This document shows positions 1 through 64,000 of a DNA stretch of 64,000 nucleotides, piece after piece (position 1 is the first letter of the stretch; each line of letters begins with the position of its first letter). The DNA is from an uncultured Verrucomicrobiae bacterium (lineage in GTDB: Bacteria; Verrucomicrobiota; Verrucomicrobiia; Limisphaerales; J093): positions 532 through 64,531 of the forward strand of contig CALJWR010000011.1 in NCBI GenBank assembly GCA_937976685.1. The letters run 5' to 3'. A program made the position numbers and the translations under genes. The notes under the pieces were generated by a model, which saw only the letters and a list, made by a program, of their open reading frames with translations, had not been told where the DNA came from and did not search any database.

Positions 1-1115
1 GGCGAAGGGGGAATCGAGGCAGGCGGAGGGTTCTTGTCCTTCATGCGATCGCCCTCCGCCATGACGCGGAACATCCCGTAGTTGGCATACAGAGTGCCGT
101 TGCTTCCGTGGAAGTAGATGCCCAAGCGCCGCTCCGGCGCCACGTCGCCCCGCATCGTGAAGTCGTAGCTGTTGGTCAATGATGACATCCACGTGAGGGT
201 CAGGTTCGGATACCGCCAGAGCACCTCGTGGTGGTCGTAGGCGTCCCCGTCATCTTTCACCACGAACCGCCCGCCGGAGGAACTCGTCACCAGCGGATAG
301 CCGAGGTCGAGCGCCCAAACGGGCAGGTCAATGATGTGCGGCGCCATCCCGGGAGTCCATCCCCCGCTGTAGTCCAGCCACGAACTGTGGAAATAAGCAT
401 CCGCCGCAAGGATGGGATTGAAGGGTCGCAACGGCGCGGGTCCGCACCAGAGATCCCAGTCGAGGCCCTCCGGCTTGGTCGTGACGGTGGCCCGCCCGAC
501 TCCCTGCGGCCCCTGGTTCATCACATTGAACGTCCGCGCCACCCCGATTTGGCCGAGGTTGCCCGCGCGGATGAACTCGACGACCCGCCGGTAATTCTCG
601 CCGGCGTGAATCTGGGTTCCGATTTGGGAGATGCGCCCGTGCCGTTTGACCGCATTGCGCACCGCAAGGCTCTCGCCAAGGTGCAGCGTCATGGGCTTCT
701 GCAGGTAGATGTCCTTGCCGGCCTCGCAGGCGGCGATTGCCTGCAATGCGTGCCAATGCGGCGGCGTGGCTATGATGACGCCGTCGAGGTCGCGGGTCTG
801 CAGCATTTCCCGGAAATCAGCATACGCCTGACACGTTTCCTTGAACTGCGCCACCACCGAATCGCGGCGGGACTTCCACACATCGCAGGCGCCGGTGACG
901 ACGACATCGCCGTGCCTGGCGCACTCGTTCAGATTGGCCCGCCCCATGCCGCCGCAGCCCAGCAGGCCGATGTGAAGGCGGCTGTTGGGCGGCGTCTGCC
1001 CGTTGGCTCCGAGGATGGCGGACGGCGCCAGCATCGGCGCGGCCAGCGCGGCACCGGCGGTCGTTTTCAGGAAGCGGCGACGGGAGGAAGCGGGCTCGGC
1101 TTGGAGCGAATTCAT
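1..1115 (-). CDS. Gfo/Idh/MocA-family oxidoreductase with Tat signal (5' end complete, 3' end runs off the window)
   Basis: Absent from the ORF track because there is no stop in the window. Manual translation from ATG at complement 1115 gives MNSLQAEPASSRRRFLKTTAGAALAAP...LHIGLLGCGGMGRANL...VIIATPPHWHA...IYLQKPM. It has a twin-arginine motif and a Rossmann GxGxxG. Confidence 0.85.
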   Translation of the reverse strand, partial: MNSLQAEPASSRRRFLKTTAGAALAAPMLAPSAILGANGQTPPNSRLHIGLLGCGGMGRANLNECARHGDVVVTGACDVWKSRRDSVVAQFKETCQAYADFREMLQTRDLDGVIIATPPHWHALQAIAACEAGKDIYLQKPMTLHLGESLAVRNAVKRHGRISQIGTQIHAGENYRRVVEFIRAGNLGQIGVARTFNVMNQGPQGVGRATVTTKPEGLDWDLWCGPAPLRPFNPILAADAYFHSSWLDYSGGWTPGMAPHIIDLPVWALDLGYPLVTSSSGGRFVVKDDGDAYDHHEVLWRYPNLTLTWMSSLTNSYDFTMRGDVAPERRLGIYFHGSNGTLYANYGMFRVMAEGDRMKDKNPPPASIPPS

Positions 1116-1516
1116 GATTGAGGCGTGTTGTGCCTGATTGATCGCGCAATCGAGCCGGCCGGTCAAGCGGCGGCCACCTGAAACCGTTTTGACGCCAAAC
1201 TGTAACACCCGCGCCGTTGCGGGGCGTCGCGGACGACGCGTACTGTGTGTTTGGTGCGAGTGACAGCGGCCAGACATGAAATCCCGGAGGGTTCGAAGCG
1301 CACTCCCCGCACCCTCCGACTATTCGCGGCGATCGTGGAAACCGTCATGCTGGTGGGGGTCTTTGCGTTGGCAGCGGTGGTGCTGCTGCCAGCCGCTTGG
1401 TACGGCGGCGGCAGACGAAACCGAATGCGCGGACGAGGCGTAGGACTCGCCACCGCCGGCAACAAACCTTGACCGCGCGCCCCTGCAGGACGCTTCCGGC
1501 ACGCGAGTTTCTGATC

Positions 1517-2350
1517 ATGGCGCAGGCACAAACCATCCTCCACTGGCTGGCGGGACGCTCGCGCGGCGGCGCGCCGAGCCGGCGAGCTGTCCTGGACCGG
1601 GGCTTTACCCTGATTGAACTCTTGGTGGTGATCGCCATCATCGCGATTCTGGCCGCCATGCTGTTGCCGGCGCTCAGCAAGGCGAAGGCGAAAGGAGCGC
1701 AGGTCAGTTGCCTGAACAACCTCCGCCAACTCGCCCTCTCGGTGCATCTGTACGCCGACGACAACCGCGACTGGCTGCCGCCGATTCAAGACCGCGTGGG
1801 CAATTTCGAATCGAGTTGGCGCGCTCACCTCTATTCCTACATCAGCCGCACGCCGCAACTCTATGACTGCCCGGCGGAGAAGCAGGAAGTTTATGCGAAA
1901 GCCAAACCGCCGAACGCGAAAACGGCCAGCCCCTGGGTGCTTGGACAATTTGCGGCGGGCGAGATTGACATCCCCAGCGGTATCGGCGCCGTGAACGTGC
2001 ATTGGCAGTTCGGGGGCGCACAGCCGCCATTTGGCCGGCCGGCGGGTTACGAAAACAATCTCTGCCGCTGGAGCGTCATCGAACGACCGGTCAACCTATT
2101 GTTCTTTGGCGACGGCCACAGCGATGTGTTCGGCGTGTGGCCCCAGGACCGCTGGTGGATTTGGAAGGAAGTCGGGAACGCCAACAGCGCGGGATTCAAC
2201 CGCCTGAGCCAGGGCGACAAGGGCGCGGTCCGCCACAGCCGTCGCTCGAATTACGCCCGCGCCGACGGCAGCGCGGCGTTGCTCGATCCCGCCCGCATCC
2301 CGTGCAACACAAACGAGTGTTGGTGGTCAGCCACGGCCGACCCGCACTGA
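1517..2350 (+). CDS. Prepilin-type N-terminal cleavage/methylation domain protein (DUF1559 / H-X9-DG pseudopilin-like)
   Basis: [32 protein letters not shown] class-III signal, and C-terminal [13 protein letters not shown] (H-X9-DG). ATG at 1517 chosen inside the longer track ORF 1397..2350. Confidence 0.85.
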
Positions 2351-2357
2351 CCCGGGC

Positions 2358-2849
2358 ATGGAGCCCTCTCAAACCATGAAGCTGGCGGGGGCCCTTGCGT
2401 TGCTCGTAGCCGCCGGCTGGCTGATGTGGCGGTTCTTCGCCGACGACGGCGGCGTGTCAACCAAGACCTACTTCTACGACCTGAGCGAGCGGCGTCTGTT
2501 CGCCGGACCGCGCGATGCCATTCCTCCCATCAAAGGTTTGAACGACGCCGCCGAGGACGCCGTCAGGGCCGTGGTCATCTCGACCAACGGCAATCCGGGC
2601 GACAAGGCGGCCCGAAAGATCGCCTACTTGGAGAAGTACTCCCCTCAACTGAAGCGGGAGATGGAAGCGGCGCGGGCCTCCGGGGCGTCTCCGTCCATGG
2701 GACGAGCCATGGCGCAGGCGCACCGCTTCGTCCGGCGGCTGGATGATCCACAGTGGTATCCGATGACGACCGACGAGGCGGAAAGAATCGTGAACGAATG
2801 GCTGACGGCCGGTCCGGGTGGAGGGCCGGCGGTCATTTGCACGCCGTGA
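2358..2849 (+). CDS. Hypothetical membrane-anchored protein
   Basis: 163-aa ORF starting 8 nt after the pseudopilin stop. N-terminal hydrophobic helix LAGALALLVAAGWLMW. No family recognised. Confidence 0.5.
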   Translation: MEPSQTMKLAGALALLVAAGWLMWRFFADDGGVSTKTYFYDLSERRLFAGPRDAIPPIKGLNDAAEDAVRAVVISTNGNPGDKAARKIAYLEKYSPQLKREMEAARASGASPSMGRAMAQAHRFVRRLDDPQWYPMTTDEAERIVNEWLTAGPGGGPAVICTP

Positions 2850-2916
2850 AGCCACGGCCCGATGCAAGCGACTTTTCGGTGAGAGCTACACGATCCAAAC
2901 CAAACACAACAACTCG

Positions 2917-5010
2917 ATGAAACGATCCATGCAAACAACGCTGAGTCGGCAGTTGGGCCGCGCCGGACGCTGGGCCGGGGCGGTTGCCTTGGCGAGCGTC
3001 GGAATGGCGCAGACGGCTTCCTTGGTGCCCGGACATTCCTCCTACTTCCCCGGCGAAGACATCGTACTGGCCTTTCATGGAGGTCCTGGCAACGCCAAAG
3101 ACTGGGTGGGGATCTACCCCGAGGGCGTCGCCCCTGGCTCCGTCGGGTCCACCCGTTGGCAGTACGTTGACGGCACGGCGCAGGGTGTTCGCGGCGTTCG
3201 TGAGGGCGTATTGACCTTCGCCAACGGCTTGAATCTTTCCGGCGTTTGGGATGCTCATCTGCTCTTGGACGACAGCTACACGATCCTCGCCAGCGCGCAA
3301 TTCACGGTGGTCGAACCGTGGGCGACCGTCATTCGGACCGACAAACGAACTTACACCACGGGCGATCCGATCACCGTGACCTTCACCAACAGTCCGGCGA
3401 ATCCGAAAGACTGGATCGGCATTTACCAGGCAGGCCAGACGCCCGGCGGCCCGACCTCGACCCTGTGGCGGTACACCGACGGCACCACGTCCGGCAACAC
3501 GGGAGTATCTGATGGCTCGGTGAGGTTTGACGCGGGGCTCGCGGCCGCCGGCGATTACGTGGCCTACCTGCTCGCCAACGACGGCTACGACATCCTCGCC
3601 ACAGAGACATTCTTCGTCGTTCTGGCCACCCCATCGCAGCCACGCATCTTGTCGGTCAGCCCGGCCAACGGAGCGGGGAACCAACCGGCGGTGATTAACT
3701 ATGTCGCGACGATCACCAACGGCGTCAGCAAGGTGGTCCCGGCTTCGGTTGCCCTGACGCTAAACGGGTCGGCCATCGTCCACCAATTCGCCGAGCAGAA
3801 TGGTCTGGTCACGATCACGTCCGCTAACACCGAGCTATTCCCGCCAGGTTCCCCCCAGACCTACGAACTGCGGTTCACCGATGACTCCACGCCTGCCAAC
3901 CGGTTCACCAACACCGTCTCGGTCATGGTGGCCAACTACCGCAACATCGTCCTGCCCGCCCCGCTTTACTTCGAGGACTTCGACAGCACGCCGGAGGGAC
4001 AGCTCCCGGCCGGCTGGACGCACGTCAGCTTCACCGACGTGCAAAACCCGGACGAGGATTTCGAGAATCTCGACTCCGCCACCTACGCGCGCTGGACCGT
4101 GGTCAACGCCGACCGGTTCCGCGGCTCGTTTGTGACCTACAGCAACCCCGACAACCCCGAATCGTGGGAAACGGACTACCAGCGGGTGCTGTCCGTCAAT
4201 CCGCTGAATGTCCTTAACGGCCGGGTCTATAACCAACCGCTGGCCAGCGGCCGGTTCGCCTTCGGCAACTCCGGTTACCGCAACGGCGTCAGCCAGGTGG
4301 TGTACCTCTTCACCCCCGACTTCGATCTGACCGGGAAGACTGACGTTCACCTCGCCTTCCACAGCCTCTGGGAGCAGAACCAGGACAGCGTGGCCGCCAT
4401 CGAGTACTCGGTGAACCAGGGGCAAACCTGGCTGCCCATCGCCTACTTCCTCGACGGGCCGGACATTCTGACGATGACCAACGAGACGACCGGCGAGATC
4501 ACCGTGGATGCCATCGCCACGTTCACGACGGAGCGCGGCGACATCGCGCGGTACACTGATCCCAACACGGGCGAGGAGAAGGGCGGCACGTACGGCGCGT
4601 TCATCGCGGCGCCGCTTTCCTAGGACCTGGCTCCGTTCATCCAGGCGCGGATCAACGACGACCCGGTCGAGTCCAAGCGGATCGAGTTGTTCCGGCTGCC
4701 GGCGGCGGACAACCAGGCCAAGGTGCGGTTCCGCTTCGCCCACGCAGGCACCGATAGCTGGTACTTTGGCGTGGACAACTTCGGGCTGTACAGCCTCCCC
4801 AGCGCCCCACAGGCGCCTCCGCAGATCACCGGAATCGCGCGGACTGGTCCGGACGTGGTCATCTCTTGGAACGGCGAGCCCGGGGTCAAGCTTCAGAAGA
4901 GCGCGTCCCTGATCAGCCCGAACTGGCAGGACGTTGCCGGTACCGCCGGCGCAAGCAGCTTCACGGAGACTGCAGCGGGCACGCAGACGTACTACCGTCT
5001 GGCCCGTTGA
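2917..5010 (+). pseudogene. Large secreted multidomain protein (two DW(V/I)GIY repeat domains plus a MAM/lectin-like domain) interrupted by one in-frame TAG
   Basis: Track ORFs 2818..4623 and 4687..5010 share one frame. Translation reads through as ...GAFIAAPLS*DLAPFIQARINDDPVESKRIELFRLPAADNQAKVRFRFAHAGTDSWYFGVDNFGLYS. Signal-like N-terminus MKRSMQTTLSRQLGRAGRWAGAVALASVGMA from ATG 2917. Confidence 0.65.
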
Positions 5011-5028
5011 CGTAGCAGGCTTCTTGTG

Positions 5029-5065
5029 GCCCGCCCGCGAAAGGCCGATCCCTGAGCGGGCGGGC
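5029..5065 (+). terminator. GC-rich hairpin 19 nt after the stop at 5010 (putative terminator, no U-tract)
   Basis: Perfect 10-bp stem gcccgcccgc (5029-5038) / gcgggcgggc (5056-5065) with a 17-nt loop. Confidence 0.3.
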
Positions 5066-5088
5066 TGCCCCGACGCAACCAGACCTTC

Positions 5089-6036
5089 ATGCGGGCATCT
5101 CCCGGAAGACTCTCGCAGTTACAGCTCATCGCCTGGGTTCTGCTGGTATGCGGCGCCATCAACGCCGCCGCCGAAACCCTGCGCGTGATGACCTTCAACC
5201 TCTGGCACGGCGGGGATGCCGGGAAGCAGCCGCTTTCCCAGACCGCCACCGTCATTCGCGCCGCCGAGGCGGATGTTGTGGGTCTGCAGGAAACCCACGG
5301 CTGGGAACCGGCACCCGGCGCGCCGCGCCCTGACCACGGACGCAAGCTCGCCGACCTGCTCGGCTGGCACTACTTCGATCAGGGCGCGCGGACCGGCGTG
5401 CTCAGCCGGCACCCCGTTGTGACCAACTCCCCTGCCCGGTGGGGCGTCTCCGTCCGGCTGCCCTCGGGACGCGAGGTATGGCTGTTCAACGTCCACTTCG
5501 CCGCCGCGCCCTATCAGCCGTACCAACTTCTCGGCATCCCCTACTTCGACGCGCCGTTCCTCAAGACGCCCGAGGAGGCCATCCAAGCCGCACGGGCCGC
5601 ACGCGGTGGACAAGTGGACCGGATGTTGGCAGAGCTGGGTCCCGTCCTCGCCACCGGTCAGCCGGTCTTCCTGACGGGCGACTTCAACGAGCCTTCGCAT
5701 CAGGACTGGACACCCCGCGCCGCAGCCGCGGGCAAGTGTCCGCTGGCCGTGGACTTCCCGGCGACGCTGGCGGTCACGCGCGCCGGGATGAAGGACGCCT
5801 ACCGTGCCACCCATCCCGACGAAGTGGCCCGGCCGGGCTGGACTTGGACGCCGACAACCTCGCCGGACGACCCCAAGGACCGGCACGATCGAATTGACTT
5901 CGTTTTCGTCAGCGCCGCGAACACCTCGGTCACCCGCTGCCAAGTCGTTGGCGAATCAGCCGCCTTCGCCGACGTCGTCGTTCAGCCCTACCCTTCCGAC
6001 CACCGGGCAGTGGTGGCGACCGTGGAACTCCGCTGA
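5089..6036 (+). CDS. Endonuclease/exonuclease/phosphatase (EEP) family protein, secreted
   Basis: Signal peptide, then LRVMTFNLWHGG...ADVVGLQE...FLTGDFNE...DRIDFVF...SDHRAV, which are typical EEP motifs. Confidence 0.85.
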   Translation: MRASPGRLSQLQLIAWVLLVCGAINAAAETLRVMTFNLWHGGDAGKQPLSQTATVIRAAEADVVGLQETHGWEPAPGAPRPDHGRKLADLLGWHYFDQGARTGVLSRHPVVTNSPARWGVSVRLPSGREVWLFNVHFAAAPYQPYQLLGIPYFDAPFLKTPEEAIQAARAARGGQVDRMLAELGPVLATGQPVFLTGDFNEPSHQDWTPRAAAAGKCPLAVDFPATLAVTRAGMKDAYRATHPDEVARPGWTWTPTTSPDDPKDRHDRIDFVFVSAANTSVTRCQVVGESAAFADVVVQPYPSDHRAVVATVELR

Positions 6037-6171
6037 CCCGACGCCCTCGCTTTTCTGCCGGGCCGTTGCGAAGACCGGCAGCAAGACGGAAGGCGGATAA
6101 CGAATTGAGGCGGTAACCAACACCGCGCCCGGTTGACTCATTTCCGCACGCCGGTCCGCTGGTCAGGCCGA

Positions 6172-9100
6172 TCAGCCGGCGACCTGCCGCCGCTTGGACA
6201 ACTCGCCGGTCACGGCGTCGAACCAGGCCGCGTCAGGCAGGGCATAGGGCCGGAAGATTTCGAGCGAGCCGGCCGGCTCATTGAACAACAGGGCGCGGTG
6301 AAGACCGAGGCGGCTGGCGTCCGGCGAATCTACGAGGCTGGCGGAATCGTTGGCGCTCATCTGGAACAGGACGCGCCAGGCAAAGCTGGCCAGAGTCTTT
6401 CGTCCGAGAAACCGCCCCAGGCTGCTCCAGGTGTCGCCCGTGGCGATCACGTGGACGCCGTTCGCCGGACCTTCGGCAACGAGTTCCTGAAACTGGGGCG
6501 CCAGGTTCGCATCCGGATCCGAAGTCGTGGACGCAAACCCGTAGTCGTCCTCGCTGCGCAGCCGCTTGTAGAGCTGCAGGCCGTGAATAATGACAAACGT
6601 GATCGGCGCGTTCGTCCCCGGCCCAACAGGCTCTTGAACATTTCCGCCCGCACCAGCTTCGGATCGGCGCTTCACCCCGTCTGCCAAGCTTCGGATGACA
6701 GTCGGCACTTCGGCGGGTCCCGGGCGCGTGACCGGGTGTGGGACGGCCTCGATCAACCGATCCAGCAGCGAGCGTTCCCGCGACCCCGGCAGCGACGGAT
6801 CGAGCACAACAAAACGGGCCGAACCGGCCGGGTGTTGCGCCGCCAGCGCCACCAACGCGCAACACACCAGTGTGAAGGCCGCCTCGTCGCGCTGGCCGAC
6901 GATCAGGAGGTTGTTCCCCGCCTGCCACCGGAACAGCACCTCGGTGGGTCCCTTGATCGAGTTCGGCGCGCCCAGCCACACGCGGGAGATGGGCGGAGTG
7001 GCATCCGGCCTCTGTTCCAGCACTGCCGCCAGGTCTGGGTTTTCGATCACGTCGGCCGGCGCGTTCCCTTCGAAGACCATCGGCGCGGCCACGCGCGCCG
7101 AGGCCGCCTCCGCCCGCGCGCGAATCTCTGCCAGCCGCGCGTCGCGCTCGGCCTCCGGAAGCCAGACGGTCTGGAACGGGCTGTTCCCCTCGAGGGCACC
7201 GCCGGCGTCGTTGTAGATGCCCTCGCCCGGCCGCGACAACAGCCGCGGGGCGGGGTTGTTTTCGTCCATGATCAGGTAGGCGTCCGCCTCGTTACACTGC
7301 AGCGCGATGCGCACCACCATCTGCCCAAGCGTGGCGCGGGCCAGCGTGTAGGCGCCGCCGAGCGTTTGCGAACCCAGCAGCACGTGAATGCCAAACGCGC
7401 GACCCTGACGAACGATTCGATCCAGCAGCACGGCGGCGGACTGGGAAATCCGGTCCTCCTCCGTGAAGAACTCCTGAAATTCGTCAATGATCAGCAGCGT
7501 GCGAGGCAGGGACTCGCCCGTCGCGCGCCGATAGCCGGCGAGGTCTTGCACCCCTTGCGCCCGGAAGAGGTCGCCTCGACGCCGCAATTCATCGTCCACG
7601 CGCTGGAGCACACTGAGGCCAAAGTCCCGGTCGCTTTCGATCGCCACCACCCGCGCGTGCGGCAGCTTCCGAGTGGCGTAGCCCTTGAACTCGACGCCCT
7701 TCTTGAAGTCCACGAGGTAAAACTCCACCTCCGCCGGCGAGCACCAGGAGGCCAGATTCGTGATGAGCACGTGGAAGAGCGTGGATTTGCCGGAACCCGT
7801 CTTGCCGGCGATCAGGGCGTGCTGGCGCGTGCCCCGGCCCAGCGCGAAATACTGCAACTTCGTCGCGCCCGCGCGCCCGATGGGCACCCGGATCTCCTCG
7901 GTCGTGTCGAGCGACCAGAAAGCCTCCGGCAGCGGCGCGACCTGAGCGAAAGCGACTTCCACCCGGTTCGCGCCGCGCGATCGCTCGCCGACCCGTCGGA
8001 GAAACTCGCCGGTGAATTCCGGCGGCGGTGGCGGGTCGAGGATCAGGCGTGCGCCCGGCCACGGCGCGTCCGCCAGCGTCGGCACTTTGTTCGCTGCCAC
8101 CACCCGTACGCTCTGGCGTCGCAGCTCTTCGGCCACCCAGTCGTGCGGCAGCGGTTGACGCCGGTCCCACTGGATGAGCGTGAAGACGCCGCACCGCGCC
8201 CCGCTCGCAGCAATGTTCAACAACCGCCGCGCGGCCGCCTCGCTGAAGTTCACCGGAAAACCTGCGATTACGAGGACATGGTACTTCTCCGCGATGACGC
8301 CGGCCGCAGCGTTGTAGTCGGCGATCGTGGCGTATTCATCGCGCAGATACATCTGGATGACCTTCTCCATGTGCTCGCCGAGTTCGGCGAGGCGCTCCTC
8401 GATCTGCGCGGTCTGGGTCCAGATGCGGCCGTTGATGTTGTTGTCGTCGAAATCGGCCAGACGCATCAAACCCGCGAAGCTCTGCCCCAAGCCCACTGGA
8501 TCAATGATCGTGAAGCTCAGCTTGCCCGGGGGCGTGGCCGACAGCAGGCGAGCGATCACGTTGTTCATCGTCGCCACCGCTTCGGCGCCTCCTTCTTCGC
8601 CCGTCTCGAACAAGAGCGAACCCTGGTTCGGATAGCTCAGCAACAACGGCACGGACAGCATCGCCGGCAAATCCGCGCGGAAACGCCGCTCGGTCAACTC
8701 CCCCCCGCACAGCCGCTCGACCTCAACCTCAAGCCGGCCGAAGGGCGCGGCGTTACGGAACGTGGCGGGAGGTTCCCACGCCTGCCAGGCCGGGTCCGAC
8801 CACGCCGGAAACTCCCGGGCAACCGCTTCATTGGCCGCGCCCAGGGCGGCGAGCAGCGGCGACAGTTTTTGTCGTGCGCGCAGGTCGTAGTCCGCCAGGG
8901 CGTTGGCTTCGTCGGCCGCGATCCGGGCCTTGGCAGTGGCGAACTCCGCCTCGATCCGTTCCTGCTCCCGGAGCTGCGCCTCCGCACTGAGCGTGCCGGC
9001 CGCCGCGGCGCGCGCCTGCAGCATGGCCAGCCGGGACGCCAGTTGCGCGTCGTTACGTGCGGACGCCCGGTGCGCTTGCGCGTCCAATTCGCGGGGGTAC

Positions 9101-10104
9101 CGGGCGCGGAGTTCTTCCGCCCGCTCAACGGCCTCGCTCCACTCCTCACGCAGCCGGGCGGTCGTCTGTTCATACTCGCGCTCGATGCGCCGCTGTTCGT
9201 CACGATGCCGCTGTTCTGCCCGCTCCTTCGCGAGCGCGACTGCCCGGCGTGCTCCCGCCAGGTGCTCGGCCGTCGCCCTCGCCAGCGGCAGGGCCTGCCG
9301 GCGTGCCAGCAGAAACAGCCCGGTCACGGCAACAACCGATCCGCCGAAAGCCATTGCCACCTCGCGCCAAGCGAGGCCCGGGAGGCCAAAGTGCGGCAGC
9401 GCGCCAGCCGTGGCCGCGCCGAGTGCCGCCACGAGGAACCACAACCACAAGGGCATCGCGGCAAAAACCCGGGACAGGCGAAGGTGCTGAAACCGATCCA
9501 GAGCGGCCCCGGCGGCCGAGAGTTGGCCCTCTGCCTCGCCGAACAATGACTCCTCGTCAGCCTCTGGCGCAGCGGACGACACCGGCCATTCGCGATCCAA
9601 CAACCGAACCAACGCCCGGTCGCCGCGAAACACGTGCGCCGCCTCGGCGCCCATCTGCGCGGCTCTCTCTTCCGCCTCCAGACAACGCTGACGCACCTCG
9701 GCTAGACGCGCCGCCGCAGCGGCCGCATCGCTCTCCCGGCGCCGCTCCGCCCGCAACGCACCCTCCTGGACGCGGTATTTTCGCCGGCTTTCCTCCTGAT
9801 CCACGCGCTGGGTCGCCCGCCTTCGATCCGCCAGCAGGCCCTGCTCGATCAGCCGTTGCCGCGCCGCGTGAATGGCCCGAAAGCGAGCGGCCGCCTGCTC
9901 GTATTCCGCCCGTCGCGCTGCTTCGTCGCCGGAGAACCGAGCTTCGAGCTCCCGTAACGCGCTCGCGCGGACCTGTTCCACCGCCGCGAACTGTGCCGCG
10001 AAACCGGCGGCCAGCTCCGCCTCTTCCTGCGCCAACTCCCGCACCGTGGAGCGAAAACGCTCCACGAGGCCCAAGGCTTCCTTCACTCCGGGCAGATCAC
10101 TCAC
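6172..10104 (-). CDS. Membrane-anchored multi-domain FtsK/SpoIIIE-family ATPase, EssC/EccC-like (putative type VII-like secretion motor)
   Basis: 1310 aa. Coiled-coil aa 1-200, two TM helices about aa 216-267 (nt 9304-9459), second coiled coil aa 280-440. Degenerate P-loop-like domain (ETGEEGGAEAV; LVIAGF). Canonical domain with Walker A GKTGSGKST (nt 7780-7806) and Walker B LLIIDEF (nt 7477-7494). Third, degenerate domain (GQRDEAAFT; FVIIHGL). GTG start overlaps the upstream stop by 8 nt. Confidence 0.9.
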   Translation of the reverse strand: MSDLPGVKEALGLVERFRSTVRELAQEEAELAAGFAAQFAAVEQVRASALRELEARFSGDEAARRAEYEQAAARFRAIHAARQRLIEQGLLADRRRATQRVDQEESRRKYRVQEGALRAERRRESDAAAAAARLAEVRQRCLEAEERAAQMGAEAAHVFRGDRALVRLLDREWPVSSAAPEADEESLFGEAEGQLSAAGAALDRFQHLRLSRVFAAMPLWLWFLVAALGAATAGALPHFGLPGLAWREVAMAFGGSVVAVTGLFLLARRQALPLARATAEHLAGARRAVALAKERAEQRHRDEQRRIEREYEQTTARLREEWSEAVERAEELRARYPRELDAQAHRASARNDAQLASRLAMLQARAAAAGTLSAEAQLREQERIEAEFATAKARIAADEANALADYDLRARQKLSPLLAALGAANEAVAREFPAWSDPAWQAWEPPATFRNAAPFGRLEVEVERLCGGELTERRFRADLPAMLSVPLLLSYPNQGSLLFETGEEGGAEAVATMNNVIARLLSATPPGKLSFTIIDPVGLGQSFAGLMRLADFDDNNINGRIWTQTAQIEERLAELGEHMEKVIQMYLRDEYATIADYNAAAGVIAEKYHVLVIAGFPVNFSEAAARRLLNIAASGARCGVFTLIQWDRRQPLPHDWVAEELRRQSVRVVAANKVPTLADAPWPGARLILDPPPPPEFTGEFLRRVGERSRGANRVEVAFAQVAPLPEAFWSLDTTEEIRVPIGRAGATKLQYFALGRGTRQHALIAGKTGSGKSTLFHVLITNLASWCSPAEVEFYLVDFKKGVEFKGYATRKLPHARVVAIESDRDFGLSVLQRVDDELRRRGDLFRAQGVQDLAGYRRATGESLPRTLLIIDEFQEFFTEEDRISQSAAVLLDRIVRQGRAFGIHVLLGSQTLGGAYTLARATLGQMVVRIALQCNEADAYLIMDENNPAPRLLSRPGEGIYNDAGGALEGNSPFQTVWLPEAERDARLAEIRARAEAASARVAAPMVFEGNAPADVIENPDLAAVLEQRPDATPPISRVWLGAPNSIKGPTEVLFRWQAGNNLLIVGQRDEAAFTLVCCALVALAAQHPAGSARFVVLDPSLPGSRERSLLDRLIEAVPHPVTRPGPAEVPTVIRSLADGVKRRSEAGAGGNVQEPVGPGTNAPITFVIIHGLQLYKRLRSEDDYGFASTTSDPDANLAPQFQELVAEGPANGVHVIATGDTWSSLGRFLGRKTLASFAWRVLFQMSANDSASLVDSPDASRLGLHRALLFNEPAGSLEIFRPYALPDAAWFDAVTGELSKRRQVAG

Positions 10105-10309
10105 AGTCGTTCCTCACCCGGGTCAGCAGTTGGTCGAGTTTCTCCAGGACGCCCGCAGCGCGCTCGACTTGCGCCCGCAGTTCGCCGATATACCGCTGCT
10201 CGAACTCCACGGCCCGCGCATCGCGCCAGTGAGCTCGTGTGTCGTCCCAACCGATCATCAAGTCGCGGGTCAGCGCCATCAGACGCGCGCGGCTGGCGTT
10301 CACGCTCAT
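10097..10309 (-). CDS. Small helical protein, short WXG100-like hairpin (WxD variant)
   Basis: 70 aa with HWRDARAVEFEQRY at the predicted turn. ATGA overlap with the upstream gene and an 8-nt overlap with the ATPase gene. Confidence 0.6.
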   Translation of the reverse strand: MSVNASRARLMALTRDLMIGWDDTRAHWRDARAVEFEQRYIGELRAQVERAAGVLEKLDQLLTRVRNDCE

Positions 10310-10821
10310 GGGCGGGCCTCCTCACCGACCGCCGGCGGAGGTGATGGTGGCCGGACTTCGGCGTATGCCTCCAGCGTGGCGATCGCCTGGCCGAGGTCCG
10401 CGACCGCCGCCCCGAGGTCCGCGACCAGTAAGTGTTGAAGCTGGTCCAATTGTTTCAGGAGGGGATCGGCATGGTTCCCAAAATCCCGTCCCCAGCGGCG
10501 GACCCGCGCAAGCTTGTCCTCCGCCTCGCGCACCGCCTGCTCCGCCCGATGGACCGCCATCTGCAGGGCCGACGCCGGACCGCGCAGGGACGAAAGCCGT
10601 GCGCTCAGCAACTCTTGTTGCGCCTCCTCGAGTCGCCGCTGGCGGCGCCGCAGTTCCGCTTCCCAAAAAGCGCGCCGGTCCTGCTCCAGCCAGGCACGGG
10701 TCTGCGCGGCCTCGGTCTGAGCCTCTTCGAGTGCGGGCCGGGCCTTGCTCCGGTACGTGATGAGGTGCGACCGGAACGCCTCCAGCGCTTCGAGCGATGA
10801 GACATGAGCCTGTGTGGACAT
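10306..10821 (-). CDS. All-helical / coiled-coil hypothetical protein with a Pro-rich tail (putative T7-like accessory protein or substrate)
   Basis: 171 aa, rich in A/E/R/Q/L. Start lies 3 nt after the WXG100 gene stop (TAG CGC ATG). Stop overlaps the next ATG. Confidence 0.65.
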   Translation of the reverse strand: MSTQAHVSSLEALEAFRSHLITYRSKARPALEEAQTEAAQTRAWLEQDRRAFWEAELRRRQRRLEEAQQELLSARLSSLRGPASALQMAVHRAEQAVREAEDKLARVRRWGRDFGNHADPLLKQLDQLQHLLVADLGAAVADLGQAIATLEAYAEVRPPSPPPAVGEEARP

Positions 10822-10824
10822 GCG

Positions 10825-11097
10825 CTAACGCTGCCGGAGGTACTCCTCGATCCGCTGCGCCTTGCGCAACAAATAGGGCGCGTGCTGATTGGCGGACTCG
10901 ATGAATTTCTTCATCGCCTTCATCGTTTGCAGGAACTCTTCGCGAAACTTCTCGTGCTCCTGATCCTGCCACGTCTCACCCAACGCGGCGAACCGGGCCT
11001 GCAACAGGGCCATGCGATTTTGCAGATCGTTGTTGAAACGCTGCAATTCGTCGGCGAATCGCCGCACCTTTTCCGGATCCATGATTGCCTGAGCCAT
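10825..11097 (-). CDS. WXG100-family (EsxA/ESAT-6-like) protein, WxD variant
   Basis: 90 aa: MAQAIMDPEKVRRFADELQRFNNDLQNRMALLQARFAALGETWQDQEHEKFREEFLQTMKAMKKFIE... Helix-turn-helix length, central W-x-(G/D), and F..EF and KF spacing fit the WXG100 pattern. ATG 11097 chosen inside track ORF 10825..11511. GAAAGGA lies 9 nt upstream. Confidence 0.8.
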   Translation of the reverse strand: MAQAIMDPEKVRRFADELQRFNNDLQNRMALLQARFAALGETWQDQEHEKFREEFLQTMKAMKKFIESANQHAPYLLRKAQRIEEYLRQR

Positions 11098-11266
11098 CCC
11101 GCAGGTCCTTTCTCTTCGCGCCGCCCGCTGCCCGACGACCGACGGTAGCACAGCGGGTGCCGGGTTGGGAGCCGGATTCCCGCGCGCGGCCTTCAGCGGC
11201 GCGGTTCGATCATTCGCTACCGTGTCGCCTCGAATGTTGCTCCGGTGGGCCGGCGTCTGAAGAACC

Positions 11267-13138
11267 ATGACTCTGCGCTCTCTCCCCTGCTCCGCGGCGA
11301 TCCTCGCTGGGATACTCTCGTTCGCTCTCCCCGCCGCCGAACCAGCCCCGGAACTCGCCATCCCGTCCGCTTCGAACATCCTCTCCACGATCCGCGCCGG
11401 CCACCCCCGGCTGATCGTCAACGACGCTGACTTCACCGCCCTTCGCGCCCGCGTCAGCGAGGATCCCACGGCGCGGGACTGGTTTGCCAGGCTCAAGACC
11501 GAAGGCGACAAGCTGCTGTCTGCCCCACCCTCCTCCTACGAGATCCCCGACGGCGTGCGCCTCCTCAGCACCAGCCGCCGGGTCCTTTTGCGCGTCCAGA
11601 CACTCGCGCTGCTCCGTCATCTGACCGGCGACACGAATTACACCCGGCGCGCCGGGCTGGAACTGGAGGCCGCCGCCGCCTTTCCGGACTGGAACCCCCG
11701 TCACTTCCTCGACACGGCGGAAATGACCCACGCCTTTGCGATCGGATACGACTGGCTTTTCCACGACTGGACGCCCGCAACCCGCGAACGGCTGCGGACG
11801 GCGATGGTGGAGAAGGGATTCCGGCCGGCCCTCGAAGTGTACCGCAAGAACTCGAGCTGGACGCGCGCCCGGCACAACTGGAACCAGGTCTGCAACGGCG
11901 GGATGGGCTTGGGCGCGCTGGCGCTGGCAGAGGTTGAACCGGAACTGGCCGGCAAAATCCTCTCCGGCGCGTTGACGAGCCTGCAACTGCCGATGCGGGA
12001 ATTCGCGCCCGACGGCGCCTGGGCCGAAGGCCCCGGCTACTGGAATTACGCCACCACCTACACTTGCGCCATCCTCGCGGCGGTCGAATCCGCGCTGGGA
12101 ACCGATTTCGGCCTGGGCGCGATGCCGGGGTTCGCGGACGCCGGCCTCTTTCCGATTTACCTGACCGGCCCGCTGGGCCGCACCTTCAACTACGCCGACG
12201 GGGGCGACGGCACGATCCGGGCGCCGCATTTGTTCTGGATGGCCCACCGCTTTGGCCGTCCCGCCTACGCGGCCTACCAGCGCGCGGTGGCTTCGCCGCA
12301 CCCGCTGGACCTGGTCTGGTGGCGGCCGGAATTTGCATCGGCAGTGCGCGACGACCTGCCCCTGAACAAGCACTTCCGCGCGGCGGAGGTGGTCACCTTC
12401 CGCAATCGCTGGGGCGATCGGAACGCCCTGTTCGTCGGGTTCAAAGCCGGCGACAACAAGGCCAACCACAGCAATCTCGATCTCGGATCCTTCGTGCTCG
12501 ACGCGCTGGGCGTCCGCTGGGTGGTGGACCTTGGCGCGGACGATTACAACCTGCCGGGTTATTTCGGCGCAAAGCGCTGGACCTACTACCGAATGCGCGC
12601 CGAAAGCCATAACACCCTGGTCCTGAATCCAAGCACCGAACCCGACCAAGACCCCAGCGCGGCCGCCCGGATCACTGCCTTCGAGCCCAATCCAAGGCGG
12701 GCTTTTGCGGAGGCCGACCTGACTCCCGCGTATGCACGCCACGCCCGGCAGGTCACGCGACGGCTGACCGTTGCGGACGGCAACCGCGTCGTCATCCGTG
12801 ACCGCGTCCAGGCGCATTCGCCCGCCCAGCTCTGGTGGTTCTTGCACACCCGCGCCGGGGTGAAGCTGTCCGACGACTCCCGCGAAGCGATGCTGACGCA
12901 GGATGGCCAACGACTGCGCGCCCGCGTGGCCGAGCCGCCCGAGGCGACGTTCGCACTCATGGACCCCCAACCTCTGCCATCGTCACCCCGGACTGAAAAG
13001 CAGCACGCGAATGAAGGTGTCCGGAAGCTGGCGATCCAGATCGCGAACGTCCGCGACCTGCGGTTGACCGTGATCCTCACCCCATTGGCCGCCGGCCAGA
13101 ATCCGCCGGCGCTCGATTCGCTGGACCTGCGGGATTGA
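11267..13138 (+). CDS. Heparinase II/III-family polysaccharide lyase-like protein (secreted)
   Basis: Signal peptide. HPRLIV...DW...NHNWNQVCNGGMGLGALAL...GYWNYAT...HSNLDLGSFVLDALGVRWVVDLG, which is heparinase II/III-like. Confidence 0.85.
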   Translation: MTLRSLPCSAAILAGILSFALPAAEPAPELAIPSASNILSTIRAGHPRLIVNDADFTALRARVSEDPTARDWFARLKTEGDKLLSAPPSSYEIPDGVRLLSTSRRVLLRVQTLALLRHLTGDTNYTRRAGLELEAAAAFPDWNPRHFLDTAEMTHAFAIGYDWLFHDWTPATRERLRTAMVEKGFRPALEVYRKNSSWTRARHNWNQVCNGGMGLGALALAEVEPELAGKILSGALTSLQLPMREFAPDGAWAEGPGYWNYATTYTCAILAAVESALGTDFGLGAMPGFADAGLFPIYLTGPLGRTFNYADGGDGTIRAPHLFWMAHRFGRPAYAAYQRAVASPHPLDLVWWRPEFASAVRDDLPLNKHFRAAEVVTFRNRWGDRNALFVGFKAGDNKANHSNLDLGSFVLDALGVRWVVDLGADDYNLPGYFGAKRWTYYRMRAESHNTLVLNPSTEPDQDPSAAARITAFEPNPRRAFAEADLTPAYARHARQVTRRLTVADGNRVVIRDRVQAHSPAQLWWFLHTRAGVKLSDDSREAMLTQDGQRLRARVAEPPEATFALMDPQPLPSSPRTEKQHANEGVRKLAIQIANVRDLRLTVILTPLAAGQNPPALDSLDLRD

Positions 13139-13171
13139 GCAACCCGCGGGAACCCGGTCGGCCCGGTCTCG

Positions 13172-13200
13172 TTGACACGCGCGGAGGCGCCTCCTAGCGT
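13172..13200 (+). promoter_or_regulatory. Putative sigma70-like promoter for the fumarate hydratase genes
   Basis: TTGACA (13172-13177), 17-nt spacer, TAGCGT (13195-13200). The ATG at 13209 implies a very short leader. Confidence 0.3.
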
Positions 13201-13208
13201 TCGCGCGC

Positions 13209-14087
13209 ATGAATTCGCTGTTGGAGTCCCTCCTTGAACTGATTCGCCGCACCTCGGCGGAAATTCCCGATGATGTTCAGCGCGCCATCCTGGCCGCGCT
13301 CGAGGCCGAGAAAAAGGGCACGATCGCCGAGGGCGCGATGAAGATCATCGAGGCCAACATCGCGCTGGCGAAGCAAAAGTCCCAGCCCATCTGCCAGGAC
13401 ACCGGCAGCGTGCTGTTCTACGTGGACGGTCCGCGCGGCTTCGACCTCCTGCAGTTCGAGGATACGGCGCGGGAGGCCGTGAAGCTGGCCACGAAGAAAG
13501 GGTACCTGCGGCAGAATTCGGTGGACTCGATCACCGGGAAGAACGACGGAACCAACGTCGGACCGGGTGCGCCGACCATCCACTTTCACCAGCACCCGGA
13601 ATCGGAGGTCTCCGTCCGGCTGATGCTCAAGGGTGGCGGCTGCGAAAACGTGGGCGCCCAGTACTCCCTGCCGTACGAGAAGCTCCAAGCCGACCGGGAT
13701 CTGGATGGCTGTCGAAAGGTCATTCTCGACGCCGTCCTGCAAGCCCAGGGCAAGGGTTGCGGACCGGGCGTGCTCGGCGTCTGCATCGGTGGCGACCGTG
13801 CCACCGGCTACGAGTTCTCGAAAGTCCAGTTGTTGCGGCCACTCGACGACCGCAACCCCGTGCCGGAGCTGGCCGCCCTCGAGGACGACATCGTCCGCAC
13901 TTCAAACGAACTGGGCATCGGTCCAATGGGCTTTGGTGGCAAGACGACCCTGCTGGGCGCGAAAATCTGTGCCGCCAATCGTGTGCCGGCGTCGTTTTTT
14001 GTCAGCGTCAGCTACATGTGTTGGGCGTACCGGCGCCAGGGCGTCACCCTGGATGCGCAGGGCAAAATCAACCGGTGGCTGTACTGA
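13209..14087 (+). CDS. Fe-S type (class I) fumarate/tartrate hydro-lyase, alpha subunit
   Basis: ...QPICQDTGSVLFYVD...LKGGGCENVG...MCWAYRRQ, the class I fumarase N-terminal domain. Confidence 0.88.
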   Translation: MNSLLESLLELIRRTSAEIPDDVQRAILAALEAEKKGTIAEGAMKIIEANIALAKQKSQPICQDTGSVLFYVDGPRGFDLLQFEDTAREAVKLATKKGYLRQNSVDSITGKNDGTNVGPGAPTIHFHQHPESEVSVRLMLKGGGCENVGAQYSLPYEKLQADRDLDGCRKVILDAVLQAQGKGCGPGVLGVCIGGDRATGYEFSKVQLLRPLDDRNPVPELAALEDDIVRTSNELGIGPMGFGGKTTLLGAKICAANRVPASFFVSVSYMCWAYRRQGVTLDAQGKINRWLY

Positions 14088-14112
14088 CCGCGAACCTCAA
14101 CCGCCCGCTCCC

Positions 14113-14691
14113 ATGCCTGTTTCTCTCCGTACTCCTGTTACCGAGGCCCAAATCCGCTCGCTGAAGGTCGGCGACGCGGTCGAAATCACCGGCATCCTCT
14201 TCACCGGTCGCGATGCCGTTCACAAGTACCTGGCCAAGGGCGGGGCACTGCCGCCCGAGGTGAACCTGCGCGACGGAATCATCTACCACTGCGGACCGGT
14301 GGTGATCAAAGACGACGCCGGCCGTTGGAAGGTTGTGGCCGCCGGCCCCACCACTTCGGCGCGCGAGGAACCGTACCAAGGCGACATCATGCGCAAGTTC
14401 GGTGTCCGCGGGGTGATCGGGAAGGGTGGCATGGGCGCGAAGACACTCGCTGCCTGCCAGGAAGTCGGCGGCGTGTACCTTCACGCGATTGGCGGCGCCG
14501 CGCAGGTGCTCGCCGAGCACATCAAGGCCGTCCGCGGCGTGTACTTCCTCGAGGAGTTTGGTTCGCCGGAGGCGATCTGGGAACTCGAGGTGGAACGCTT
14601 CCCCGTAGTGGTGACAATGGATGCGCACGGCGGCTCGCTGCACCGGGAGGTCTTCGAGCGCAGCCAGGCGGAACTGCTCAAGCGCCTTTAG
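14113..14691 (+). CDS. Fe-S type (class I) fumarate/tartrate hydro-lyase, beta subunit
   Basis: MPVSLRTPVTEAQIRSLKVGDAVEITGILFTGRDAVHKYL...VIGKGGMG. ATG 14113 chosen inside track ORF 13633..14691. Confidence 0.88.
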   Translation: MPVSLRTPVTEAQIRSLKVGDAVEITGILFTGRDAVHKYLAKGGALPPEVNLRDGIIYHCGPVVIKDDAGRWKVVAAGPTTSAREEPYQGDIMRKFGVRGVIGKGGMGAKTLAACQEVGGVYLHAIGGAAQVLAEHIKAVRGVYFLEEFGSPEAIWELEVERFPVVVTMDAHGGSLHREVFERSQAELLKRL

Positions 14692-14718
14692 CAGCGTCGT
14701 CACTGGTACGACGGCGTC

Positions 14719-15060
14719 ATGCACGAACTGGGCATCATCCAGAGCGCCGTGGGCATGGCCCTGGAAACCGCGAACACCCGCGGCGCCACCCGCATCCATG
14801 CCCTGCGAATGCGCGTCGGCGCGCTCAGTGGCGTCGTGCCGGACGCGCTGACTTTCGCGTTCGAGGTCGCCACGCAGGGAACTCTGGCGGAGGGGGCGAA
14901 GCTCGAAATCGAAACGATTCCCGCCACCTGTTGGTGCGCCGCCTGCCAGCGGGAGTTCACCAGTGAAGATTTCTTGGGCGAATGCCCGGCCTGCCACGCG
15001 ATCAGCAACGAACTGCGCCGCGGCCGGGAACTGGACCTCGTTTCGGTCGAAGTCTCGTAG
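14719..15060 (+). CDS. hypA: Hydrogenase nickel-incorporation protein HypA
   Basis: MHELGI N-terminus (Ni site) and zinc motif CWCAAC...CPAC. 113 aa. Confidence 0.9.
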   Translation: MHELGIIQSAVGMALETANTRGATRIHALRMRVGALSGVVPDALTFAFEVATQGTLAEGAKLEIETIPATCWCAACQREFTSEDFLGECPACHAISNELRRGRELDLVSVEVS

Positions 15061-15231
15061 GATCAAGGCAGCCAAGCAGCCGGCCTTTCAGCGCGGGCAA
15101 CCCGCCCCCCGGCGTTTGGGCCCGGAAGCGCGTGCGTCGCCGGGGGGCAAACCGGTCCCGCCGATGCGGCCGTGCCGGGCGGGGGGCGGCGAGTTTTCAC
15201 TGGCCAACCAGCCCGGGCGGCAGCACCTTGA

Positions 15232-17181
15232 ATGCAGGACATGAGTGAGTTAGGCGTGATTGAAACGGTCGTGCGCCGGGCCGCGCTCCGACGGCGCTGG
15301 CAGCGGGCCTGGCGCGGCTTCTGGTGGGGCGTCCTCGTCGGTGCCGCCGGGTTACTGGTGGCGCTGGGGACCTTCAAGCTCCTTCCGGTTCCCATCGGCG
15401 TTCTCGGCTGGGCGGCGGGCTTCCTGGCGCTAGCCTGTATCGTCGGGTTTTTGACGGGCTGGTGGCAACGCGAGTCCCTGTTGCAAACCGCCCGCTGGCT
15501 GGACGAGCAGGAAGCCCTCAAGGAACGCCTCAGCACGGCGCTCGAAGTGGGGCAGAATGAACGCCTCGGGCGCTGGCGCGAACTGGTCGTGCAGGACGCC
15601 GCCGGCCACGCAGGCAAGGTGGATCCCCGTCGCTTGTTGCCGTTCCGCCTGCCCCTAACCAGCCGCTGGGCGCTGGTAACCCTGGCGCTGGCCGCCGGGC
15701 TGGGCTTCGTTCCCGAGTATCGCAGCCAGGCCTACCTGCAGGCGAAACGGGAGCAGGATATCATCCGCCAAACGGGCCGAAACCTCGCTCAACTGAGCAA
15801 GCGTTCCCTCGAAACGCGTCCGCCCGCGCTCGACCGCACCCGCGATTCGGTCCTGGCTGTGGGCGAACTGGGCGAACAACTCGACCGCAACCCGACCACC
15901 CGCTCCGAGGCCCTGCGCGACCTCGCGAAAATGATGGAGCTGATGCAACAGCAGGTTCGGGAAGCGATGAAGGATCCCGCGCTGCAGACGATGCAAAAGG
16001 CCGCCAACACCAGCGGCCGCGAAAACGCCCAGAGCGCCGAACAACTGCAGAAACAAATCGAGGCCCTCCAGAAGGCGATGGACGGAAAAAATCCGAAGCC
16101 GGACGCCCTCGACCAACTCCAGAAACAGTTGACCCAGCTTCAACAGCAGGCCGCCAATCTCGCTGCCCAGGGATCGCAGGCTTCCGACGCCGCCCGGGAA
16201 AGCCTGAGTCGTTCGCTCTCCAGCCTCGCCCGCAGCGCGGAGCAGATGGGCGCCAGCCTCTCGAGCCTCGACGAGGCCATCGCGTCGCTCGAAGCCGGCC
16301 AGATTGACCAGATGCTCAAGAACCTCGAGGTCGCAGAGAAGGACCTTGAGAAGATGCGCGACCTCGCCCAAGCCCTGCAACAGGCCCAACAGCAGGCTGA
16401 GGCGTTGGGCAGGGACCTCGCGGAGCAGTTGAAGCGCGGCCAGGCCGAGGCCGCCATCAGCACCCTGCAAAAGATGATCAACGAACTGAAGACCGGGAAG
16501 GTTTCCCCGGAGCAGTTGCAGGCGATGATGAATGAGATCAGCAAAGCCCTGCCCAACGCCGCCCCCTACGGCAAGGTCCCGGAGTTTTTGCGCGACGCGC
16601 TCCGCAAAATGCAGGCCGGCCAGCAGCCGGCGGCCGCTCAGGCCCTGGCCGACGCCGCCCAGGAACTCAAGGATCTGCTGGACCAGCTCGGTGACGCCCA
16701 GGACATGATGGCGATGATTGACTCCCTCAAGCGCGCCCAGATGTGCGTCGGAACCGGTCAATGCTGGAGCCAGGGGCAGTCCCCGGGGCGCCCGGGTTTC
16801 AAACCGGGCGGCAAGCCCGGGCAGGGAGTCGGCACGTGGGCCGACGAGGACGAGGGTTGGACGAACATCCCGGAAGACACGGGGCTCTGGGACAACTCCG
16901 GGGTCGAACGCCCCGACTTTGACCCGCGCGGCCTGACTGAGCGGGACCCGACGCTGCCGAACAGTCTGACGCCGACCAAGGTAAAGGGACAGTTTCAGCC
17001 CGGTCAGCAGATGCCGAGCATCACCTTGCGCGGCGTCAGCATTAAAGGCCAGAGCACCGTGGCGGTGCAGGAGGCCATCACCGCCGCCCAAAGCGACGCG
17101 CAGGCCGCCCTCAGCCACGAGCAGGTGCCCCGGGCGTATCAGGGTGCGGTGAGATCCTATTTCGACGACCTCAAGCGGTAG
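15232..17181 (+). CDS. Membrane protein with a long Q/A/L-rich coiled-coil region, first gene of the MoxR/VWA operon
   Basis: Two N-terminal TM helices, then about 400 aa of low-complexity helical sequence and a G/P-rich C-terminus. No family recognised. Confidence 0.65.
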   Translation: MQDMSELGVIETVVRRAALRRRWQRAWRGFWWGVLVGAAGLLVALGTFKLLPVPIGVLGWAAGFLALACIVGFLTGWWQRESLLQTARWLDEQEALKERLSTALEVGQNERLGRWRELVVQDAAGHAGKVDPRRLLPFRLPLTSRWALVTLALAAGLGFVPEYRSQAYLQAKREQDIIRQTGRNLAQLSKRSLETRPPALDRTRDSVLAVGELGEQLDRNPTTRSEALRDLAKMMELMQQQVREAMKDPALQTMQKAANTSGRENAQSAEQLQKQIEALQKAMDGKNPKPDALDQLQKQLTQLQQQAANLAAQGSQASDAARESLSRSLSSLARSAEQMGASLSSLDEAIASLEAGQIDQMLKNLEVAEKDLEKMRDLAQALQQAQQQAEALGRDLAEQLKRGQAEAAISTLQKMINELKTGKVSPEQLQAMMNEISKALPNAAPYGKVPEFLRDALRKMQAGQQPAAAQALADAAQELKDLLDQLGDAQDMMAMIDSLKRAQMCVGTGQCWSQGQSPGRPGFKPGGKPGQGVGTWADEDEGWTNIPEDTGLWDNSGVERPDFDPRGLTERDPTLPNSLTPTKVKGQFQPGQQMPSITLRGVSIKGQSTVAVQEAITAAQSDAQAALSHEQVPRAYQGAVRSYFDDLKR

Positions 17182-17275
17182 CGTTGCCCGCCCGGGAAGC
17201 TCCCGGCCGGCGTTTCGGCCGAACCTTGGGGCACTCGTCCACCGGCAGCGACGCTCGAATCCGCCAGCACATCCC

Positions 17276-18277
<1,002 letters not shown>

Positions 18278-18513
18278 CATGAACGTTGAGGGCATCCTCG
18301 CCACCTTCCACAGGCAGCGGGTGGAGCGCATTCTGGTCGCCGCCAGGAATTTCCTCTCGGCGCCGGCGCGGGTCACCGGCAGCGCGGCGGACCGACGGCG
18401 GCGCGAATCCGCAGCGTTTCCAGGAAGATCATGGTTAATCCGGCCGGCAACCCGTTCATGATGTCTTTGCCAGCCGCTCCCCGGCGTGCCGACGTTTGAC
18501 CCGCGCACCCTCC

Positions 18514-19404
18514 ATGCCGCTCCTCACCGCCGATCTGCTGCGCCGCCTCGAGCAACTCCAACTGCTCGCGCAGCGACGCGCCCGGAGCGTCTCGCGCGGC
18601 GAACGCCGCAGCCGCGCCCGCGGCCAGTCGGTCGAGTTCGCCGATCACCGCAATTACGTCTTCGGCGACGATCTCCGCTACCTGGACTGGAACCTGTACG
18701 GCCGGCTGGATCGCCTTTTCCTCAAGCTCTACGAGGAGGAACGCGAACTGCCGGTCCGCATCTTCCTCGATGCCTCGGAATCCATGGCGTTTGGGGAACC
18801 GGTGAAGTTCGACTTCGCGCGTCAGGTGGCGGCGGCCGTGGGCTACGTGGCGCTCTGCGGCTTTGACCGCGTCACCATCCTCCCGTTCCCCGAGAATCGC
18901 GACGAAGCCGTCGCGCGAAGCGGCCTGCGCGCCGTGCGCGGACGCCGGTCCGCGATGGGGATGTTCCAAAACCTCGCCCAACTGACAGCCCGGGGCGCGG
19001 CGGACCTGAACGCGGCGCTCCGCCGCGGCGCCATCGAAGCGCGTCAGACCGGCCTGGCCATCGTCCTCAGCGATTTTCTCGATCCGGCGGGTTACGAAAC
19101 GGGCCTCGACGCGCTCGTCGGACGCGGCTTCCAGGTGGATGTGGTTCACATTCTCGCCCCGGAGGAATTGGCACCGACCATCTATGGCGACCTGCGGCTG
19201 GTGGACTCCGAGACCGGGGCGCAGCAGGAGGTGACCTTCGGCAAGTACCGGCTCGCGGCGTATCAACGGACCGTGCAGGCGTTTTGTCAGCGGCTGCGGG
19301 AGTACTGCGCCGGGCGCGGGATCACGTACTTCCTCGCCAGCAGCGCGACCCCGCTGGCGGACCTGCTGCTCAAACAACTGCGCGCGGCCGAGGTGTGGCG
19401 ATGA
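18514..19404 (+). CDS. DUF58 domain protein (MoxR-associated)
   Basis: GQSVEFADHRNYVFGDDLRYLDWNLYGRLDRLFLKLYEEE. ATG 18514 preferred over the track's TTG at 18496. Confidence 0.85.
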   Translation: MPLLTADLLRRLEQLQLLAQRRARSVSRGERRSRARGQSVEFADHRNYVFGDDLRYLDWNLYGRLDRLFLKLYEEERELPVRIFLDASESMAFGEPVKFDFARQVAAAVGYVALCGFDRVTILPFPENRDEAVARSGLRAVRGRRSAMGMFQNLAQLTARGAADLNAALRRGAIEARQTGLAIVLSDFLDPAGYETGLDALVGRGFQVDVVHILAPEELAPTIYGDLRLVDSETGAQQEVTFGKYRLAAYQRTVQAFCQRLREYCAGRGITYFLASSATPLADLLLKQLRAAEVWR

Positions 19405-21236
19405 GCTTTCTGGCCCCCATGGCGTTCGCGTTCGCCGCCGCGATCCCGGTGGTGGTCCTGTTTTACCTCCTCAAGCGCAAGCGGGTGGTGAAGCTCGTCT
19501 CGAGCACGCTGCTCTGGCAGAAGTTCCTCGCCGAGTCCCAGGCCAGCGCGCCGTTCCAGAAGCTCCGCCACAACTGGCTGCTGGTCCTCCAACTCCTGCT
19601 CCTCATCCTCGTCATCCTGGCGCTGGCACGGCCCTTCTTCGCGGGCGAAATCAAGGGCGGTCGCCTCCTGGTTGCGATCCTCGATGCCTCGGCCTCAATG
19701 CAAAGCACCGACGAAGCCCCCACGCGCTTCGAGAAAGCCCGCCGCGAGGCGCTCGCGCTGGTGGACAACCTCACCGACACCGACCAGATGGTGGTGCTGC
19801 TGGCCGGCGGCAACACCGAGGTGAAACAGTCGCCCACCAGCAGCAAGGCCGCCTTGCGCCGCGCGTTGCAGACGGCCCTGCCGTCCGACTCCCCCACCCG
19901 GCTCACCGAGGCCCTCAAGCTCGCTCAGCCGCTGGTGCGCGATCGTGTCGGCGGCGAGATTCACCTGTTCAGCGACGGCGCCGTCAGCGGGCTGGAGGAA
20001 TTCGAGTTTGAAGGGCTGAACGTGGTCTTTCACCGCGTCGGGCAGCGCGCGGAAAACGCCGGCATCGTCACGCTCGATGTGCGCTCGAACCCCGAGGACC
20101 CCACGCGCCGGGCCCTTTTCACGAGCGTTTTCAACGCGTCGAGCAACGTGGTCCGGACCGAACTTGAATTGCTGCTCGATGGGCAACTGGTCGAGGCCCG
20201 GCCCGTCGAACTCCCCCCGCGTGAGACCCTGCCGGAGGTGTTCTTTGCGGGCCAGACCAACGACGGCGTGTTCACCGTGCGGCTCGCCAACCCGGACGAT
20301 TTGGCCGCCGACAACGAAGCCTCAATTGTGAGCCTGCTGCCCCAGCCTGCGCGGGTGCTGCTGGTGAGCCGCGGCAACCGCTTCTTGGAACGGGCGCTGG
20401 CCGCTGTGCCGTCGGCCGAGGTGACCGTCGTCACTGACCTCGCGGAAGCCGCCGCTGACTTCGACATCACGGTGCTGGACGACGTGCTGCCCACCGCGTG
20501 GCCATCGAACAACGTGCTGGCCATTCGCAGCGCGCCAACGAACTGGGTCGAGATCACCGGCCGCACCGAAGCCCCGGCCATCGTGGATTGGAGAACCACA
20601 CACCCGCTGCTGCGCTTCGTCACCTTCGACAACGTGCAAATCTCGGAGGCGTTGACCGTGGTGCCGCCGGGCTGGGCCACGCCGATCGTCGAGGCGCCCG
20701 GCGGCCCGTTGATCCTCGCCGGCGAGATCGGCCGCCAGCGCGTCGTCTGGCTCGCGTTCGACACGCTTCAGAGCACCTGGCCCCTGCGGGTGTCGTTCCC
20801 CATCTTCATCGCCAACGTTCTCGACTGGTTGAACCCGGTCACCGCCCGCGCCGCGCAATTCCTCGTCCAGGCCGGCGCGCCGCTGCGCCTGCCCCTGGAC
20901 GGCACCGTCACCAACGCGGTGGTCCGGCTCCCCAACGGCGAGGAACGCCGGTTGACGCTCGACCCGGCCGCGCGCGAGCTGGTCTTCGGCGAGACCAGCC
21001 ACCGGGGCGTGTACCGGATCGAGCTCGGCAACCGCCGCTTTACCTTCTGCGCCAACCTGCTCGACGCTCCGGAAACGGACACCAGGCCGCGGCCGGAAGT
21101 TCGCTTCGGCAAGTACGCGGCGGTCGCGGCCGCCGAAGCCCGTCCGGCGAACGTGGAAATCTGGCGCTGGATCGCCCTGGCCGGGCTGGCGATCCTGATG
21201 TTCGAGTGGTGGTTCTACCACAAGCGCACGGCATGA
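19401..21236 (+). CDS. BatA-N-terminal / VWA domain membrane protein
   Basis: MSFLAPMAFAFAAAIPVVVLFYLLKRKR..., VWA MIDAS-like DASASM, and a C-terminal TM helix. ATGA overlap with the DUF58 stop. Confidence 0.8.
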   Translation: MSFLAPMAFAFAAAIPVVVLFYLLKRKRVVKLVSSTLLWQKFLAESQASAPFQKLRHNWLLVLQLLLLILVILALARPFFAGEIKGGRLLVAILDASASMQSTDEAPTRFEKARREALALVDNLTDTDQMVVLLAGGNTEVKQSPTSSKAALRRALQTALPSDSPTRLTEALKLAQPLVRDRVGGEIHLFSDGAVSGLEEFEFEGLNVVFHRVGQRAENAGIVTLDVRSNPEDPTRRALFTSVFNASSNVVRTELELLLDGQLVEARPVELPPRETLPEVFFAGQTNDGVFTVRLANPDDLAADNEASIVSLLPQPARVLLVSRGNRFLERALAAVPSAEVTVVTDLAEAAADFDITVLDDVLPTAWPSNNVLAIRSAPTNWVEITGRTEAPAIVDWRTTHPLLRFVTFDNVQISEALTVVPPGWATPIVEAPGGPLILAGEIGRQRVVWLAFDTLQSTWPLRVSFPIFIANVLDWLNPVTARAAQFLVQAGAPLRLPLDGTVTNAVVRLPNGEERRLTLDPAARELVFGETSHRGVYRIELGNRRFTFCANLLDAPETDTRPRPEVRFGKYAAVAAAEARPANVEIWRWIALAGLAILMFEWWFYHKRTA

Positions 21237-21246
21237 CTTCCACTGC

Positions 21247-22218
21247 ATGAACCGGGGAGCGAACGATTCGGGTGCTATCCGTCGCGCCAACGGCTGGGTG
21301 TGGCTGGCCGTCGGCGCGGCGCTCGTTGTCCTGGGCTGGCCGCTGCTGAAGCTGCGCTCGACCGCCACCAATCTGGTCGTGTACGCCGCGCAGGACCAGG
21401 TCTATGCCGAGCCCTTGCTCGCCGACTTCACCCGGGAAACCGGGATCCGCGTGCGCGCGGTGTACGACAGCGAGGCGGCGAAGACCGTCGGCCTCGCCAA
21501 CCGGCTCCTGGCGGAGCGCAAACGTCCCGTCTGCGACCTGTTCTGGGGCAACGAGGAGTTGCGCGTCCGTCAGCTCGCGGCGCGCGGCGTCTGGCGCGAG
21601 ACCAACGCGTGGGCTGCCTTTGGCTGGCGGAGCCGGCGCGTGATGATCAACACCCATCACGTGGCGCCAGCCGGGGCTCCGACGACGCTCGCCAGCTTGA
21701 CGAACGCCGCCTGGCGGGGGCGCGTCGCCCTCGCCTATCCCCTCTTTGGCACCACCGCAACGCACTTTCTGGCTTTGCGCCAGCATTGGGGCGAAGCCGC
21801 TTTTGAAGCATGGTGCCGGGCCCTCGTCGCCAACCGCGCGCTCGTGGTGGACGGCAACTCGGTCGTGGCACGGCTCGTCGCCCGGGGTGAGGCGTGGATT
21901 GGCTTGACCGACTCGGATGACATCGCGGCCGTGCGACGGGAGGGGGCGCCTGTGGTGGCGTTGCCGCTCACCGACGAAACGCTGCTGATTCCGAACGTGG
22001 TCGCCATCACCCGGGGCGCGCGGCGAGAACGAAGCGCCAACGTGTTGTTTGAGTGGCTCCAACGGCCGGCTACCGTGCGGCGACTGGTCGAATTGGGAGC
22101 GCTGGAAGGAGCCGACCTCGCCGACGCGCGGGTTGCCGGGTTGCGCCCGGACTGGGACCAACTCGTCGCCGAGATCGAGCCCGGCACCGCCCGTCTGCGG
22201 AACCTTTTCCTCCGGTGA
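21247..22218 (+). CDS. ABC transporter periplasmic substrate-binding protein (FbpA/AfuA iron(III)- or thiamine-type)
   Basis: LVVYAAQDQVYAEPLLADFTRETGIRVRAVYDSEAAKTVGLANRLLAE...DLFWGNEE. N-terminal TM/signal anchor. Confidence 0.7.
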   Translation: MNRGANDSGAIRRANGWVWLAVGAALVVLGWPLLKLRSTATNLVVYAAQDQVYAEPLLADFTRETGIRVRAVYDSEAAKTVGLANRLLAERKRPVCDLFWGNEELRVRQLAARGVWRETNAWAAFGWRSRRVMINTHHVAPAGAPTTLASLTNAAWRGRVALAYPLFGTTATHFLALRQHWGEAAFEAWCRALVANRALVVDGNSVVARLVARGEAWIGLTDSDDIAAVRREGAPVVALPLTDETLLIPNVVAITRGARRERSANVLFEWLQRPATVRRLVELGALEGADLADARVAGLRPDWDQLVAEIEPGTARLRNLFLR

Positions 22219-24626
22219 ACTGGACCTTGCTCCAGAACAGTCTGCTCCTCGGCGCATCGGCGACCGTGACCGCAGCCGTCCTCGGCTGGATCGTGGCCCT
22301 GTTCCTCGCCACGCTGGGACCTTCGGGACGCGCCGGGGGCCTGGCGCTGGCCGCCGTGGCGCTGGTGCTGCCGCCGTTTCTCGTGACCAATTGCTGGCTC
22401 AGCCTGCTCGGTCACAGCGGAACGCTCCGCCGCTGCTTGCCACTGGAGATCTACTCCCTCGCCGGTGCCGCGTGGATTTTGGCCTTGCTGCTCTGGCCGT
22501 TGACCACGTTCCTGGTGCTGGGGGCGTGGCAACGGCTTGATCCGGCCCTGCTCGACAGCGAAACGGCGCTGGCCGGCTGGTCGCTGATCCGTCACGCCCT
22601 CTGGCCCGTGGCCTCCCACTCAGTGGTCCACGCGCTGGTACTGACCTTCGTGCTCGCCGTGAACCACTTCGCCGTGCCGGCCATCCTGCAGGTCAAAGTC
22701 CTGCCGGCGGAGATCTGGCTGCAGTTCAGCACGAACTTCAACCTCGCTGCCGCGCTCTGGGCCGCCGCGCCCCTGCTGCTGGCGGCGCTGGCCTTGCTGC
22801 TCTGGCTGGGCCGTTCCGAGGTCTCGTGGCCGCGCTGGTCCGCGGGTCTGCCGGCCCGCCTGCTGCATGATCGTCTCGGCCCGTGGCGCATGGTGGCCGG
22901 GGGCGTCGCTGTCGCGGTGGTGACGCTGTCGGTGGCCGTGCCGATCGGAGAACTCGCGATGAGCCAGAGAACGTGGCTGGAATTGCCTGCCGCCATCGCA
23001 GCCGGGCGCGGCGCGATCGGCGCCTCGGTCACCGTGGCCGTCGCCGTGGCGATCCTGACCGTCACCCTTGGGGTCGTGGGTTGGCGCTGCCGAGGCGACC
23101 GTCTCCTCTGGCTGCCGTTTTTTGTGCCCGGATCCCTTATCGGCATCGGTATGATCTTTCTCTTCAACCGGGCGCCGCTGGACGCCGTGTACCAGAGCCT
23201 CGCCGTGGTCGTGCTCGCCTTCGGCCTGCGCTACGCGGCGATTGGCTGGCTGGGCGCGGCGCACGCGCGCCGGGCGGTGGATGCGGATCTCGTCAACGCC
23301 GGCCGGCTGTTCGGCGCTGCGGGCTGGCGCTTGTTTCGCCAGGTCCTCTGGCCACAAATGGCTCCCCAATTACTGGCGGCCGGCTACCTCGTTTATCTGC
23401 TCGCCTTGTGGGACGTGGAAACCCTCGTGTTGATCGTGCCGCCCGGCGGCGAAACGCTCGCCCTCCGCATCTTCAACCTGCTCCACTACGGCCACAACGC
23501 CCAGGTCAACGCCCTCTGCCTGACGCTGCTCGCCGTGGCCCTCGCGCCGCTGATCGTCTGGGGAATCGCGGTTCATGCCCGCCGCTGGCTCGATCGGACC
23601 CGCGCTCGCGCCTTGACCGTTGCAGCCCTGACGACGTTGGTCGCCGGCTCTGCTGGCTGCGGGCGGGAGTCGTCCGGCACGGCCTCAATCGAAAGCCGTT
23701 TCTTCACCGGCGTGGAGGTTTGGGGCGAACGAGGCGCCGGACCGGGCCAGTTCAACAAGCCGCGCTCGCTCACGGTGGACCGGGAAGACAACCTCTATGT
23801 GGTGGACATGACGGGCCGCGTGCAGAAGTTCGCGCCCGACGGCACCTATCTCTTCGCGTGGCAGATGCCGGAGACTGACTTGGGCCGCGCCAAGGGGATG
23901 GGCCTCGACGCCGAGGGACGGGTGATCGTCATCGAGCCGCACTATTCGCGGGTGAACCACTTCCATCCGGACGGCCGGTTGGCGCACCAGTGGGGCACGC
24001 ACGAGACCAACGGCGGCGCTCTGGCGTTCCCCCGGGCGGTCGCCGTCAACGCGCGCGGGGAGCTCTGGATCAGCGAATACGGCCGGGCCGAGCGCGTGCA
24101 GCGCTTCTCCCCGGACGGCTCCCGACCGCTCGTCAAACGTGAGGCGGCGGGCCCGGCTCCGGGGCAGTTCAACCGGGTGGAAGGCCTCGGGATTGCCCCG
24201 GGAGACCGGGTCTATCTCGCTGACTCGTGCAATCACCGGATCCAGGTGCTGGACGATGCGGGCGAACTCGTTCGCACCTTCGGACGACCGGGCGGCGGGG
24301 TGGGTGAATTGAGCTATCCCTACGACGTGCGGCTGGACGCCGCCGGCAACGTCTTCGTGTGCGAATTCGGCAACAGCCGCGTGCAGGTCTTCACGCCGGA
24401 AGGGGTCCCGCTGGAAATCATCGGCGGGCCGGGCGCCGCCCCGGGCCGCTTCAGCAACCCCTGGAGTCTCGCCTTTGATTCCCGGGGCAACCTCTACGTG
24501 GCCGACGCCCTGAATCATCGCGTCCAGAAGTTCCTCCGCCGACGCGACCGCCCGCATCAGGCAGGTGCGATGGCACCAATTCCCGCTGCCGAAGGGCGGA
24601 CCGCCCAACCGGGAGGGCGCACATGA
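22215..24626 (+). CDS. Two-domain ABC permease (FbpB/ThiP-like) continuous with a C-terminal NHL-repeat beta-propeller
   Basis: GTG 22215 overlaps the upstream TGA. Multi-TM permease up to about nt 23600, then TTLVAGSAGC (lipobox-like, Cys codon 23658-23660) and NHL repeats (GQFNKPRSLTVD..NLYVVD; NRVQVF; NHRVQKF). No stop separates the two parts. Confidence 0.7.
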   Translation: MNWTLLQNSLLLGASATVTAAVLGWIVALFLATLGPSGRAGGLALAAVALVLPPFLVTNCWLSLLGHSGTLRRCLPLEIYSLAGAAWILALLLWPLTTFLVLGAWQRLDPALLDSETALAGWSLIRHALWPVASHSVVHALVLTFVLAVNHFAVPAILQVKVLPAEIWLQFSTNFNLAAALWAAAPLLLAALALLLWLGRSEVSWPRWSAGLPARLLHDRLGPWRMVAGGVAVAVVTLSVAVPIGELAMSQRTWLELPAAIAAGRGAIGASVTVAVAVAILTVTLGVVGWRCRGDRLLWLPFFVPGSLIGIGMIFLFNRAPLDAVYQSLAVVVLAFGLRYAAIGWLGAAHARRAVDADLVNAGRLFGAAGWRLFRQVLWPQMAPQLLAAGYLVYLLALWDVETLVLIVPPGGETLALRIFNLLHYGHNAQVNALCLTLLAVALAPLIVWGIAVHARRWLDRTRARALTVAALTTLVAGSAGCGRESSGTASIESRFFTGVEVWGERGAGPGQFNKPRSLTVDREDNLYVVDMTGRVQKFAPDGTYLFAWQMPETDLGRAKGMGLDAEGRVIVIEPHYSRVNHFHPDGRLAHQWGTHETNGGALAFPRAVAVNARGELWISEYGRAERVQRFSPDGSRPLVKREAAGPAPGQFNRVEGLGIAPGDRVYLADSCNHRIQVLDDAGELVRTFGRPGGGVGELSYPYDVRLDAAGNVFVCEFGNSRVQVFTPEGVPLEIIGGPGAAPGRFSNPWSLAFDSRGNLYVADALNHRVQKFLRRRDRPHQAGAMAPIPAAEGRTAQPGGRT

Positions 24627-27529
24627 GATTCCAGTTCACCCATCCGGAGTGGCTTTGGCTCGCGCCGCTGGTGCTGGGCTGGCTGGTGTGGCTGACGCTG
24701 AAGTCGGACATTCAAACCAGCCCGTGGCGGCGCTGGACCGCGCTGGCGCTGCGGCTGGTCATTGCGCTGGCACTGCTGCTGGGGGTGGCCGGGCTGCAAT
24801 GGCTCAAGCCGCTCGAAGGCATGAACGTCTATTTCGCCCTCGACCGCTCGGACAGCGTGCCCGCGGCCCAGCAGGAAGCCGCGCGCGAGTACCTGAACCG
24901 CGCCTCGACGCTCAAAAAGTCCGTGGACCGCGGCGGAGTGCTCGTGTTCGGGAATGGCGCCGCCATCGAAATCACCCCGGCTGTCCGGGTGGACGTCCAG
25001 AAGATTCATGCGGTCATCGGCACCGAGCGCAGCGATTTGGCCGCGGCCATCCGGCTGGCGACCGCCGCCTTCCCGGAAACGGGCCAGAAGCGAATTGTCG
25101 TGCTGTCGGACGGCAACGAAAACGTGGGCGACGCGCTGGGCGCGGTGGCCGCCGCCCGCGCGCTCGGGGTGACGGTGGACGTCGTCCCCTTGGGCGTGGC
25201 GCGCGGTGGCGACACCTCGATTCAAAAGCTCGTGGTCCCGTCGTCGCTCAAGAAGGGGCAGACGTTTGCCCTCAAGATCTTCGCCCAGTCCGACCGTGAA
25301 CAGGAGGCCACGATCCGGCTCTTTCAAAACGATCAGTTCCTGGGCGAACAAAAGGTCGAACTCGCTCCCGGCAAGAACCTGTTCACGCTGCCCCAGACGC
25401 TCGGTGAAGCCGGTTTTTACAGCTACGATGTCCAGCTCGAGGCCGACGGCGACCTCATCCCGCAGAACAACCGTGCCAGCACCTTCACCGGCGTGCGGGG
25501 TGAACCGCGCGTGTTGATCGTGTCGTCCAGCCCCGCCGCCGACACGCCCCTCGCTGCGGCGCTGCGTTCCTCGCGTCTCGAAACCGCGCTGACCGATCTT
25601 GGCGGCTTTCCAGCGTCGCTGGCCGAAATGCAGAGCTGGGACGCGATCCTCCTGAGCAACATCGCGGCGGGCGACCTCGGCAACACCATGATGTCCCTGC
25701 TCGAGAGCGCGGTGCGCGACTTCGGGGTCGGGCTCGTGTGCGTGGGCGGCGATCAGACCTACGCCGCGGGCGGCTATCGCAACACACCACTCGAAGCCGT
25801 GCTGCCCGTGGAAATGGAACTGAGCAGCAAGAAGGTGTTACCCAACGGCGCGGTGGCCATGGTCATGCACGGCATGGAGTTCAACAACGGCAACCAGATC
25901 GCCCGCGAATGCGCCCTGGGCGTCCTCGACGCGCTCGGTCCGCAGGACGAAATGGCCGTGGTGCTGTGGGACGGCCGTGACCGCTTCCTGTTCCCGCTGC
26001 AGAAGGTTGGCGACAAGAAGGAGCTCGGCCGCCAGATCGCCGGCATGAATCAGGGCGACCTGCCGAGCTTTCAAAACGTGATGACGATGGCCTACCAGGG
26101 CGATACCACCAGTCGCGGCCTCAAGCAGTCCACCGCCAACCTGAAGCACATGATCATCTTCAGCGACGGCGATCCCGCGCCGCCGTCCGACGCGCTGATG
26201 CAATCCATCGTCAACGACAAGATCACCGTCAGCACCGTGTTGATCTCCGGCCACGCCGGCCCCGACACGATGATCCGGATCGCCGATCAGGGGCGAGGCC
26301 GGTTCTACAACGTGACCGACCCGAGCCAGTTGCCGCAGATCTTCCTCAAGGAGGCCATGGTCATCCTCAAGTCCGCCATCTTCGAGGAACCCTTCCAACC
26401 GCAGCTCGCGGCGAATACGGAGCCTGTACGCGGTATCGCCGGTGGCGAATTCCCGACGCTGCGCGGCTATGTCGCCACCACGCCGAAGGGCCGCGCCGAA
26501 GTGCCCCTGCTCTCCGACAAAGGGGACCCACTGCTCGCGCATTGGCAGTACGGTTTGGGCCGGGCAGTGGCGTTCACCTCGGACGCCCGGGCCAAGTGGG
26601 CCGCCGACTGGCTCACATGGGCGAAGTACCGCCAGTTCTGGTCGCAGGTCGCGCAGTGGGCTTTGCGTCGCGTGGACACCGCGGACTTCAACGCCGAGGT
26701 GTCCGTCGAGAATGGCGAAGGCGTGATCAGTGTCGAGGCGCTCGATGCCGAAGGCAACTACCGCAACTTTCTCAATCTGCAGGCGGCGGTGGTCAGTCCG
26801 AAAGGCGAGCGCGCCACGGTCCGGCTGCAGCAGACCGGGCCCGGCCGTTACGAGGCGCGCTTTCCCACCCGCGAGGTGGGCACCTACATGCTGAATTTGG
26901 TCGAGCTGGACCGCGGCCAGGTACGGGCGGCACAAACCGTGGGTGCCAGCATCAACTACTCGCCCGAATTCAACGCCACCGAGCCAAACCTCAGCCTGCT
27001 CCGACGACTCGCGGAAAACGGAGGCGGACGGGTCCTCGCCCTCGCCTCGCCGAACGACCCGGCGCTGAATCCCTACCTGCTCGGGCGCGAGCGCACCTTC
27101 CAACCCCGGGACTTGTGGGAGACTTTGTTCAAACTCGCCATCCTGCTCTTCATCGCGGATGTCGGCGTGCGCCGCATCTACCTGGACCGCGCCGAGTGGC
27201 TGAAGGCCACCGAAACGCTGCGGCGCTACTTGTTCTTCTGGCGTGGCAAACAGCGTCCCGTCGAGGCGGATGAATCGCTCAACGCGCTGCTGGCCCGGCG
27301 GAATCGGGTCCGCGCACAGCGGGCCTCACCGGCCGCGGAACCGAAGCCCGGCCTCTGCGAGCCAGCCCGGCCGCTCAAAACCGAGTTGCCCACCAGCGGC
27401 AAGCCGGCCGAACCCGCCGCGGAGCCGAAGCCGGACGCAGCCAAGGTCCCGCCGGCGGAGCGCGCGGCCACCACCAGTCGGCTGCTCGAGGCCAAGCGCC
27501 GCGCCGCCCGGAGGCTGGATCAGCAGTGA
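24623..27529 (+). CDS. Large VWA-domain membrane protein (Bat-like, double VWA with a class-I amidotransferase-like middle domain)
   Basis: N-terminal TM helices, VYFALDRSDSV MIDAS, second VWA-like region, C-terminal TM helix and an A/P/K-rich tail. ATGA overlap with the upstream stop. Confidence 0.8.
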   Translation: MRFQFTHPEWLWLAPLVLGWLVWLTLKSDIQTSPWRRWTALALRLVIALALLLGVAGLQWLKPLEGMNVYFALDRSDSVPAAQQEAAREYLNRASTLKKSVDRGGVLVFGNGAAIEITPAVRVDVQKIHAVIGTERSDLAAAIRLATAAFPETGQKRIVVLSDGNENVGDALGAVAAARALGVTVDVVPLGVARGGDTSIQKLVVPSSLKKGQTFALKIFAQSDREQEATIRLFQNDQFLGEQKVELAPGKNLFTLPQTLGEAGFYSYDVQLEADGDLIPQNNRASTFTGVRGEPRVLIVSSSPAADTPLAAALRSSRLETALTDLGGFPASLAEMQSWDAILLSNIAAGDLGNTMMSLLESAVRDFGVGLVCVGGDQTYAAGGYRNTPLEAVLPVEMELSSKKVLPNGAVAMVMHGMEFNNGNQIARECALGVLDALGPQDEMAVVLWDGRDRFLFPLQKVGDKKELGRQIAGMNQGDLPSFQNVMTMAYQGDTTSRGLKQSTANLKHMIIFSDGDPAPPSDALMQSIVNDKITVSTVLISGHAGPDTMIRIADQGRGRFYNVTDPSQLPQIFLKEAMVILKSAIFEEPFQPQLAANTEPVRGIAGGEFPTLRGYVATTPKGRAEVPLLSDKGDPLLAHWQYGLGRAVAFTSDARAKWAADWLTWAKYRQFWSQVAQWALRRVDTADFNAEVSVENGEGVISVEALDAEGNYRNFLNLQAAVVSPKGERATVRLQQTGPGRYEARFPTREVGTYMLNLVELDRGQVRAAQTVGASINYSPEFNATEPNLSLLRRLAENGGGRVLALASPNDPALNPYLLGRERTFQPRDLWETLFKLAILLFIADVGVRRIYLDRAEWLKATETLRRYLFFWRGKQRPVEADESLNALLARRNRVRAQRASPAAEPKPGLCEPARPLKTELPTSGKPAEPAAEPKPDAAKVPPAERAATTSRLLEAKRRAARRLDQQ

Positions 27530-27748
27530 GCCCCAAGGTTGGGCCGCTGAAAGCGCGGCGGGGGGGCGAAGGTGACCGCGCAGCGAGGCGAACGAATCGC
27601 CCCTTGCCGAATTCCCGGGGGCGGGGCGGTCGGCGGTCGCCGCGCACGAACGGCGCGAGGGACCGATTCGCCCCGGGTTGGAACCGAAAGAGTCCGGCAC
27701 ATCGGGAATTCGCGTGCGTGATCATCGCCCGGCCGGCAGACTGCCAAC

Positions 27749-30061
27749 GTGGATGGCTTCTGGTTCATTCAGGATTTGGCGATCGTGCTGGTGTTCGCCG
27801 GCGGTGCAGCCTGGCTCTGTCAGCGGCTGGGACTCTCGGTGGTGGTCGGTTACCTTCTGGCCGGCGCGCTCGTCGGCCCCCATACCCCGCCATTCGCCCT
27901 GGTCACGGACCTGAACCGCATCGAGGTCCTGGCGCAGTTGGGGCTGGCGTTTCTCATCTTCGGCATCGGGCTAAACCTGAATCTTAGCCGGCTCCGCAAC
28001 TTGGGGGTTTCAGTCATCGCGGCCACGGTGATTGGCGCGCTGCTGGTCCTGAGCGCCTGCCGGATCATCGGCGGCACGCTCGGCTGGACCAACACCGCCA
28101 GCCTGTTTCTCGCCGGCATGATGATGGTTTCCAGCTCCGCGATCATCGGCAAAGTGCTGGCGGAACTGAATCTGACCCACGAGCGCCCCGGCCAGCTCGC
28201 CCTTGGCGTGACCGTTCTCGAGGACGTGGTCGCGGTCGCCATGCTGACGTTGTTGACCTCGCTGATCCAGTTCGGCGGTGACGCCTCTCCCTCGGTCTTG
28301 TCGTCGTTGGGCGCGCTACTGGCATTTGTGGTGTTTCTCTCCCTGGTGTCGTTGCTGATGGCTCCGCGCCTCCTCGCGCGCCTGAGCCGGGACAGCCTGC
28401 CCGAGATTCGGACGCTGCTGGTCGCCGGCCTGGTACTGGCGCTGGGCTCGCTGGCAGTGCGCGCCGGATATTCGCTCGCGCTGGGAGTCTTTGTCTTCGG
28501 GGCCATCGTGGGCAGTACTCGATACAAGGCCGAGGTGGAATCGGCTTTCGGCGGCCTGCAGCAGATCTTCGGCGCCGTCTTTTTCGTCGCGGTCGGCATG
28601 CAAGTGGATTTCTCGTTGCTAACCACCGACTGGCCGCTTGTGTTACTGGCCAGCGGACTGGCGTGGGTGCTCCGACCGCTGGCCGCCGCCCTGGGGCTGT
28701 TGGCGGTGGGCAACACCACCCGCGAGTCATTGCAGGCGGGCTTTGCCCTGACGCCCCTTGGCGAATTCTCGTTCATCATCGCCCAACTGGGCGTCGCGGC
28801 CGGCGTTGTCCCGGCGGGGTTCTACGCCGCCGCCGTCGGGGCCTCTCTGTTGACGTCCCTCGGCGCCCCCTTCCTGACGCGACGGGGTGAAGCTTGGGGT
28901 GCAAGCCTCTCGCGGGCAGTGCCGCGGCGGCTGGTTGGGTGGATGGATTTCTACCGCGACTGGCTGACGCGGCTGCGGCACCGCGGCAACGCCAGCCTGT
29001 TGTGGCGGCTGACATCCCGCCGCCTGCTGCACCTGGCGATTCAGTTCCTCTTTGTTGCCGCCCTGCTGTTGTTTGCCGAGCCGTTGTACGGGCGGGTGCG
29101 CGACGTCCTCGGGCGCGACTGGCCGTTGCCCGGCGCCCTGCCGTTCGTGTTCTGGAGTGGTTTCGGCCTGCTGCTGCTCGGGCCCCTGATTGCCCTGTGG
29201 AACAACATTACCGCGCTGGCCATGATCGTCGCCGATAGCGCGACGGCGGGATCATCGCGACAGGAACGCTTGCGCCCGCTGCTGGAAACCGCTTTGCGAA
29301 CGGTGGCGTTGGCCATGCTGGGCCTGTGGCTGGTGGCGCTGGTGCCGTGGGGCGGATCGTTGTTGGGCGTCACTGGCGCCGTGTTGCTGGTCCTGCTGGG
29401 CTCGGCCGTCGTGCTGCGCCGGCGCCTGGTCCGGCTGCACAACCGCCTCGAATACGAACTCCGGCGACAGTTCCAACGCGCCAGCCAGGCGACGGCCAAT
29501 TCGGCCTGGTCCATCGCCCTCCCCGACTCCACCGCCGACTGGCGGCTGGACATTGAAGAGGTGGCTCTCCCGAGCGACTCGGCGCTGGCGGGTCGCACCC
29601 TCGGCGAGATGGCCATCCGCACCCGTTTCGGCTGCTCAGTCGTGGGGATTGACCGCCAAGGCTATGGCATCGCCAATCCGCGGGCGGACACGGTCCTGTT
29701 CCCCCACGACAAACTGCTGCTGCTGGGCACGGCGGAACAACTCGCCCAGGCCGCGCGCCATGTGAGCGCGGCCAGCACCCCGAGCGGGCCGACGGCGGAT
29801 TTCGACGAGCTGACCATGGAGTCCGTGCGCGTGCCGGAGAGCTGCCCGCTGGCAGGCCGACCATTGCGCGAGCTGGACTTGATCCGCCGTGCCGGGGTCC
29901 AGATCGGGGGAATCCGGCGGGGCCGCCGTCGCAACCTGGCGCCCAGCGGCGAGGATCACTTCGAGGTCGGAGATGAACTGCTCCTCCTCGGCACGCACGC
30001 TCAGATCAAACAGCTCTGTTCGCTGCTGCAGCCGGCCTCCGACGCCGGGCGACCGGGCTGA
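27749..30061 (+). CDS. Monovalent cation:proton antiporter (CPA2/Kef-type) with two C-terminal RCK_C/TrkA-C domains
   Basis: GYLLAGALVGPHT...LGLAFLIFGIGLNL antiporter core. Two LAGRTLGEM / LAGRPLREL RCK_C-like segments. GTG start. Confidence 0.85.
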   Translation: MDGFWFIQDLAIVLVFAGGAAWLCQRLGLSVVVGYLLAGALVGPHTPPFALVTDLNRIEVLAQLGLAFLIFGIGLNLNLSRLRNLGVSVIAATVIGALLVLSACRIIGGTLGWTNTASLFLAGMMMVSSSAIIGKVLAELNLTHERPGQLALGVTVLEDVVAVAMLTLLTSLIQFGGDASPSVLSSLGALLAFVVFLSLVSLLMAPRLLARLSRDSLPEIRTLLVAGLVLALGSLAVRAGYSLALGVFVFGAIVGSTRYKAEVESAFGGLQQIFGAVFFVAVGMQVDFSLLTTDWPLVLLASGLAWVLRPLAAALGLLAVGNTTRESLQAGFALTPLGEFSFIIAQLGVAAGVVPAGFYAAAVGASLLTSLGAPFLTRRGEAWGASLSRAVPRRLVGWMDFYRDWLTRLRHRGNASLLWRLTSRRLLHLAIQFLFVAALLLFAEPLYGRVRDVLGRDWPLPGALPFVFWSGFGLLLLGPLIALWNNITALAMIVADSATAGSSRQERLRPLLETALRTVALAMLGLWLVALVPWGGSLLGVTGAVLLVLLGSAVVLRRRLVRLHNRLEYELRRQFQRASQATANSAWSIALPDSTADWRLDIEEVALPSDSALAGRTLGEMAIRTRFGCSVVGIDRQGYGIANPRADTVLFPHDKLLLLGTAEQLAQAARHVSAASTPSGPTADFDELTMESVRVPESCPLAGRPLRELDLIRRAGVQIGGIRRGRRRNLAPSGEDHFEVGDELLLLGTHAQIKQLCSLLQPASDAGRPG

Positions 30062-30067
30062 CCGCCT

Positions 30068-31375
30068 TCACACGCCTTCGCCGAACAGATTGGCCAGGCG
30101 GGCGGCGAGCTTCCGGCGGGCGACCGAGTACGAGAAGTATTTGAGCGCGAGGTCGTAGTTCACGTACGCCCACTGCCGGCGCAGCTCGGCGGACTGGAGC
30201 GCCTCGCGGACTTGCTCGACCACCTCCCGCGTGACCAGTTGCGTCATCTCGATCGCCCGGAACCCCAGCGGGTCCAGGTCGCGTGCATAGACGGCGTACG
30301 TGTTCACGACGACCGGTTTGCCGAAGTAGATGGCTTCAAGAAAGGCGTTTCCAAAGCCCTCGTACAAACTCGGGTAGGTGACCAGGTCCGCATGGGGATA
30401 GATGTCGAACAATGTGTAAATCTTGCGTCCGGCAGCATCCCGCCCCCGGGTCTCGCCCACCCGGTCGGCGATGAAGCGGACGTCAATCCCGGCGTCGGCG
30501 ATTCGGTCGTGGAGCATTTGCATGTAGGCGTTGCCCTCGTCGCCGGCCGGATGGGAAATGACGAGTTTGGCCCGCGGGTCACGCAGCCGACGCACCAGCT
30601 CGACCGCGTGCTCGATGCCCTTGCGCAACACCACGCGCGTCGGCTGCAGGATCAGCCAGTCGTCATCGCGCAAACCCAGTTCCCGGCGCAGGTCGCGATT
30701 GTAGTCATCCACGCCGGGGGGAGGCGTCTCGAAATCGAGGACGTTGGGGATGATCGCCGACGGCAGGCCGCAGCGGCGGGCCAGTTCCTTTTGCGCCATC
30801 GAATTGATCACCACGTGCTCGGTCCGCGGCGTGGCGCCCGGAAAGGCCGCGCGGAGGTAATCGTTCACGGCGCTGACCACGAACCGTTCCCGCTCCCACG
30901 CGAAGTCATGATGATGCGCGATCACCGGCAGCCCGGTCTCGTGAATGACCTCCGTCATCGCCAGCCCCAGCGGCACATGCATCGGAATGGCGAGGATGTT
31001 TTCCGGGATCAGCACATTGATGCGAAACTGCTCAACGAAACGGTACAACTCGTCCTTCAGCGCCTCTTTCACCCGCTGAATTGTGGTGGTGGTTTCGCGA
31101 CTGCGCGTCGTGCTGCCAAAGAGCCGGGCTTGCAGGGCGGAAACCTCCGGGTGCCCAAAGTACGCGAGCGGAGCTTCGACGCCGGTGTCCGGGGCGGCAT
31201 CCAGTTGACCGGCGAACCAGAAGCACGAGTGCCCCATGCCGGCCAGCAAGTGCGCCCACTTGCGAGCCTCCAGCGTGACGCCATCCGTGCCTGCAAAGCG
31301 GGTGGAAACCAAGCCGATCCGCTTGGGCGGCGTGGACGGCATCAATCCGGTGTTCATCGGCCGCGACGTTAGCAT
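30068..31375 (-). CDS. Family-4 (GT-B) glycosyltransferase
   Basis: RIGLVSTRFAGTDGVTLEARKW...; C-terminal YPSLYEGFGNAFLEAIYFGKPVV (E-x7-E region). Start is uncertain (31375, 31357 or 31432). Confidence 0.8.
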   Translation of the reverse strand: MLTSRPMNTGLMPSTPPKRIGLVSTRFAGTDGVTLEARKWAHLLAGMGHSCFWFAGQLDAAPDTGVEAPLAYFGHPEVSALQARLFGSTTRSRETTTTIQRVKEALKDELYRFVEQFRINVLIPENILAIPMHVPLGLAMTEVIHETGLPVIAHHHDFAWERERFVVSAVNDYLRAAFPGATPRTEHVVINSMAQKELARRCGLPSAIIPNVLDFETPPPGVDDYNRDLRRELGLRDDDWLILQPTRVVLRKGIEHAVELVRRLRDPRAKLVISHPAGDEGNAYMQMLHDRIADAGIDVRFIADRVGETRGRDAAGRKIYTLFDIYPHADLVTYPSLYEGFGNAFLEAIYFGKPVVVNTYAVYARDLDPLGFRAIEMTQLVTREVVEQVREALQSAELRRQWAYVNYDLALKYFSYSVARRKLAARLANLFGEGV

Positions 31376-31422
31376 CGCCTCCCTCCGCGTCGAGCCGCCG
31401 GCCCGCCGAAAGGGCCTGTTCT

Positions 31423-32475
31423 TCACGGCCATCGGGGCGCCAGCGGAAACCTCGCGAGGATGGCGGCGGTGGCCGCCGTCATGTCGGCGGCGTACCGGGC
31501 TTGGTCGCGCACGCGAAAACGCAGCACGGACTTGGCGTCCGGACCCGGGCCATATCGAACCACCGCGTCGTCGCTGATGGTCACGTCAACCGGATCGAAC
31601 CCGAAGGCGTTCCCGGCCGGCGCACCCTCCACCAGCAACCCCCGGAAGATGGCGGCACACCACAGGTTGCGCGTTTGCCGAAAGAGGGCTTCCTGACGCT
31701 TTGGGTCCACCGGTTGGCGGAGGAATTCAATCGGGTGGCCCGTTTCCTTCTCGAGGGCGTAGATGAAGAACTGAATGAGCTCCGGCGGGGCTGTGGACAG
31801 CAGGTCGGCGTGCGTCGCCCGCCAGAACGAGGCGTGGCCGTTGTTTCGCCACAGTCCACCATCGAAACAGGGCACCCAGCAGAGGTTCAAACCGGAGCGC
31901 ATCAGCCCCACGAACGCGTGCGGGTCAAGACCGACGTTGTATTCGCGGAAAGCGGAATCGGACGCCTCGCCGATGAAAAGCATGACCCGCCCGGCCCGCT
32001 GGCGGAAAAGTTCCGGATCGCGGTTGAAGGCGGCACACAGGTCGCGAACCGAACCCACGGCGATGAAATCCACCCGACCAGTGGCGGCGCGCAGCGTATC
32101 AAGGATGAACCCTACCCCACCCTGAAACTCGGCTGGCTGGTTTGTCCCCCTGTCGCCGGGGGAGACCAGCGGCGTCGCCAGTCCTTCAAAGACCGGAATG
32201 CCCCGGCCGGAGAGATGGTTGAGCTGGCTCACCGGGATGCGGCCGGGCTGAAGACGCTGCCGGGCCCCCTGATCCAGCACGATGCCGCGCAGGTCGAACT
32301 CCGGAATGGAATACACGGTGGCCAGATCAAAATGGTCGTCCGGGTCCTCGTGCGGATGGAACAGATCCGTGCAATAAATCAACGGGACACGACGGACAGG
32401 CGCCGCCCCGGCCTCCGCACTCGCATTGAGCGGCGAGAAGGCCAGGCTCAGGGCAAAAAATGTCGCCAGTTTCAC
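31423..32475 (-). CDS. Secreted nucleoside-hydrolase-like protein (tentative)
   Basis: Signal peptide (M)KLATFFALSLAFSPLNASA from GTG 32475. Acidic motif IYCTDLFHPHEDPDDHFD resembles the N-terminal Asp cluster of IU-nucleoside-hydrolase-like folds. Assignment is by eye only. Confidence 0.45.
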   Translation of the reverse strand: MKLATFFALSLAFSPLNASAEAGAAPVRRVPLIYCTDLFHPHEDPDDHFDLATVYSIPEFDLRGIVLDQGARQRLQPGRIPVSQLNHLSGRGIPVFEGLATPLVSPGDRGTNQPAEFQGGVGFILDTLRAATGRVDFIAVGSVRDLCAAFNRDPELFRQRAGRVMLFIGEASDSAFREYNVGLDPHAFVGLMRSGLNLCWVPCFDGGLWRNNGHASFWRATHADLLSTAPPELIQFFIYALEKETGHPIEFLRQPVDPKRQEALFRQTRNLWCAAIFRGLLVEGAPAGNAFGFDPVDVTISDDAVVRYGPGPDAKSVLRFRVRDQARYAADMTAATAAILARFPLAPRWP

Positions 32476-32477
32476 GA

Positions 32478-33254
32478 TCAATCCAGTCGAACCAACGAGT
32501 CAATCTCGCCGGCCCGGAAGCGAACCCCATCCACCTCCAGTTCGAGATCCGCAGCTTCAAGGTCCTCGAGGAAAAGCGGCGGATCGCACAGCACCAGCCG
32601 GCCGCGCAGACGAACCCCGTCGCGGAACCACACCTCGACTGAGTGATCCAGAGGCAGCGCCAGCTTTTTCGCCAACTCCATGAGAGCGGCCTGCCGCTGC
32701 GCCTGCCACGTCGCACAGCCGTCACCTGCCCCATCGTCGTTCAGAGCCAGCTCGAGTTGCGATGGGCCACCGCCCGCTGTTTGCGGCGACGAGCGGGCGG
32801 CCAGCCTCACCACCAGACTGCGAACGGTCTCCACCACTTCCGGCACCGACCTGGCCACCGCCGGCGAAAGGCCCTCTCCCACGCCCAGCTCTTGAACTCC
32901 AACCGTCACCATCCACGCGGGAGGCGTCCGATCGAAAACCGCCGCTGCCAGGGCCAGCAGCGAACGCGGGCTGGTCAGATGGCCCGCCGGCTCGTCCATC
33001 GCGGCCGCAGCCAAAGGACCAATCTGGATGGCGCCGGGCGGTGCGTTTAGCGTGGCGTCCACGAAGACGACCGCCCGCGCCCGGGAAATGGCGTCGGCGA
33101 GGTCCGGTGTCAATTGCTGCGGGGTCAGGACGCGCACCCAGGCAAAATCCAGTTGGCCAACCGCCCGGGCGACGGACGGCCCGAGGGCGTCGTCACGGCG
33201 CAGTTCATTGCCGTAGCCGATGAGCAGGACTGGGCCTTCGGTCGCGCTGGCCAT
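32478..33254 (-). CDS. hoxW: Hydrogenase maturation endopeptidase (HoxW-like) with a C-terminal extension of about 100 aa
   Basis: VLLIGYGNELRRDDALGPSVA...VVFVDA...HLTSP, the HyaD/HybD/HoxW protease pattern. ATG 33254 lies 22 nt after the hoxH stop, and the track start 33308 is also possible. Confidence 0.8.
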   Translation of the reverse strand: MASATEGPVLLIGYGNELRRDDALGPSVARAVGQLDFAWVRVLTPQQLTPDLADAISRARAVVFVDATLNAPPGAIQIGPLAAAAMDEPAGHLTSPRSLLALAAAVFDRTPPAWMVTVGVQELGVGEGLSPAVARSVPEVVETVRSLVVRLAARSSPQTAGGGPSQLELALNDDGAGDGCATWQAQRQAALMELAKKLALPLDHSVEVWFRDGVRLRGRLVLCDPPLFLEDLEAADLELEVDGVRFRAGEIDSLVRLD

Positions 33255-33276
33255 GGAGGACGCCGGAACGGGCACG

Positions 33277-34704
33277 TCAGCGGGCTGCGTGAGCGATGAT
33301 TCGTCCATCCGCGGCCACCAATTCGAAGTCCAAGCCCAGCCGCCCGTCCGCGTGCGTCGAACAGCTCAGGCAAGGATCGTAGCAACGAATGCCGGCTTCC
33401 ACCCGATTGAGCATCGGTTCGGGGATCTCCCCCGTCGTCGCCTGAATGTAGTGCCGGGCGATTTGGGCGACCGTCCGATTCATGGCCAGGTTGTTCTGGC
33501 CGGTGGCGATGATGAGGTTGACCCCGCGAATCAATCCCTCCTCGCTGACGTGATAGTGGTGAAGCAGGGTCCCCCGCGGCGCCTCGCTGGCCCCCACGCC
33601 TTCCAGATTGTTGATGCCGGCGTCCGCGCGCAGATGGCTGCCCAGCAGATCGGCGTCTTCCACCATCTGACCAATGCGCTCGATGGCTCCGAGGATTTCG
33701 ATCAAGCGGGCGTAATGGTAGAGGAACGATGAGTTCACCGCCCCGCGACCGTAACGCCGGAACCGCTCCAGTTCCGCATCCGCAAGCGGCGTGCCCATGC
33801 GCCGACAGACGTTCAAGCGGGCCAGCGGCCCAACGCGGTAGAGGCCGTCCGGATAACCCATCGGCTTGTAGAACGGCGATTTCAGGTACGAGTCAGATTC
33901 GACGGCTTCGCCGATCACCTCGCGATAGCGAGAGACTTCGACGTGGTCCGCGATGACATTGCCGCTGGCGTCCACGAACCGGAAGTGGCCGTCGTAGTGC
34001 TCCCACAGACCGTCGTCGTTTGCGAGTCCCATGAAGAGGGATGGGAAGTTGCCAAAGACCTGCGTCTCCCGCTCGTGCTTCTGAAGCACATCGCGGAACA
34101 ACTGGATTGCCGCCTGGGTCGAGGCCAGGGCCTCCGGCAGCCACGCCTTGATGCGTGCCCGCCCTTCTTCAGTGAGGGGTTCGCGCACGCCGCCGGGAAC
34201 CGCCCACGCCGGATGAATCTTGCGCCCGCCGAGGATCTCGATCACCTCCTGCCCAAACTGCCGCAAACGAATGCCGGCGCGAGCGAGGTCGGGATTGCGG
34301 GCCGCCAAACCGAAAACGTTCCGGCTGGCCGGTGGGGTTTCCCAGCCGAGCAGGAAATCCGGCGAACTGAGATGGAAAAAGCTCAAGGCATGGCTCTGGA
34401 CAATCTGGCCGAGATTCATCAAGCGCCGGAGTTTTGCCGCGGTGGGCGGAATGCTCACCGCCAGAATCGCATCGCACGCCTTGGCGGACGCCAGCAGATG
34501 GCTGACCGGGCAGATGCCACAGATGCGGGGCGTGATGCCGGGCATTTCGCCCAGCGGCCGGCCCTCGCAGAACTTCTCGAAGCCGCGGAACTCAACGACG
34601 TGGAATTTCGCGTCGGCGACGTTTCCGGCGTCGTCGAGAAAGATGCTGATCTTGGCATGCCCCTCGATGCGGGTCACGGGGTCAATGACGACTCTTCGGG
34701 TCAT
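33277..34704 (-). CDS. hoxH: Bidirectional NAD-coupled [NiFe]-hydrogenase large subunit HoxH (group 3d)
   Basis: [17 protein letters not shown]-terminal [11 protein letters not shown]-terminal [10 protein letters not shown] followed by a 23-aa extension. ATG 34704. Confidence 0.92.
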
Positions 34705-34814
34705 AGGAGCAAAGGGCGAGGGGCGCGACCTGGCGGGCAACCAGGCGGGGCCGGCCAAGCTGTCGCCTGGCAGGGTCACGCGTGGCGCCACCGATGTCGG
34801 ATAGCGGGGTCATC

Positions 34815-35357
34815 TCAGCCGGGTTTGATAAGGCCACCGTTGAGTCGCGGCTCGCGTCCCTCGACCAATTGGCTCAGGAGCGTGCGGATGCGCTCCGCCG
34901 GCGGCGGACAACCGGGAAGGTAGTACTCGACGGGGACGATTTCATGCACGGCCGCCACCCGGTCGAGCAACGTGGGAACGATCCCCGGCTCTGCCGGGAT
35001 GCGGGGCAACACATCGGCGAGCTCGACGTAAGCCCGCTTGAGCACCGGCTCGGTCTTGCGCAGCGGATTGCGCATCGCCGTCACGTTCCCCGTGACGGCG
35101 CAATCCCCGAAGGAGACGAGCACGTGGGTGCGTTCGCGGATGCGATGAACCAATTCCAGGTTGTCATGGTTCGCGACCGCCCCCTCGATCAGGCACAGGT
35201 CCACGTTATCCGGGTACACCTTGTGGTCCACGATCGGGCTGTACACCAGGTCGACGCGGGCGGCGAGCTCGAGCAGCCACTCGTCGAGGTCGAGGAACGA
35301 CATGTGGCAGCCGGAACAGCCGCCCAACCAAACCGTGGCCAGTCTCAGACGATCCAT
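34815..35357 (-). CDS. hoxY: Bidirectional [NiFe]-hydrogenase small subunit HoxY
   Basis: ATVWLGGCSGCHMSFLDLDE...FGDCA...YLPGCPP. ATG 35357 lies inside track ORF 34815..35957. Confidence 0.9.
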   Translation of the reverse strand: MDRLRLATVWLGGCSGCHMSFLDLDEWLLELAARVDLVYSPIVDHKVYPDNVDLCLIEGAVANHDNLELVHRIRERTHVLVSFGDCAVTGNVTAMRNPLRKTEPVLKRAYVELADVLPRIPAEPGIVPTLLDRVAAVHEIVPVEYYLPGCPPPAERIRTLLSQLVEGREPRLNGGLIKPG

Positions 35358-36061
35358 TGCTTCTTCTCCCGGGCAGTGACGATGTATTCGAGGTGGCCGC
35401 GATCCCGTTCCATTTCGGCCACCGTGACGCCCCGATAGAAGAGGGCGCCCGTGGGACAGGCCATCACGCACTTCCCGCAGGAGGTGCAGGTGGTCGAGTC
35501 GCCCCATGGCGCGTTCAAGTCGGTGATGATCTTCGACTTTTCTCCCCGACCGGCGACGTTGAGCGTCCCCGCGCCCTCGATGTACCAACAAGTGCGGACG
35601 CAGCGGGTGCAGAGGACACACCGATTGTGGTCCATGCCGAACAGGCGGTGCGAGAGATCCACGTCCAGCCGGGGGTGCTGGTAATCGAACCGGACGTGAT
35701 CCATGCCCACGGACACGGCGAGATTCTGCAACTCGCAGTGGCCATTGGCGACACAGACGGCGCAAACGTGATTGCGTTCGGCAAAAAGAAGCTCGACCAC
35801 CATGCGCCGGTAGCGCTGCAGGCGTTCGCTGCTGGTGCGGACCTCCCAGCCTTCGGTCACCTTGGTGACGCAGGCCGGCAAAAGCTTGTTGATCCCTGTC
35901 ACCTCGACCAGGCATAGCCGGCACGCGCCCACGTCCTGGACGCCCTCGAGGTGGCACAGCGTCGGAATGTGGATCCCCGCATCCCGCGCGGCTTCGAGAA
36001 TGGTCTGGTCTTCGGCCGCGCCCACCATCTGGCCGTCTATTGTCAGGGTCTTGGCTGCCAT
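35345..36061 (-). CDS. hoxU: Diaphorase Fe-S subunit HoxU (NuoG N-terminal-like)
   Basis: 2Fe-2S CHLEGVQDVGACRLC, and 4Fe-4S motifs CVLCTRCVRTC and CTSCGKCVMACP. Confidence 0.9.
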   Translation of the reverse strand: MAAKTLTIDGQMVGAAEDQTILEAARDAGIHIPTLCHLEGVQDVGACRLCLVEVTGINKLLPACVTKVTEGWEVRTSSERLQRYRRMVVELLFAERNHVCAVCVANGHCELQNLAVSVGMDHVRFDYQHPRLDVDLSHRLFGMDHNRCVLCTRCVRTCWYIEGAGTLNVAGRGEKSKIITDLNAPWGDSTTCTSCGKCVMACPTGALFYRGVTVAEMERDRGHLEYIVTAREKKQWIV

Positions 36062-36077
36062 GGGAGTCCTTTCGCGT

Positions 36078-37712
36078 TCAGAAGATGCCCGTGGCCGGCG
36101 CGGCGGCCGACGGTTGTTTGGGGGCAGGCTGGAGCAGTTCCAGATACTCGTTCCGAAAATAGCGCAACGTGCTCAGCACGGGGTTCGGCGCGGTCTGCCC
36201 CAGGCCGCACAGGCTGGTGTTCTTGACCATGTCGCATAACTCCTCGAGCTTGGCGAGGTCGCGGGACGTGGCCTTGCGATCCATGACCTTGCGGAGCAGG
36301 TGGTGCATCTGCACGGTGCCGGCGCGGCAGGGCACGCACTTGCCGCACGATTCATCCATGCAGAACTCCATGAAGAATCGGGCCACATCCACCATGTTGG
36401 TCGTCTGATCCATGACGATCATGCCGCCCGAACCCATGATCGAGCCGAGTTTGGCCAGCGACTCGTAGTCCACCGGGGTGTCCAGCTGCGAGGCGGGAAT
36501 GCAGCCGCCGGATGGCCCGCCCGTTTGCACCGCTTTGATTTGGCCGCCTTCCGGGGCGCCGCCCCCCATCTCCTCGACGATCGTCCGCAACGGCGTGCCC
36601 ATGGGCACCTCAATCAAGCCGGTGTTGGTGATCTTGCCCGCCAGCGCGAAGACTTTGGTGCCCTTGCTTCGTTCCGTCCCGATGCCGGCGAACCACTCGC
36701 CCCCCTTCAACGCGATCGGCGGGATGTTGGCAAAGGTCTCCACGTTGTTGATGAGGGTGGGATGTCCCCACAGGCCGCTCTCGGCCGGGAATGGCGGGCG
36801 CGGACGCGGCTGGCCGCGACGCCCCTCGATGGACGCCATGAGCGCGGTTTCCTCGCCGCAGACAAACGCGCCGGCACCGATGCGGATTTCAATGTTGAAA
36901 TTGAACGGCGATTCAAACACTCCGCTGCCGAGCAGTCCGTACTGTTTGGCCTGCCGGATGGCCGTTTGCAGTCGTTGGATGGCCAGCGGGTATTCCGCAC
37001 GCACGTAGATGAATCCCTGGTCCGCGCCGACCGCATAGGCGGCGATGATCATGCCCTCGATCACGCGGTGCGGGTCGCTTTCGAGCACGCTGCGATCCAT
37101 GAACGCGCCCGGGTCCCCTTCGTCAGCGTTGCAGATCACAAACTTCCGGCTGCTGGTGGTCTTGGCCACCGTGGCCCATTTCAGGCCGGTCGGATACCCG
37201 GCGCCTCCCCGCCCGCGCAAGCCACTGCGGGTCACAAGTTGCACGACCTCCTGCGGTGTCATCTCCCGCAATACGTTGCGGAGGGCCAGATAGCCGTCGG
37301 CGGCGATGTACGATTCGATGCGATCCGGATCCACCAGGCCACAATTCTCAAGCACAATGGAGAGCTGGTGTTTGAAGAACGGCGCGGTGAGGTCGCCCTG
37401 CTTGAGCTGGCTCGGAACGCCCTTCACCGTGGCGACCAGGGCGTCACAATCAGCGGGAGCCACCTTCTCGAACAACACTTCAGCCGGATCCACGGCAACG
37501 AGCGGCCCCTCGCAGCACAGACGCATGCAGCCCACCCCGCGGACTTCCACTTCGTTCTCCAGGCCGGCCTCCTTGACCGCCCGATCGAGTGCGTCCTTGA
37601 CCGCCTGCGCGTTCGAGGAGACGCAGCCGGCCGCCAGACAGCACCGCAGGGTGAACTTCTTGCGGCTGGCGAGTTCCTGCTCCTTGATCTGGACAAGTTC
37701 CTCAAGAACCAT
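36078..37712 (-). CDS. hoxF: Diaphorase NAD(H)/FMN-binding subunit HoxF (NuoF-like)
   Basis: [39 protein letters not shown]. Confidence 0.92.
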
Positions 37713-38232
37713 GGCGCAACCATCCTTTCACGATTTCGAGCGCGCTTTCAGGGGTCTGTCGCGCGGTGACGACCCCGTCGTAAACCACCGCTGGCGCAAT
37801 GCCGCAAGCCCCGATGCACCGGGCGGTGGCCAGCGAAAACTTCCCATCCTCCGTTGTTTCACCGGCCTTGATGCCAAACTCCTCCTCCAGCGCGGCCACC
37901 ACCTTGTCCGCCCCTTTCACGTAGCAGGCGGTGCCCATGCAGATCACGCAGGAATGGGCGCCTTTCGGTTTGAGGTTGAAGAAATGGTAGAAGGTCGCGA
38001 CCCCGAAGACGCGGCTGGGCGGCAGCCGGAGATGGTGCGCGATGTGCCGCATCAGGTCGTGATCGAGGAACCCGAACAACTCCTGCGCCCGGTGGAGCAC
38101 TTCGATCAAGGCATCCTGCCGATACTGGAAACGCTTCATCTGCGTCTCCAAAATCTTGTACCGCTTGTCGCCCGCGGCTGTTGGCGGGGTCGAAGCGCTG
38201 ACCCGGTTTCTTGACTTCGCGAGTATCATCAC
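37702..38232 (-). CDS. hoxE: Diaphorase 2Fe-2S subunit HoxE (NuoE-like)
   Basis: [36 protein letters not shown]...[10 protein letters not shown]...CIGACGIAP. Confidence 0.9.
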
Positions 38233-38393
38233 GATCGAAATCGCCGGCCAATGGGGTGGACGGTGGTGTTTCTGGTCAACGCACCGCGTCCCGAAAACCG
38301 GTCAAAGACTGCCGCGCCCGCCGAACCTTGGCTCCACCAGAATTGCCATTTGCTGCGCCTCTTTTGTCCCAGCCGGCATCGGCGGGGCGGGCG

Positions 38394-38930
38394 TCACACC
38401 GGTTCGATCTTCTTGTACACCACCATCTCGCCCTGCCCCTCCAGATCGGCGGGGTGGTAGCGCGGGATCGGCAGTTCGGTCTGTTTGAACTGCACGGGCG
38501 CGGTCTTCTTGTCCACCAGGTCCAAGGCCACGGCCACGCCGTAAATGATTGCCTCGGGCCGCGGCGGGCAGCCGGGGATGTAGTAGTTCACCGGGATGAG
38601 CTTCTCGACCGGTCCGAGCACCGAGTAGCTGTCGAACCAGATGCCGCCGCCGCAGGCGCAGGAGCCGATGGCGAACACGAGCTTCGGAGCGGGCATCGCT
38701 TCGTAAGCCCGCTGAAGCGCCTTTGCGGTGGAGCGCATGGCCGGGCCCTGACAGAGCATCACGTCAGCATGGCGCGGCGACCCTACGAGTTTGATGCCGA
38801 ACCGTTCGGCGTCGTAGTAGGGCGTGAGGACGTTCAATACCTCGATGTCGCACCCGTTGCACCCGCCGCTGTTGGCATGATAGACCCACAGCGACCGGCC
38901 GAACATTTTCTGGCAGAGATTCTTTAACAT
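38394..38930 (-). CDS. Group-4 [NiFe]-hydrogenase small subunit (HycG/EchC/NuoB-like)
   Basis: SGGCNGCDIE...GSCACGGG...IPGCPPRPEAI. Confidence 0.9.
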   Translation of the reverse strand: MLKNLCQKMFGRSLWVYHANSGGCNGCDIEVLNVLTPYYDAERFGIKLVGSPRHADVMLCQGPAMRSTAKALQRAYEAMPAPKLVFAIGSCACGGGIWFDSYSVLGPVEKLIPVNYYIPGCPPRPEAIIYGVAVALDLVDKKTAPVQFKQTELPIPRYHPADLEGQGEMVVYKKIEPV

Positions 38931-38933
38931 GAG

Positions 38934-39424
38934 TGCCCGCTAAACACGCCAAATATGCGAAAAAGGTGCAGCTTCATTGTTCAGTCTTGGAGCGTTGCGC
39001 CCTTGGCCTTCTGGTGTTCACGATGCGCTCGTATTGCAGACCGGGGTACTGGCCACAGTTCCCCAGCAGACCACGCTGGAAACCGGCTGCGTTGGGGTAG
39101 TTGAGAACCTGTGCCCGGTGTTCATCTGTCAGCTCGGACACCGCCTTGAGTTCAGGGATTATCTTGCCGTGGCAGATGAAGTCCGGCTCGTACTTGCGCT
39201 GCAATACACGCCCGCGATAGCTCAACTCCAGCGTGGGTTTCGGTACTGCCGGTAGTTTGAGGTGCTCGAACTCGATCTCCATGCATTCCTGATAAACCGG
39301 CTCAAAGAAACCGCAGCCTTTGTCCCGATAGACGTTGAAGCACCCGCCGATAATCGCATAGCTCTCCTCTTTGTAGATGAGTTCTTCGTCGTTCATTTCG
39401 TGTGTTTTGCGTGTTTAGCGGGCA
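38934..39424. mobile_element. IR-bounded 491-bp cassette carrying a GxxExxY gene, filling the hycF-like/hycG-like intergenic gap
   Basis: Perfect 16-bp terminal inverted repeats: tgcccgctaaacacgc (38934-38949) and gcgtgtttagcgggca (39409-39424). The interior is visibly lower in GC than the flanks. Confidence 0.6.
38974..39396 (-). CDS. GxxExxY protein (PD-(D/E)XK nuclease-like family)
   Basis: 140 aa with GFFEPVY (the GxxExxY motif), YEPDFICHGKIIPELKAV and HRAQVLNY. Confidence 0.85.
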   Translation of the reverse strand: MNDEELIYKEESYAIIGGCFNVYRDKGCGFFEPVYQECMEIEFEHLKLPAVPKPTLELSYRGRVLQRKYEPDFICHGKIIPELKAVSELTDEHRAQVLNYPNAAGFQRGLLGNCGQYPGLQYERIVNTRRPRAQRSKTEQ

Positions 39425-39425
39425 A

Positions 39426-39950
39426 TTAATCCAGTTCGATCTTCACATCATCCACCGCCGCTTCCTCGGTCAGGTAAGCCTTCGAGCGAAAGATCCACCG
39501 TTCGTTGGCCAAGTCATCGAAGCGGTAGCCCTTCAATTTGAGTTGTTCCAGCGGCGAGGGTTCCTTGAAGCAACGTCCGCAGCGCTGGCAGGTGCTCATG
39601 AACAGATCAAGCTTCTGCTGGATGTCGCCAATCGAGTTCGTCGCGTTCTCGAACTCGTGGCTCATGGTGATGGCCTTCTCCGGGCAGACATCGGCGCAAC
39701 GACCGCAATAGGTGCAGCGGCGGCCGAGGTATTTCAGGATGCGGACCTCCTGGCACACGTCGAACACGAGGATCTCGCGCGCCGGACAGTTGTTCGCGCA
39801 GCCCGCGCAACCGATGCACTTGGCGGCGTCGAAGATGGGCCGCCCGCGGAACCTCGGCGGCACCGGCTGCGTTTGCGCCGGATACGGCAAGGTCACGCGG
39901 CCCGCCTTCAGGCAGACCACGGCTTCTTTGAGTTTGCTTAGGAGAGACAT
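39426..39950 (-). CDS. Group-4 hydrogenase 2x[4Fe-4S] ferredoxin subunit (HycF/NuoI-like)
   Basis: CIGCAGCANNCP and CTYCGRCADVCP. Confidence 0.85.
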   Translation of the reverse strand: MSLLSKLKEAVVCLKAGRVTLPYPAQTQPVPPRFRGRPIFDAAKCIGCAGCANNCPAREILVFDVCQEVRILKYLGRRCTYCGRCADVCPEKAITMSHEFENATNSIGDIQQKLDLFMSTCQRCGRCFKEPSPLEQLKLKGYRFDDLANERWIFRSKAYLTEEAAVDDVKIELD

Positions 39951-39959
39951 CGTGACGTC

Positions 39960-40880
39960 TCAAAGCCCGTAACTCGCCAGCACCAACGCCCCCACCGCCA
40001 CCGCCAGCAGCCCGGCGAAGTAGCGAATCGCCTGGTCAATCCGGTACCGCGCATGCGTGGCCGCCACGAGCGCCACGAGCAGCACCAGCACGAGCACCTT
40101 CGCCCAAAACACCAGCCAGCCCAACGGGAACACCAGGCCGTTCCCCCAGGGCACGAACAGCGTGACAAACAACCCGCTGTAAATGACCAGCTTGGCCATC
40201 TGCGCGTATTTGAACAGCGCCAGCTTCGGCCCGGAGTACTCCATCAACGCGCCCTCCATGATTTCGGTCTCCGCCTCGGCGATGTCGAACGGCACCCGCT
40301 GCACGAACGCCTGGAATGACAAGATCATCACCGCGAGCATGATGAGTCCAGACAGCGGGAAGCCGGCACCGTACACCGACCCGTTCAGCACCGTGTCGAG
40401 GCGGAATGAACCGGTCTTCACCGCACCGATGACGATCGCAACGGCAAACAGCGGCTCCAGGGCGATCATCGCCATCATCTCGCGACTGATACCCAGCAAG
40501 GAGTAAGTCGAACCGGCCGCCAGACCAGCCAGCAGTGTGCAAACACCGGCCAGTGTGAGCAGGTAGATCAGCAGGAGGGCATCGCCGGCGCCGTTCATCG
40601 GGGCTGAAAAACCCATCGGGATGAAGCAGGCGAGCGTCAGTACCGTGGCCAGCGACAGGTAAACAGCGAAGCGCTGCATCAGGGGTGACTCGCCCGACTC
40701 GATGTCCTCTTTGCCGAGCAGTTTCAGGAGGTCGAAATACGGCTGCCAGATCGGCGGGCCTTGGCGCGATTGCATGATCGCGGTGACCTTGCGCAATACG
40801 CCCTCGTAAAACGGCGCGATGAGCAGCACCGCAACCACGTTCAGCAAACCGCCGAGAATGGGCCAGAGGAGAGTCCTCAT
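39960..40880 (-). CDS. Group-4 hydrogenase membrane subunit (HycD/NuoH-like)
   Basis: Multi-TM with MQSRQGPPIWQPYFDLLKLLGKE and PFDIAEAETEI, the NuoH/HycD signature. Confidence 0.9.
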   Translation of the reverse strand: MRTLLWPILGGLLNVVAVLLIAPFYEGVLRKVTAIMQSRQGPPIWQPYFDLLKLLGKEDIESGESPLMQRFAVYLSLATVLTLACFIPMGFSAPMNGAGDALLLIYLLTLAGVCTLLAGLAAGSTYSLLGISREMMAMIALEPLFAVAIVIGAVKTGSFRLDTVLNGSVYGAGFPLSGLIMLAVMILSFQAFVQRVPFDIAEAETEIMEGALMEYSGPKLALFKYAQMAKLVIYSGLFVTLFVPWGNGLVFPLGWLVFWAKVLVLVLLVALVAATHARYRIDQAIRYFAGLLAVAVGALVLASYGL

Positions 40881-40968
40881 GCTCCACTCCTCGTCTTTCG
40901 GTCGCTTGCGCGCGGCGAAGTTCCCATCGTGCGTGGGGCCGACGCACCGCAGAGCGGTGCCCCGAAGG

Positions 40969-41595
40969 GAGCCGTGGGTTTCAACCCACAGAAACCAGGT
41001 TGCACAAGTGCTCTCGTCGCGGAGCGACGCTTCAGGTCAATCCCACAGATATCGCTCGTCATATTGAATGCCATGCCGATCCAAAAAGACACGGTATTCC
41101 TCCTGGAATGACTTGATCCGATGATGCTCCCGTTGGTTTCGGATGTACTCCTCCACCTCGGGAATCTGTGACTTGCTGACGGTGAAAGACCCGTAGCCAT
41201 CCTGCCAGCCGAACGCCGGGCAAGTTGGAAATGTCTCTTTCACCCAGCCCGAAGATCCGCCTTTGATTCGCTTCAGGGCGTCGCTGACCGAAACCGTCGG
41301 AGGCATGGAAAGAAGCATGTGGACATGGTCCTCCACGCCGCCGACCAGCAGTGGCTTCAGGTCGTTCTGCCGCGCGATTCCTCCCGAGATAGGCCCAGAT
41401 GCGCTGTTCGATCGCCGGCATGATCCAGCGTTCACGGTTCTTCGCGCTGAAGATGACGTGGTAGTGTAGCGCGGTGTAGGTGTTCGCCATGCGCGTCAGC
41501 AGGTTTCAAGCGTCGCTCCGCGACGCGACACGGTATGTCCGGGGCTCACCGTGGACTGAAGTCCACGGCTACCGTCAGCACGTCGCTCCGCGACG
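40969..41595. mobile_element. REPtron-like unit: RAYT pseudogene flanked by palindromic REP hairpins in inverted orientation
   Basis: cgtcgcggagcgacgctt (41015-41032) is the exact reverse complement of aagcgtcgctccgcgacg (41508-41525). A further REP copy lies at 41581-41595. Related outer hairpins at 40969-40990 (gtgggtttcaacccac) and 41548-41571 (ccgtggactgaagtccacgg). Confidence 0.75.
41037..41490 (-). pseudogene. REP-associated tyrosine transposase (RAYT / IS200-like Y1 transposase), frameshifted
   Basis: N-terminus MANTYTALHYHVIFSAKNRERWI...IWAYLG is in one frame. The continuation GIARQNDLKPLLVGGVEDHVHMLLS...GWQDGYGSFTVS...REHH is in the +1 frame (track ORFs 41059..41490 and 41037..41435). 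A single-nt indel near 41381-41388 (GGGAGG) explains the shift. Confidence 0.8.
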
Positions 41596-41614
41596 ACTTC
41601 TCGGACTTCGGACT

Positions 41615-43288
41615 TCATTTCCTTACCCTCACCATCTTCATCAACTCCTCCTGCGACCACACCTTCACCGCCTGGGTTCGCAAGTCAATCGTCTCCAGGC
41701 GGTCCGTGCAGGAGAAACACGGGTCTATGCTGCCCAGCGAGATGGTCATGTCGGCCAGTTGCTGGTCTTTGATCATCGCCGGCACGCCCTGGAGGTTTTG
41801 ATAGGTCGGCGCCCGCACGCGCCAGCGGCGCGGCCGGTTGTTTTCGCCGGTGATCACGAAATGATGCGATTCACCGCGCGGGGCCTCGACGGACGACATC
41901 CCCAGCCGGCCCACGGGCAGTTCATCTTTGATCTCCGTCTGGAGCGGCCCCGGCTCCATTTTCTCCAGGCATTGGCGGATGATCTTGATGGACTCGAAGA
42001 CTTCCTTGGCCCGTACCACCAGACGCGACCAGACATCGGCGCCGTCCGCGGTGATGACATCGAATTCCACCCGGTCGTAGGCGGCGTAAGGATGATCCCG
42101 GCGGCAATCCATGTCCGCGCCGGCCGCGCGGGCTACCGGGCCGATGAGTCCCATTTCCTTTACCAGTCGGCGGTCAGCCACGCCCACGTGGCGGGTGCGC
42201 TTCTGAATGTTCTTGTCCCTGAGCACGGCGGCCACGACCGGCGTCCATTCGGCTTCGAGCTTGTCGAGTACGGCGCGCAACTCCGCTTTCGTCTCGGGCG
42301 CGATGTCCCAACGCACGCCGCCAATGACACAGAGCGCGTAAGTCTTGCGGTTGCCGGTGATCTTCTCGGCGATCCACATGACCGGCTCGCGGATGCGGAA
42401 GCTCTGCATGAAGAGCGTGTCGAACCCGACGATGTGGCAAGCGAGGCCCACCCAGAGCAGGTGGCTGTGGAGGCGCTCGATCTCCAGCATGATGGTGCGG
42501 ATGTATTCGGCGCGCGGCGGCGGGCGCAGAGCCACGGCGCTTTCGACGGCCTGGGCGTAGCAGACGTTATGCACGCAGCCGCAGATGCCGCAGATGCGCT
42601 CGGCCATCAAGGGGATGTCGTTGTAGGTGAGCACCGACTCGGCGAGCTTCTCGATGCCGCGATGCACCATGAAGCCGCGATACTCGCAGCCGCGCACCAT
42701 CTCGCCCTCGACGTAAAGCCGAAAATGCGCTGGCTCATCCAGCGTCGGATGGAACGGGCCGAAGGGCACCACGGTGCAGCCCTCTGGCGGCTCATCGAAC
42801 TTGAACTCACGCTCGTGGTCGAAGCCTTCGGGCACCTGATTCCACGCGAAATCCTTGCGGAGCGGATGCACGCCGTCGGGCCAGCCGTCGGGCAACACGA
42901 GGCGTTTCAGAAAACGGTGACCGACCGGCTCGATGCCGACCAGGTCGCGGATTTCGCGCTCGGCCCAGTTGGCGGCAGGCACCACCTCGGAAATGCTGTC
43001 GAGCTTCGGATTCTCAGCGGGCAAATACGTCAGGACGCTGGCCAGCAGGTGCTCACGATCGAAGGCGAAGTGGTGCGCCACCATGAACTTGCCGGAGAAC
43101 GGGCGGTCATCCGCGCCAATGCTGATGACGTAGCGGGCGTCGAGGTCGCGGAAGATGTGGGCACACACGTCCCTCACGGCGGAGGGTTCAATGAAGACGA
43201 ACAGGCGTCCGTCACTTGGCAAGTCCGCCCGCTGGACGGCCGGGCCAAACTGGGCCTTGAGTTGATTGAGTTTTTCGCGGGCGATCAT
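41615..43288 (-). CDS. Group-4 [NiFe]-hydrogenase large subunit, NuoC-NuoD fusion type (HycE-like)
   Basis: N-terminal NuoC-like part, ERICGICGCVH (L1), and C-terminal DPCFSCTDR followed by a 26-aa tail. ATG 43288 lies inside track ORF 41615..43360. Confidence 0.92.
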   Translation of the reverse strand: MIAREKLNQLKAQFGPAVQRADLPSDGRLFVFIEPSAVRDVCAHIFRDLDARYVISIGADDRPFSGKFMVAHHFAFDREHLLASVLTYLPAENPKLDSISEVVPAANWAEREIRDLVGIEPVGHRFLKRLVLPDGWPDGVHPLRKDFAWNQVPEGFDHEREFKFDEPPEGCTVVPFGPFHPTLDEPAHFRLYVEGEMVRGCEYRGFMVHRGIEKLAESVLTYNDIPLMAERICGICGCVHNVCYAQAVESAVALRPPPRAEYIRTIMLEIERLHSHLLWVGLACHIVGFDTLFMQSFRIREPVMWIAEKITGNRKTYALCVIGGVRWDIAPETKAELRAVLDKLEAEWTPVVAAVLRDKNIQKRTRHVGVADRRLVKEMGLIGPVARAAGADMDCRRDHPYAAYDRVEFDVITADGADVWSRLVVRAKEVFESIKIIRQCLEKMEPGPLQTEIKDELPVGRLGMSSVEAPRGESHHFVITGENNRPRRWRVRAPTYQNLQGVPAMIKDQQLADMTISLGSIDPCFSCTDRLETIDLRTQAVKVWSQEELMKMVRVRK

Positions 43289-43376
43289 GGAGAGAAAAGG
43301 CCGAAGTCCGATTCGGGAACGAGTACGTGGACCGAAGGTGCGACACGCCATGCACCCCAACGGGGTGCTGGTGCAT

Positions 43377-43560
43377 CAGCCCAGGGCAAGCGAGTCCGCG
43401 ATCGCCGCCCTGGGTTACACGCGTGAAGAGGGCCTACACCCTGAAGGGGTGCGGGTCGGACGCGGGTTGCAGTCCGGTTCACCGGCACCCTTTCAGGGAG
43501 CCCACCATTGTCGTGCTTTGTTCCCAGGGCGGCGCTCGCGGACTCGCTTGCCCTGGGCTG
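43377..43560. repeat. 38-bp inverted repeat (1 mismatch) / nested palindromes, REP/BIME-like
   Basis: cagcccagggcaagcgagtccgcga (43377-43401) is the exact reverse complement of 43536-43560. The arms extend to 43414 and 43523 with one mismatch, and each arm is itself a cccaggg...ccctggg hairpin. Flanking hairpins at 43352-43368 and 43570-43584. Confidence 0.85.
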
Positions 43561-43613
43561 GTTTACCACGGCCCTTTCAGGGCCGGCGGCTGCCAACAAT
43601 GTCCGATCTGGTT

Positions 43614-45536
43614 TCATGGCAGGCCTTCCTCTTTGCCAGGGCCAACTCGCGCTGCGCCGCCCAGCCAACCAAACCACTTCTTCAATTCGCCATACAATCC
43701 TCTGGCACGGTACCGGTTCGCTTCGGCTTCGCGCGCATACCCGCAGAGCCACGGTGCGGCCGCCCGGCGGGGCGCGCAGCCAAGCTTCGAGAGTTTCCGC
43801 ACCAGAGCAAACATCAACGCCAGCACCGCGACCAGAACCACCGGCCCATAAAGCGCCTGCTGGTTGACGCTGCCCAGCCCCGTCCAGACACCGAATGTAA
43901 TCGGGCGCGCGTCGGCCAACACGACGCCCAGCCCTTGCCGGCTCGCATTGAGTCCAGCGCTGATGATCGAGAGCGCGAACAGCGGCATCAGCCCGGAAAG
44001 CACGCAGACACAGGCCAGCGCCGCCTGGGCCAGGCGCATCTTGAGCGTGACTTCGAGCAGCGAATGTCGCCGGGCGCGCTCGGCCACGAGTTCACTGGCG
44101 CGCGAAAGGAACATCACGCCGAAGAACTTGATGAACAGCGCCAACGTGATTGCGCTGGTGAAAATGGCGACCAGCGCGCACACGGGCAGCCAGCGCGCCA
44201 CCGCGCCGCCCTGGATCGCGGCGGTGAAGATGCTCCACTTGCTCGCGAAGCCACTGAACAGCGGCACGCCGGCGATGGCGAAGCTGGCGATCAACGCCGT
44301 GATGGCCGTGGCGGGCATGTGCCGGATGAGCCCGCTCAGCTTGTTCATGTCCTGCGTGCCCGTGGCGTGCAGCACCGAGCCGGCGTTGAGGAAGAGCAGG
44401 CTCTTGAACACGCCGTGGTTCAGTGTGTGAAAGAGCGCGCCATAGAAACCGGCTGTGGCCAGGGCCACAACAGGCTCGTGGGTTGAGCCAATCAGCGTCA
44501 GGCACACGCCCAGCCCAAAGAGGATGTATCCACCCTGCCCGATGCTGGAGAAAGCAAGCAGGCGTTTCGACTGCTCCTGTCGCAGCGCCTGCACGGTGCC
44601 CGTGAACAAGGTCGCCGTGCCCAGCAGCGCAATCACGGTGCCCCACTTGGCCGCCGGATAGTCCGCGCGCGATTCCGCCGGCACCAGCCAGAGGAAGTAG
44701 CGCATCAGGCCATAGACGCCGGTCTTGATCATGACGCCCGAGAGCATCGCGCTCACCGGCGACGGCGCGGCGGGATGCGCGTCCGGCAGCCAGATTTGGC
44801 CAAAGGGCCATACGCCGAGCTTGATGCCGAAGCCGACGAGGAATAGGGCGAACGCCACCGCCACCCAGCCGCCCTGCTCTTTCAACTGCGCCGGCATGTG
44901 GTGCAGCACGGCGTCGAAGTCATATTTCATCAGCGTCTCGCCGCCCTCAGTGACGCCAGTGCGCGCGAGGATCGCGGCGCCGACCATCGTGATGCCGCAG
45001 GCCAGTTGCATCATCCAGAGATACTTCTTCGCGGCCCAGGCGTTCTCCGGTTTGCGTCGCTCGTAGCGGATGAGCGCCCAGCCGGCCCAGGTCATTATCT
45101 GCCAAAAGATGAAGAAGAACCACATCATGTCCGTGGTGCTCACCAGGCCATACATCGCGGCGACGAACAGGAGAAAGTTCGGATAGTAGCGCCCCACCCC
45201 GTGCTCCTGGTGATGTCGCATGTAATCAATCGAATACAACGACGCCGGGACGGCCACGGCGGAGATCAGGCACAAAAAGACGGCGCTAAGACCGTCCACG
45301 TAAAGCCGCAAAGCAAAGCCGAGGGATTCGATCGCGAGGAAGGTGCGGGCTTTGCCGGGACCATGCAGCAGGACCAGGCCGGCCTCCATGAGGATCAAAA
45401 CACTGGACGCAAAGACGCAGGCGAACGCCACCCAGCCGGCGATCGCCGTGCGGCGACGTAGCAGCAACGCCAGCATCGCCCCGCTGCCGCAGACAATCAT
45501 GGCATCCAAAACGGCGTGTTCGGCGGTGAAAGTCAT
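43614..45536 (-). CDS. Group-4 hydrogenase antiporter-like membrane subunit (HycC/HyfB/NuoL-like)
   Basis: Multi-TM with WLPDAHPAAPSPVSAMLSGVMIKTGVYG and AFSSIGQGGY. ATG 45536 preferred (MTFTAEH). Confidence 0.9.
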   Translation of the reverse strand: MTFTAEHAVLDAMIVCGSGAMLALLLRRRTAIAGWVAFACVFASSVLILMEAGLVLLHGPGKARTFLAIESLGFALRLYVDGLSAVFLCLISAVAVPASLYSIDYMRHHQEHGVGRYYPNFLLFVAAMYGLVSTTDMMWFFFIFWQIMTWAGWALIRYERRKPENAWAAKKYLWMMQLACGITMVGAAILARTGVTEGGETLMKYDFDAVLHHMPAQLKEQGGWVAVAFALFLVGFGIKLGVWPFGQIWLPDAHPAAPSPVSAMLSGVMIKTGVYGLMRYFLWLVPAESRADYPAAKWGTVIALLGTATLFTGTVQALRQEQSKRLLAFSSIGQGGYILFGLGVCLTLIGSTHEPVVALATAGFYGALFHTLNHGVFKSLLFLNAGSVLHATGTQDMNKLSGLIRHMPATAITALIASFAIAGVPLFSGFASKWSIFTAAIQGGAVARWLPVCALVAIFTSAITLALFIKFFGVMFLSRASELVAERARRHSLLEVTLKMRLAQAALACVCVLSGLMPLFALSIISAGLNASRQGLGVVLADARPITFGVWTGLGSVNQQALYGPVVLVAVLALMFALVRKLSKLGCAPRRAAAPWLCGYAREAEANRYRARGLYGELKKWFGWLGGAARVGPGKEEGLP

Positions 45537-45627
45537 GCGCTCACGATGCACGCGCGGGCGTTAATGCCAGTTGCGGTCCAACGGCTCGGCGCCCCGTTCG
45601 CTATTGGTTGCATGGACCGGACGACAG

Positions 45628-46134
45628 TCATACCACCGCTGCCTCCGCTTGCCCCGCGAGCAGGCTAGCCAGGCGCTCCACGGTGAGTGCCACGGTCGGT
45701 GAAAGTCCGCGCCCGCGGGCGAGCGAGGCCGGTTGCACGCCCAGCAACCAGACCTTGGTGCGACCATTCTTTTCGACGAGTTGCGCCAGCAGACCGAGTG
45801 ACAACTTGTGCGTGGACACCTGGGGAAAACGCGATCCCATCCCGGTCGAATCCAGCAAAACAACCGAACCAGGCGTACAGCCACACTCGACCGCATCCAC
45901 GAACAACACCGTGTCAAAGGCGGCCGCGTCAAGATCGGCGACGTACCGTTCAGGGGAAACGCCAGCGACGATAACGGCAAAGTCGCAGGACGAAGCCCGC
46001 CGGTTGCCGCTCTTCCCCAAGGTTTCCGCCAACCGCACCCCTGTGCCGTCATCGCCGTACTCGAGGTTCCCCATGCCAACGACGCACACGCGGCCGCGCA
46101 GGAGGTCGCTCAGTTGTTCGCGGAAGTCAGGCAT
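45628..46134 (-). CDS. Hydrogenase maturation endopeptidase (HycI-like)
   Basis: VCVVGMGNLEYGDDGTGVRLA...VLFVDAVE...STHKLSL. Confidence 0.8.
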   Translation of the reverse strand: MPDFREQLSDLLRGRVCVVGMGNLEYGDDGTGVRLAETLGKSGNRRASSCDFAVIVAGVSPERYVADLDAAAFDTVLFVDAVECGCTPGSVVLLDSTGMGSRFPQVSTHKLSLGLLAQLVEKNGRTKVWLLGVQPASLARGRGLSPTVALTVERLASLLAGQAEAAVV

Positions 46135-46979
46135 CAGATGTCCTCACCGAGTTTCTTGATCTGTTCGTAGGTGAACACCGGGCCATCCACGCACACGTAG
46201 GCCACGCCGATGCAGCAATGGCCGCATTTGCCCACACCGCATTTCATGTAGCGTTCCAGGGTGGAGACGATGCAGCGCTCGGGCAGTCCCATGTTGAGCA
46301 AGTCTTTGATGACGAAGCGGAACATGATCGGCGGGCCACAGACGAAGGCGATGGTGTTGTCCACCGGCACCTCAATGCCGGGCTTTTTGAAAAGGCTTCC
46401 GACCACGCCCACGTGGCCATTCCACGCCGGATCCGCGCGGTCCACGGTCAGATGACATTCAACCCCGGCAGACTGTTCCCAGCGGCGCAAGTCCTCGCGG
46501 TACATGAGGTCGCGCGAAGTGCGGGCACCGAGGAAGATCTGGATGCGCTGAAACTTCTCGCGGTGGGCCAGTGCGTACATGATGCACGAGCGCAGCGGGA
46601 TCAGCCCAATGCCGCCCGCGACGAAAACCAGATTCTTCCCATAGTAGTCCTCCATCGGAAAGCCGTTGCCATAGGGACCGCGCACGGCGAATTGATCACC
46701 GGGTTTCAGGGCGTGCAGGGATCCCGAACAACTGCCGACCTGCCGGGCGGTGAAGAAGGTTTGGGCCTCGGTGGGGCTGGGCGGCAGCGACAGCGGAAAC
46801 TCGCCCGTGCCGAAGACCGACACCTGCGCGAACTGCCCCGGCCGGAAGCGTCCGAATCTCCGCTGTTCCTCCGGATCTTCGAAGTGCCAGTAAAATGTCT
46901 TCACCTCGGCGATCTCGTCCTGCACCCGGTCCAGAACGGCAAGCTTTGGCAGGTAGATGTTTTCCGCACCGGCGCTCAC
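46134..46979 (-). CDS. FAD/NAD(P)-binding 2Fe-2S oxidoreductase subunit (sulfhydrogenase gamma HydG / AsrB / PyrK-like)
   Basis: RPGQFAQV...RGPYGNGF...LVFVAGGIGLIPLRS...C-terminal CGVGKCGHCC. Confidence 0.85.
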   Translation of the reverse strand: MSAGAENIYLPKLAVLDRVQDEIAEVKTFYWHFEDPEEQRRFGRFRPGQFAQVSVFGTGEFPLSLPPSPTEAQTFFTARQVGSCSGSLHALKPGDQFAVRGPYGNGFPMEDYYGKNLVFVAGGIGLIPLRSCIMYALAHREKFQRIQIFLGARTSRDLMYREDLRRWEQSAGVECHLTVDRADPAWNGHVGVVGSLFKKPGIEVPVDNTIAFVCGPPIMFRFVIKDLLNMGLPERCIVSTLERYMKCGVGKCGHCCIGVAYVCVDGPVFTYEQIKKLGEDI

Positions 46980-48088
46980 GACTGCTCCCCCCCGGCGGTC
47001 GCCGAAAGACGCCCGGTTTCCCCCATGGCCCGGCGGATCATCTCCACCACACTGGGCATCCCCACATCACCGTGGCAGACGGCGGCGCAGCGTCCGCAAC
47101 CGAGGCAGGCCATGCTGAGTTCGCGCTGGATGAAGTAGTGCGCCAGCTTGCGGAAGAACCGGCGATTGCGCCGGTCATGCACCGCCTTGCGCGGGTTGTG
47201 CCCCCCTGCCATCCGGGTGAAGCCCCCCAAAGCGCAGGAATCCCAGATGCGGACGCGCTCGATCTCGTCCGGCCCCACCTTCCGGTCGGTGACGGTGAAG
47301 CAGGTGCAAGCCGGGCAAACATAGGTGCAACCGCCGCATTCGAGACAGCGGTTGCCGATCTCTTCCCAGGTCTTGTCGAGGATCTTGCCCTGGGACACGT
47401 AGCGAACCGTGGCCGGGAACCAACTGGTGGTCGTCTTGAAGCGTTTGCGGACATCGCTGAGGATGGCCCGGCGGCGTTCGACGTGCGCCTCGGTGCCCTT
47501 TCGGAAAACCGGGTTCGCGAAGAGCGCCTCGCCCGCCGGGGTGCCGGCCACCGCCATGAACTCACCGTCGTGCAGGTCCATGAGCTGCAGATCGAAATGG
47601 TCGCGCGCCGCGGGACCCGTGTCCGCACAGACACAGAAACACTCGTCGGCAATATCCACGTTCGGATCGGAACAGACGACGTTCACCAGAAACAGGTTGC
47701 GCCGCCGTTGCTCGTAGTAGGTGTCGCGGAACTCGCGCCCGAGATAGAACCGGTCCAGATGCCAGATGCCGGCCACGTCGCACGACCGAATGCCAAAGAT
47801 CGCCCGCTTGGGATGTTCGTAGGTCGGTTGAATGTCGAAGGTTCCCGAGCCGGTCCCAATCCGAAACAGCCGCTCGATGTGCGGCAGCACGTAGCGCTTC
47901 GGAGGGTAAAAGGGATTTGCTACGTGAACCCGCACGTGCGCGCGGTTATCGTCGGTAACCACGTCGAAAAAGGTGTCCCGCCGGCTTTCTTCATCGCGAC
48001 AGAACGGCGCGATCACCTCGTAGCCTCGAGCGCGGAGCAAATCCACCACGGTGAGGACCTGGTCGTGATTGAGGATGCGCGCTTTCAC
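46976..48088 (-). CDS. 4Fe-4S dicluster subunit (sulfhydrogenase beta HydB / AsrA-like)
   Basis: CLECGGCTYVCPACTC and CLGCGRCAAVC. GTG 48088 lies 1 nt after the upstream stop, and the track ORF extends to 48196 inside the upstream gene. Confidence 0.78.
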   Translation of the reverse strand: MKARILNHDQVLTVVDLLRARGYEVIAPFCRDEESRRDTFFDVVTDDNRAHVRVHVANPFYPPKRYVLPHIERLFRIGTGSGTFDIQPTYEHPKRAIFGIRSCDVAGIWHLDRFYLGREFRDTYYEQRRRNLFLVNVVCSDPNVDIADECFCVCADTGPAARDHFDLQLMDLHDGEFMAVAGTPAGEALFANPVFRKGTEAHVERRRAILSDVRKRFKTTTSWFPATVRYVSQGKILDKTWEEIGNRCLECGGCTYVCPACTCFTVTDRKVGPDEIERVRIWDSCALGGFTRMAGGHNPRKAVHDRRNRRFFRKLAHYFIQRELSMACLGCGRCAAVCHGDVGMPSVVEMIRRAMGETGRLSATAGGEQS

Positions 48089-48089
48089 G

Positions 48090-50123
48090 TCACAGTTTTT
48101 CGACGCGGACGCAAATCGGGCGGTCCAGGGCGCCGACCTCCACCGCGGTCCGGCCGAGGATCGCCCGTTCAACCTCCCGCACGAAGAACGGGACAAAGAC
48201 GGTTCCCCTTCGAACCTCGCGCGTCACGCGGGCCACTGTTTCGGTGGCCCCTCCCGCCGTCACCAGCCGGATTCGCCCGCCATCCCGCACCCCGAGCGCC
48301 CGCGCGTCTTCGTCATTCACCTCCACAAATCCTTCCGGGTAGTCGAGGAGCAGCACCCGGTACTCGCGCTTAAGGGTCTCACTGTGGCGGATCAGCGCGT
48401 TCTGGTGCCAGTAGTAGAGGGAATGCCCAAACACCAGCCCGACCGGGAAATCCGCCGACGCGCAGGCGGGCTTGCCGGGGCGCGGCACGCGCGCGAGTCG
48501 GAAAGGCCGCCAAGAGGTCTCGGCATCGAACAAAAACTTGGTTCCCAGCGGACGATCGTGGGTGCAGGGCCATTGTCGGCCGTATCCTCGCGCCAAGTTT
48601 TCATGCGAGGCCGCAGAATAGAAGGGCACGACTTCGCCAATCTCGGCCATCACGTCGGCGGAGGAGAGATACCGCCATTCCGCGCCCAACGCCCGAGCCA
48701 CCAGCATCAATTGCCGCCATGCGGGGATGGTGCCCGCCAACGGAGGAATCGCCTGCGCGGCCAGTTGAATGCGCCGGTCGGTGCTGGTGAAACTCACCTG
48801 CTCCTCCCCGAAGGCCGTGCAGGGCAGAATGACATGCGCATAGTCCGCCGTCGCAGTCATAAATAGGTGCTGGACCACGACCAGTTCCAGTCCCTTGAGA
48901 ACCTCGGCGGCGTCGCAAAAGGTCGCGTTGGTCACGGGGTCATACCGGCACAGCCAAGCCGCCTTGAATCGCCCCGGTCGGCGCCCTCCGAAGAACGAGC
49001 GCGCGCCAGCCCCGGGCTCGGCCGGAAGCACGACGCCCCATTTTTCCTCAAAAACCTCGCGTCGGGTGGCATCCGACACCAGCACATACCCCGGCAGCAT
49101 GTCTGGCAGCACGCCCATGTCACAAACACCTTGAAGATTGTTTTGCTCGGTGAGTGGAAAGATCCCGGAACCGCGCCGTCCCACGTGTCCGCAAAGCAAC
49201 GCGAGATTCACCATCGCGCGGATGCTGTCTGGATTGCGGGCCTCGGCGCCGGTCGAGAACAGCACGGCGGCTGTTCTGGCGCGCGCGTACGCGAGGGCCG
49301 CAGCTTCGATGGATTCGGCCGGCACGCCGCAAACCTCAGCAGCGGAGAGGAGATCGTATTGCGCGAGGCAGGCCTCAAACGCCGCGTAATCACGGCAGCG
49401 CGACTTCAGAAACACCAGGTTGGCCAGTCCGCGATCAACAATGACCTTGGCCATGGCGCCGTAGAGGTGAACGTCAGTGCCGGGCCGTAATTGCAGCAAA
49501 TGGTCCGCGTGTTCCGCCACCCGGTGGCGCCGCGGATCCACCACAATCAGCCGCGCGCCGCCGAGCTTGGCGCGGATCACGTGGCCCCCAACGGTTGGCA
49601 ACTGCATTCCCAAGTCCACCCCGTCCACCAGGATGACTTCGCTTGCCGCCAACTCGCCGAGCGAATTGCTTGCCGCCGGCACCCCCAACATTTCGAGAAA
49701 CACATGAACGGCGTTGTTGGCGTAAACCCCGAAGCCGTGATCCACGTTGTTGGTGCCAATGACGGCCCGCGCGAGCTTCTGCAGCAGGTACGCCTCCTCG
49801 TTCGAACAGCGGGGCGCATTGAAGAAGCCGAAGGCATCGGGTCCCCACTGCTGCCGAATTGCCTCCATCCGGGCGGCGATGAACCGAACCGCCTCCTCCC
49901 AGGAGGCCGGCCGCAGACGCCCGTTCTCCCGGAGCAGCGGGTGTCGCAGGCGGTCCGGGGAGCTGGCGACTTCGTGGACATGCCAGCCTCTCACGCAGAT
50001 GCGCCCTTGGTTGCTCGGGTGCGACATGCTCGGGTACGCCCCAAGAATTCGGCACCCGTCGGTCTCCAGGTAGATCCCGCAACCGACTCCGCAGAACGTG
50101 CACGTGGTAAGTTGGTGCGCCAT
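48090..50123 (-). CDS. Mo/W-bisPGD oxidoreductase, FdhF (formate dehydrogenase H)-like but with a non-canonical active site
   Basis: N-terminal 4Fe-4S motif CTFCGVGCG...C. AVIGTNNVDHGFGVYANNAV aligns to E. coli FdhH AVIGTNNVDCCARVUHGPSV, and PLTEQNNLQGVCDMG aligns to PVRGQNNVQGACDMG. Confidence 0.88.
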   Translation of the reverse strand: MAHQLTTCTFCGVGCGIYLETDGCRILGAYPSMSHPSNQGRICVRGWHVHEVASSPDRLRHPLLRENGRLRPASWEEAVRFIAARMEAIRQQWGPDAFGFFNAPRCSNEEAYLLQKLARAVIGTNNVDHGFGVYANNAVHVFLEMLGVPAASNSLGELAASEVILVDGVDLGMQLPTVGGHVIRAKLGGARLIVVDPRRHRVAEHADHLLQLRPGTDVHLYGAMAKVIVDRGLANLVFLKSRCRDYAAFEACLAQYDLLSAAEVCGVPAESIEAAALAYARARTAAVLFSTGAEARNPDSIRAMVNLALLCGHVGRRGSGIFPLTEQNNLQGVCDMGVLPDMLPGYVLVSDATRREVFEEKWGVVLPAEPGAGARSFFGGRRPGRFKAAWLCRYDPVTNATFCDAAEVLKGLELVVVQHLFMTATADYAHVILPCTAFGEEQVSFTSTDRRIQLAAQAIPPLAGTIPAWRQLMLVARALGAEWRYLSSADVMAEIGEVVPFYSAASHENLARGYGRQWPCTHDRPLGTKFLFDAETSWRPFRLARVPRPGKPACASADFPVGLVFGHSLYYWHQNALIRHSETLKREYRVLLLDYPEGFVEVNDEDARALGVRDGGRIRLVTAGGATETVARVTREVRRGTVFVPFFVREVERAILGRTAVEVGALDRPICVRVEKL

Positions 50124-50345
50124 TCAGACTTCCGGCCGCAAACCTCGCCTGAACCTGCCGTGCGGGAGCTGTCCTGGCAGCCGGTTCAGCCGGGGTGCAG
50201 GCCGCCGTTTTTCGTCCGACCATCAGTTCAGCGTTTTTGATTCGCGACTGGCGCATCGAAAGGTAATGTGATACCCAGCCGCTGGCAACAGGGAACTCGG
50301 AAAATCGCGGGTCGCGACAGGCGCCCGCCTTCGCTGGATGGCCGC

Positions 50346-52472
50346 CTACCGTTCCGCGCGGAGCGGGTACATCGCCTGCCCAACCCGACGGCTCGCGCTG
50401 ACGGTCTCCTCATGCGGGGTGTCAGCGATGTCCACGAAACCGATCTGGTAGTTCTCCTCATCGAGCACCCGACCGGTGGTGGGCTGGTCCTGGTACTGAA
50501 ACCAGTGGGCGCCCACGATTTGGGGATGGCGCAACGCGCCCTGCACGTAGTCGGTGTAGGCCTGCGCCCGGGCCGCCTGATTGGCCACCGGCACCAATCC
50601 CGTATGGAACATGCCGCGATCCAGCGCGCCAAAGTGGAATTCCCCAATGATCAGCGGCACGTCTCCCGCACCTTCCGCTTTGAAGTCCGCGACGCTGCGC
50701 CGGTACAGGTTGTAGCTCACCACATCGCAGTACTTCGCCGCCGCGGCGGCCGCGCGGGCGTTGGCCCACGCGAACCGGCAACCCAGGTACAACTGTTGCG
50801 GAGCCACCTCCTTGATCGCTTCGCGCACGGTTCGGAAATAGCTCTCCGCCGCTACGGTGTAGAAAGCCCGCAAATCGTCCCCCGCCCTGGCCAAGGGCGG
50901 CCGGTTGGTGCTCGCGAGTAAGCCCTCCCAGTTGGTGTGAACGGTTCCCCACGCCGCGTTCAGCCGGCTGATGTCACCGTACTTTTTCCGAAGCCAGATC
51001 ACAAAGGCCTGTTTGGCCGGTTGATCGGCCGGTGACGCCAGGGCTGCGAGCGAGAGAGACACCTCGTCGCCCCAGGACATTTCGTTGTCCGAAAAATAGC
51101 CGAGACACCAGGGATCATTCGCCGACCCGCCGCGCTTGGCTGCCATTTGCCGGCGCAACCTTTCGCGGAACGCCGGATCGAAGACGTCCGGAAATTTGCC
51201 CCAGTAACCTTCGCTCCCCTCGATGTTGCGCACGCCGCGTGAGCCGAGGTTGTCGGTGTACGGCGTGCGCCGGAGCCGCGCGATGGCCGGGTCGGACCAG
51301 TTGGCCACAGTGTTCAATCCCCAAGCGCGCAGCCGTTGATGGATGACGTCCGGACAGACCGTCTTCCAGTCGTCCCCGTACTTGCGCTTGAAGTTGGCAC
51401 CAGCGAAGGAGAAACACCGGGGTGAGCGTCCCGCGTAGTGTCCCATCAAAGCATGGCCGGCGGGCTGGATGAACTCGGCGAACTCGGGTTGCTTCCACGG
51501 CGGGTCCACGAACCAATCATCCCGCTCGTCAATCGGGGTGGCATCCAGCATCCGGACGCAGTCAATCCCGTGTGACCAGAACAGCCGGCCCACAGGATCC
51601 ACCAGCCACCACTTGCCGTCGTATTTCTGGACCCGGAAGAAGCCGGTGGCCTCCAGTTGCGGGCCGGCCGCCCAGCCGCCGTACTGGTTCCACGCGGCAG
51701 CTTTGGTGAACTCGGGCACACTGGCCTTGAGTTTTTCGTTTTCCGCTTCCCGACGTTCGCGCAGGTCTGCCACCGACGCCACCTTGCGCGGCCAGTCTCG
51801 GTGTCGGTACTGACCAAAGGTGTCAATAAACGGCAGGAACGGGTCGGCGTCGCTGGTCCACGCGGTCGGCCGCACGTATTCGCCGCCGGCGGTCAATGCG
51901 ATGAGCTCGAAGGCATGCCCCACCTTTGGCTGGCTCAAAAAGATCACCACCTGAGTGACCCTCGATGGATCCAGCGCCTCCGGACCGGGCGCCTTCACCG
52001 GATACCCCCGCATCCCGAACAGCTTTCCCCCCAGTTTGTCGTCCACGGTCCGCTTCAGGTCCACGCGTACCCAACCGGTCGCGCCGGGTTCGACGCCCGC
52101 CGACCCAGTCAGGCAGTGCTTGGTTCCGTCCGCACCGGGATTATCCACGCGCAGGTGCAGCGTGAACGGCCGGTCGCCGGTGTTTCGCGCCTTGACCATC
52201 ACCGAGGCAAAGGGCGACAAGTCCCAGCCGCCTGCCGGTGCCGACAGGGCAACGCCCGGCCACTTCTCGCTGGGTTTGGTCGTGACCCGCCATCCACTGC
52301 CCGCGGCTGCCGGTGGGCTCAGGGTGGCCTCGGCCGCCTGCATTCGACCGTCACCGCTGTCGCGGGTGAAATCGAACAGCGCCCGATCATCAGCCCCGAG
52401 GACGTCGAGACACAGCGCGTCGAAAGACGAGCCGGCGACGAAGAGGCCGAGGGCGAGGGAGAACGATTTCAT
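50346..52472 (-). CDS. Secreted putative glycoside hydrolase (TIM-barrel, agarase/GH42-like by eye) with an N-terminal beta-sandwich
   Basis: Signal peptide MKSFSLALGLFVAGSS from ATG 52472. GLNTVANWSD, LGYFSDNEMSW, IIGEFHFG and HWFQYQDQP. Family assignment is tentative. Confidence 0.55.
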   Translation of the reverse strand: MKSFSLALGLFVAGSSFDALCLDVLGADDRALFDFTRDSGDGRMQAAEATLSPPAAAGSGWRVTTKPSEKWPGVALSAPAGGWDLSPFASVMVKARNTGDRPFTLHLRVDNPGADGTKHCLTGSAGVEPGATGWVRVDLKRTVDDKLGGKLFGMRGYPVKAPGPEALDPSRVTQVVIFLSQPKVGHAFELIALTAGGEYVRPTAWTSDADPFLPFIDTFGQYRHRDWPRKVASVADLRERREAENEKLKASVPEFTKAAAWNQYGGWAAGPQLEATGFFRVQKYDGKWWLVDPVGRLFWSHGIDCVRMLDATPIDERDDWFVDPPWKQPEFAEFIQPAGHALMGHYAGRSPRCFSFAGANFKRKYGDDWKTVCPDVIHQRLRAWGLNTVANWSDPAIARLRRTPYTDNLGSRGVRNIEGSEGYWGKFPDVFDPAFRERLRRQMAAKRGGSANDPWCLGYFSDNEMSWGDEVSLSLAALASPADQPAKQAFVIWLRKKYGDISRLNAAWGTVHTNWEGLLASTNRPPLARAGDDLRAFYTVAAESYFRTVREAIKEVAPQQLYLGCRFAWANARAAAAAAKYCDVVSYNLYRRSVADFKAEGAGDVPLIIGEFHFGALDRGMFHTGLVPVANQAARAQAYTDYVQGALRHPQIVGAHWFQYQDQPTTGRVLDEENYQIGFVDIADTPHEETVSASRRVGQAMYPLRAER

Positions 52473-52575
52473 CCGCCCCAGCTTTTGATCGTGAACGGGC
52501 GCCGTCAACCGGCAAAGGATTTCGCGGTTGGTTGACGGTCCGTCCAAAGCGGCTGATCCTGGTCGGCCCGACGAT

Positions 52576-53535
52576 TCACGACTCGACATCTCCGTCCCGG
52601 CGACCCGATCCCGCGAAAGGATTCCCGGAGTTTCGACTTGGTTGCGGCTTCCTTTCCGCGAAGGGATTGGCGACGGCGCCAACGCCGTCGTCTGACTCAG
52701 GCGATTCTGGGTCCGTCGCAGTTCCTGATTCCGTCTCCGCTTCCTTGGGCGACGGCGCCGGCGGCAGTTTTAGCGGGGCCACGACCAGCAGCAGCACCGT
52801 GATCAGCAAGGAACCGCCAGCCACCAGCAACAACTCGACCAACGCGACCTGCTGATAGGTGTACAACAGGACTCCGATCAAGATCACCACTGTGCCCGGA
52901 ACGAATCCAGCAATCGCCAGACGCCAGCAGCCAAAAAACGTTGCCCGCCGTTCGCCCAGCAGGCTGTAGCTCAGCAGGGGCAGCGCCAGCAGCAAACCGC
53001 CGAAGAGCCACGCCAGGCTCAACCCGAGAAAAGCCAGAATGCCCACCCACGCCAGTACCTGCGGATGCCAAGCGTCGAGTTGCGCCCCGAGCTCCCGGCT
53101 GGTGAGTCGGAACTGAACCTGATGCGGATACCGGATGAAGGTGTAACCCAGCAGCGACGCCGCATCCACGCCATCCTCCCGCAACTCCAGCGTCACGTCC
53201 GCCGCGGTGGGCAGCGGCTGGGTGCCGCGCGGCACCGCGAGAATGGCCAGGAAGCGGTTCTCCGCGAGCGCTTGCACGGCGTTCGTGGGCCAGAGCAGGC
53301 GCCCGGACCGCAGCTCGATTCCATCCGGCGTGGCCGCGGCGGCAGCACGGACGGCCGGCCACCACGACATTGCCACGAAATGCGCCACCACGAACCCCGC
53401 CGCCAACGCCATGCCGAAGATCAACGCCATGACCCGGCCAAACGGCGCGGCGGCAAATCGCGCCACCTGGCCGATGGTCAGCGGCAGCCGGGGAACACGG
53501 TCACCGGAGACTGTCGGAACAGGCTCCGCGCTCAT
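52576..53535 (-). CDS. Hypothetical polytopic membrane protein
   Basis: 319 aa with several hydrophobic helices and an acidic, P-rich tail. Confidence 0.55.
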   Translation of the reverse strand: MSAEPVPTVSGDRVPRLPLTIGQVARFAAAPFGRVMALIFGMALAAGFVVAHFVAMSWWPAVRAAAAATPDGIELRSGRLLWPTNAVQALAENRFLAILAVPRGTQPLPTAADVTLELREDGVDAASLLGYTFIRYPHQVQFRLTSRELGAQLDAWHPQVLAWVGILAFLGLSLAWLFGGLLLALPLLSYSLLGERRATFFGCWRLAIAGFVPGTVVILIGVLLYTYQQVALVELLLVAGGSLLITVLLLVVAPLKLPPAPSPKEAETESGTATDPESPESDDGVGAVANPFAERKPQPSRNSGNPFAGSGRRDGDVES

Positions 53536-53559
53536 GGCGGGACTGGCGCGGGGCGCCCC

Positions 53560-54009
53560 CTACTGTTCCGCCGGAGGTTGCGGTGGCTGCACGGGCCGCT
53601 GTGTGCCTTGCGGCGGCGGCTGAACAATCACCGGCATCGGGTAGCGGATCTTCATGACGTCATCCACCAGCACCTCAATGTAGTACACCCCGGCCGAGGC
53701 GAACTCGACCTGGCCGAAGACCGTGACATTCACCGCGTGGTGGGAAGCGTCTTGCAGGGCAAACTTCACGCTACCCTGACGCAGGACGGTGGTGCCGTCT
53801 GGTGCAATCAGCCGCGTGGCCTCGGTAAAGGTCCCCACGCCGGCCGTCCAGCGATTGAACAAACACAGCTTGAACGCCGTGACCGGCACTTGCGGCAGAC
53901 GGACGTAGCCGATGATGCCGATGACCATGAAGTTGCCGCTGGATTCCTGGCGGACGTCTTCGCAGAGGAGTGAGGCCTGAAGATCAGGAAGGATACGATT
54001 CGGTTGCAT
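53560..54009 (-). CDS. Hypothetical protein (beta-rich, P/Q-rich tail)
   Basis: 149-aa ORF with coding-like composition, lying 24 nt upstream of the membrane protein gene. Confidence 0.5.
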   Translation of the reverse strand: MQPNRILPDLQASLLCEDVRQESSGNFMVIGIIGYVRLPQVPVTAFKLCLFNRWTAGVGTFTEATRLIAPDGTTVLRQGSVKFALQDASHHAVNVTVFGQVEFASAGVYYIEVLVDDVMKIRYPMPVIVQPPPQGTQRPVQPPQPPAEQ

Positions 54010-54041
54010 AGTGGTTTGGTTCTAAATCTGTCCCGCCCCGG

Positions 54042-54935
54042 TCACGAAGCGGTTGCCCGCCTGGCCGCGCGGACGGTGTTGCGCATCAACATGGCAATGG
54101 TCATCGGCCCAACCCCGCCGGGGTTCGGCGTGATGCGGCCCGCCACCGGCTGAACGTGCGGGAAATCCACATCCCCCACCAGCCGAAAACCGCCGCGCGC
54201 CGCAGGATCCGCCACCCGATTCACGCCGACATCAATCACCACGGCGCCCGGTTTGACCATGTCCGCCTTGACGAACTCAGCCACACCCATCGCGGCGATC
54301 AGCACGTCGGCGCGGCGACAATGCGCCGCCAGATTCCGCGTCCGGGAGTGGCAGACCGTTACTGTCGCGTCGGCGTGCGGCGCCTTTTGCAGGAGAATCG
54401 CCGCCATTGGTTTGCCTACGATGTTGCCCCGCCCCAGCACCACCACCTCCGCCCCGGCGAGGGGAACCCCCGTCCGGACCAGCAACTCGTGGATGCCCGC
54501 CGGCGTGCAGGGCACAAAACCGTCCGTGTCGCCGAGCATGAGCTTGCCCACGTTTTCCGGATGGAAGCCGTCCACATCCTTGCCCGGCAGCACCGTTGAA
54601 TACACCCGGCTGGCGCGAATATGCCCCGGCAGCGGGGCTTGAACCAAGATACCGTGAACCGCTGGATCACCATTCAGCCGCGCCAGCAACGCGAGCAATT
54701 CCTCCTCCCGCGTCGCGGCCGGAAGGACATGCGTGGTCGAACGGATACCGAGCCGGGCGCTGACCCGTTCCTTCATGCCCACATACACCTGCGACGCGGG
54801 ATCCTCGCCCACCCGCACAAAGACGAGGCAGGGCTCGACGCCCCGCCGCTGGAGTTCCGCCACGTCCGCCGCCGTTGCCCGATTCAACTCTTCGGCAATC
54901 GCGCGTCCGTCAATCAGGTTGGCCGGCGCGCTCAC
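54042..54935 (-). CDS. folD: Bifunctional 5,10-methylene-THF dehydrogenase / methenyl-THF cyclohydrolase
   Basis: IDGRAIA..., VGEDPASQVYVGMKE, GILVQAPLP, VVVLGRGNIVGKPMA, PNPGGVGPMT. GTG start overlaps the upstream stop (GTGA). Confidence 0.93.
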   Translation of the reverse strand: MSAPANLIDGRAIAEELNRATAADVAELQRRGVEPCLVFVRVGEDPASQVYVGMKERVSARLGIRSTTHVLPAATREEELLALLARLNGDPAVHGILVQAPLPGHIRASRVYSTVLPGKDVDGFHPENVGKLMLGDTDGFVPCTPAGIHELLVRTGVPLAGAEVVVLGRGNIVGKPMAAILLQKAPHADATVTVCHSRTRNLAAHCRRADVLIAAMGVAEFVKADMVKPGAVVIDVGVNRVADPAARGGFRLVGDVDFPHVQPVAGRITPNPGGVGPMTIAMLMRNTVRAARRATAS

Positions 54936-55891
54936 GGGGCGAGGCGGATGGACTGGACCTCGATCATCGGCAAATTCGGCCAGCGCGGCTCGATCTGTTC
55001 CTCGCCCGCCACGATCACGCGCTGCCCGCGGAACTTGGCAATCTTGATGTCCGGCGAGGCCGGCAGCAGGAAGTTTAACCGGATCGCACCGTAGATGGAC
55101 CGCAACTCGTACGGCGTCGGCGCCTGAATGCTGATCGTCGGCCGGACCAACCCCTCTCGCCTCACGATGCGCCGGCGCGGTTCCGGCGGAGTTTCAGGTG
55201 GCATTTCTGCGGGGGCCATCGTTTCGCTGGCAGGTGCGGGGACGGCCTCCGGCTCCGCCGGCGCCGGCGCGCTGCTGACCGGACGGGCAGCCGCCAATGC
55301 CGGCGCGGCACTCGCAGCGGTCACGGCTTCCGGACTCGCGGCAGCGGTCGCTGCCGCCGGAGCCATCGCGGACCGGCCGACCACGACCGGAGTGCTGGGA
55401 GCTGCCGACCCCGGCGGCAATTGCCGCAGGTACTGCGCGGACACGAACGCAAAAGTGTTCGTCGGAGCCTCAATCTCCATCCAGTCGTCGAGCGTCCGGA
55501 TGCGGCGAATCGGGGCCTCCTTGCCCAACAACCCGAGCGTGCTGAAGTTCAGCCCCGGGCCCGCGCGCACATTCAGCCGGTCGCTCCGGACCACTTGGCG
55601 GCGCGCGTCCACGAACGGCGCATAGACCCACACGGGCGTGTCCGACGGCAGATGAATCTTGGCCCACTGACTGGTGGCGCCTCCCGGAGTGCCTGCGGGC
55701 TGGCCCCACTCCACCACGGTCACCTGTTCGCCCCGGCGCAAGTGGGTGATCACCTCTGTGTCCACCGAGGGGCCGCCCCGCACGTTCACCCGATCGCCCG
55801 TTACCCGGGCCACATCCTCGGAATACACCGACACCCCAATCCCACAGAGAATCGAGGTGGTCACTCCAACCAGCCGAAGACGCCGTCTCAT
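54932..55891 (-). CDS. Bacterial SH3 (SH3b) domain protein with an A/P-rich linker
   Basis: Two VNVRGGPS / LNVRAGPG SH3b-type segments. ATG 55891 preferred over the track start 55930. Confidence 0.6.
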   Translation of the reverse strand: MRRRLRLVGVTTSILCGIGVSVYSEDVARVTGDRVNVRGGPSVDTEVITHLRRGEQVTVVEWGQPAGTPGGATSQWAKIHLPSDTPVWVYAPFVDARRQVVRSDRLNVRAGPGLNFSTLGLLGKEAPIRRIRTLDDWMEIEAPTNTFAFVSAQYLRQLPPGSAAPSTPVVVGRSAMAPAAATAAASPEAVTAASAAPALAAARPVSSAPAPAEPEAVPAPASETMAPAEMPPETPPEPRRRIVRREGLVRPTISIQAPTPYELRSIYGAIRLNFLLPASPDIKIAKFRGQRVIVAGEEQIEPRWPNLPMIEVQSIRLAP

Positions 55892-56010
55892 CGCGGCCCG
55901 GATACAAGGCGGAGCGTCGCGTTCACTCAAGCAGAAACATCATCACAGCGACCGCAGATCGGCCCGGACCCTGCCGTCCCCTGCTCTTCCCGCTCGCCGT
56001 ATCGCCCGCA

Positions 56011-57829
56011 TCAGGGGCTGCCCGCCCGGCGGTCGCTCCCGGTTTCCACGGTCACGCCAGCCGGCGCCTCAAACTGGGTCGCCACCGAGCCGTCGGCGCG
56101 TCGCTTGTGCCGGACTTGGATGAGGCCGGGCGGAGTCGGATACGCGCCTTCCGCCCAGCGGAGATTGCCCAACTGGGGCGCGATGCGCACGCGACGGCAA
56201 CCCGGCTCGAGCGGCTTGACACCCAGCACATGCTGGCTCAGCCACGCCGTCGGCCCGCTGGCCCAACCGTGACACAAACTGTGGCGGAAGCCCTCGTAGC
56301 AATACGCGCCGAAATCACCGTGGATGTCCTTTTTTCCCGGTGGCACCAGCTCGTCAATCCGGGCCGCGTTCGGCACCCAATCCAGATCGAAGTCCTCCCA
56401 GAAAGTCGTGGCGCCGAGATCCAGCATGGCACCCCAGTAGCTCCGGATGAAATCGAGCGCGGTGGTGACATCACCAGACCTGGCCAGAGCTTGCAGCACG
56501 TAGAAACCGTAGAACGTTGAGAGGCCCTTGGGGCCGCCCACCTTGAGGACCTCGTCCGCGGCGCGGCGCGGATCCAGCAACCCCGCCAGCGCGAGCAGCG
56601 CCGCGCCGGATTTCGAGCCGTTCGGGTCGGGCACGACCCGACGCCCGCCGGCCGCCGCCTCGGCGCAGAGCGCGGCAGTGTCGCCGTCGCCGAGGGTGGT
56701 CATCAGCCGCTGGCCCGCTTCGAGCGTCATCACGAGAAGGGCCTGCAGCCCGGCAGTCACCCCCTGCTGATTTGGCGAACTTGGCCAGTCGAGGAACCGC
56801 ATCCCGTCAATGCGCTCGCGTCCATCGGGTCCCCCGAGATTCGCCAGGCGCCGGAGCAGCGCGCCCAAATAGGGCTGTTGCGCCTCGAGATACCCGCGGT
56901 TGCCCTGATGGAACCACAGGTCCTCGTGTATCAGCACCCACCACATCGAGTAGCTGGAGATCCCGTTCATCCACTCGGTCACGGGGGTGATGTCACGCGT
57001 CAGGTCCAGCGAACGCGGCACCACGTCGTTGAAGCCGAACACCGCGTGGATCGTGCTGACCTCCGGATGCATGTCGCCGATCCAGACCAACCGATCGCGC
57101 TTGATGCCATCCCACAGGTACTCCTGCATGCTCAGGTGGACCGTGTACGCGCCCACCTCCCAGATGCGATTGAGGCGCTCGTCGTCGCACCGGAACGAAC
57201 CCAGGTACGGCACATCGCGAAGCTGCAAGACCGCCCGCACGTGACTCACGTTCCACGGCCAGTTCCGGATCCGCGTTGTCAATGCGGACGAAGCGGAATC
57301 CGCTGGGGCCAACCATCTTCTTTCCCAGCCACGGCAACGTCACGGTCTGGTCGCGCAACCCATGATCGTTCTGCGCGTTCTGTTTGCCCCCCAACTCGGC
57401 CATCGCCTCCGAGACCGACTCTCCGAACCGCACACGGACCCGCCGCAGCTTCGCCTGCTTCCCGGTCATGGGCGTGAACAGCTCCACGTAGCCGGTCAAC
57501 TCCCGGCCAAAGTCCAGTAACACCCCGGCGACGCCATTCGAAGACGCACGGAGCACGCACGGCGGCCGGCTCTCTTGGAGCACCGCCTGGCCCGGGTGCG
57601 GCCGCAGCAACGAGTCGGCGTGCTGCACGCCTTCGCGGCTCTGCCAAACGAGGCGAGTCGGCGCCACGAAGTAAGTCGCCAGCGGTGAGCGTTCTCCCTG
57701 CGTGACGCCCGCCCGCCCGGGAGTCGGTTCCCCGGCGACCCCTGCCCTGGCTCCCAGGGCCCACGCCAGCAAGAGGGCCTGCAGGCGTCCAAGGCAACGC
57801 GGGCCGGTGGCGGCGCTCCAAACCGTCAT
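56011..57829 (-). pseudogene. GH78-like alpha-L-rhamnosidase (six-hairpin glycosidase), frameshifted
   Basis: N-terminal part (signal peptide ...GFRFVRIDNADPE) is in track ORF 56993..57940. It continues as NVSHVRAVLQLRDVPYLGSFRCDDERLNRIWEV...WIGDM...FWEDF...HGWASGP in ORF 56011..57312. The frames switch near 57245-57290. Confidence 0.7.
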
Positions 57830-58842
57830 GACGTTGGATTTCACGCGGCGAAGCCTGCCGCAGCCGCAACAGTTATTCAACCGCCGCCCAATCCCAAACC
57901 GCATCTCCGTTCGTGGGCGGGTTTTCGGCTTTCCGGGCAAACCACTGGTCTCCGGTCGGCACTTGCGCCGGCTGGGAAGCCGGCGTTATGGGTGACGCCG
58001 ACCTCCCAGTCAGCCGCCAAGTCGGCGCCTGAGCCGCTTGGACACCTCGCAGTTGGTCGCAGGAGTTCACGGCCTTCCGGGCAGACTACCGGTTCCCCGC
58101 TTCATCCTGCCGCTTGCAGGTGCCTCAAGTCCTTGCGAAAATACGGGGCTGCAAAAAGTGGCATGCACCCAAGTCCCATCCGCTCCCCCAAGCGCCCCAA
58201 ACCGTGAACGGCGCAATCCCCACCAGCGGGAAACCGGCTTCGCGCGGGTCTGGCGACGCCCAACGACGGCCACCTTCCCAACCCTTGGGCGCGCCTCCGC
58301 ACGTACCGGCCCCGGCCGTTTCCGCTCGGCGCACGGGGGTTCACAGCCGCTCGACGCCACCCGGCCCAAGTGCGCCCAACCGCTGAAGTAATGGCCGCCC
58401 GCCGCTGACACCGAGGACGCGGTCAAGCAACACCCCGCCCCGACTTCGGGTTTCCCCGGCCGCTGGTGGAACCACCGGTACCGCACCATCGGCTCCCAGT
58501 ATGCCTGCCCGGTTGGCGGGGAATCATGGAACAACCCCTCACCCCCCCCGGCACCTACTCCTGCAGCGAGGCCGTGGGATTGGGATGCAGCCGGCCCAGG
58601 GGCCGTTGTCGCGTTGGCCGGTGGGCTAGGTGACAAAACATCGGGAGAGCTTGCCCAACTCATCACTTGACAGGCGTTTGCAACGGAACGAGCGACCACC
58701 TGCAACCTTATGGCGACAAACCGTGCAAACCAACTGCCGCTCACTTAACTGTCAGCTGAAAAAACCGTGACCATTTACGTCCCATCATGGAGAGGCATGC
58801 GCAATCGTACTTGCGGTCCTCGCCGGATTGTCTCTGCCCGCC

Positions 58843-59031
58843 ATGACTCCAGCGCAAGGTTCGCCGATTCCGCAGCGCGTTTGGGTGATTGGCTCCGCCG
58901 CCTTGCTCGTGTGTGTCGCCATATCGGTGATGGCCTTGCTTCGGAAGGCGACCGCTGACAGGTTCGCAGCGGTTGTGGCCGGGATTCTGACGCTGTGGAT
59001 GATTCACGCGTTCTACAATGCGATCAGCTAA
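58843..59031 (+). CDS. Possible small two-TM membrane protein
   Basis: 62 aa from ATG 58843: VWVIGSAALLVCVAISVMALL...AAVVAGILTLWMIHAF. Lies in a lower-GC islet. Weak support. Confidence 0.3.
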   Translation: MTPAQGSPIPQRVWVIGSAALLVCVAISVMALLRKATADRFAAVVAGILTLWMIHAFYNAIS

Positions 59032-59114
59032 CCAGACGCTGGAGACGAACTGCCGCCCCGCCTTTCCGCTCGATGCTGGACGTCAATTCGGACGAGCCGT
59101 TCGCGCTCGACCTC

Positions 59115-59135
59115 GCGTTTCCGGCGGCAGTCGCT
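59115..59135 (+). repeat. 21-nt direct repeat, copy 1 (gcgtttccggcggcagtcgct)
   Basis: Matches 59607-59627 at 20 of 21 positions. Both copies encode AFPAAVA in the same frame. Confidence 0.8.
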
Positions 59136-59162
59136 CAGCTTTGCGATAAGCCACCACGCACC

Positions 59163-59642
59163 ATGGTGTCACTATTCTTCCTCGCAGGCGTCATCTCGGC
59201 GATTCCCGCCATCGTGACAGTTGTGTCCTTCTTGGCCGGCATCGTCCTCTGGCGCATCGCGCGCACTCGGTTCCTTGCGCCTTTTGTCACGTTCATCCCA
59301 ACGCTCGCGGCACTCGAAGCAGCAGGCGGTTCGTGGGGCCTCGGTCACTTGGCAGTCAGGACCGCTGACCCGATGCCGGTCCTTCCATTTTGGGCGTGGA
59401 TTGTTGGTTTTCCGATCGGCGGCGTGCTCGGTGGTGCGTTCGGATTCTTGTTGGCGTTGTCGTTCAGACGGCGGACACGACGGCCTAACAAGAGCGCTGC
59501 ATCTAACCGCCGCCCCGCTGGGCCCGGCAGGCCTGCTGCCCGCGGCAGCATTCCTTTCGCGGCTTCCCAAGCCGCTCAAGTGTCAGCGACTGTTGCAGCC
59601 GACCGGGCGTTTCCGGCGGCGGTCGCTAAATTCGGTCTCTAA
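59163..59642 (+). CDS. Hypothetical multi-TM membrane protein
   Basis: 159 aa from ATG 59163 (MVSLFFLAGVISAIPAIV...), with 4 hydrophobic helices and a basic tail. The track ORF starts upstream at 58995. Confidence 0.45.
   Translation: MVSLFFLAGVISAIPAIVTVVSFLAGIVLWRIARTRFLAPFVTFIPTLAALEAAGGSWGLGHLAVRTADPMPVLPFWAWIVGFPIGGVLGGAFGFLLALSFRRRTRRPNKSAASNRRPAGPGRPAARGSIPFAASQAAQVSATVAADRAFPAAVAKFGL
59607..59627 (+). repeat. 21-nt direct repeat, copy 2 (gcgtttccggcggcggtcgct)
   Basis: See copy 1 at 59115-59135. Confidence 0.8.
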
Positions 59643-59650
59643 CCTCCACC

Positions 59651-60802
59651 ATGAACACCGTGTTGCCTGCCTCACTGGCCCTCGCAGCGGCTGCCGCGCT
59701 GGCCCTCACCTCCTGTTCCACCCGTCCTTGTTGCGACGCCCCAGCCATCCCGCGTCAGGCTTCGATTGAGAAGTCGCCGTTCGGTCGCACGCCGGACGGC
59801 CGGGCCGTGGATCTGTACACGCTCAAAAACGCCCAGGGCGTGATGATGAAGGTCATGACCTACGGCTGCATCATCACCGAGCTGCACACCCCTGACCGCT
59901 ACGGTCAGTTGGGCGACATCGTGTTCGGCTTTGACAACCTCGACGCCTACCTCAAGGGCCACCCTTACTTCGGTTGCGTGGTCGGCCGGTACGCCAACCG
60001 CATTGCGAGGGGCCAGTTCACCCTCGACGGCCGGACGTACACGCTGGCAACGAACAACTACCCGAACGCCCTGCACGGGGGCCTCAAGGGCTTCGACAAG
60101 GTGGTGTGGAAAGCCGAGCCGCTGACCGTCACGGGCGGCGTGGCAGTCAAATTCACCTACACCAGCCCGGACGGAGAGGAAGGCTATCCCGGCACGCTGC
60201 AAGCCACGGTGGTGTACACACTCACCGATAAAAACGAATTGCGGATGGACTACACCGCCACCACCGACAAGGCCACGGTGGTCAACCTGACCAACCACAC
60301 GTACTGGAATCTCTCCGGCCGGGGCGACATTTACGGCCATGAGCTGATGCTGGCGGCGGACCAGTTCACGCCCGTGGACAACACCCTGATTCCCACCGGC
60401 GAGATCGTCCCGGTGGCGGGGACGCCCATGGACTTCCGCCAGGCCAAGCCCATCGGCCGCGATCTGAAGCAACTGACCAACCACCCGCAGGGGTACGACC
60501 ACAACTTCGTCCTGCGCAGCGGCGGCCGGCGGGTGGCGCCATGCGCGACCGTGTACGATCCCAAGAGCGGCCGCGTGCTCGAGATTCTCACGGATCAACC
60601 GGGGGTTCAGTTCTAAAGCGGTAACTTCCTGGACGGCACCCTCACCGGAAAAGGGGGCATCGTGTACTCGCAGCATTCCGCCTTCTGCCTCGAGACCCAG
60701 CACTTCCCGGATTCCCCCAACCAACCGAAGTTCCCGAGCACCGTCCTTCGCCCGGGGCAGGTCTATCACACCAGCACGGTCCACAAGTTCGCCGCGCGCT
60801 GA
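59651..60802 (+). pseudogene. galM: Aldose 1-epimerase (galactose mutarotase) with an in-frame TAA
   Basis: ...GRYANRIA...FTLDG..Y.LA.NN..N.LHGG..GF...W...NLTNHTYWNL...[21 protein letters not shown]...[24 protein letters not shown]. The TAA at 60614-60616 sits where mutarotases have Tyr (QfYtGNfL). Same frame through to TGA at 60800-60802. Confidence 0.8.
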
Positions 60803-61011
60803 CTCTTTCCGCCGCCCCGCGCCGAAGACGCTCCGGGAGCCAGCCCTTTGCGACGCTGTCTCCCGTGTGGCTTGGTCCGGAATGAGAGTGATCTGTCGGC
60901 GCGGCAACGATGCGACCCCGGTCACGTGGCCGGCTCGCCAACGAACGCACCGCGGGGTTGACGGTCCGGTCATCGGCGATACGCTTTCGCGCCCTGTGAG
61001 CCTAATTGACT

Positions 61012-61443
61012 ATGTTGCGGAAACTTAGCGCGATGTTTGGCGGGTCTCCCGTCCGGAAGACCCCGCTCGTCGCTGAACCGTCGTCGCACCCCCGGTCGGC
61101 CATGAGCGACCAGCCCCGGCAGCAGACCTTCACCAAGGTTTTTCGCTGGCGGTTGCCCGATGGCGAGACAGAGGAACCGACGTCGGTCGAGGTGGCCGGC
61201 TCCTTCACCCACTGGCAAAAGGTGGCGCTCCACCGGGACGGCATGATTGACGCCTGGCACGTCACAATCCACCACATCCCGGGCAACCGCACCCATCACT
61301 ACATGCTCCTCGTGGACGGCGCGCCCGTCTATGACCACACCTGCGACGGCTTGGCCGTGCCCCACGGTTTCCAGGAGGAGCAGTTCGCCCTCGCAACGGA
61401 CAAAGGGCCGCGCGTGCTGATGCTCTTCGCCCAGACCAAGTGA
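61012..61443 (+). CDS. CBM48 / AMPK-beta glycogen-binding-domain-like protein
   Basis: VEVAGSFTHWQKVAL...WHVTIHHIPGNRTHHYMLLVDGAPVYD. ATG 61012. Confidence 0.6.
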   Translation: MLRKLSAMFGGSPVRKTPLVAEPSSHPRSAMSDQPRQQTFTKVFRWRLPDGETEEPTSVEVAGSFTHWQKVALHRDGMIDAWHVTIHHIPGNRTHHYMLLVDGAPVYDHTCDGLAVPHGFQEEQFALATDKGPRVLMLFAQTK

Positions 61444-61559
61444 GGGCTCCGTTCGCCGGGACGTCGACACGGTCAGACCCAAACCACCCGACACTTAAAC
61501 TGCCGCAGCGAACCTCCGCCCCCCGGGAAGCTTCATCTTCAACCACTCCCCAGCCACGC

Positions 61560-62807
61560 ATGACCGACACCTACCTCCAAAACCTTTTCGCCGAGCGTAT
61601 CGGCGGCCGCGAATATGGTCGCGGAACCGCCATCTACAAATTCGAAAAGATCAAGCGCGCCAAGCGCGCTGCCCTCGCGGCCAACCCCGGCGCCGAGATC
61701 ATTGACATGGGCGTGGGCGAACCGGACGAGATGGCGTTCCCCGAGGTGGTTGAGGAGCTTTATCGGGAGGCCCGCAAACCGGCGAACCGCGGCTACGCGG
61801 ACAACGGTGACGACGTGCTCAAGCTCGCCGCCGCCCGGTATTTGGAGCGCGTCTGCGGCGTGACCGGCATTGACCCGGCGAAAGAAGTGCTCCACTCGAT
61901 CGGCAGCAAGGCGGCCCTTTCCATTCTCCCCGCCGCTTTCGTCAATCCCGGGGACGTGGTGCTGATGACCACGCCCGGTTATCCCGTGTTCGGCACGCAC
62001 GCGAAGTACTACGGCGGCATCGTCCACAACCTCCCATTGACCGGGGAAAACCAGTTCCTGCCGGACCTCGACGGCATCCCGGCGAACGTCCTGGCGAAAG
62101 CGAAGGCCCTGGTCATCAACTACCCCAACAACCCCACCGGAGCTGCTGCCACGCCGGAGTTTTTCGAGCGCGTGGTGCATTTCGCCAAACGCCACGAACT
62201 CGTCGTGGTGTCGGATGCCGCGTACGCCGCCCTGGTGTTTGAGGGACAGCCGCTCAGCTTCCTTGCCACCCCGGGCGCGAAAGACGTCGGCGTCGAGCTG
62301 CATTCGTGCAGCAAGAGCTTTAACATGACCGGCTGGCGCATTGGTTTTGTCGCTGGCAATGAGCTGCTGGTGAAGGCTTACGGCGACGTCAAGGACAACA
62401 CCGACAGCGGGCAGTTTCTCGCCATCCAGCACGCGGCCGCCTACTGCTTCGACCATCCCGAGATCACCAGGAAAATTGCGGCCAAGTACAGCCGCCGCAT
62501 GGATGCCTTGGTCGCGACGCTCCGGGCCGCGGGCTTCCATGCCCAGAAGCCCAAGGGGTCGTTCTTCCTGTACGTCAAGGCACCCCGGGCCCTGGTCAAA
62601 GCCGACGGCTCGCGTGTCGAGTTTGCGAGCGCCGAGGCCGTGTCCCAGTGGCTGATCACGGATCGGCTCATCTCGACGGTTCCGTGGGACGACGCGGGCG
62701 CCTACCTGCGCTTCAGCGTGACGTTCTTGGCGAAAGACGAATCCAACGAAGCGCGTGTCGTCGGCGAGGTCGCCCGGCGCCTCAGCGGGCTGCGGTTCGA
62801 ATTCTGA
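61560..62807 (+). CDS. dapL: LL-diaminopimelate aminotransferase (class I/II aminotransferase)
   Basis: IDMGVGEPD, NYPNNPTG, SCSKSFNMTGWRIGF (PLP lysine). Overall DapL-like layout. ATG 61560 lies inside track ORF 61440..62807. Confidence 0.8.
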   Translation: MTDTYLQNLFAERIGGREYGRGTAIYKFEKIKRAKRAALAANPGAEIIDMGVGEPDEMAFPEVVEELYREARKPANRGYADNGDDVLKLAAARYLERVCGVTGIDPAKEVLHSIGSKAALSILPAAFVNPGDVVLMTTPGYPVFGTHAKYYGGIVHNLPLTGENQFLPDLDGIPANVLAKAKALVINYPNNPTGAAATPEFFERVVHFAKRHELVVVSDAAYAALVFEGQPLSFLATPGAKDVGVELHSCSKSFNMTGWRIGFVAGNELLVKAYGDVKDNTDSGQFLAIQHAAAYCFDHPEITRKIAAKYSRRMDALVATLRAAGFHAQKPKGSFFLYVKAPRALVKADGSRVEFASAEAVSQWLITDRLISTVPWDDAGAYLRFSVTFLAKDESNEARVVGEVARRLSGLRFEF

Positions 62808-62968
62808 CGCGGAACCCGCGGCCATCGGGCCGGGGTCCTCCCGGGGACACCCGTGCCGGCCGGCGTTCGGCGATTTGCGCCAGAACCAACGGGTTCGGCG
62901 GCAAACGACCGATTGGGGAATTTGCTTTCGCCAGAAACCTCCGGTGTTTCATCCTGGCACGACACGCC

Positions 62969-64000
62969 ATGAATCGAAGGGACTTTCTCGCCACCACGGG
63001 CGTCGCTATCGCATCGGCGCCGTCTTTGCTCTCCGCCGCCGATGCGCCCCGCCGGCTGCGGGCGGGGTTCCTCGGTGGAGCTCATTCCCACGCTCCCGAC
63101 AAGTGGCGCCTCGTCCGCGAGTCCCCGGATTACGAACTCGTCGGCATGGCGGAGGACTCTCCCGACGTGCGCGCCGCCTACCAGGCGCGCGGCGCCCGCT
63201 TTCTGCCCGCCGACGAGTTGGTGGCGGCGTGCGACGTGATCTTTGTCGAGTCCGCCGTCCGTGACCACGCGCGTGACGCGCTGCTGGCGCTGCGGGCGGG
63301 CCGGCACGTTCACGTCGAGAAACCGCCCGCCGACAGTTTGCGCGACGTCCAGGAAATGGTTCGCCTCGCGCGCGACAAGAAACTGGTGTTTCAAGCCGGC
63401 TACATGTGGCGGTACCACCCCGGTTTCGCGGCCATCTTCACGGCGGTCCGCCAAGGATGGCTGGGCCGGGTGTATTTGGTGCGCGGGATGATCGGCACGC
63501 AGGTGGCCGCCAGCCAACGGCCAGAGTGGGCTGAGTTCGCCGGCGGCGGTCTCTTCGAACTGGGTTCGCATCTCGTGGACGCCCTCATCCGGCTGATGGG
63601 CGAGCCCACCGCAGTATCTCCCTTTCTCCGCACCCACGGCGAATACGGCGACCAGCTCAAGGACAACAACCTCGCCGTCTTCGAGTTCCCCACGGCCCTT
63701 GGCCTGATCCTGAACTCGACGCTGCAACCGAACGCCGGACCGCAGCGGGTATTCGAAGTGTTCGGCACTAGTGGCCGCGCCACGATGCGCCCCCTCGAGC
63801 CACCCTTGCTGGAAATCGAATTGGCGAGCGCCGCCGGTCCCTACCGCGCCGGCTCCACCACTGTCTCGCTGCCGCCGTACAACCGATACGCCCCGGAGAT
63901 CGCCGACCTCGCGGCAGTCATCCGTGGCGAACGCCAACTCCCGGTCACGTTGGATGAAGAACTGCAGGTCCAGAAATGGTTGCTCAGGGCCAGCGGCATG
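62969..64000 (+). CDS. Gfo/Idh/MocA-family oxidoreductase with Tat signal (3' end runs off the window)
   Basis: Absent from the ORF track because there is no stop in the window. Manual translation: MNRRDFLATTGVAIASAPSLL...RAGFLGGAHSHA...HVHVEKPPA...GGGLFELGSHLVDA. Confidence 0.85.
   Translation, partial: MNRRDFLATTGVAIASAPSLLSAADAPRRLRAGFLGGAHSHAPDKWRLVRESPDYELVGMAEDSPDVRAAYQARGARFLPADELVAACDVIFVESAVRDHARDALLALRAGRHVHVEKPPADSLRDVQEMVRLARDKKLVFQAGYMWRYHPGFAAIFTAVRQGWLGRVYLVRGMIGTQVAASQRPEWAEFAGGGLFELGSHLVDALIRLMGEPTAVSPFLRTHGEYGDQLKDNNLAVFEFPTALGLILNSTLQPNAGPQRVFEVFGTSGRATMRPLEPPLLEIELASAAGPYRAGSTTVSLPPYNRYAPEIADLAAVIRGERQLPVTLDEELQVQKWLLRASGM

Follow-up and report, generated by a model that had tools for sequence, protein, structure and literature searches.

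Solo WXG genes accompanied by an ATPase of three domains, of which the middle one is active, have already been listed in Verrucomicrobia (Zhang et al. 2012). The architecture had been noted in Verrucomicrobia even earlier by Sutcliffe (2011), as cited in PMC6471051, and the same ATPase type was described by Bell et al. (2024). The pair of WXG protein and ATPase has been termed a minimal or mobile T7SS (Zhang 2012; Uchiyama 2016; Bell 2024). Relatives of the cassette studied here are found in two further settings. One is H. pylori HP0062, for which published work reports a link to HP0066, an FtsK-like gene. The CoCoNuT-linked operons are also relatives; their ATPases have no N-terminal membrane segment, and a different mechanism is considered likely for forms without transmembrane domains (Bell et al. 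2024). In type VIIb systems, EsxA is conserved and required for toxin export (PMC13355648).

We analyzed a four-gene locus in a 64-kb stretch of DNA, the whole of which is called the window. The locus is, with high confidence, a stand-alone chromosomal member of the family that combines a solo WXG100 protein with a three-domain EssC-like ATPase in which only the middle domain is active. That family in turn is very probably a minimal type VII secretion relative outside Gram-positive bacteria. The novelty implied by the first-pass annotation of this DNA was overstated, as the kind is known from Zhang et al. (2012), Sutcliffe (2011), and Bell et al. (2024).

Layout and distribution of the cassette

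The cassette consists of four tightly coupled genes that run from 11097 to 6172 in the order WXG100, P171, P70, ATPase (Table 1). All four minus-strand ORFs are present at the coordinates given on the first pass, and direct reading of the sequence gives the same junctions, as follows. A gap of 3 nt separates the WXG gene from the P171 gene (tag-cgc-ATG), the P171 and P70 genes overlap by 4 nt (ATGA), and the P70 and ATPase genes overlap by 8 nt (GTGAGTGA). The GTG start of the ATPase gene and its ribosome-binding site, GAGGAA, lie inside the last P70 codons. The four genes show translational coupling, which is counted in support of the best explanation discussed below.

Table 1. Positions of the cassette genes, ATPase segments, and neighbors in the window.
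Feature	Position	Strand	Remarks
Exo_endo_phos gene	5089-6036	+	flank of cassette
ATPase gene	6172-10104	-	1310 aa, GTG start
ATPase domain C, aa 991-1310	6175-7134	-	degenerate FtsK-like domain
ATPase domain B, aa 726-990	7135-7929	-	middle domain; PF01580 match aa 759-914
ATPase domain A, aa 433-725	7930-8808	-	degenerate FtsK-like alpha/beta domain
ATPase aa 271-432	8809-9294	-	second variable region, A/R/E-rich, 22% identity across orthologues
ATPase aa 211-270, transmembrane hairpin	9295-9474	-	helices ~214-237 and ~248-268, loop ~10 aa
ATPase aa 1-210	9475-10104	-	variable N-terminal region, A/R/E/L-rich
P70 gene	10097-10309	-	70 aa
P171 gene	10306-10821	-	171 aa
WXG gene	10825-11097	-	90 aa, ATG start
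Intergenic region, divergent	11098-11266	.	169 bp, between WXG gene and heparinase-like gene; read from sequence
Hepar_II_III_C gene	11267-13138	+	flank of cassette; heparinase-like

The flanking genes are on the opposite strand, as claimed, and match the Exo_endo_phos and Hepar_II_III_C domains. The cassette flanks hold no EccB/D/E/MycP or EssA/EssB/EsaA domain, in agreement with the absence noted earlier. The divergent intergenic region is presumed to be the cassette promoter region; no sigma-70 consensus was found in it.

The host, assigned on the first pass as probable to the PVC group, is a verrucomicrobium, its closest relatives (96–97% identity) being named 'Verrucomicrobia bacterium'. 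A search for four-gene synteny, which had been proposed as a check, found the cassette conserved across Verrucomicrobiota. The identical order on one strand occurs at about 70 of 80 related genome loci, nearly all from this phylum. The neighbors differ from locus to locus. Because the order recurs with unrelated flanks, the arrangement is not due to chance. Within the phylum the cassette seems to have been inherited more or less vertically, a pattern suggestive of a house-keeping-like role. Across the related loci, neither a fifth gene nor a partner membrane protein is conserved beside the cassette.

An EccC-like ATPase with one competent domain

The ATPase matches PF01580 in two stretches (104 bits). 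Its best NCBIfam matches are EccCa, EccCb, and EssC, all far under their cut-offs, with 107 bits for EccCa versus 27 bits for FtsK. By sequence, the best PDB match is T. curvata EccC (4nh0, 3.6e-32), with FtsK at about 1e-9. Foldseek of the AlphaFold2 domain model (pLDDT 86.3) places 4nh0 on top (8.6e-33), followed by 4n1a, 4lya, and 5fv0, with FtsK behind at about 1e-14. Thus, the affinity to EccC/EssC rather than to DNA translocases, as first annotated, holds by both sequence and fold, and a DNA translocase reading is disfavored. The model aligns with the three-domain chain of 4nh0 over 961 columns, an alignment taken to cover domain A as modelled. An alignment of the 76 full-length orthologues extends over the entire protein; identity of the whole ATPase to its relatives is 44–58%. 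With a plasmid relative, the ATPase core shares 31% identity over 787 aa (E 2e-80), a homology that is counted in favor of the best explanation.

[quoted passage not shown] In domain A, a motif census finds Walker A missing (PPGKLSFTIIDPVGLGQSF) and Walker B without its acidic residue (HVLVIAGFP). In domain C, LLIVGQRDEAA replaces Walker A and FVIIHGLQ replaces Walker B, while FQMSANDS and FRPY are conserved. No PDB relative was found by sequence for domain A (phmmer) or for domain C. Domain B has Walker A as GKTGSGKS (aa 767–774, window 7783–7806) and Walker B as IIDEFQEF (aa 872–879, window 7468–7491). Both motifs are invariant in all 76 orthologues, and the domain shows 79% identity across the family. 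Judged by these motifs, domain B is the sole catalytically competent ATPase domain. By its resemblance to EccC D3, domain C is a candidate for substrate docking; the analogy reportedly stems from the work of Rosenberg et al. in 2015 (PDB 4n1a).

The N-terminal 210 residues (A 22%, R 16%, E 14%, L 10%) show only 23% identity across orthologues, yet are present in all, and would form a cytoplasmic coiled coil; ATPases of this type are described as starting with a coiled coil longer than 200 aa (Bell et al. 2024). The membrane anchor claimed on the first pass is seen as two hydrophobic helices (aa ~214–237 and 248–268), with Kyte–Doolittle 19-mer values of 2.0 and 2.1. K/R residues number 3 and 5 in the flanks and 1 in the loop, a positive-inside pattern from which an N-in/C-in topology is predicted. 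The second variable region may be a coiled-coil stalk linking the membrane to the ATPase domains.

The hairpin is kept in 72 of 76 orthologues and is cleanly deleted in a Prosthecobacter subclade (L075–L078 and L082), where the small genes are kept at four of the five loci and L077 has a P70 match only. The Caballeronia plasmid ATPase, unlike that of the window, has no N-terminal membrane segment. These hairpin-less forms, together with the CoCoNuT-linked ATPases, are counted against secretion.

Three small helical proteins

The 90-aa protein was correctly assigned to WXG100: it passes the Pfam gathering threshold of 27.3 (43.8 bits, E 3.2e-11), and its family profile matches the solved WXG100 hairpins H. 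pylori HP0062 (3fx7, 4.9e-12), B. anthracis EsxB (1.9e-7), and S. aureus EsxA (1.5e-4). The turn motif is W-Q-D (LGETW43-Q-D45) rather than W-x-G. NCBIfam TIGR03930 gives 34.0, under its cut-off of 44.85. None of the curated cut-offs for EccC, EssC, and TIGR03930 is reached, which is counted against the best explanation. The 74 homologues are all 89–90 aa long and 41–82%, mostly 62–82%, identical to the window copy, with conservation reaching the last residue of the C-terminus (PYLLRKAQRIEEYLRQR). This conservation is similar to that of ATPase domain B and exceeds that of the whole ATPase. Such a pattern is more in line with a machine part or a regulator than with a rapidly evolving effector.

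P70 is probably a divergent short WXG100-like partner, soluble and helical. Residues W20, W27, D29, F35, and C68 are invariant, and the motif is WRDAxxxEF. The top PDB matches of its profile are the WXG100 proteins 4lws, 2vs0, and 2vrz, at a non-significant E of 0.2–0.8. Pfam WXG100 is matched by 5 of 75 members (best 8.7e-4) and WXG100_2 by 2 of 75 (5.9e-5). When the P70 HMM was run on the window ORFs, the WXG ORF came second (E 0.0014), and hhalign aligned the W motifs of the two proteins (P 0.0086).

P171, annotated as helical, is indeed so and is more precisely one long hairpin: the AlphaFold2 model (pLDDT 91.4) predicts antiparallel helices 2–76 and 83–155, followed by a Pro-rich, disordered tail. 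The protein is soluble, with no hydrophobic segment. The family comprises 2,479 clusters (50% identity) at E<=1e-3; no Pfam family was matched, and the Foldseek matches in the PDB were generic coiled coils, none of them with E<1e-3. The sequences of the small proteins lack the canonical YxxxD/E export motif, a further point against secretion.

The P171 position is occupied differently in some relatives. In a Helicobacter plasmid cassette, a helical N-domain is fused to a WHH nuclease and is followed by a SUKH immunity gene; an exported polymorphic toxin is laid out in this way, and the arrangement is counted in favor of the best explanation. The Caballeronia plasmid relative, found in a TerY-P/CARF/VWA/kinase context, has a 436-aa protein without a Pfam match, and the CoCoNuT-linked operons have a coiled-coil–nuclease fusion (Bell et al. 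2024).

Secretion and its alternatives

The best explanation overall, to which we give about even odds, is a minimal type VII-like cassette with ATPase-driven handling of a small-protein bundle. The mechanism we propose for it, tentatively and with slightly less than even confidence, is as follows. In the cytoplasm, the WXG100 protein, P70, and P171 would come together as a helical bundle, as the toxin-targeting complexes of type VIIb systems also do. FtsK-family motors are hexamers, and the ATPase would likewise be hexameric, held in the inner membrane by its two-helix hairpin and hanging on coiled-coil stalks. A degenerate end domain, with domain C as the candidate, may dock the bundle. ATP hydrolysis in domain B would then bring all or part of the bundle up to the inner membrane or across it into the periplasm. 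The cassette has no gene for a component that crosses the outer membrane; the route may therefore end in the periplasm or at the membrane. A hexamer would place just 12 helices in the membrane, with loops of only some 10 aa, which counts against the secretion mechanism, and no experiment showing secretion by any family member was found in the literature searched.

In view of the Prosthecobacter clade and the Caballeronia relative, a non-secretory role is possible, though rather unlikely. The cassette would then be a machine for remodelling, signalling, or conflict that works in the cytoplasm or close to the membrane. The active domain of the hexamer would thread, unfold, or reposition the complex of three helical proteins, which would be adaptors or regulators rather than cargo, and the hairpin would be a tether only. 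The persistence of hairpin-less versions, the different mechanism that Bell et al. (2024) consider likely for such forms, the absence of a conserved membrane or outer-membrane partner, the very high WXG conservation, and the roughly vertical inheritance all speak for it. Against it are the well-formed hairpin of most orthologues and the Helicobacter nuclease toxin with its immunity gene, which makes sense only if the toxin leaves the cell. In addition, the cassette has no effector enzyme, and PADLOC defence models gave no match beyond generic FtsK/HerA. To our knowledge, every characterised WXG100 and EssC/EccC pair (T7SSa, T7SSb) is an export system.

The cassette could also export effectors or toxins whose genes lie elsewhere in the genome, a reading that we consider improbable. 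The cassette proteins would then be core parts or co-secreted chaperones like type VIIb EsxA, and the true cargo, encoded at other loci, would begin with a WXG-, LXG-, or P171-like region. The role of EsxA in toxin export (PMC13355648) and the proteins at the P171 position in Helicobacter, Caballeronia, and the operons of Bell et al. are in keeping with this, and high WXG conservation suits a machine part. However, WXG, P171, and P70 are each without a further paralogue in the 64-kb window, the related loci give no second WXG match, and no toxin–immunity pair is conserved near the cassette across those loci. The best 150 P171 relatives are all 112–237 aa long, too short to include a fused toxin domain.

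It is highly improbable that the ATPase translocates DNA in conjugation, chromosome segregation, or DNA uptake (FtsK/SpoIIIE/TraB/TcpA-like), with the WXG-like genes incidental: PF01580 is common to DNA pumps and FtsK and TcpA are among the weaker sequence and fold matches, but EccC/EssC score far better, three tandem domains with one active replace a single motor, no FtsK gamma or relaxase-related domain is matched in Pfam or NCBIfam, linkage to WXG100 is strict at about 70 loci, and relatives are absent from viral contigs and found in only three plasmid records over the WXG100 and domain-A searches. Two of these records have a WXG100 relative and two a domain-A relative, Caballeronia having both.

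Organization of the cassette

The cassette consists of four genes on the minus strand, which encode a WXG protein, the proteins P171 and P70, and an EssC/EccC-like ATPase. Read off the sequence, the junctions are as follows: a 3-nt gap between the WXG and P171 genes (TAG-cgc-ATG), a 4-nt overlap between those of P171 and P70 (ATGA), and an 8-nt overlap between those of P70 and the ATPase (GTGAGTGA), the GAGGAA ribosome-binding site for the ATPase being placed inside the last P70 codons. Thus, the four co-directional, tightly coupled ORFs described in the first-pass annotation stand. So do its opposite-strand flanks, an EEP phosphatase and a heparinase-like lyase, as the flanking ORFs match Exo_endo_phos and Hepar_II_III_C in Pfam and both lie on the plus strand. 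That annotation also reported no EssA/EssB/EsaA or EccB/D/E/MycP homologue alongside, and no such Pfam match is present among the flanking ORFs. GC content is uniform throughout the cassette region, and promoter and terminator scans of the region gave nothing informative. Antisense to the ATPase gene runs a long ORF, a shadow of the kind that DNA of 67–69% GC typically has; shadow ORFs over cassette genes recur in related loci.

Coordinates of the cassette genes, their surroundings and the related loci discussed in the text (L-numbers denote related genome loci)
Feature	Sequence	Position	Strand	Remarks
WXG gene, 90 aa	window	10825-11097	-	ATG start
P171 gene, 171 aa	window	10306-10821	-	
P70 gene, 70 aa	window	10097-10309	-	
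ATPase gene, 1310 aa	window	6172-10104	-	GTG start
P70 D-C-E codons with ATPase ribosome-binding site and start	window	10097-10110	-	
Exo_endo_phos gene (flank)	window	5089-6036	+	Pfam on flanking ORFs
Hepar_II_III_C gene (flank)	window	11267-13138	+	Pfam on flanking ORFs
Shadow ORF, 1138 aa	window	6133-9549	+	antisense to ATPase gene
BatA/VWA gene run	window	19284-27529	+	
Energy-metabolism cluster	window	33277-50123	-	
Hairpin-less ATPase genes	L075-L078	~7263-10937		
Hairpin-less ATPase gene	L082	3836-7453		
Insert in cassette	L008	6121-7986		
Insert in cassette	L023	2068-7938		
Insert in cassette	L035	7313-7986		
Insert in cassette	L028	3063-3966		
FtsK-like ATPase locus (P0009)	L004	5317-10350		
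Caballeronia cassette	L086	11267-24264		VWA on both sides, then CARF, PP2C phosphatase, Ser/Thr kinase, AAA genes
Helicobacter cassette	L087	9001-13403		WHH/colicin-DNase and SMI1/KNR4 (SUKH) domains

The four products

The WXG protein scores 43.8 bits with the Pfam WXG100 profile PF06013, against a gathering threshold of 27.3 (E 3.2e-11; residues 6–85 on profile positions 4–83 of 86), and 34.0 bits with NCBIfam TIGR03930, under the cut-off of 44.85. Among solved structures, a profile of 74 orthologues best matches Helicobacter pylori HP0062 (3fx7; 4.9e-12, full length 1–89). B. anthracis EsxB (1.9e-7), S. aureus EsxA (1.5e-4) and two group B streptococcal proteins (~6e-4) are also matched, all over their full length. 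By these profile matches, the 90-aa protein is a WXG100-family member, as had been claimed, and the alignments to solved WXG100 hairpins predict a helix-turn-helix hairpin fold. The turn reads W43-Q-D45, not W-x-G; all 74 homologues share W43 and D45. A W-x-D turn is also found in HP0062 (WRD), and a Helicobacter plasmid homologue has TWGD. A hydropathy scan found no hydrophobic segment in the protein and, by the same token, no Sec signal peptide. The gene is linked to an FtsK-like ATPase gene in ~70 loci.

For the ATPase, the closest sequence in the PDB is T. curvata EccC (3.6e-32), followed by ESX-5 EccC5 and YukB, with FtsK and TcpA at ~1e-9. An AlphaFold2 model of residues 433–1310 (pLDDT 86.3, pTM 0.72) has three tandem alpha/beta domains: A (aa 433–725), B (aa 726–990) and C (aa 991–1310). 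With this model Foldseek places EccC 4nh0 first (8.6e-33, 961 aligned columns), then EccC D2-D3 4n1a and EssC 4lya and 5fv0, with FtsK behind at ~1e-14. Thus, both sequence and fold group the ATPase with EccC/EssC rather than with DNA translocases, as proposed at first pass. NCBIfam scores are 107.4 bits for TIGR03924 EccCa (cut-off 509), 99.3 for TIGR03925 EccCb (cut-off 346.6), 81.5 for TIGR03928 EssC (cut-off 778.4) and 27 for FtsK.

A motif census of 76 full-length orthologues indicates that the only Walker A (GKTGSGKS, aa 767–774) is in domain B, together with the Walker B IIDEFQEF, and that A and C are degenerate throughout the set. Because searches with domains A and C alone had zero matches to PDB sequences, their FtsK-like nature is read from the AlphaFold2 model and the motifs. 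Domains A, B and C may correspond to the DUF, D1 and D2-3 of EccC, or to D1, D2 and D3; in NCBIfam comparisons domain B resembles both active domains about equally. The N-terminus is a variable, A/R/E-rich region of 210 aa. It is followed by two hydrophobic helices (~214–237 and 248–268) with a ~10-residue loop and positive-inside flanks, and then by a second A/R/E-rich region; from their composition, both A/R/E-rich regions would be coiled coils. The predicted transmembrane hairpin (aa 214–268) and the three modelled domains agree with the earlier description of a membrane-anchored, multi-domain FtsK/SpoIIIE ATPase. Pfam detects no FHA domain. To summarize, within the FtsK family the ATPase falls in the secretion branch, with a layout of its own.

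P171 is modelled by AlphaFold2 (pLDDT 91.4) as one long antiparallel hairpin, with helices 2–76 and 83–155 and a Pro-rich tail. It has no Pfam family: across 74 members, Pfam returns just coiled-coil noise, including YscO in 5 members. The P171 profile found nothing significant among PDB sequences, and Foldseek had zero matches to the model below 1e-3, that is, no specific structural relative. An exhaustive profile search gathered 2,479 clusters at E<=1e-3, with 1,685 at <=1e-10. The best 150 relatives are all 112–237 aa long, lengths that could not accommodate a fused toxin domain.

P70 likewise has no Pfam family assignment. Three of the four best matches of its profile in the PDB are EsxA/EsxB proteins (E 0.2–0.8), and members weakly touch Pfam WXG100 (5 of 75) and WXG100_2 (2 of 75). 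When the P70 HMM was run over the window ORFs, the WXG ORF ranked second (E 0.0014). In hhalign, WXG and P70 have their W motifs aligned, with a weak P of 0.0086; the P for WXG with P171 is also weak, at 0.0022. These alignments suggest that P70 is probably a short WXG100-like protein.

The near-invariant D-C-E at the P70 C-terminus is encoded where the ATPase gene has its ribosome-binding site (GAGGAA) and GTG start. Its conservation may reflect the nucleotide level (translational coupling), the protein level (an export signal) or both. A 280-aa metagenomic protein, P0236, is an apparent P171–P70 fusion. We do not count it as evidence of interaction, as its Arg-rich linker resembles a frameshift; a frameshift or a gene-calling error at the ATGA overlap is its probable origin.

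Distribution, conservation and a hairpin-less clade

An initial protein search returned few full-length ATPase relatives, and a one-genome-per-species scan found at least 507 stretches encoding them. The best 80 of these are 44–64% identical to the window ATPase and are nearly all labelled Verrucomicrobiota, from many orders; the labels include Limisphaerales, Pedosphaera, Chthoniobacterales, Prosthecobacter, Akkermansiaceae, Luteolibacter, Haloferula, Roseibacillus and Methylacidiphilales. Among the 80 there are also a few labelled Phycisphaerales, Victivallales or Omnitrophota, or with implausible bin labels. The host is a verrucomicrobium, in line with the Verrucomicrobia-like host suggested at the outset: relatives 96–97% identical carry the name 'Verrucomicrobia bacterium'. 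Eight contigs (L014, L015, L024, L043, L044, L045, L051 and L084) are labelled Acidobacteria-type SMAG, Klebsiella, Bifidobacterium or Bacteroidetes. Their cassettes are of typical verrucomicrobial type, with ATPases 47–51% identical that cluster inside verrucomicrobial groups; the odd labels probably come from MAG records that were mislabelled or misbinned, and not from horizontal transfer.

In 86 sequences (the window and 85 related loci), WXG is present in 74, P171 in 74, P70 in 75 and the ATPase in 83, in the same order and on the same strand, and missing genes are mostly from loci cut by a contig end. The four-gene synteny that the first-pass annotation proposed to look for is thus kept, nearly always in Verrucomicrobiota. 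No further gene cluster is common to more than 8 of the ~83 loci, and the flanks differ in each contig inspected. It follows that the cassette is self-contained. A few genomes have inserts of 0.7–5.9 kb that split the small genes from the ATPase gene, or P171 from P70, so the tight gene coupling is not absolute. The two that were checked for cargo, between the small genes and the ATPase gene in L023 (an HNH_2 endonuclease) and L008 (a 7TMR-DISM-like protein), hold unrelated opposite-strand genes.

Identity to the window copy is typically 62–82% for the WXG protein (41–56% in the most distant), ~28–54% for P171, ~31–54% for P70 and 44–58% for the whole ATPase. Within the latter it is 79% for domain B, 53% for domain A, 48% for domain C and ~22% for the coiled-coil-like and membrane regions. 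UPGMA on identities of the ATPase core, a crude test, gives clusters that roughly track taxonomy, which suggests mostly vertical inheritance within the phylum. IMG/VR viral contigs contain no cassette relatives, and PADLOC on the cassette gave generic FtsK/HerA matches alone. The locus L004, on a high-GC contig, was considered as a distant variant and rejected: its 877-aa FtsK-like ATPase is 29% identical and is found in a different context with no WXG match. The arrangement there is different, with genes of 127, 86 and 327 aa upstream and one of 230 aa downstream, all without a family.

The membrane hairpin of the ATPase is kept in 72 of 76 orthologues. A clean deletion removes it from five independent assemblies of Prosthecobacter type (L075–L078 and L082), leaving a ~80-residue gap and a top hydropathy of 0.9–1.4. 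Four of these five loci retain WXG, P171 and P70; L077 has a P70 match alone. L049, labelled 'Prosthecobacter debontii', keeps the hairpin. Going by the 72 of 76, anchoring is the rule in the phylum; this deletion, together with a Caballeronia ATPase without an N-terminal membrane segment, indicates that it is nevertheless dispensable for retention of the cassette.

Relation to known systems and possible function

Type VIIb systems of Bacillota consist of EssC, EsxA, EsaA, EssA, EssB and EsaB (YukD), and include LXG toxin and Lap1/Lap2 targeting complexes. Type VIIa (ESX) systems of Actinomycetota consist of EccB, EccC, EccD, EccE, MycP and EsxA/B. The ATPases of both carry Walker A motifs in D1 and D2, EccC having a third in D3; N-terminal FHA domains are found in EssC only.

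The cassette resembles type VIIb in pairing a WXG100 protein with a membrane-bound multi-domain FtsK-family ATPase, in encoding small helical partners beside a longer helical-hairpin protein, and in having EssC 4lya and 5fv0 among the top folds. It differs in that FHA, EsaA, EssA, EssB and EsaB (YukD) are absent by Pfam on the cassette and flanks and by the shared-gene survey. In addition, the ATPase has one nucleotide-binding domain and an EssC score far below the cut-off (81 against 778 bits), P171 has neither a toxin domain nor a Pfam family, and the host is a diderm. In common with type VIIa are the best sequence and fold match (T. curvata EccC), two membrane helices in the N-terminal region, with tandem P-loop domains behind them, and upstream genes for small WXG100 proteins. 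In contrast, no EccB, EccD, EccE or MycP lies beside the window ATPase, whereas a canonical ESX locus, L005, shows these domains. The 210-aa extension before the hairpin, the lack of a YxxxD/E motif in the small proteins and the low EccCa/EccCb scores (107/99 against 509/347 bits) set the cassette further apart, and an alignment of its ATPase with P0010, a canonical EccC, covers 40% of the query at 25% identity.

A closer relative is known. Zhang, de Souza, Anantharaman, Iyer and Aravind described a solo WXG with a distinct YueA-like ATPase of three HerA/FtsK domains, the middle one active, and explicitly listed Verrucomicrobia as carriers (Zhang et al. 2012, Biol Direct 7:18, Table 1 footnote 6). 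An ATPase of this type also adjoins type III-A CoCoNuT/TerY-P systems; there, the central domain alone is active of three, the N-terminal coiled coil exceeds 200 aa, no transmembrane domain is present, and the operons encode two WXG100 proteins, one without the motif, and a coiled-coil–nuclease fusion (Bell et al. 2024, eLife 13:RP94800). We consider it very probable that the cassette is a stand-alone, membrane-anchored member of this family of solo WXG proteins with three-domain, middle-active EssC-like ATPases. The window cassette shares with it the three tandem FtsK-like domains with the central one alone active, the adjacent solo WXG100 gene, the long N-terminal coiled-coil-like region and, probably, a second small motif-less WXG-like protein, P70. 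It differs as follows. A two-helix membrane hairpin splits the coiled-coil region, whereas the CoCoNuT-linked forms are described without TM domains; the second gene encodes a bare 171-aa hairpin in place of a coiled-coil–nuclease fusion; no DNA-mimic or immunity gene is present; and the cassette is chromosomal and stand-alone, with an ATPase tree that is roughly taxonomic and not mobile-looking.

Two plasmid cassettes have the same gene order as the window. On pSBC2-5 of Caballeronia sp. SBC2, the order is VWA–WXG–436 aa–113 aa–76 aa–ATPase–CARF–VWA–PP2C–kinase, the TerY-P/CoCoNuT-type context of Bell et al. 2024. The ATPase, without an N-terminal TM segment, is 31% identical to that of the window over 787 aa (domains A–C; E 2e-80), and 40% identity is seen for the WXG protein, whose LGDTWQD turn matches the W-Q-D of the window protein. 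The 436-aa second gene product has no Pfam match. On a plasmid of Helicobacter sp. NHP19-012, the order is WXG–340 aa–SUKH immunity–77 aa–823-aa FtsK-like ATPase. The 340-aa protein has a helical N-terminal part and a WHH/colicin-DNase nuclease at its C-terminal end; this is a polymorphic toxin layout. Thus, the second position holds a toxin in Helicobacter and a bare hairpin in Verrucomicrobia. As hhalign of the P171 and P70 profiles with the same-position Caballeronia and Helicobacter proteins detected no homology, the link is one of positional analogy alone.

HP0062 (PDB 3FX7, 2GTS) is reported in the literature as an ESAT-6-like protein clustered with the FtsK/SpoIIIE-family gene HP0066 in Gram-negative H. 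pylori. Of the solved structures it matches the WXG profile best, and it shares the W-x-D turn (WRD for WQD). In contrast, its host belongs to Campylobacterota, and the related Helicobacter plasmid ATPase is shorter (823 aa), with toxin and SUKH present. WXG100 proteins have been noted in Verrucomicrobiae (Sutcliffe 2011, as cited in PMC6471051), and WxG with FtsK has been called 'a minimal set' of T7SS (Uchiyama et al. 2016). Our literature search found no experimental study of any family member, ATPase-dependent WXG100 export included. Since the architecture and its occurrence in Verrucomicrobia are already in the literature, the cassette is not new as a kind. As far as we found, the additions made here are the definition of the cassette as a conserved set of four genes, its distribution through the whole phylum, which looks vertical, the family of P171 hairpins, a probably WXG-like P70 and a natural hairpin-less subclade.

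The first-pass annotation holds up in both its description and its reading, and the cassette is a real, well-conserved system and not an artefact. We suggest that the three soluble helical proteins would assemble into a bundle, that the bundle would dock on one of the degenerate domains of the ATPase hexamer, and that the single active domain would move it to or across the inner membrane. As a whole, this mechanism is offered tentatively, as quite possible; the cassette encodes nothing to account for passage through the outer membrane. The main rival is a non-secretory machine of which the WXG proteins are working parts. Such a machine would suit the hairpin-less forms, the extreme degree to which the WXG protein is conserved and the lack of any membrane protein as a partner, but it sits poorly with the toxin–immunity layout of the Helicobacter relative and with the general retention of the hairpin (72/76), and we think it unlikely while taking it seriously.

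Rather unlikely, in our estimate, is an ancient four-gene machine, vertically inherited across diderm Verrucomicrobiota, that does something unlike any characterised type VII system. It may export via a single-component inner-membrane translocon, P171 and the WXG-type proteins building an envelope-spanning or periplasmic structure. Alternatively, it may be a cytoplasmic ATP-driven remodelling device with WXG100 proteins as working parts and not cargo, an option raised by the clean hairpin loss in one clade; if true, it would give the WXG100/EssC pair a new function. For the docking and translocation of a helical bundle, a variant with the true cargo encoded elsewhere in the genome is improbable. 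A DNA translocase (FtsK/SpoIIIE/TraB/TcpA) is rejected on the three domains against a single motor, the FtsK score of 27 against 107 bits for EccCa, and the absence by Pfam of a gamma DNA-recognition domain.

Type VII secretion is still described, in parts of the review literature, as a system of Actinomycetota and Bacillota. Here, both of its hallmark parts are found in a cassette of four genes, compact and strongly conserved, that hundreds of species in a Gram-negative-type phylum carry and that has no other membrane or outer-membrane component. Should the cassette export proteins, no simpler type VII-like translocon would be known, and it would help to find out what the pathway minimally requires; otherwise, WXG100 proteins do a second job that is not secretion. 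The hairpin-less clade provides a built-in natural comparison, and cultivable Verrucomicrobia make the function testable. Two unannotated protein families, P171 (~2,500 clusters) and P70, are defined as well.

Elsewhere in the window, a BatA/VWA gene run (BatA_N with VWA_2; NHL-repeat; VWA with GATase1-like) resembles the Bat aerotolerance operon. Farther along, an energy-metabolism cluster encodes a NiFe-hydrogenase large subunit, Oxidored_q6, the Nuo51 FMN-binding subunit, NADH dehydrogenase subunit 1, a proton-antiporter M subunit and a molybdopterin oxidoreductase.

Follow-up and report, generated by a model that had tools for sequence, protein, structure and literature searches.

Group-3b [NiFe]-hydrogenases couple NADPH oxidation to H2 evolution according to HydDB. 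In a group-4 cluster of Saganbacteria RX5A, called 'enigmatic' by the authors who described it (Matheus Carnevali et al. 2019, PMC6349859), a membrane-bound [NiFe] hydrogenase lies next to AsrA-like and AsrB-like genes and an unclassifiable FdhH-like protein that has just one [4Fe-4S] domain; those authors proposed that the FdhH-like and AsrA/AsrB-like genes together specify an oxidoreductase module. Here we describe a related combination of genes in a window of 64,000 nucleotides (the whole stretch of DNA analysed) from an uncultured Verrucomicrobiae bacterium. A first-pass annotation of this DNA did not recognise the combination among characterised enzymes, and our search for a characterised enzyme of the same composition likewise found none. 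We propose, with a probability of about one half, that the locus encodes not a formate hydrogenlyase but a membrane-bound NAD(P)H:H+ (H2:NAD(P)+) oxidoreductase, one of whose subunits is a NuoG-like pseudo-formate dehydrogenase.

The locus occupies positions 38394-50123 of the minus strand, and its nine genes run in the order FdhF-like (here FdhL), HydB/AsrA-like, HydG/AsrB-like, HycI, HycC, HycE, HycD, HycF and HycG. All nine ORFs are intact and full-length, and Pfam and NCBIfam matches for each of them bear out the gene order first assigned to the locus. Two start sites were corrected: that of the HydB-like gene from 48196 to a GTG at 48088 (370 aa), in agreement with orthologue lengths, and that of hycE to an ATG at 43288 (557 aa, with orthologues of 555-563 aa). 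Three mobile or repeat insertions lie in the intergenic gaps, and a complete HoxEFUYH group-3d hydrogenase cluster (33277-38232) adjoins the operon directly downstream; the first-pass annotation had overlooked both. The features are as follows.

48090-50123, minus strand: FdhL, FdhF-like subunit with a molybdopterin-oxidoreductase fold, 677 aa (TIGR01591)
46976-48088, minus strand: HydB/AsrA-like poly-[4Fe-4S] subunit, 370 aa (PF17179, Fer4_22)
46134-46979, minus strand: HydG/AsrB-like FAD/NAD(P)-binding [2Fe-2S] subunit, 281 aa (PF00175, NAD_binding_1; PF10418, DHODB_Fe-S_bind)
45628-46134, minus strand: HycI-type hydrogenase maturation endopeptidase, 168 aa (PF01750)
43614-45551, minus strand: HycC/HyfB-like antiporter-like membrane subunit, ~640 aa (Proton_antipo_M, Proton_antipo_N)
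43369-43568, no strand assigned: MITE-like inverted repeat occupying the hycC-hycE gap, an insertion and not part of the enzyme
41615-43288, minus strand: HycE-type [NiFe] large subunit, NuoC-NuoD fusion, 557 aa (PF00329, PF00374, PF00346)
41015-41595, minus strand: REPtron between hycE and hycD, an insertion and not part of the enzyme
39960-40880, minus strand: HycD/NuoH-like membrane subunit, 306 aa (PF00146)
39426-39950, minus strand: HycF/NuoI-like 2x[4Fe-4S] subunit, 174 aa (NF009053)
38974-39396, minus strand: GxxExxY PD-(D/E)XK ORF between hycF and hycG, 140 aa, an insertion and not part of the enzyme
38394-38930, minus strand: HycG/NuoB-like small subunit with one [4Fe-4S] cluster, 178 aa (PF01058)

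The Hyc-type group-4 core with intact [NiFe] ligands was found as first described. HycE carries both RICGIC and DPCFSCTDR, followed by a C-terminal extension of the kind removed by HycI-type proteases, and RICGIC and DPCFSCT[DE]R are present in all 57 family large subunits examined. Its best PDB match is E. coli HycE (7z0s_E, 419 bits, versus 240 bits for MbhL), and among Verrucomicrobiota and Acidobacteriota MAGs its orthologues share 80-94% identity with it. Placement of the large subunit in a well-characterised subgroup would have counted against the first-pass reading; the family large subunits instead form their own clade, sister to E. coli HycE/HyfG, in which we found no characterised member. 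HycI scores 91.7 bits against TIGR00072, above the cutoff, HycF matches NF009053 'formate hydrogenlyase complex iron-sulfur subunit' at 99.7 bits and retains both CxxCxxCxxxCP motifs across the family, and HycG (107 bits to PF01058, 46-47% identity to E. coli HycG/HyfI) retains CNGC, GSC and GCPP across the family. With both CxxC motifs and the cleavable C-terminus kept in the family large subunits and HycI encoded, the hydrogenase is, on these motifs, genuine.

Two membrane subunits accompany this core. HycD matches PF00146 at 213 bits, has the conserved PFDxAEAExE loop and is 37% identical to HyfC and 32% to HycD of E. coli. HycC, which starts at GTG 45551 or ATG 45536, is the only antiporter-like subunit in the cluster (389 bits to NF005086 'hydrogenase 4 subunit B', 32% identity to E. 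coli HyfB). It keeps the TM7 Lys, the TM8 Lys, the His-His-Lys group and the TM12 Lys, but the TM5 Glu, strictly conserved elsewhere, is replaced by Gln. The enzyme had been predicted to translocate ions, a prediction that calls for caution because the sole antiporter-like subunit lacks this Glu, which puts ion pumping in doubt.

The absence of HycB was confirmed by tblastn with E. coli HycB and HyfA, which gave no matches in the 64-kb window, and neither homologue occurs in the Pfam-annotated loci L001, L003, L088 and L089. As first described, the cluster instead encodes the beta/gamma (HydB/HydG) pair known from group-3b and Asr enzymes. The HydB-like protein has P. furiosus sulfhydrogenase I beta as its best solved relative (9nez_B, E 7e-38) and scores 145 bits against NF040833 sulfhyd_HydB; the HydG-like protein scores 242 bits against NF006220 and 197 bits (E 2.5e-57) against 9nez_C, the NADPH-binding gamma subunit of the same P. 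furiosus enzyme (SHI). NCBIfam scores of the pair are below the equivalog cutoffs for HydB, HydG, AsrA and AsrB. All Cys motifs of the HydB-like protein are conserved in both clades of the family (described below), as are GExxxS, GGIGLIPL, CGPP and C-x4-C-x2-C...C of the HydG-like protein in ~57 clade-1 and 12 clade-2 loci, so that the FAD, NAD(P), [2Fe-2S] and [4Fe-4S] motifs of the pair are invariant in both clades. Judged from these motifs, the input module is intact.

The FdhF-like subunit presents a different picture. FdhL matches TIGR01591 at 535 bits, under the 666-bit cutoff, carries a [4Fe-4S] motif at its N-terminus, lacks a Tat signal, and is ~60% identical across phyla. In alignments with PDB entries, the NNVDHCARL[C/U]H of true enzymes corresponds to NNVDHGFGVYANN in FdhL, and their PLRGQNN to PLTEQNN. 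Among close-clade orthologues, residue 140 is Tyr in 120 of 120, residue 333 is Thr in 115 of 120, and the Lys44 position is Arg in all 120, with the Fe-S cysteines kept. The loss of Sec/Cys140 (replaced by Y, F, H, S or G), Arg333 (replaced by T, S, A or N) and Lys44 extends to both clades, as does retention of the [4Fe-4S] cysteines; His141 is variable or lost in clade 1 and kept as His in most clade-2 sequences. True formate dehydrogenases caught by the same scan kept CAR[C/U]H, RGQNN and CxKG and had no Hyc neighbours. Having lost these catalytic residues, FdhL is, as far as its sequence tells, not a formate dehydrogenase, and it looks more like a NuoG-type scaffold or electron-transfer subunit than a catalyst. 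Its Pfam scores fall between those of FdhF and NuoG, it matches Nqo3 at 63 bits versus 396 bits for an FDH, and Foldseek assigns it the FDH fold (TM about 0.7, on a predicted model of modest confidence).

Conservation of this fold bears on another reading, which we consider unlikely: that FdhL has remained a Mo/W-pterin enzyme whose unusual active site, ligand-less or Tyr-lined, acts on an unspecified substrate. The complex would in that case tie the turnover of this substrate to both H2 and NAD(P)H, and might be a three-way or confurcating enzyme. Arsenite oxidase, a Mo-bisPGD enzyme without a protein ligand to the metal, provides a precedent. FdhL is 32% identical to E. coli FdhF, matches PF00384 at 164 bits, keeps 87 of 158 FDH-invariant residues in the close clade, and still contains the DPR motif and several cofactor-region motifs. 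Tyr140, Gly136/138, Asn143 and Glu334 are invariant in 120 close-clade sequences, so the pocket may have some function. Against this, the equivalents of the metal ligand and of the catalytic Arg vary among subclades of a single syntenic family (YC, FR, HR, SR, GHR); the polar residues invariant in true FDHs have been lost about as extensively as in NuoG, which has no cofactor (16 of 67 kept in both clades, compared to 14 in NuoG), in contrast to the Gly/Pro residues, of which 26 of 37 survive; and Asp, Arg and His are replaced in cofactor-region motifs (N176D, D429H, D478A, R581H, H585Y). A search for a Moco riboswitch found none, and no Moco genes lie in the flanks of the operon loci examined. 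The first-pass annotation had wired the hydrogenase to NAD(P)(H) and/or an unknown Mo-enzyme substrate; the former part is the one we favour, and the latter is weakened because FdhL lacks the FDH catalytic residues and the positions concerned are not conserved across the family.

We then compared gene order across phyla, a survey that the first-pass annotation had advised. The same nine-gene order was recovered in 43 close-clade (clade 1) loci, spanning Verrucomicrobiota, Acidobacteriota, Nitrospirota, NC10, Omnitrophota, Lentisphaerota, Armatimonadota and others, and in 7 distant-clade (clade 2) loci, mostly Spirochaetota, for a range of more than 10 phyla. Almost all remaining loci are prefixes of this order ended by a contig boundary, and all homologues seen come from MAGs or metagenomes. 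Median gaps at the eight junctions are about -28 to +16 nt. In the window the HydB-like GTG start sits one base past the FdhL stop, the HydG-like and HydB-like genes overlap by 4 nt, and the hycI start overlaps the HydG-like stop; in the Acidobacteria locus L001, four of eight junctions overlap and a fifth is a 1-nt gap. Pairwise distances of FdhL, HydB and HydG correlate with those of HycE at 0.85, 0.87 and 0.84, respectively (0.76-0.85 for core subunits), and the HycE and FdhL trees split identically into two clades. FdhL, HydB and HydG thus track the divergence of HycE no less closely than the core subunits, although such co-divergence can stem from operon co-inheritance without physical contact. 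By these comparisons the nine genes are confirmed as one real conserved operon, and the possibility, raised with the first-pass annotation, that the three upstream genes might be a separate unit is contradicted by their order, their overlapping or abutting arrangement and the co-divergence of all nine proteins.

These data also make it quite improbable that two enzymes are merely co-transcribed, namely an Ech-like, ferredoxin-dependent HycCDEFG hydrogenase and a soluble FdhL-HydB-HydG oxidoreductase. Ferredoxin-dependent Ech works without a HycB-type subunit, and its six modules are all represented among the five Hyc proteins. A Hyc core lacking HycB resembles this six-subunit enzyme and could accept electrons directly from ferredoxin; the FdhL-HydB-HydG trio, for its part, is suggestive of a module that can be independent. 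However, the order is invariant and the genes abut across both deep clades, hycI lies between the two halves, no locus in either clade has FdhL without Hyc genes except at contig ends, and a single clade, separate from E. coli HycE/HyfG, holds the large subunits from all such clusters.

An ordinary group-4a formate hydrogenlyase, as automated and MAG annotations imply, is very hard to reconcile with the family. The nearest characterised large subunit is that of E. coli HycE/HyfG, sources name the first gene 'formate dehydrogenase alpha', and peat Acidobacteria MAGs have been described with a 'fdhF, hyf operon' formate hydrogenlyase, possibly a different cluster. Yet Sec/Cys140 and Arg333 are gone in every member examined (and His141 too in clade 1), TIGR01591 is below cutoff, HycB is absent, no FocA, Pfl or FhlA gene was found in the flanks of the operon loci examined, and a search for a sigma-54 promoter found none. 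Routine annotation probably misreads the function of this operon, which looks like formate hydrogenlyase and has an NAD(P)H module in place of the formate-oxidising residues.

The insertions vary among relatives. The MITE-like repeat has 88-nt arms (76% complementary) and perfect 25-nt termini that occur only here within the window; the hycC-hycE gap it fills measures 325 nt, compared to ~311 nt in the close relative L003 and 1 nt in L001. The REPtron comprises three REP palindromes, with CGTCGCGGAGCGACG present in three copies versus 0.1 expected, and a Y1 transposase gene of the RAYT/IS200-like type. A single frameshift interrupts this gene (41490 to about 41385, then 41384-41037), and its reconstructed 150-aa RAYT protein matches PF01797 Y1_Tnp (E 1.7e-27). 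The REPtron is missing from L003, where the hycE-hycD gap is ~136 nt. L003, L008 and L088 carry the GxxExxY ORF (104 bits to PF13366 and TIGR04256) in the same place; Acidobacteria, Omnitrophota and most of the remaining loci lack it. Decay of the operon to a non-functional state in this genome, which these three elements and the split HycC ORFs called in relatives L003 and L088 might imply, is highly improbable given nine full-length ORFs with the high GC3 usual for coding sequence of this genome and 87-99% identity to L003, insertions that are all intergenic, terminator-like sites no commoner than chance, and a GxxExxY insertion whose presence in more distant Verrucomicrobia points to long coexistence with an intact operon.

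For the membrane-bound NAD(P)H:H+ oxidoreductase that we favour, the nine products would make up one Hyc-type (group-4) [NiFe]-hydrogenase, probably assembled as a single complex anchored by HycD and HycC, with an NAD(P)H-binding flavo-iron-sulfur pair as electron input instead of formate dehydrogenase and HycB. Electrons would pass reversibly from NAD(P)H, the presumed substrate, to the FAD and [2Fe-2S] of the HydG-like subunit, the [4Fe-4S] clusters of the HydB-like subunit, the two [4Fe-4S] clusters of HycF, the proximal [4Fe-4S] of HycG and the [NiFe] site of HycE. FdhL would most likely serve as a scaffold or electron relay, like the FDH-like C-terminal domain of NuoG in complex I, and its single [4Fe-4S] may join the path. 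Overall, the enzyme would catalyse NAD(P)H + H+ <-> NAD(P)+ + H2, a reaction that might be coupled to ion movement via HycD/HycC. Since E0' is about -320 mV for NAD(P)H and -414 mV for H+/H2, H2 pressure would set the direction: at very low H2, as in peat or sediment, H2 evolution could be exergonic or helped by proton-motive force, and at high H2 the enzyme would reduce NAD(P)+.

Among known systems, E. coli FHL-1/FHL-2 (Hyc/Hyf, group 4a, 7Z0S/7Z0T) shares the NuoC-NuoD fusion with its cleavable C-terminus, the HycI protease, HycF, HycG, HycD, one HycC/HyfB-type antiporter-like subunit and an FdhF-fold protein. In contrast, the window family is a sister clade only 38-39% identical in the large subunit, and its window member lacks HycB/HyfA and adds the HydB/HydG NAD(P)H module to an FdhF-like protein without Sec/Cys140, His141, Arg333 and Lys44. 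The HycC Lys/Glu pair is broken in opposite ways (TM5 Gln and TM7 Lys in the window family, Glu135 and Leu208 in E. coli), and TM12 has Lys versus Glu391 in E. coli. Clear homologues of the HydB-like and HydG-like subunits, which keep all Fe-S, FAD and NAD(P) motifs, form the beta/gamma diaphorase of NADP-coupled group-3b hydrogenases (P. furiosus sulfhydrogenase I, 9NEZ) and are also found as AsrA/AsrB in anaerobic sulfite reductase, but here the pair joins a membrane-bound group-4 core rather than the cytosolic 3b alpha/delta subunits or AsrC. Ech (group 4e) has a similarly minimal membrane-bound six-module core without a HycB-type subunit, yet it lacks FdhF-like, HydB and HydG genes and has no fusion of its NuoC and NuoD modules, which are made as two proteins. 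The Saganbacteria RX5A cluster, compared by its description, includes a CooF-like gene and an Mrp-Mbh-type hydrogenase that has several antiporter subunits, whereas the core in the window is of the Hyc type with one antiporter-like subunit and neither CooF nor HycB. The peripheral arm of complex I (NuoE/F/G) belongs to the same superfamily and likewise combines NAD(P)H-oxidising flavoprotein input with a non-catalytic FDH-fold subunit that keeps a cluster equivalent to N7. However, the input flavoprotein of the window is unrelated (FAD-type HydG versus FMN-type NuoF), FdhL is a derived FDH not close to NuoG, the acceptor would be H+ at a [NiFe] site rather than quinone, and there is one antiporter-like subunit compared to three.

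Nine intact open reading frames on the minus strand of the window, between positions 38394 and 50123, have Pfam and NCBIfam assignments that reproduce the gene order proposed in the first-pass annotation. They encode a group-4 [NiFe]-hydrogenase whose input module is of another, NAD(P)H type, a combination that is widespread in environmentally abundant phyla and uncharacterized. The genes are as follows:

48090-50123, minus strand: FdhL, an FdhF-like molybdopterin-fold protein of 677 residues (TIGR01591, 535 bits, below the 666-bit cutoff)
Minus strand, start corrected to GTG 48088, one base past the FdhF-like stop: HydB, AsrA-like (Fer4_22)
Minus strand: HydG, AsrB-like (NAD_binding_1 and DHODB_Fe-S_bind)
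Minus strand: HycI protease (Pfam and NCBIfam)
43614-45551, minus strand: HycC, a HycC/HyfB-like antiporter-like subunit (PF00361)
Minus strand, start corrected to ATG 43288: HycE (NuoC, NuoD and NiFeSe_Hases; PF00374, PF00346)
Minus strand: HycD/NuoH (PF00146)
Minus strand: HycF/NuoI, NuoI-like with two [4Fe-4S] clusters (Fer4 families)
Minus strand: HycG/NuoB, the small subunit with one [4Fe-4S] cluster (PF01058)

Both corrected starts fit the lengths of orthologues, and the nearest genome, a Verrucomicrobia MAG (GCA_016716505.1), encodes proteins 87–99% identical to those of the window.

The core is of the group-4 Hyc type, with its [NiFe] ligands intact as initially read: HycE of the window carries RICGIC and DPCFSCTDR, the latter followed by a C-terminal extension, and both the L1 and L2 motifs occur in 57 of 57 family sequences. 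NuoD-like, NuoB-like, NuoI-like, NuoH-like and NuoL-like members were all matched, completing the group-4 subunit set, and the cluster cysteine motifs of HycF and HycG are conserved. HycE is 38–39% identical to E. coli HycE/HyfG and scored 419 bits against 7z0s_E, its best solved match, versus 240 bits against P. furiosus MbhL. Relatives of the operon fall into two clades, of which clade 1 holds the close relatives, including the window, and clade 2 the distant ones. In a neighbor-joining tree of HycE rooted with NuoCD, which contained no reference sequences of subgroups 4b–4i, the two clades together were sister to E. coli HycE plus HyfG. A group 4f (Ehf/Ehr) label was considered and rejected; membership is unlikely because the study with 4f-assigned enzymes describes them as lacking Ni/Fe ligands, which this family retains.

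The upstream HydB and HydG genes encode the group-3b-type beta/gamma pair with an NAD(P)H/FAD site that had been predicted. HydG aligned to the gamma subunit of P. furiosus sulfhydrogenase I (SHI, 9NEZ) with approximately 45% identity by eye over 250 residues (197 bits), and HydB matched the SHI beta subunit (E=7e-38); full-text literature search found no publication on the SHI structure. In both clades HydG conserves GExxxS for the flavin, GGIGLIPL and CGPP for the nucleotide and its [2Fe-2S] cysteines, and HydB conserves every cysteine motif, in sharp contrast to the variable site of FdhL.

We aligned FdhL to solved formate dehydrogenases (FDHs) and to E. coli FdhH, and scored 120 close orthologues at the following FdhH positions:

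Sec/Cys140, metal ligand: Tyr in 120/120 orthologues (Y134 in the window)
His141, catalytic: Cys, Ser, Thr, Gly or Ala (A135 in the window)
Arg333, catalytic: Thr in 115/120 orthologues and in the window
Gly334: Glu in 120/120 orthologues
Lys44: Arg in 120/120 orthologues and in the window
Four [4Fe-4S] Cys, cluster ligands: retained in orthologues

Across the wider family the former active-site dipeptide reads YC, YS, YA, FR, HR or SR, with G-H-R in clade 2, and position 333 is occupied by T, S, A, N, C or P. Sec/Cys140, Arg333 and Lys44 are missing throughout both clades, while most clade-2 sequences retain His141; true FDHs from the same scan retain CAR[C/U]H, RGQNN and CxKG. Five true FDHs share 158 invariant residues, of which clade 1 retains 87 and clade 2 retains 72. 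In Pfam scores FdhL is intermediate between FdhF and NuoG: PF00384 scored 164 bits for FdhL, 337 for FdhF and 64 for NuoG, and PF01568 scored 49, 96 and 31 bits, respectively. FdhL sequences of both clades are monophyletic with moderate support (133/200 bootstraps), matching the HycE tree. An AlphaFold2 model based on 24 aligned sequences reached a mean pLDDT of only 68, and less than 50 in the Fe-S domain and in the loops of the former active site; in Foldseek it confirmed only the FDH fold, and it is uninformative on cofactor binding. The residue pattern indicates that the FdhF-like gene very probably does not encode a formate dehydrogenase.

It is a different proposal that FdhL catalyzes a Mo/W reaction on an unidentified substrate, and the strong conservation of its pocket residues inside the close clade speaks for it. 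Because of this conservation a residual pocket function is possible, although we regard a Mo/W enzyme as unlikely. Only 16 of the 67 polar or charged FDH-invariant residues are retained in both clades, compared with 14 in the cofactor-less C-terminal domain of E. coli NuoG, and 26 of the 37 Gly/Pro residues are retained in both clades; judged by sequence, the fold of FdhL is preserved and its ligand-type residues are not. Upstream of FdhL we detected no Moco riboswitch or other Rfam family, with only sub-threshold Acido-Lenti-1 matches falling on repeats, and the annotated flanks of the loci contained no formate or Moco genes, the neighbors being glycoside hydrolases, a glycosyltransferase, a Na+/H+ exchanger and similar genes. 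In the 300 nt upstream of FdhL in 67 loci, neither sites of the sigma-54, Rex, FNR or CRP types nor any 8-mer common to the loci turned up, and predicted promoters and terminators were no more numerous than in shuffled sequence.

A profile search of 1.84 billion representative proteins also returned six single-cluster FdhF-like proteins of ~665–700 residues (P0365, P0366, P0367, P0389, P0398 and P0406) without Cys/Sec and the RGQ Arg, all but P0398 carrying the motif C-x-[RQK]-G-W. Since these proteins lie outside both clades, pseudo-formate dehydrogenases may form a wider group than the two clades studied here.

The first-pass annotation had proposed a synteny survey and had raised the possibility that the upstream trio (FdhL, HydB and HydG) is a separate transcription unit. 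We searched one genome per GTDB species with a profile of the FdhF-like protein, obtaining 549 relatives from which 80 loci were kept, and read gene order at these loci by tblastn with the window's proteins. The full order FdhL-HydB-HydG-HycI-HycC-HycE-HycD-HycF-HycG was found in 43 clade-1 and 7 clade-2 loci. Nearly all remaining loci are prefixes of this order ending at a contig end; five fall outside the pattern (L056, L066, L068, L073 and L076), and one locus (L084) gave no HydG match but contains a run of 66 N. Clade-1 FdhL proteins are 53–68% identical to that of the window and come from Verrucomicrobiota, Acidobacteriota, Omnitrophota, Nitrospirota, NC10/Methylomirabilales, Lentisphaerota, Armatimonadota, Thermodesulfobacteriota, Fibrobacteria and Baltobacteraceae, with shorter fragments in Planctomycetia and Geobacteraceae. 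Clade-2 proteins are 30–36% identical to that of the window and come mostly from Spirochaetota/Leptospirales, with some from Thermodesulfobacteriota and Acidobacteriota. Every homologue seen, including the top 120 matches for both clades, is of MAG or metagenome origin.

Genes within the unit are tightly packed, with median gaps of about −28 to +16 nt across all eight junctions; in L001, from Acidobacteria, neighboring genes overlap at four of the eight junctions and lie 1 nt apart at another. FdhL, HydB and HydG co-diverge with HycE, their pairwise distances giving r=0.84–0.87 against those of HycE, compared with r=0.76–0.85 for the core subunits, and the four true formate dehydrogenase loci from the same scan (L079, L081–L083) have no Hyc neighbors. 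Given the conserved order, near-zero gaps and co-divergence with HycE, the upstream trio is not a separate unit. An Ech-like ferredoxin hydrogenase accompanied by a separate soluble trio that is merely co-transcribed with it is, in our estimate, quite unlikely, somewhat more so than a Mo/W enzyme. Between the window and L001, HycE is 82% and HycG 88% identical, unusually high for a comparison between Verrucomicrobiota and Acidobacteriota, which suggests either strong constraint or that the operon as a whole spread laterally in relatively recent times.

Existing labels for these genes are formate dehydrogenase or YjgC-type molybdopterin oxidoreductase, Ni,Fe-hydrogenase III large subunit and, once, formate hydrogenlyase subunit 5. 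That the cluster is an ordinary formate hydrogenlyase (FHL) is very improbable. FdhL of the window does not carry the catalytic FdhF signature of group-4a FHL (Sec/Cys140, His141 and Arg333), and the HycB ferredoxin is missing, as had been noticed from the sequence: tblastn with E. coli HycB and HyfA queries (E 1e-3) gave no match in the 64-kb window, and the Pfam-annotated loci of relatives likewise contain no HycB/HyfA-type gene.

We found that three intergenic gaps of the window's operon, overlooked in the initial reading, hold mobile or repeat DNA:

38974-39396, minus strand, between hycF and hycG: GxxExxY PD-(D/E)XK open reading frame
41015-41595, minus strand, between hycE and hycD: REPtron, a RAYT/IS200-like Y1 transposase flanked by three palindromes CGTCGCGGAGCGACG
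43369-43568, filling the hycC-hycE gap: MITE-like inverted repeat of 200 nt

A GxxExxY gene occupies the same site in three other Verrucomicrobia loci (L003, L008 and L088) and is not found there in other phyla; it is an old, tolerated insertion within the operon. The RAYT transposase has a single frameshift near 41385 and matches Y1_Tnp (E=1.7e-27) once both frames are joined, and the REPtron is missing from the close Verrucomicrobia relative L003. In the MITE-like element the inverted arms, of 88 nt, show 76% complementarity and have perfect 25-nt termini, and the element would form a long hairpin within the operon transcript; the hycC-hycE gap measures 325 nt in the window, compared with about 311 nt in L003 and a single nucleotide in Acidobacteria. 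Two plus-strand matches to the Rfam family Acido-Lenti-1 (41549-41595, 32.2 bits; 43523-43585, 22.8 bits), both below the 37-bit threshold, coincide with the REP palindrome and with one arm of the MITE-like repeat; because both lie on repeats, this motif may represent a REP/MITE-type repeat instead of an sRNA. Decay of the window's operon copy through these insertions has hardly any probability in our view, given its full-length open reading frames, its high GC3 and a GxxExxY insertion that more distant Verrucomicrobia have in common with it.

A second hydrogenase adjoins the nine-gene unit:

33277-38232, minus strand, 161 nt downstream of hycG: complete HoxE-HoxF-HoxU-HoxY-HoxH (HoxEFUYH), a group 3d, NAD-linked bidirectional hydrogenase

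Hox genes also adjoin the nine-gene unit in L003, L033, L047, L053 and L072, on its upstream side in an unclassified MAG and in NC10/Methylomirabilales and Baltobacteraceae, so that the two hydrogenases are neighbors in several phyla.

In the membrane arm, the HycC lysines of TM7, TM8 and TM12 and its histidines are retained in the family, as is the E-channel loop of HycD. However, the TM5 glutamate of HycC, described in the FHL structure paper as 'strictly conserved' in antiporter-like subunits (NuoL/M/N, HyfB/D/F and HycC), is replaced by Gln in 52 of 54 clade-1 and 9 of 9 clade-2 sequences (Gln151 in the window), which read 'WQ' where others read 'WE'. E. coli HycC displays the reverse pattern, with Glu135, Leu208 and a TM12 Glu391. 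Ion coupling through HycD/HycC is plausible but uncertain because of this replacement, although the lysines and histidines remain. Four Verrucomicrobia loci (L008, L010, L016 and L023) have ~2 kb of extra sequence between hycI and hycC, and a second HycC-like match within it in L008, L016 and L023, but not L010, points to variants with a pair of antiporter-like subunits. In L003 (7765-9686) and L088 (14539-16473) the open reading frames called for HycC are split or short, which may reflect assembly-error frameshifts or real decay; the window copy is intact.

On the observed gene make-up, motifs, co-inheritance and loss of FDH residues, we assign a probability of about one-half to the nine gene products forming a single NAD(P)H-linked membrane complex, whose assembly, substrate, direction and ion coupling are predicted as follows. 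NAD(P)H would reduce the FAD and [2Fe-2S] cluster of HydG, from which the clusters of HydB would relay electrons to HycF, then HycG and finally the [NiFe] site. FdhL would serve as a NuoG-like scaffold or relay, its one cluster being equivalent to N7. The standard potential of NAD(P)H is about −320 mV and that of H+/H2 about −414 mV; H2 evolution would be uphill at 1 atm and favorable at the pascal-level H2 pressures of peat or sediment, and could be driven by, or drive, ion flow through HycD/HycC. We suggest more tentatively, as a possibility rather than an expectation, that the unit represents an uncharacterized class of the complex I superfamily and acts as complex I's proton-reducing counterpart, passing electrons from NAD(P)H via FAD/Fe-S to H+ at a membrane-anchored [NiFe] site with ion coupling, in which FdhL marks a second, independent step from FdhF to NuoG.

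The impression that this combination is unlike any characterized enzyme withstood a full-text literature search, which found no publication on the Hyc-type cluster, its loss of FDH residues or any biochemistry, returning only a paper on Saganbacteria and generic FHL annotations. Among the membrane-bound group-4 hydrogenases characterized so far, none to our knowledge is wired directly to NAD(P)H. An enzyme of this kind is relevant to a long-standing question, the release of NAD(P)H electrons as H2 and its possible coupling to membrane potential: if the proposed mechanism is true, Acidobacteriota, Verrucomicrobiota, Nitrospirota and NC10, abundant in peat, soil and groundwater, could shed NAD(P)H as H2 or, in reverse, use H2 to form NAD(P)H, in either case with energy coupling. 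If the FdhF-like subunit is unable to oxidize formate, formate-to-H2 flux in abundant wetland, soil and groundwater bacteria has been credited to the wrong genes. Peat Acidobacteria MAGs have been reported to carry a 'fdhF, hyf operon' formate hydrogenlyase, which may or may not be the nine-gene cluster.

The closest published description is the 'enigmatic' Saganbacteria cluster of Matheus Carnevali et al., 2019 (PMC6349859), which combines a hydrogenase with AsrA-like, AsrB-like and CooF-like genes and with an FdhH-like protein that defied classification and carries a single [4Fe-4S] domain, and for which the authors propose an oxidoreductase module; by its description that hydrogenase is of the Mrp-Mbh type, whereas the window's is of the Hyc type. 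The window's cluster differs from E. coli FHL (group 4a) in missing both the catalytic FdhF and HycB/HyfA. With group 3b (sulf)hydrogenases, which according to HydDB couple NADPH oxidation to H2 evolution, it shares the beta HydB and gamma HydG subunits with their Fe-S, FAD and NAD(P) sites, but the cytosolic alpha and delta subunits are not encoded here and the adjoining catalytic subunits are the group-4 HycE and HycG. Compared with AsrABC, both homologues score below cutoff (AsrA TIGR02910, 129.5 versus 323 bits; AsrB TIGR02911, 192 versus 288.6 bits), and neither the nine-gene unit nor its annotated flanks contain an AsrC-type third gene. An evolutionary route from FHL-like ancestors to complex I has been proposed, and an NAD(P)H input together with a noncatalytic FDH-fold subunit on a hydrogenase core would closely parallel it, offering a living test case. 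FdhL has kept the FDH fold and the Fe-S cysteines and lost the catalytic residues, and may belong with cofactor-less molybdopterin-fold subunits of the kind represented by the C-terminal domain of NuoG.
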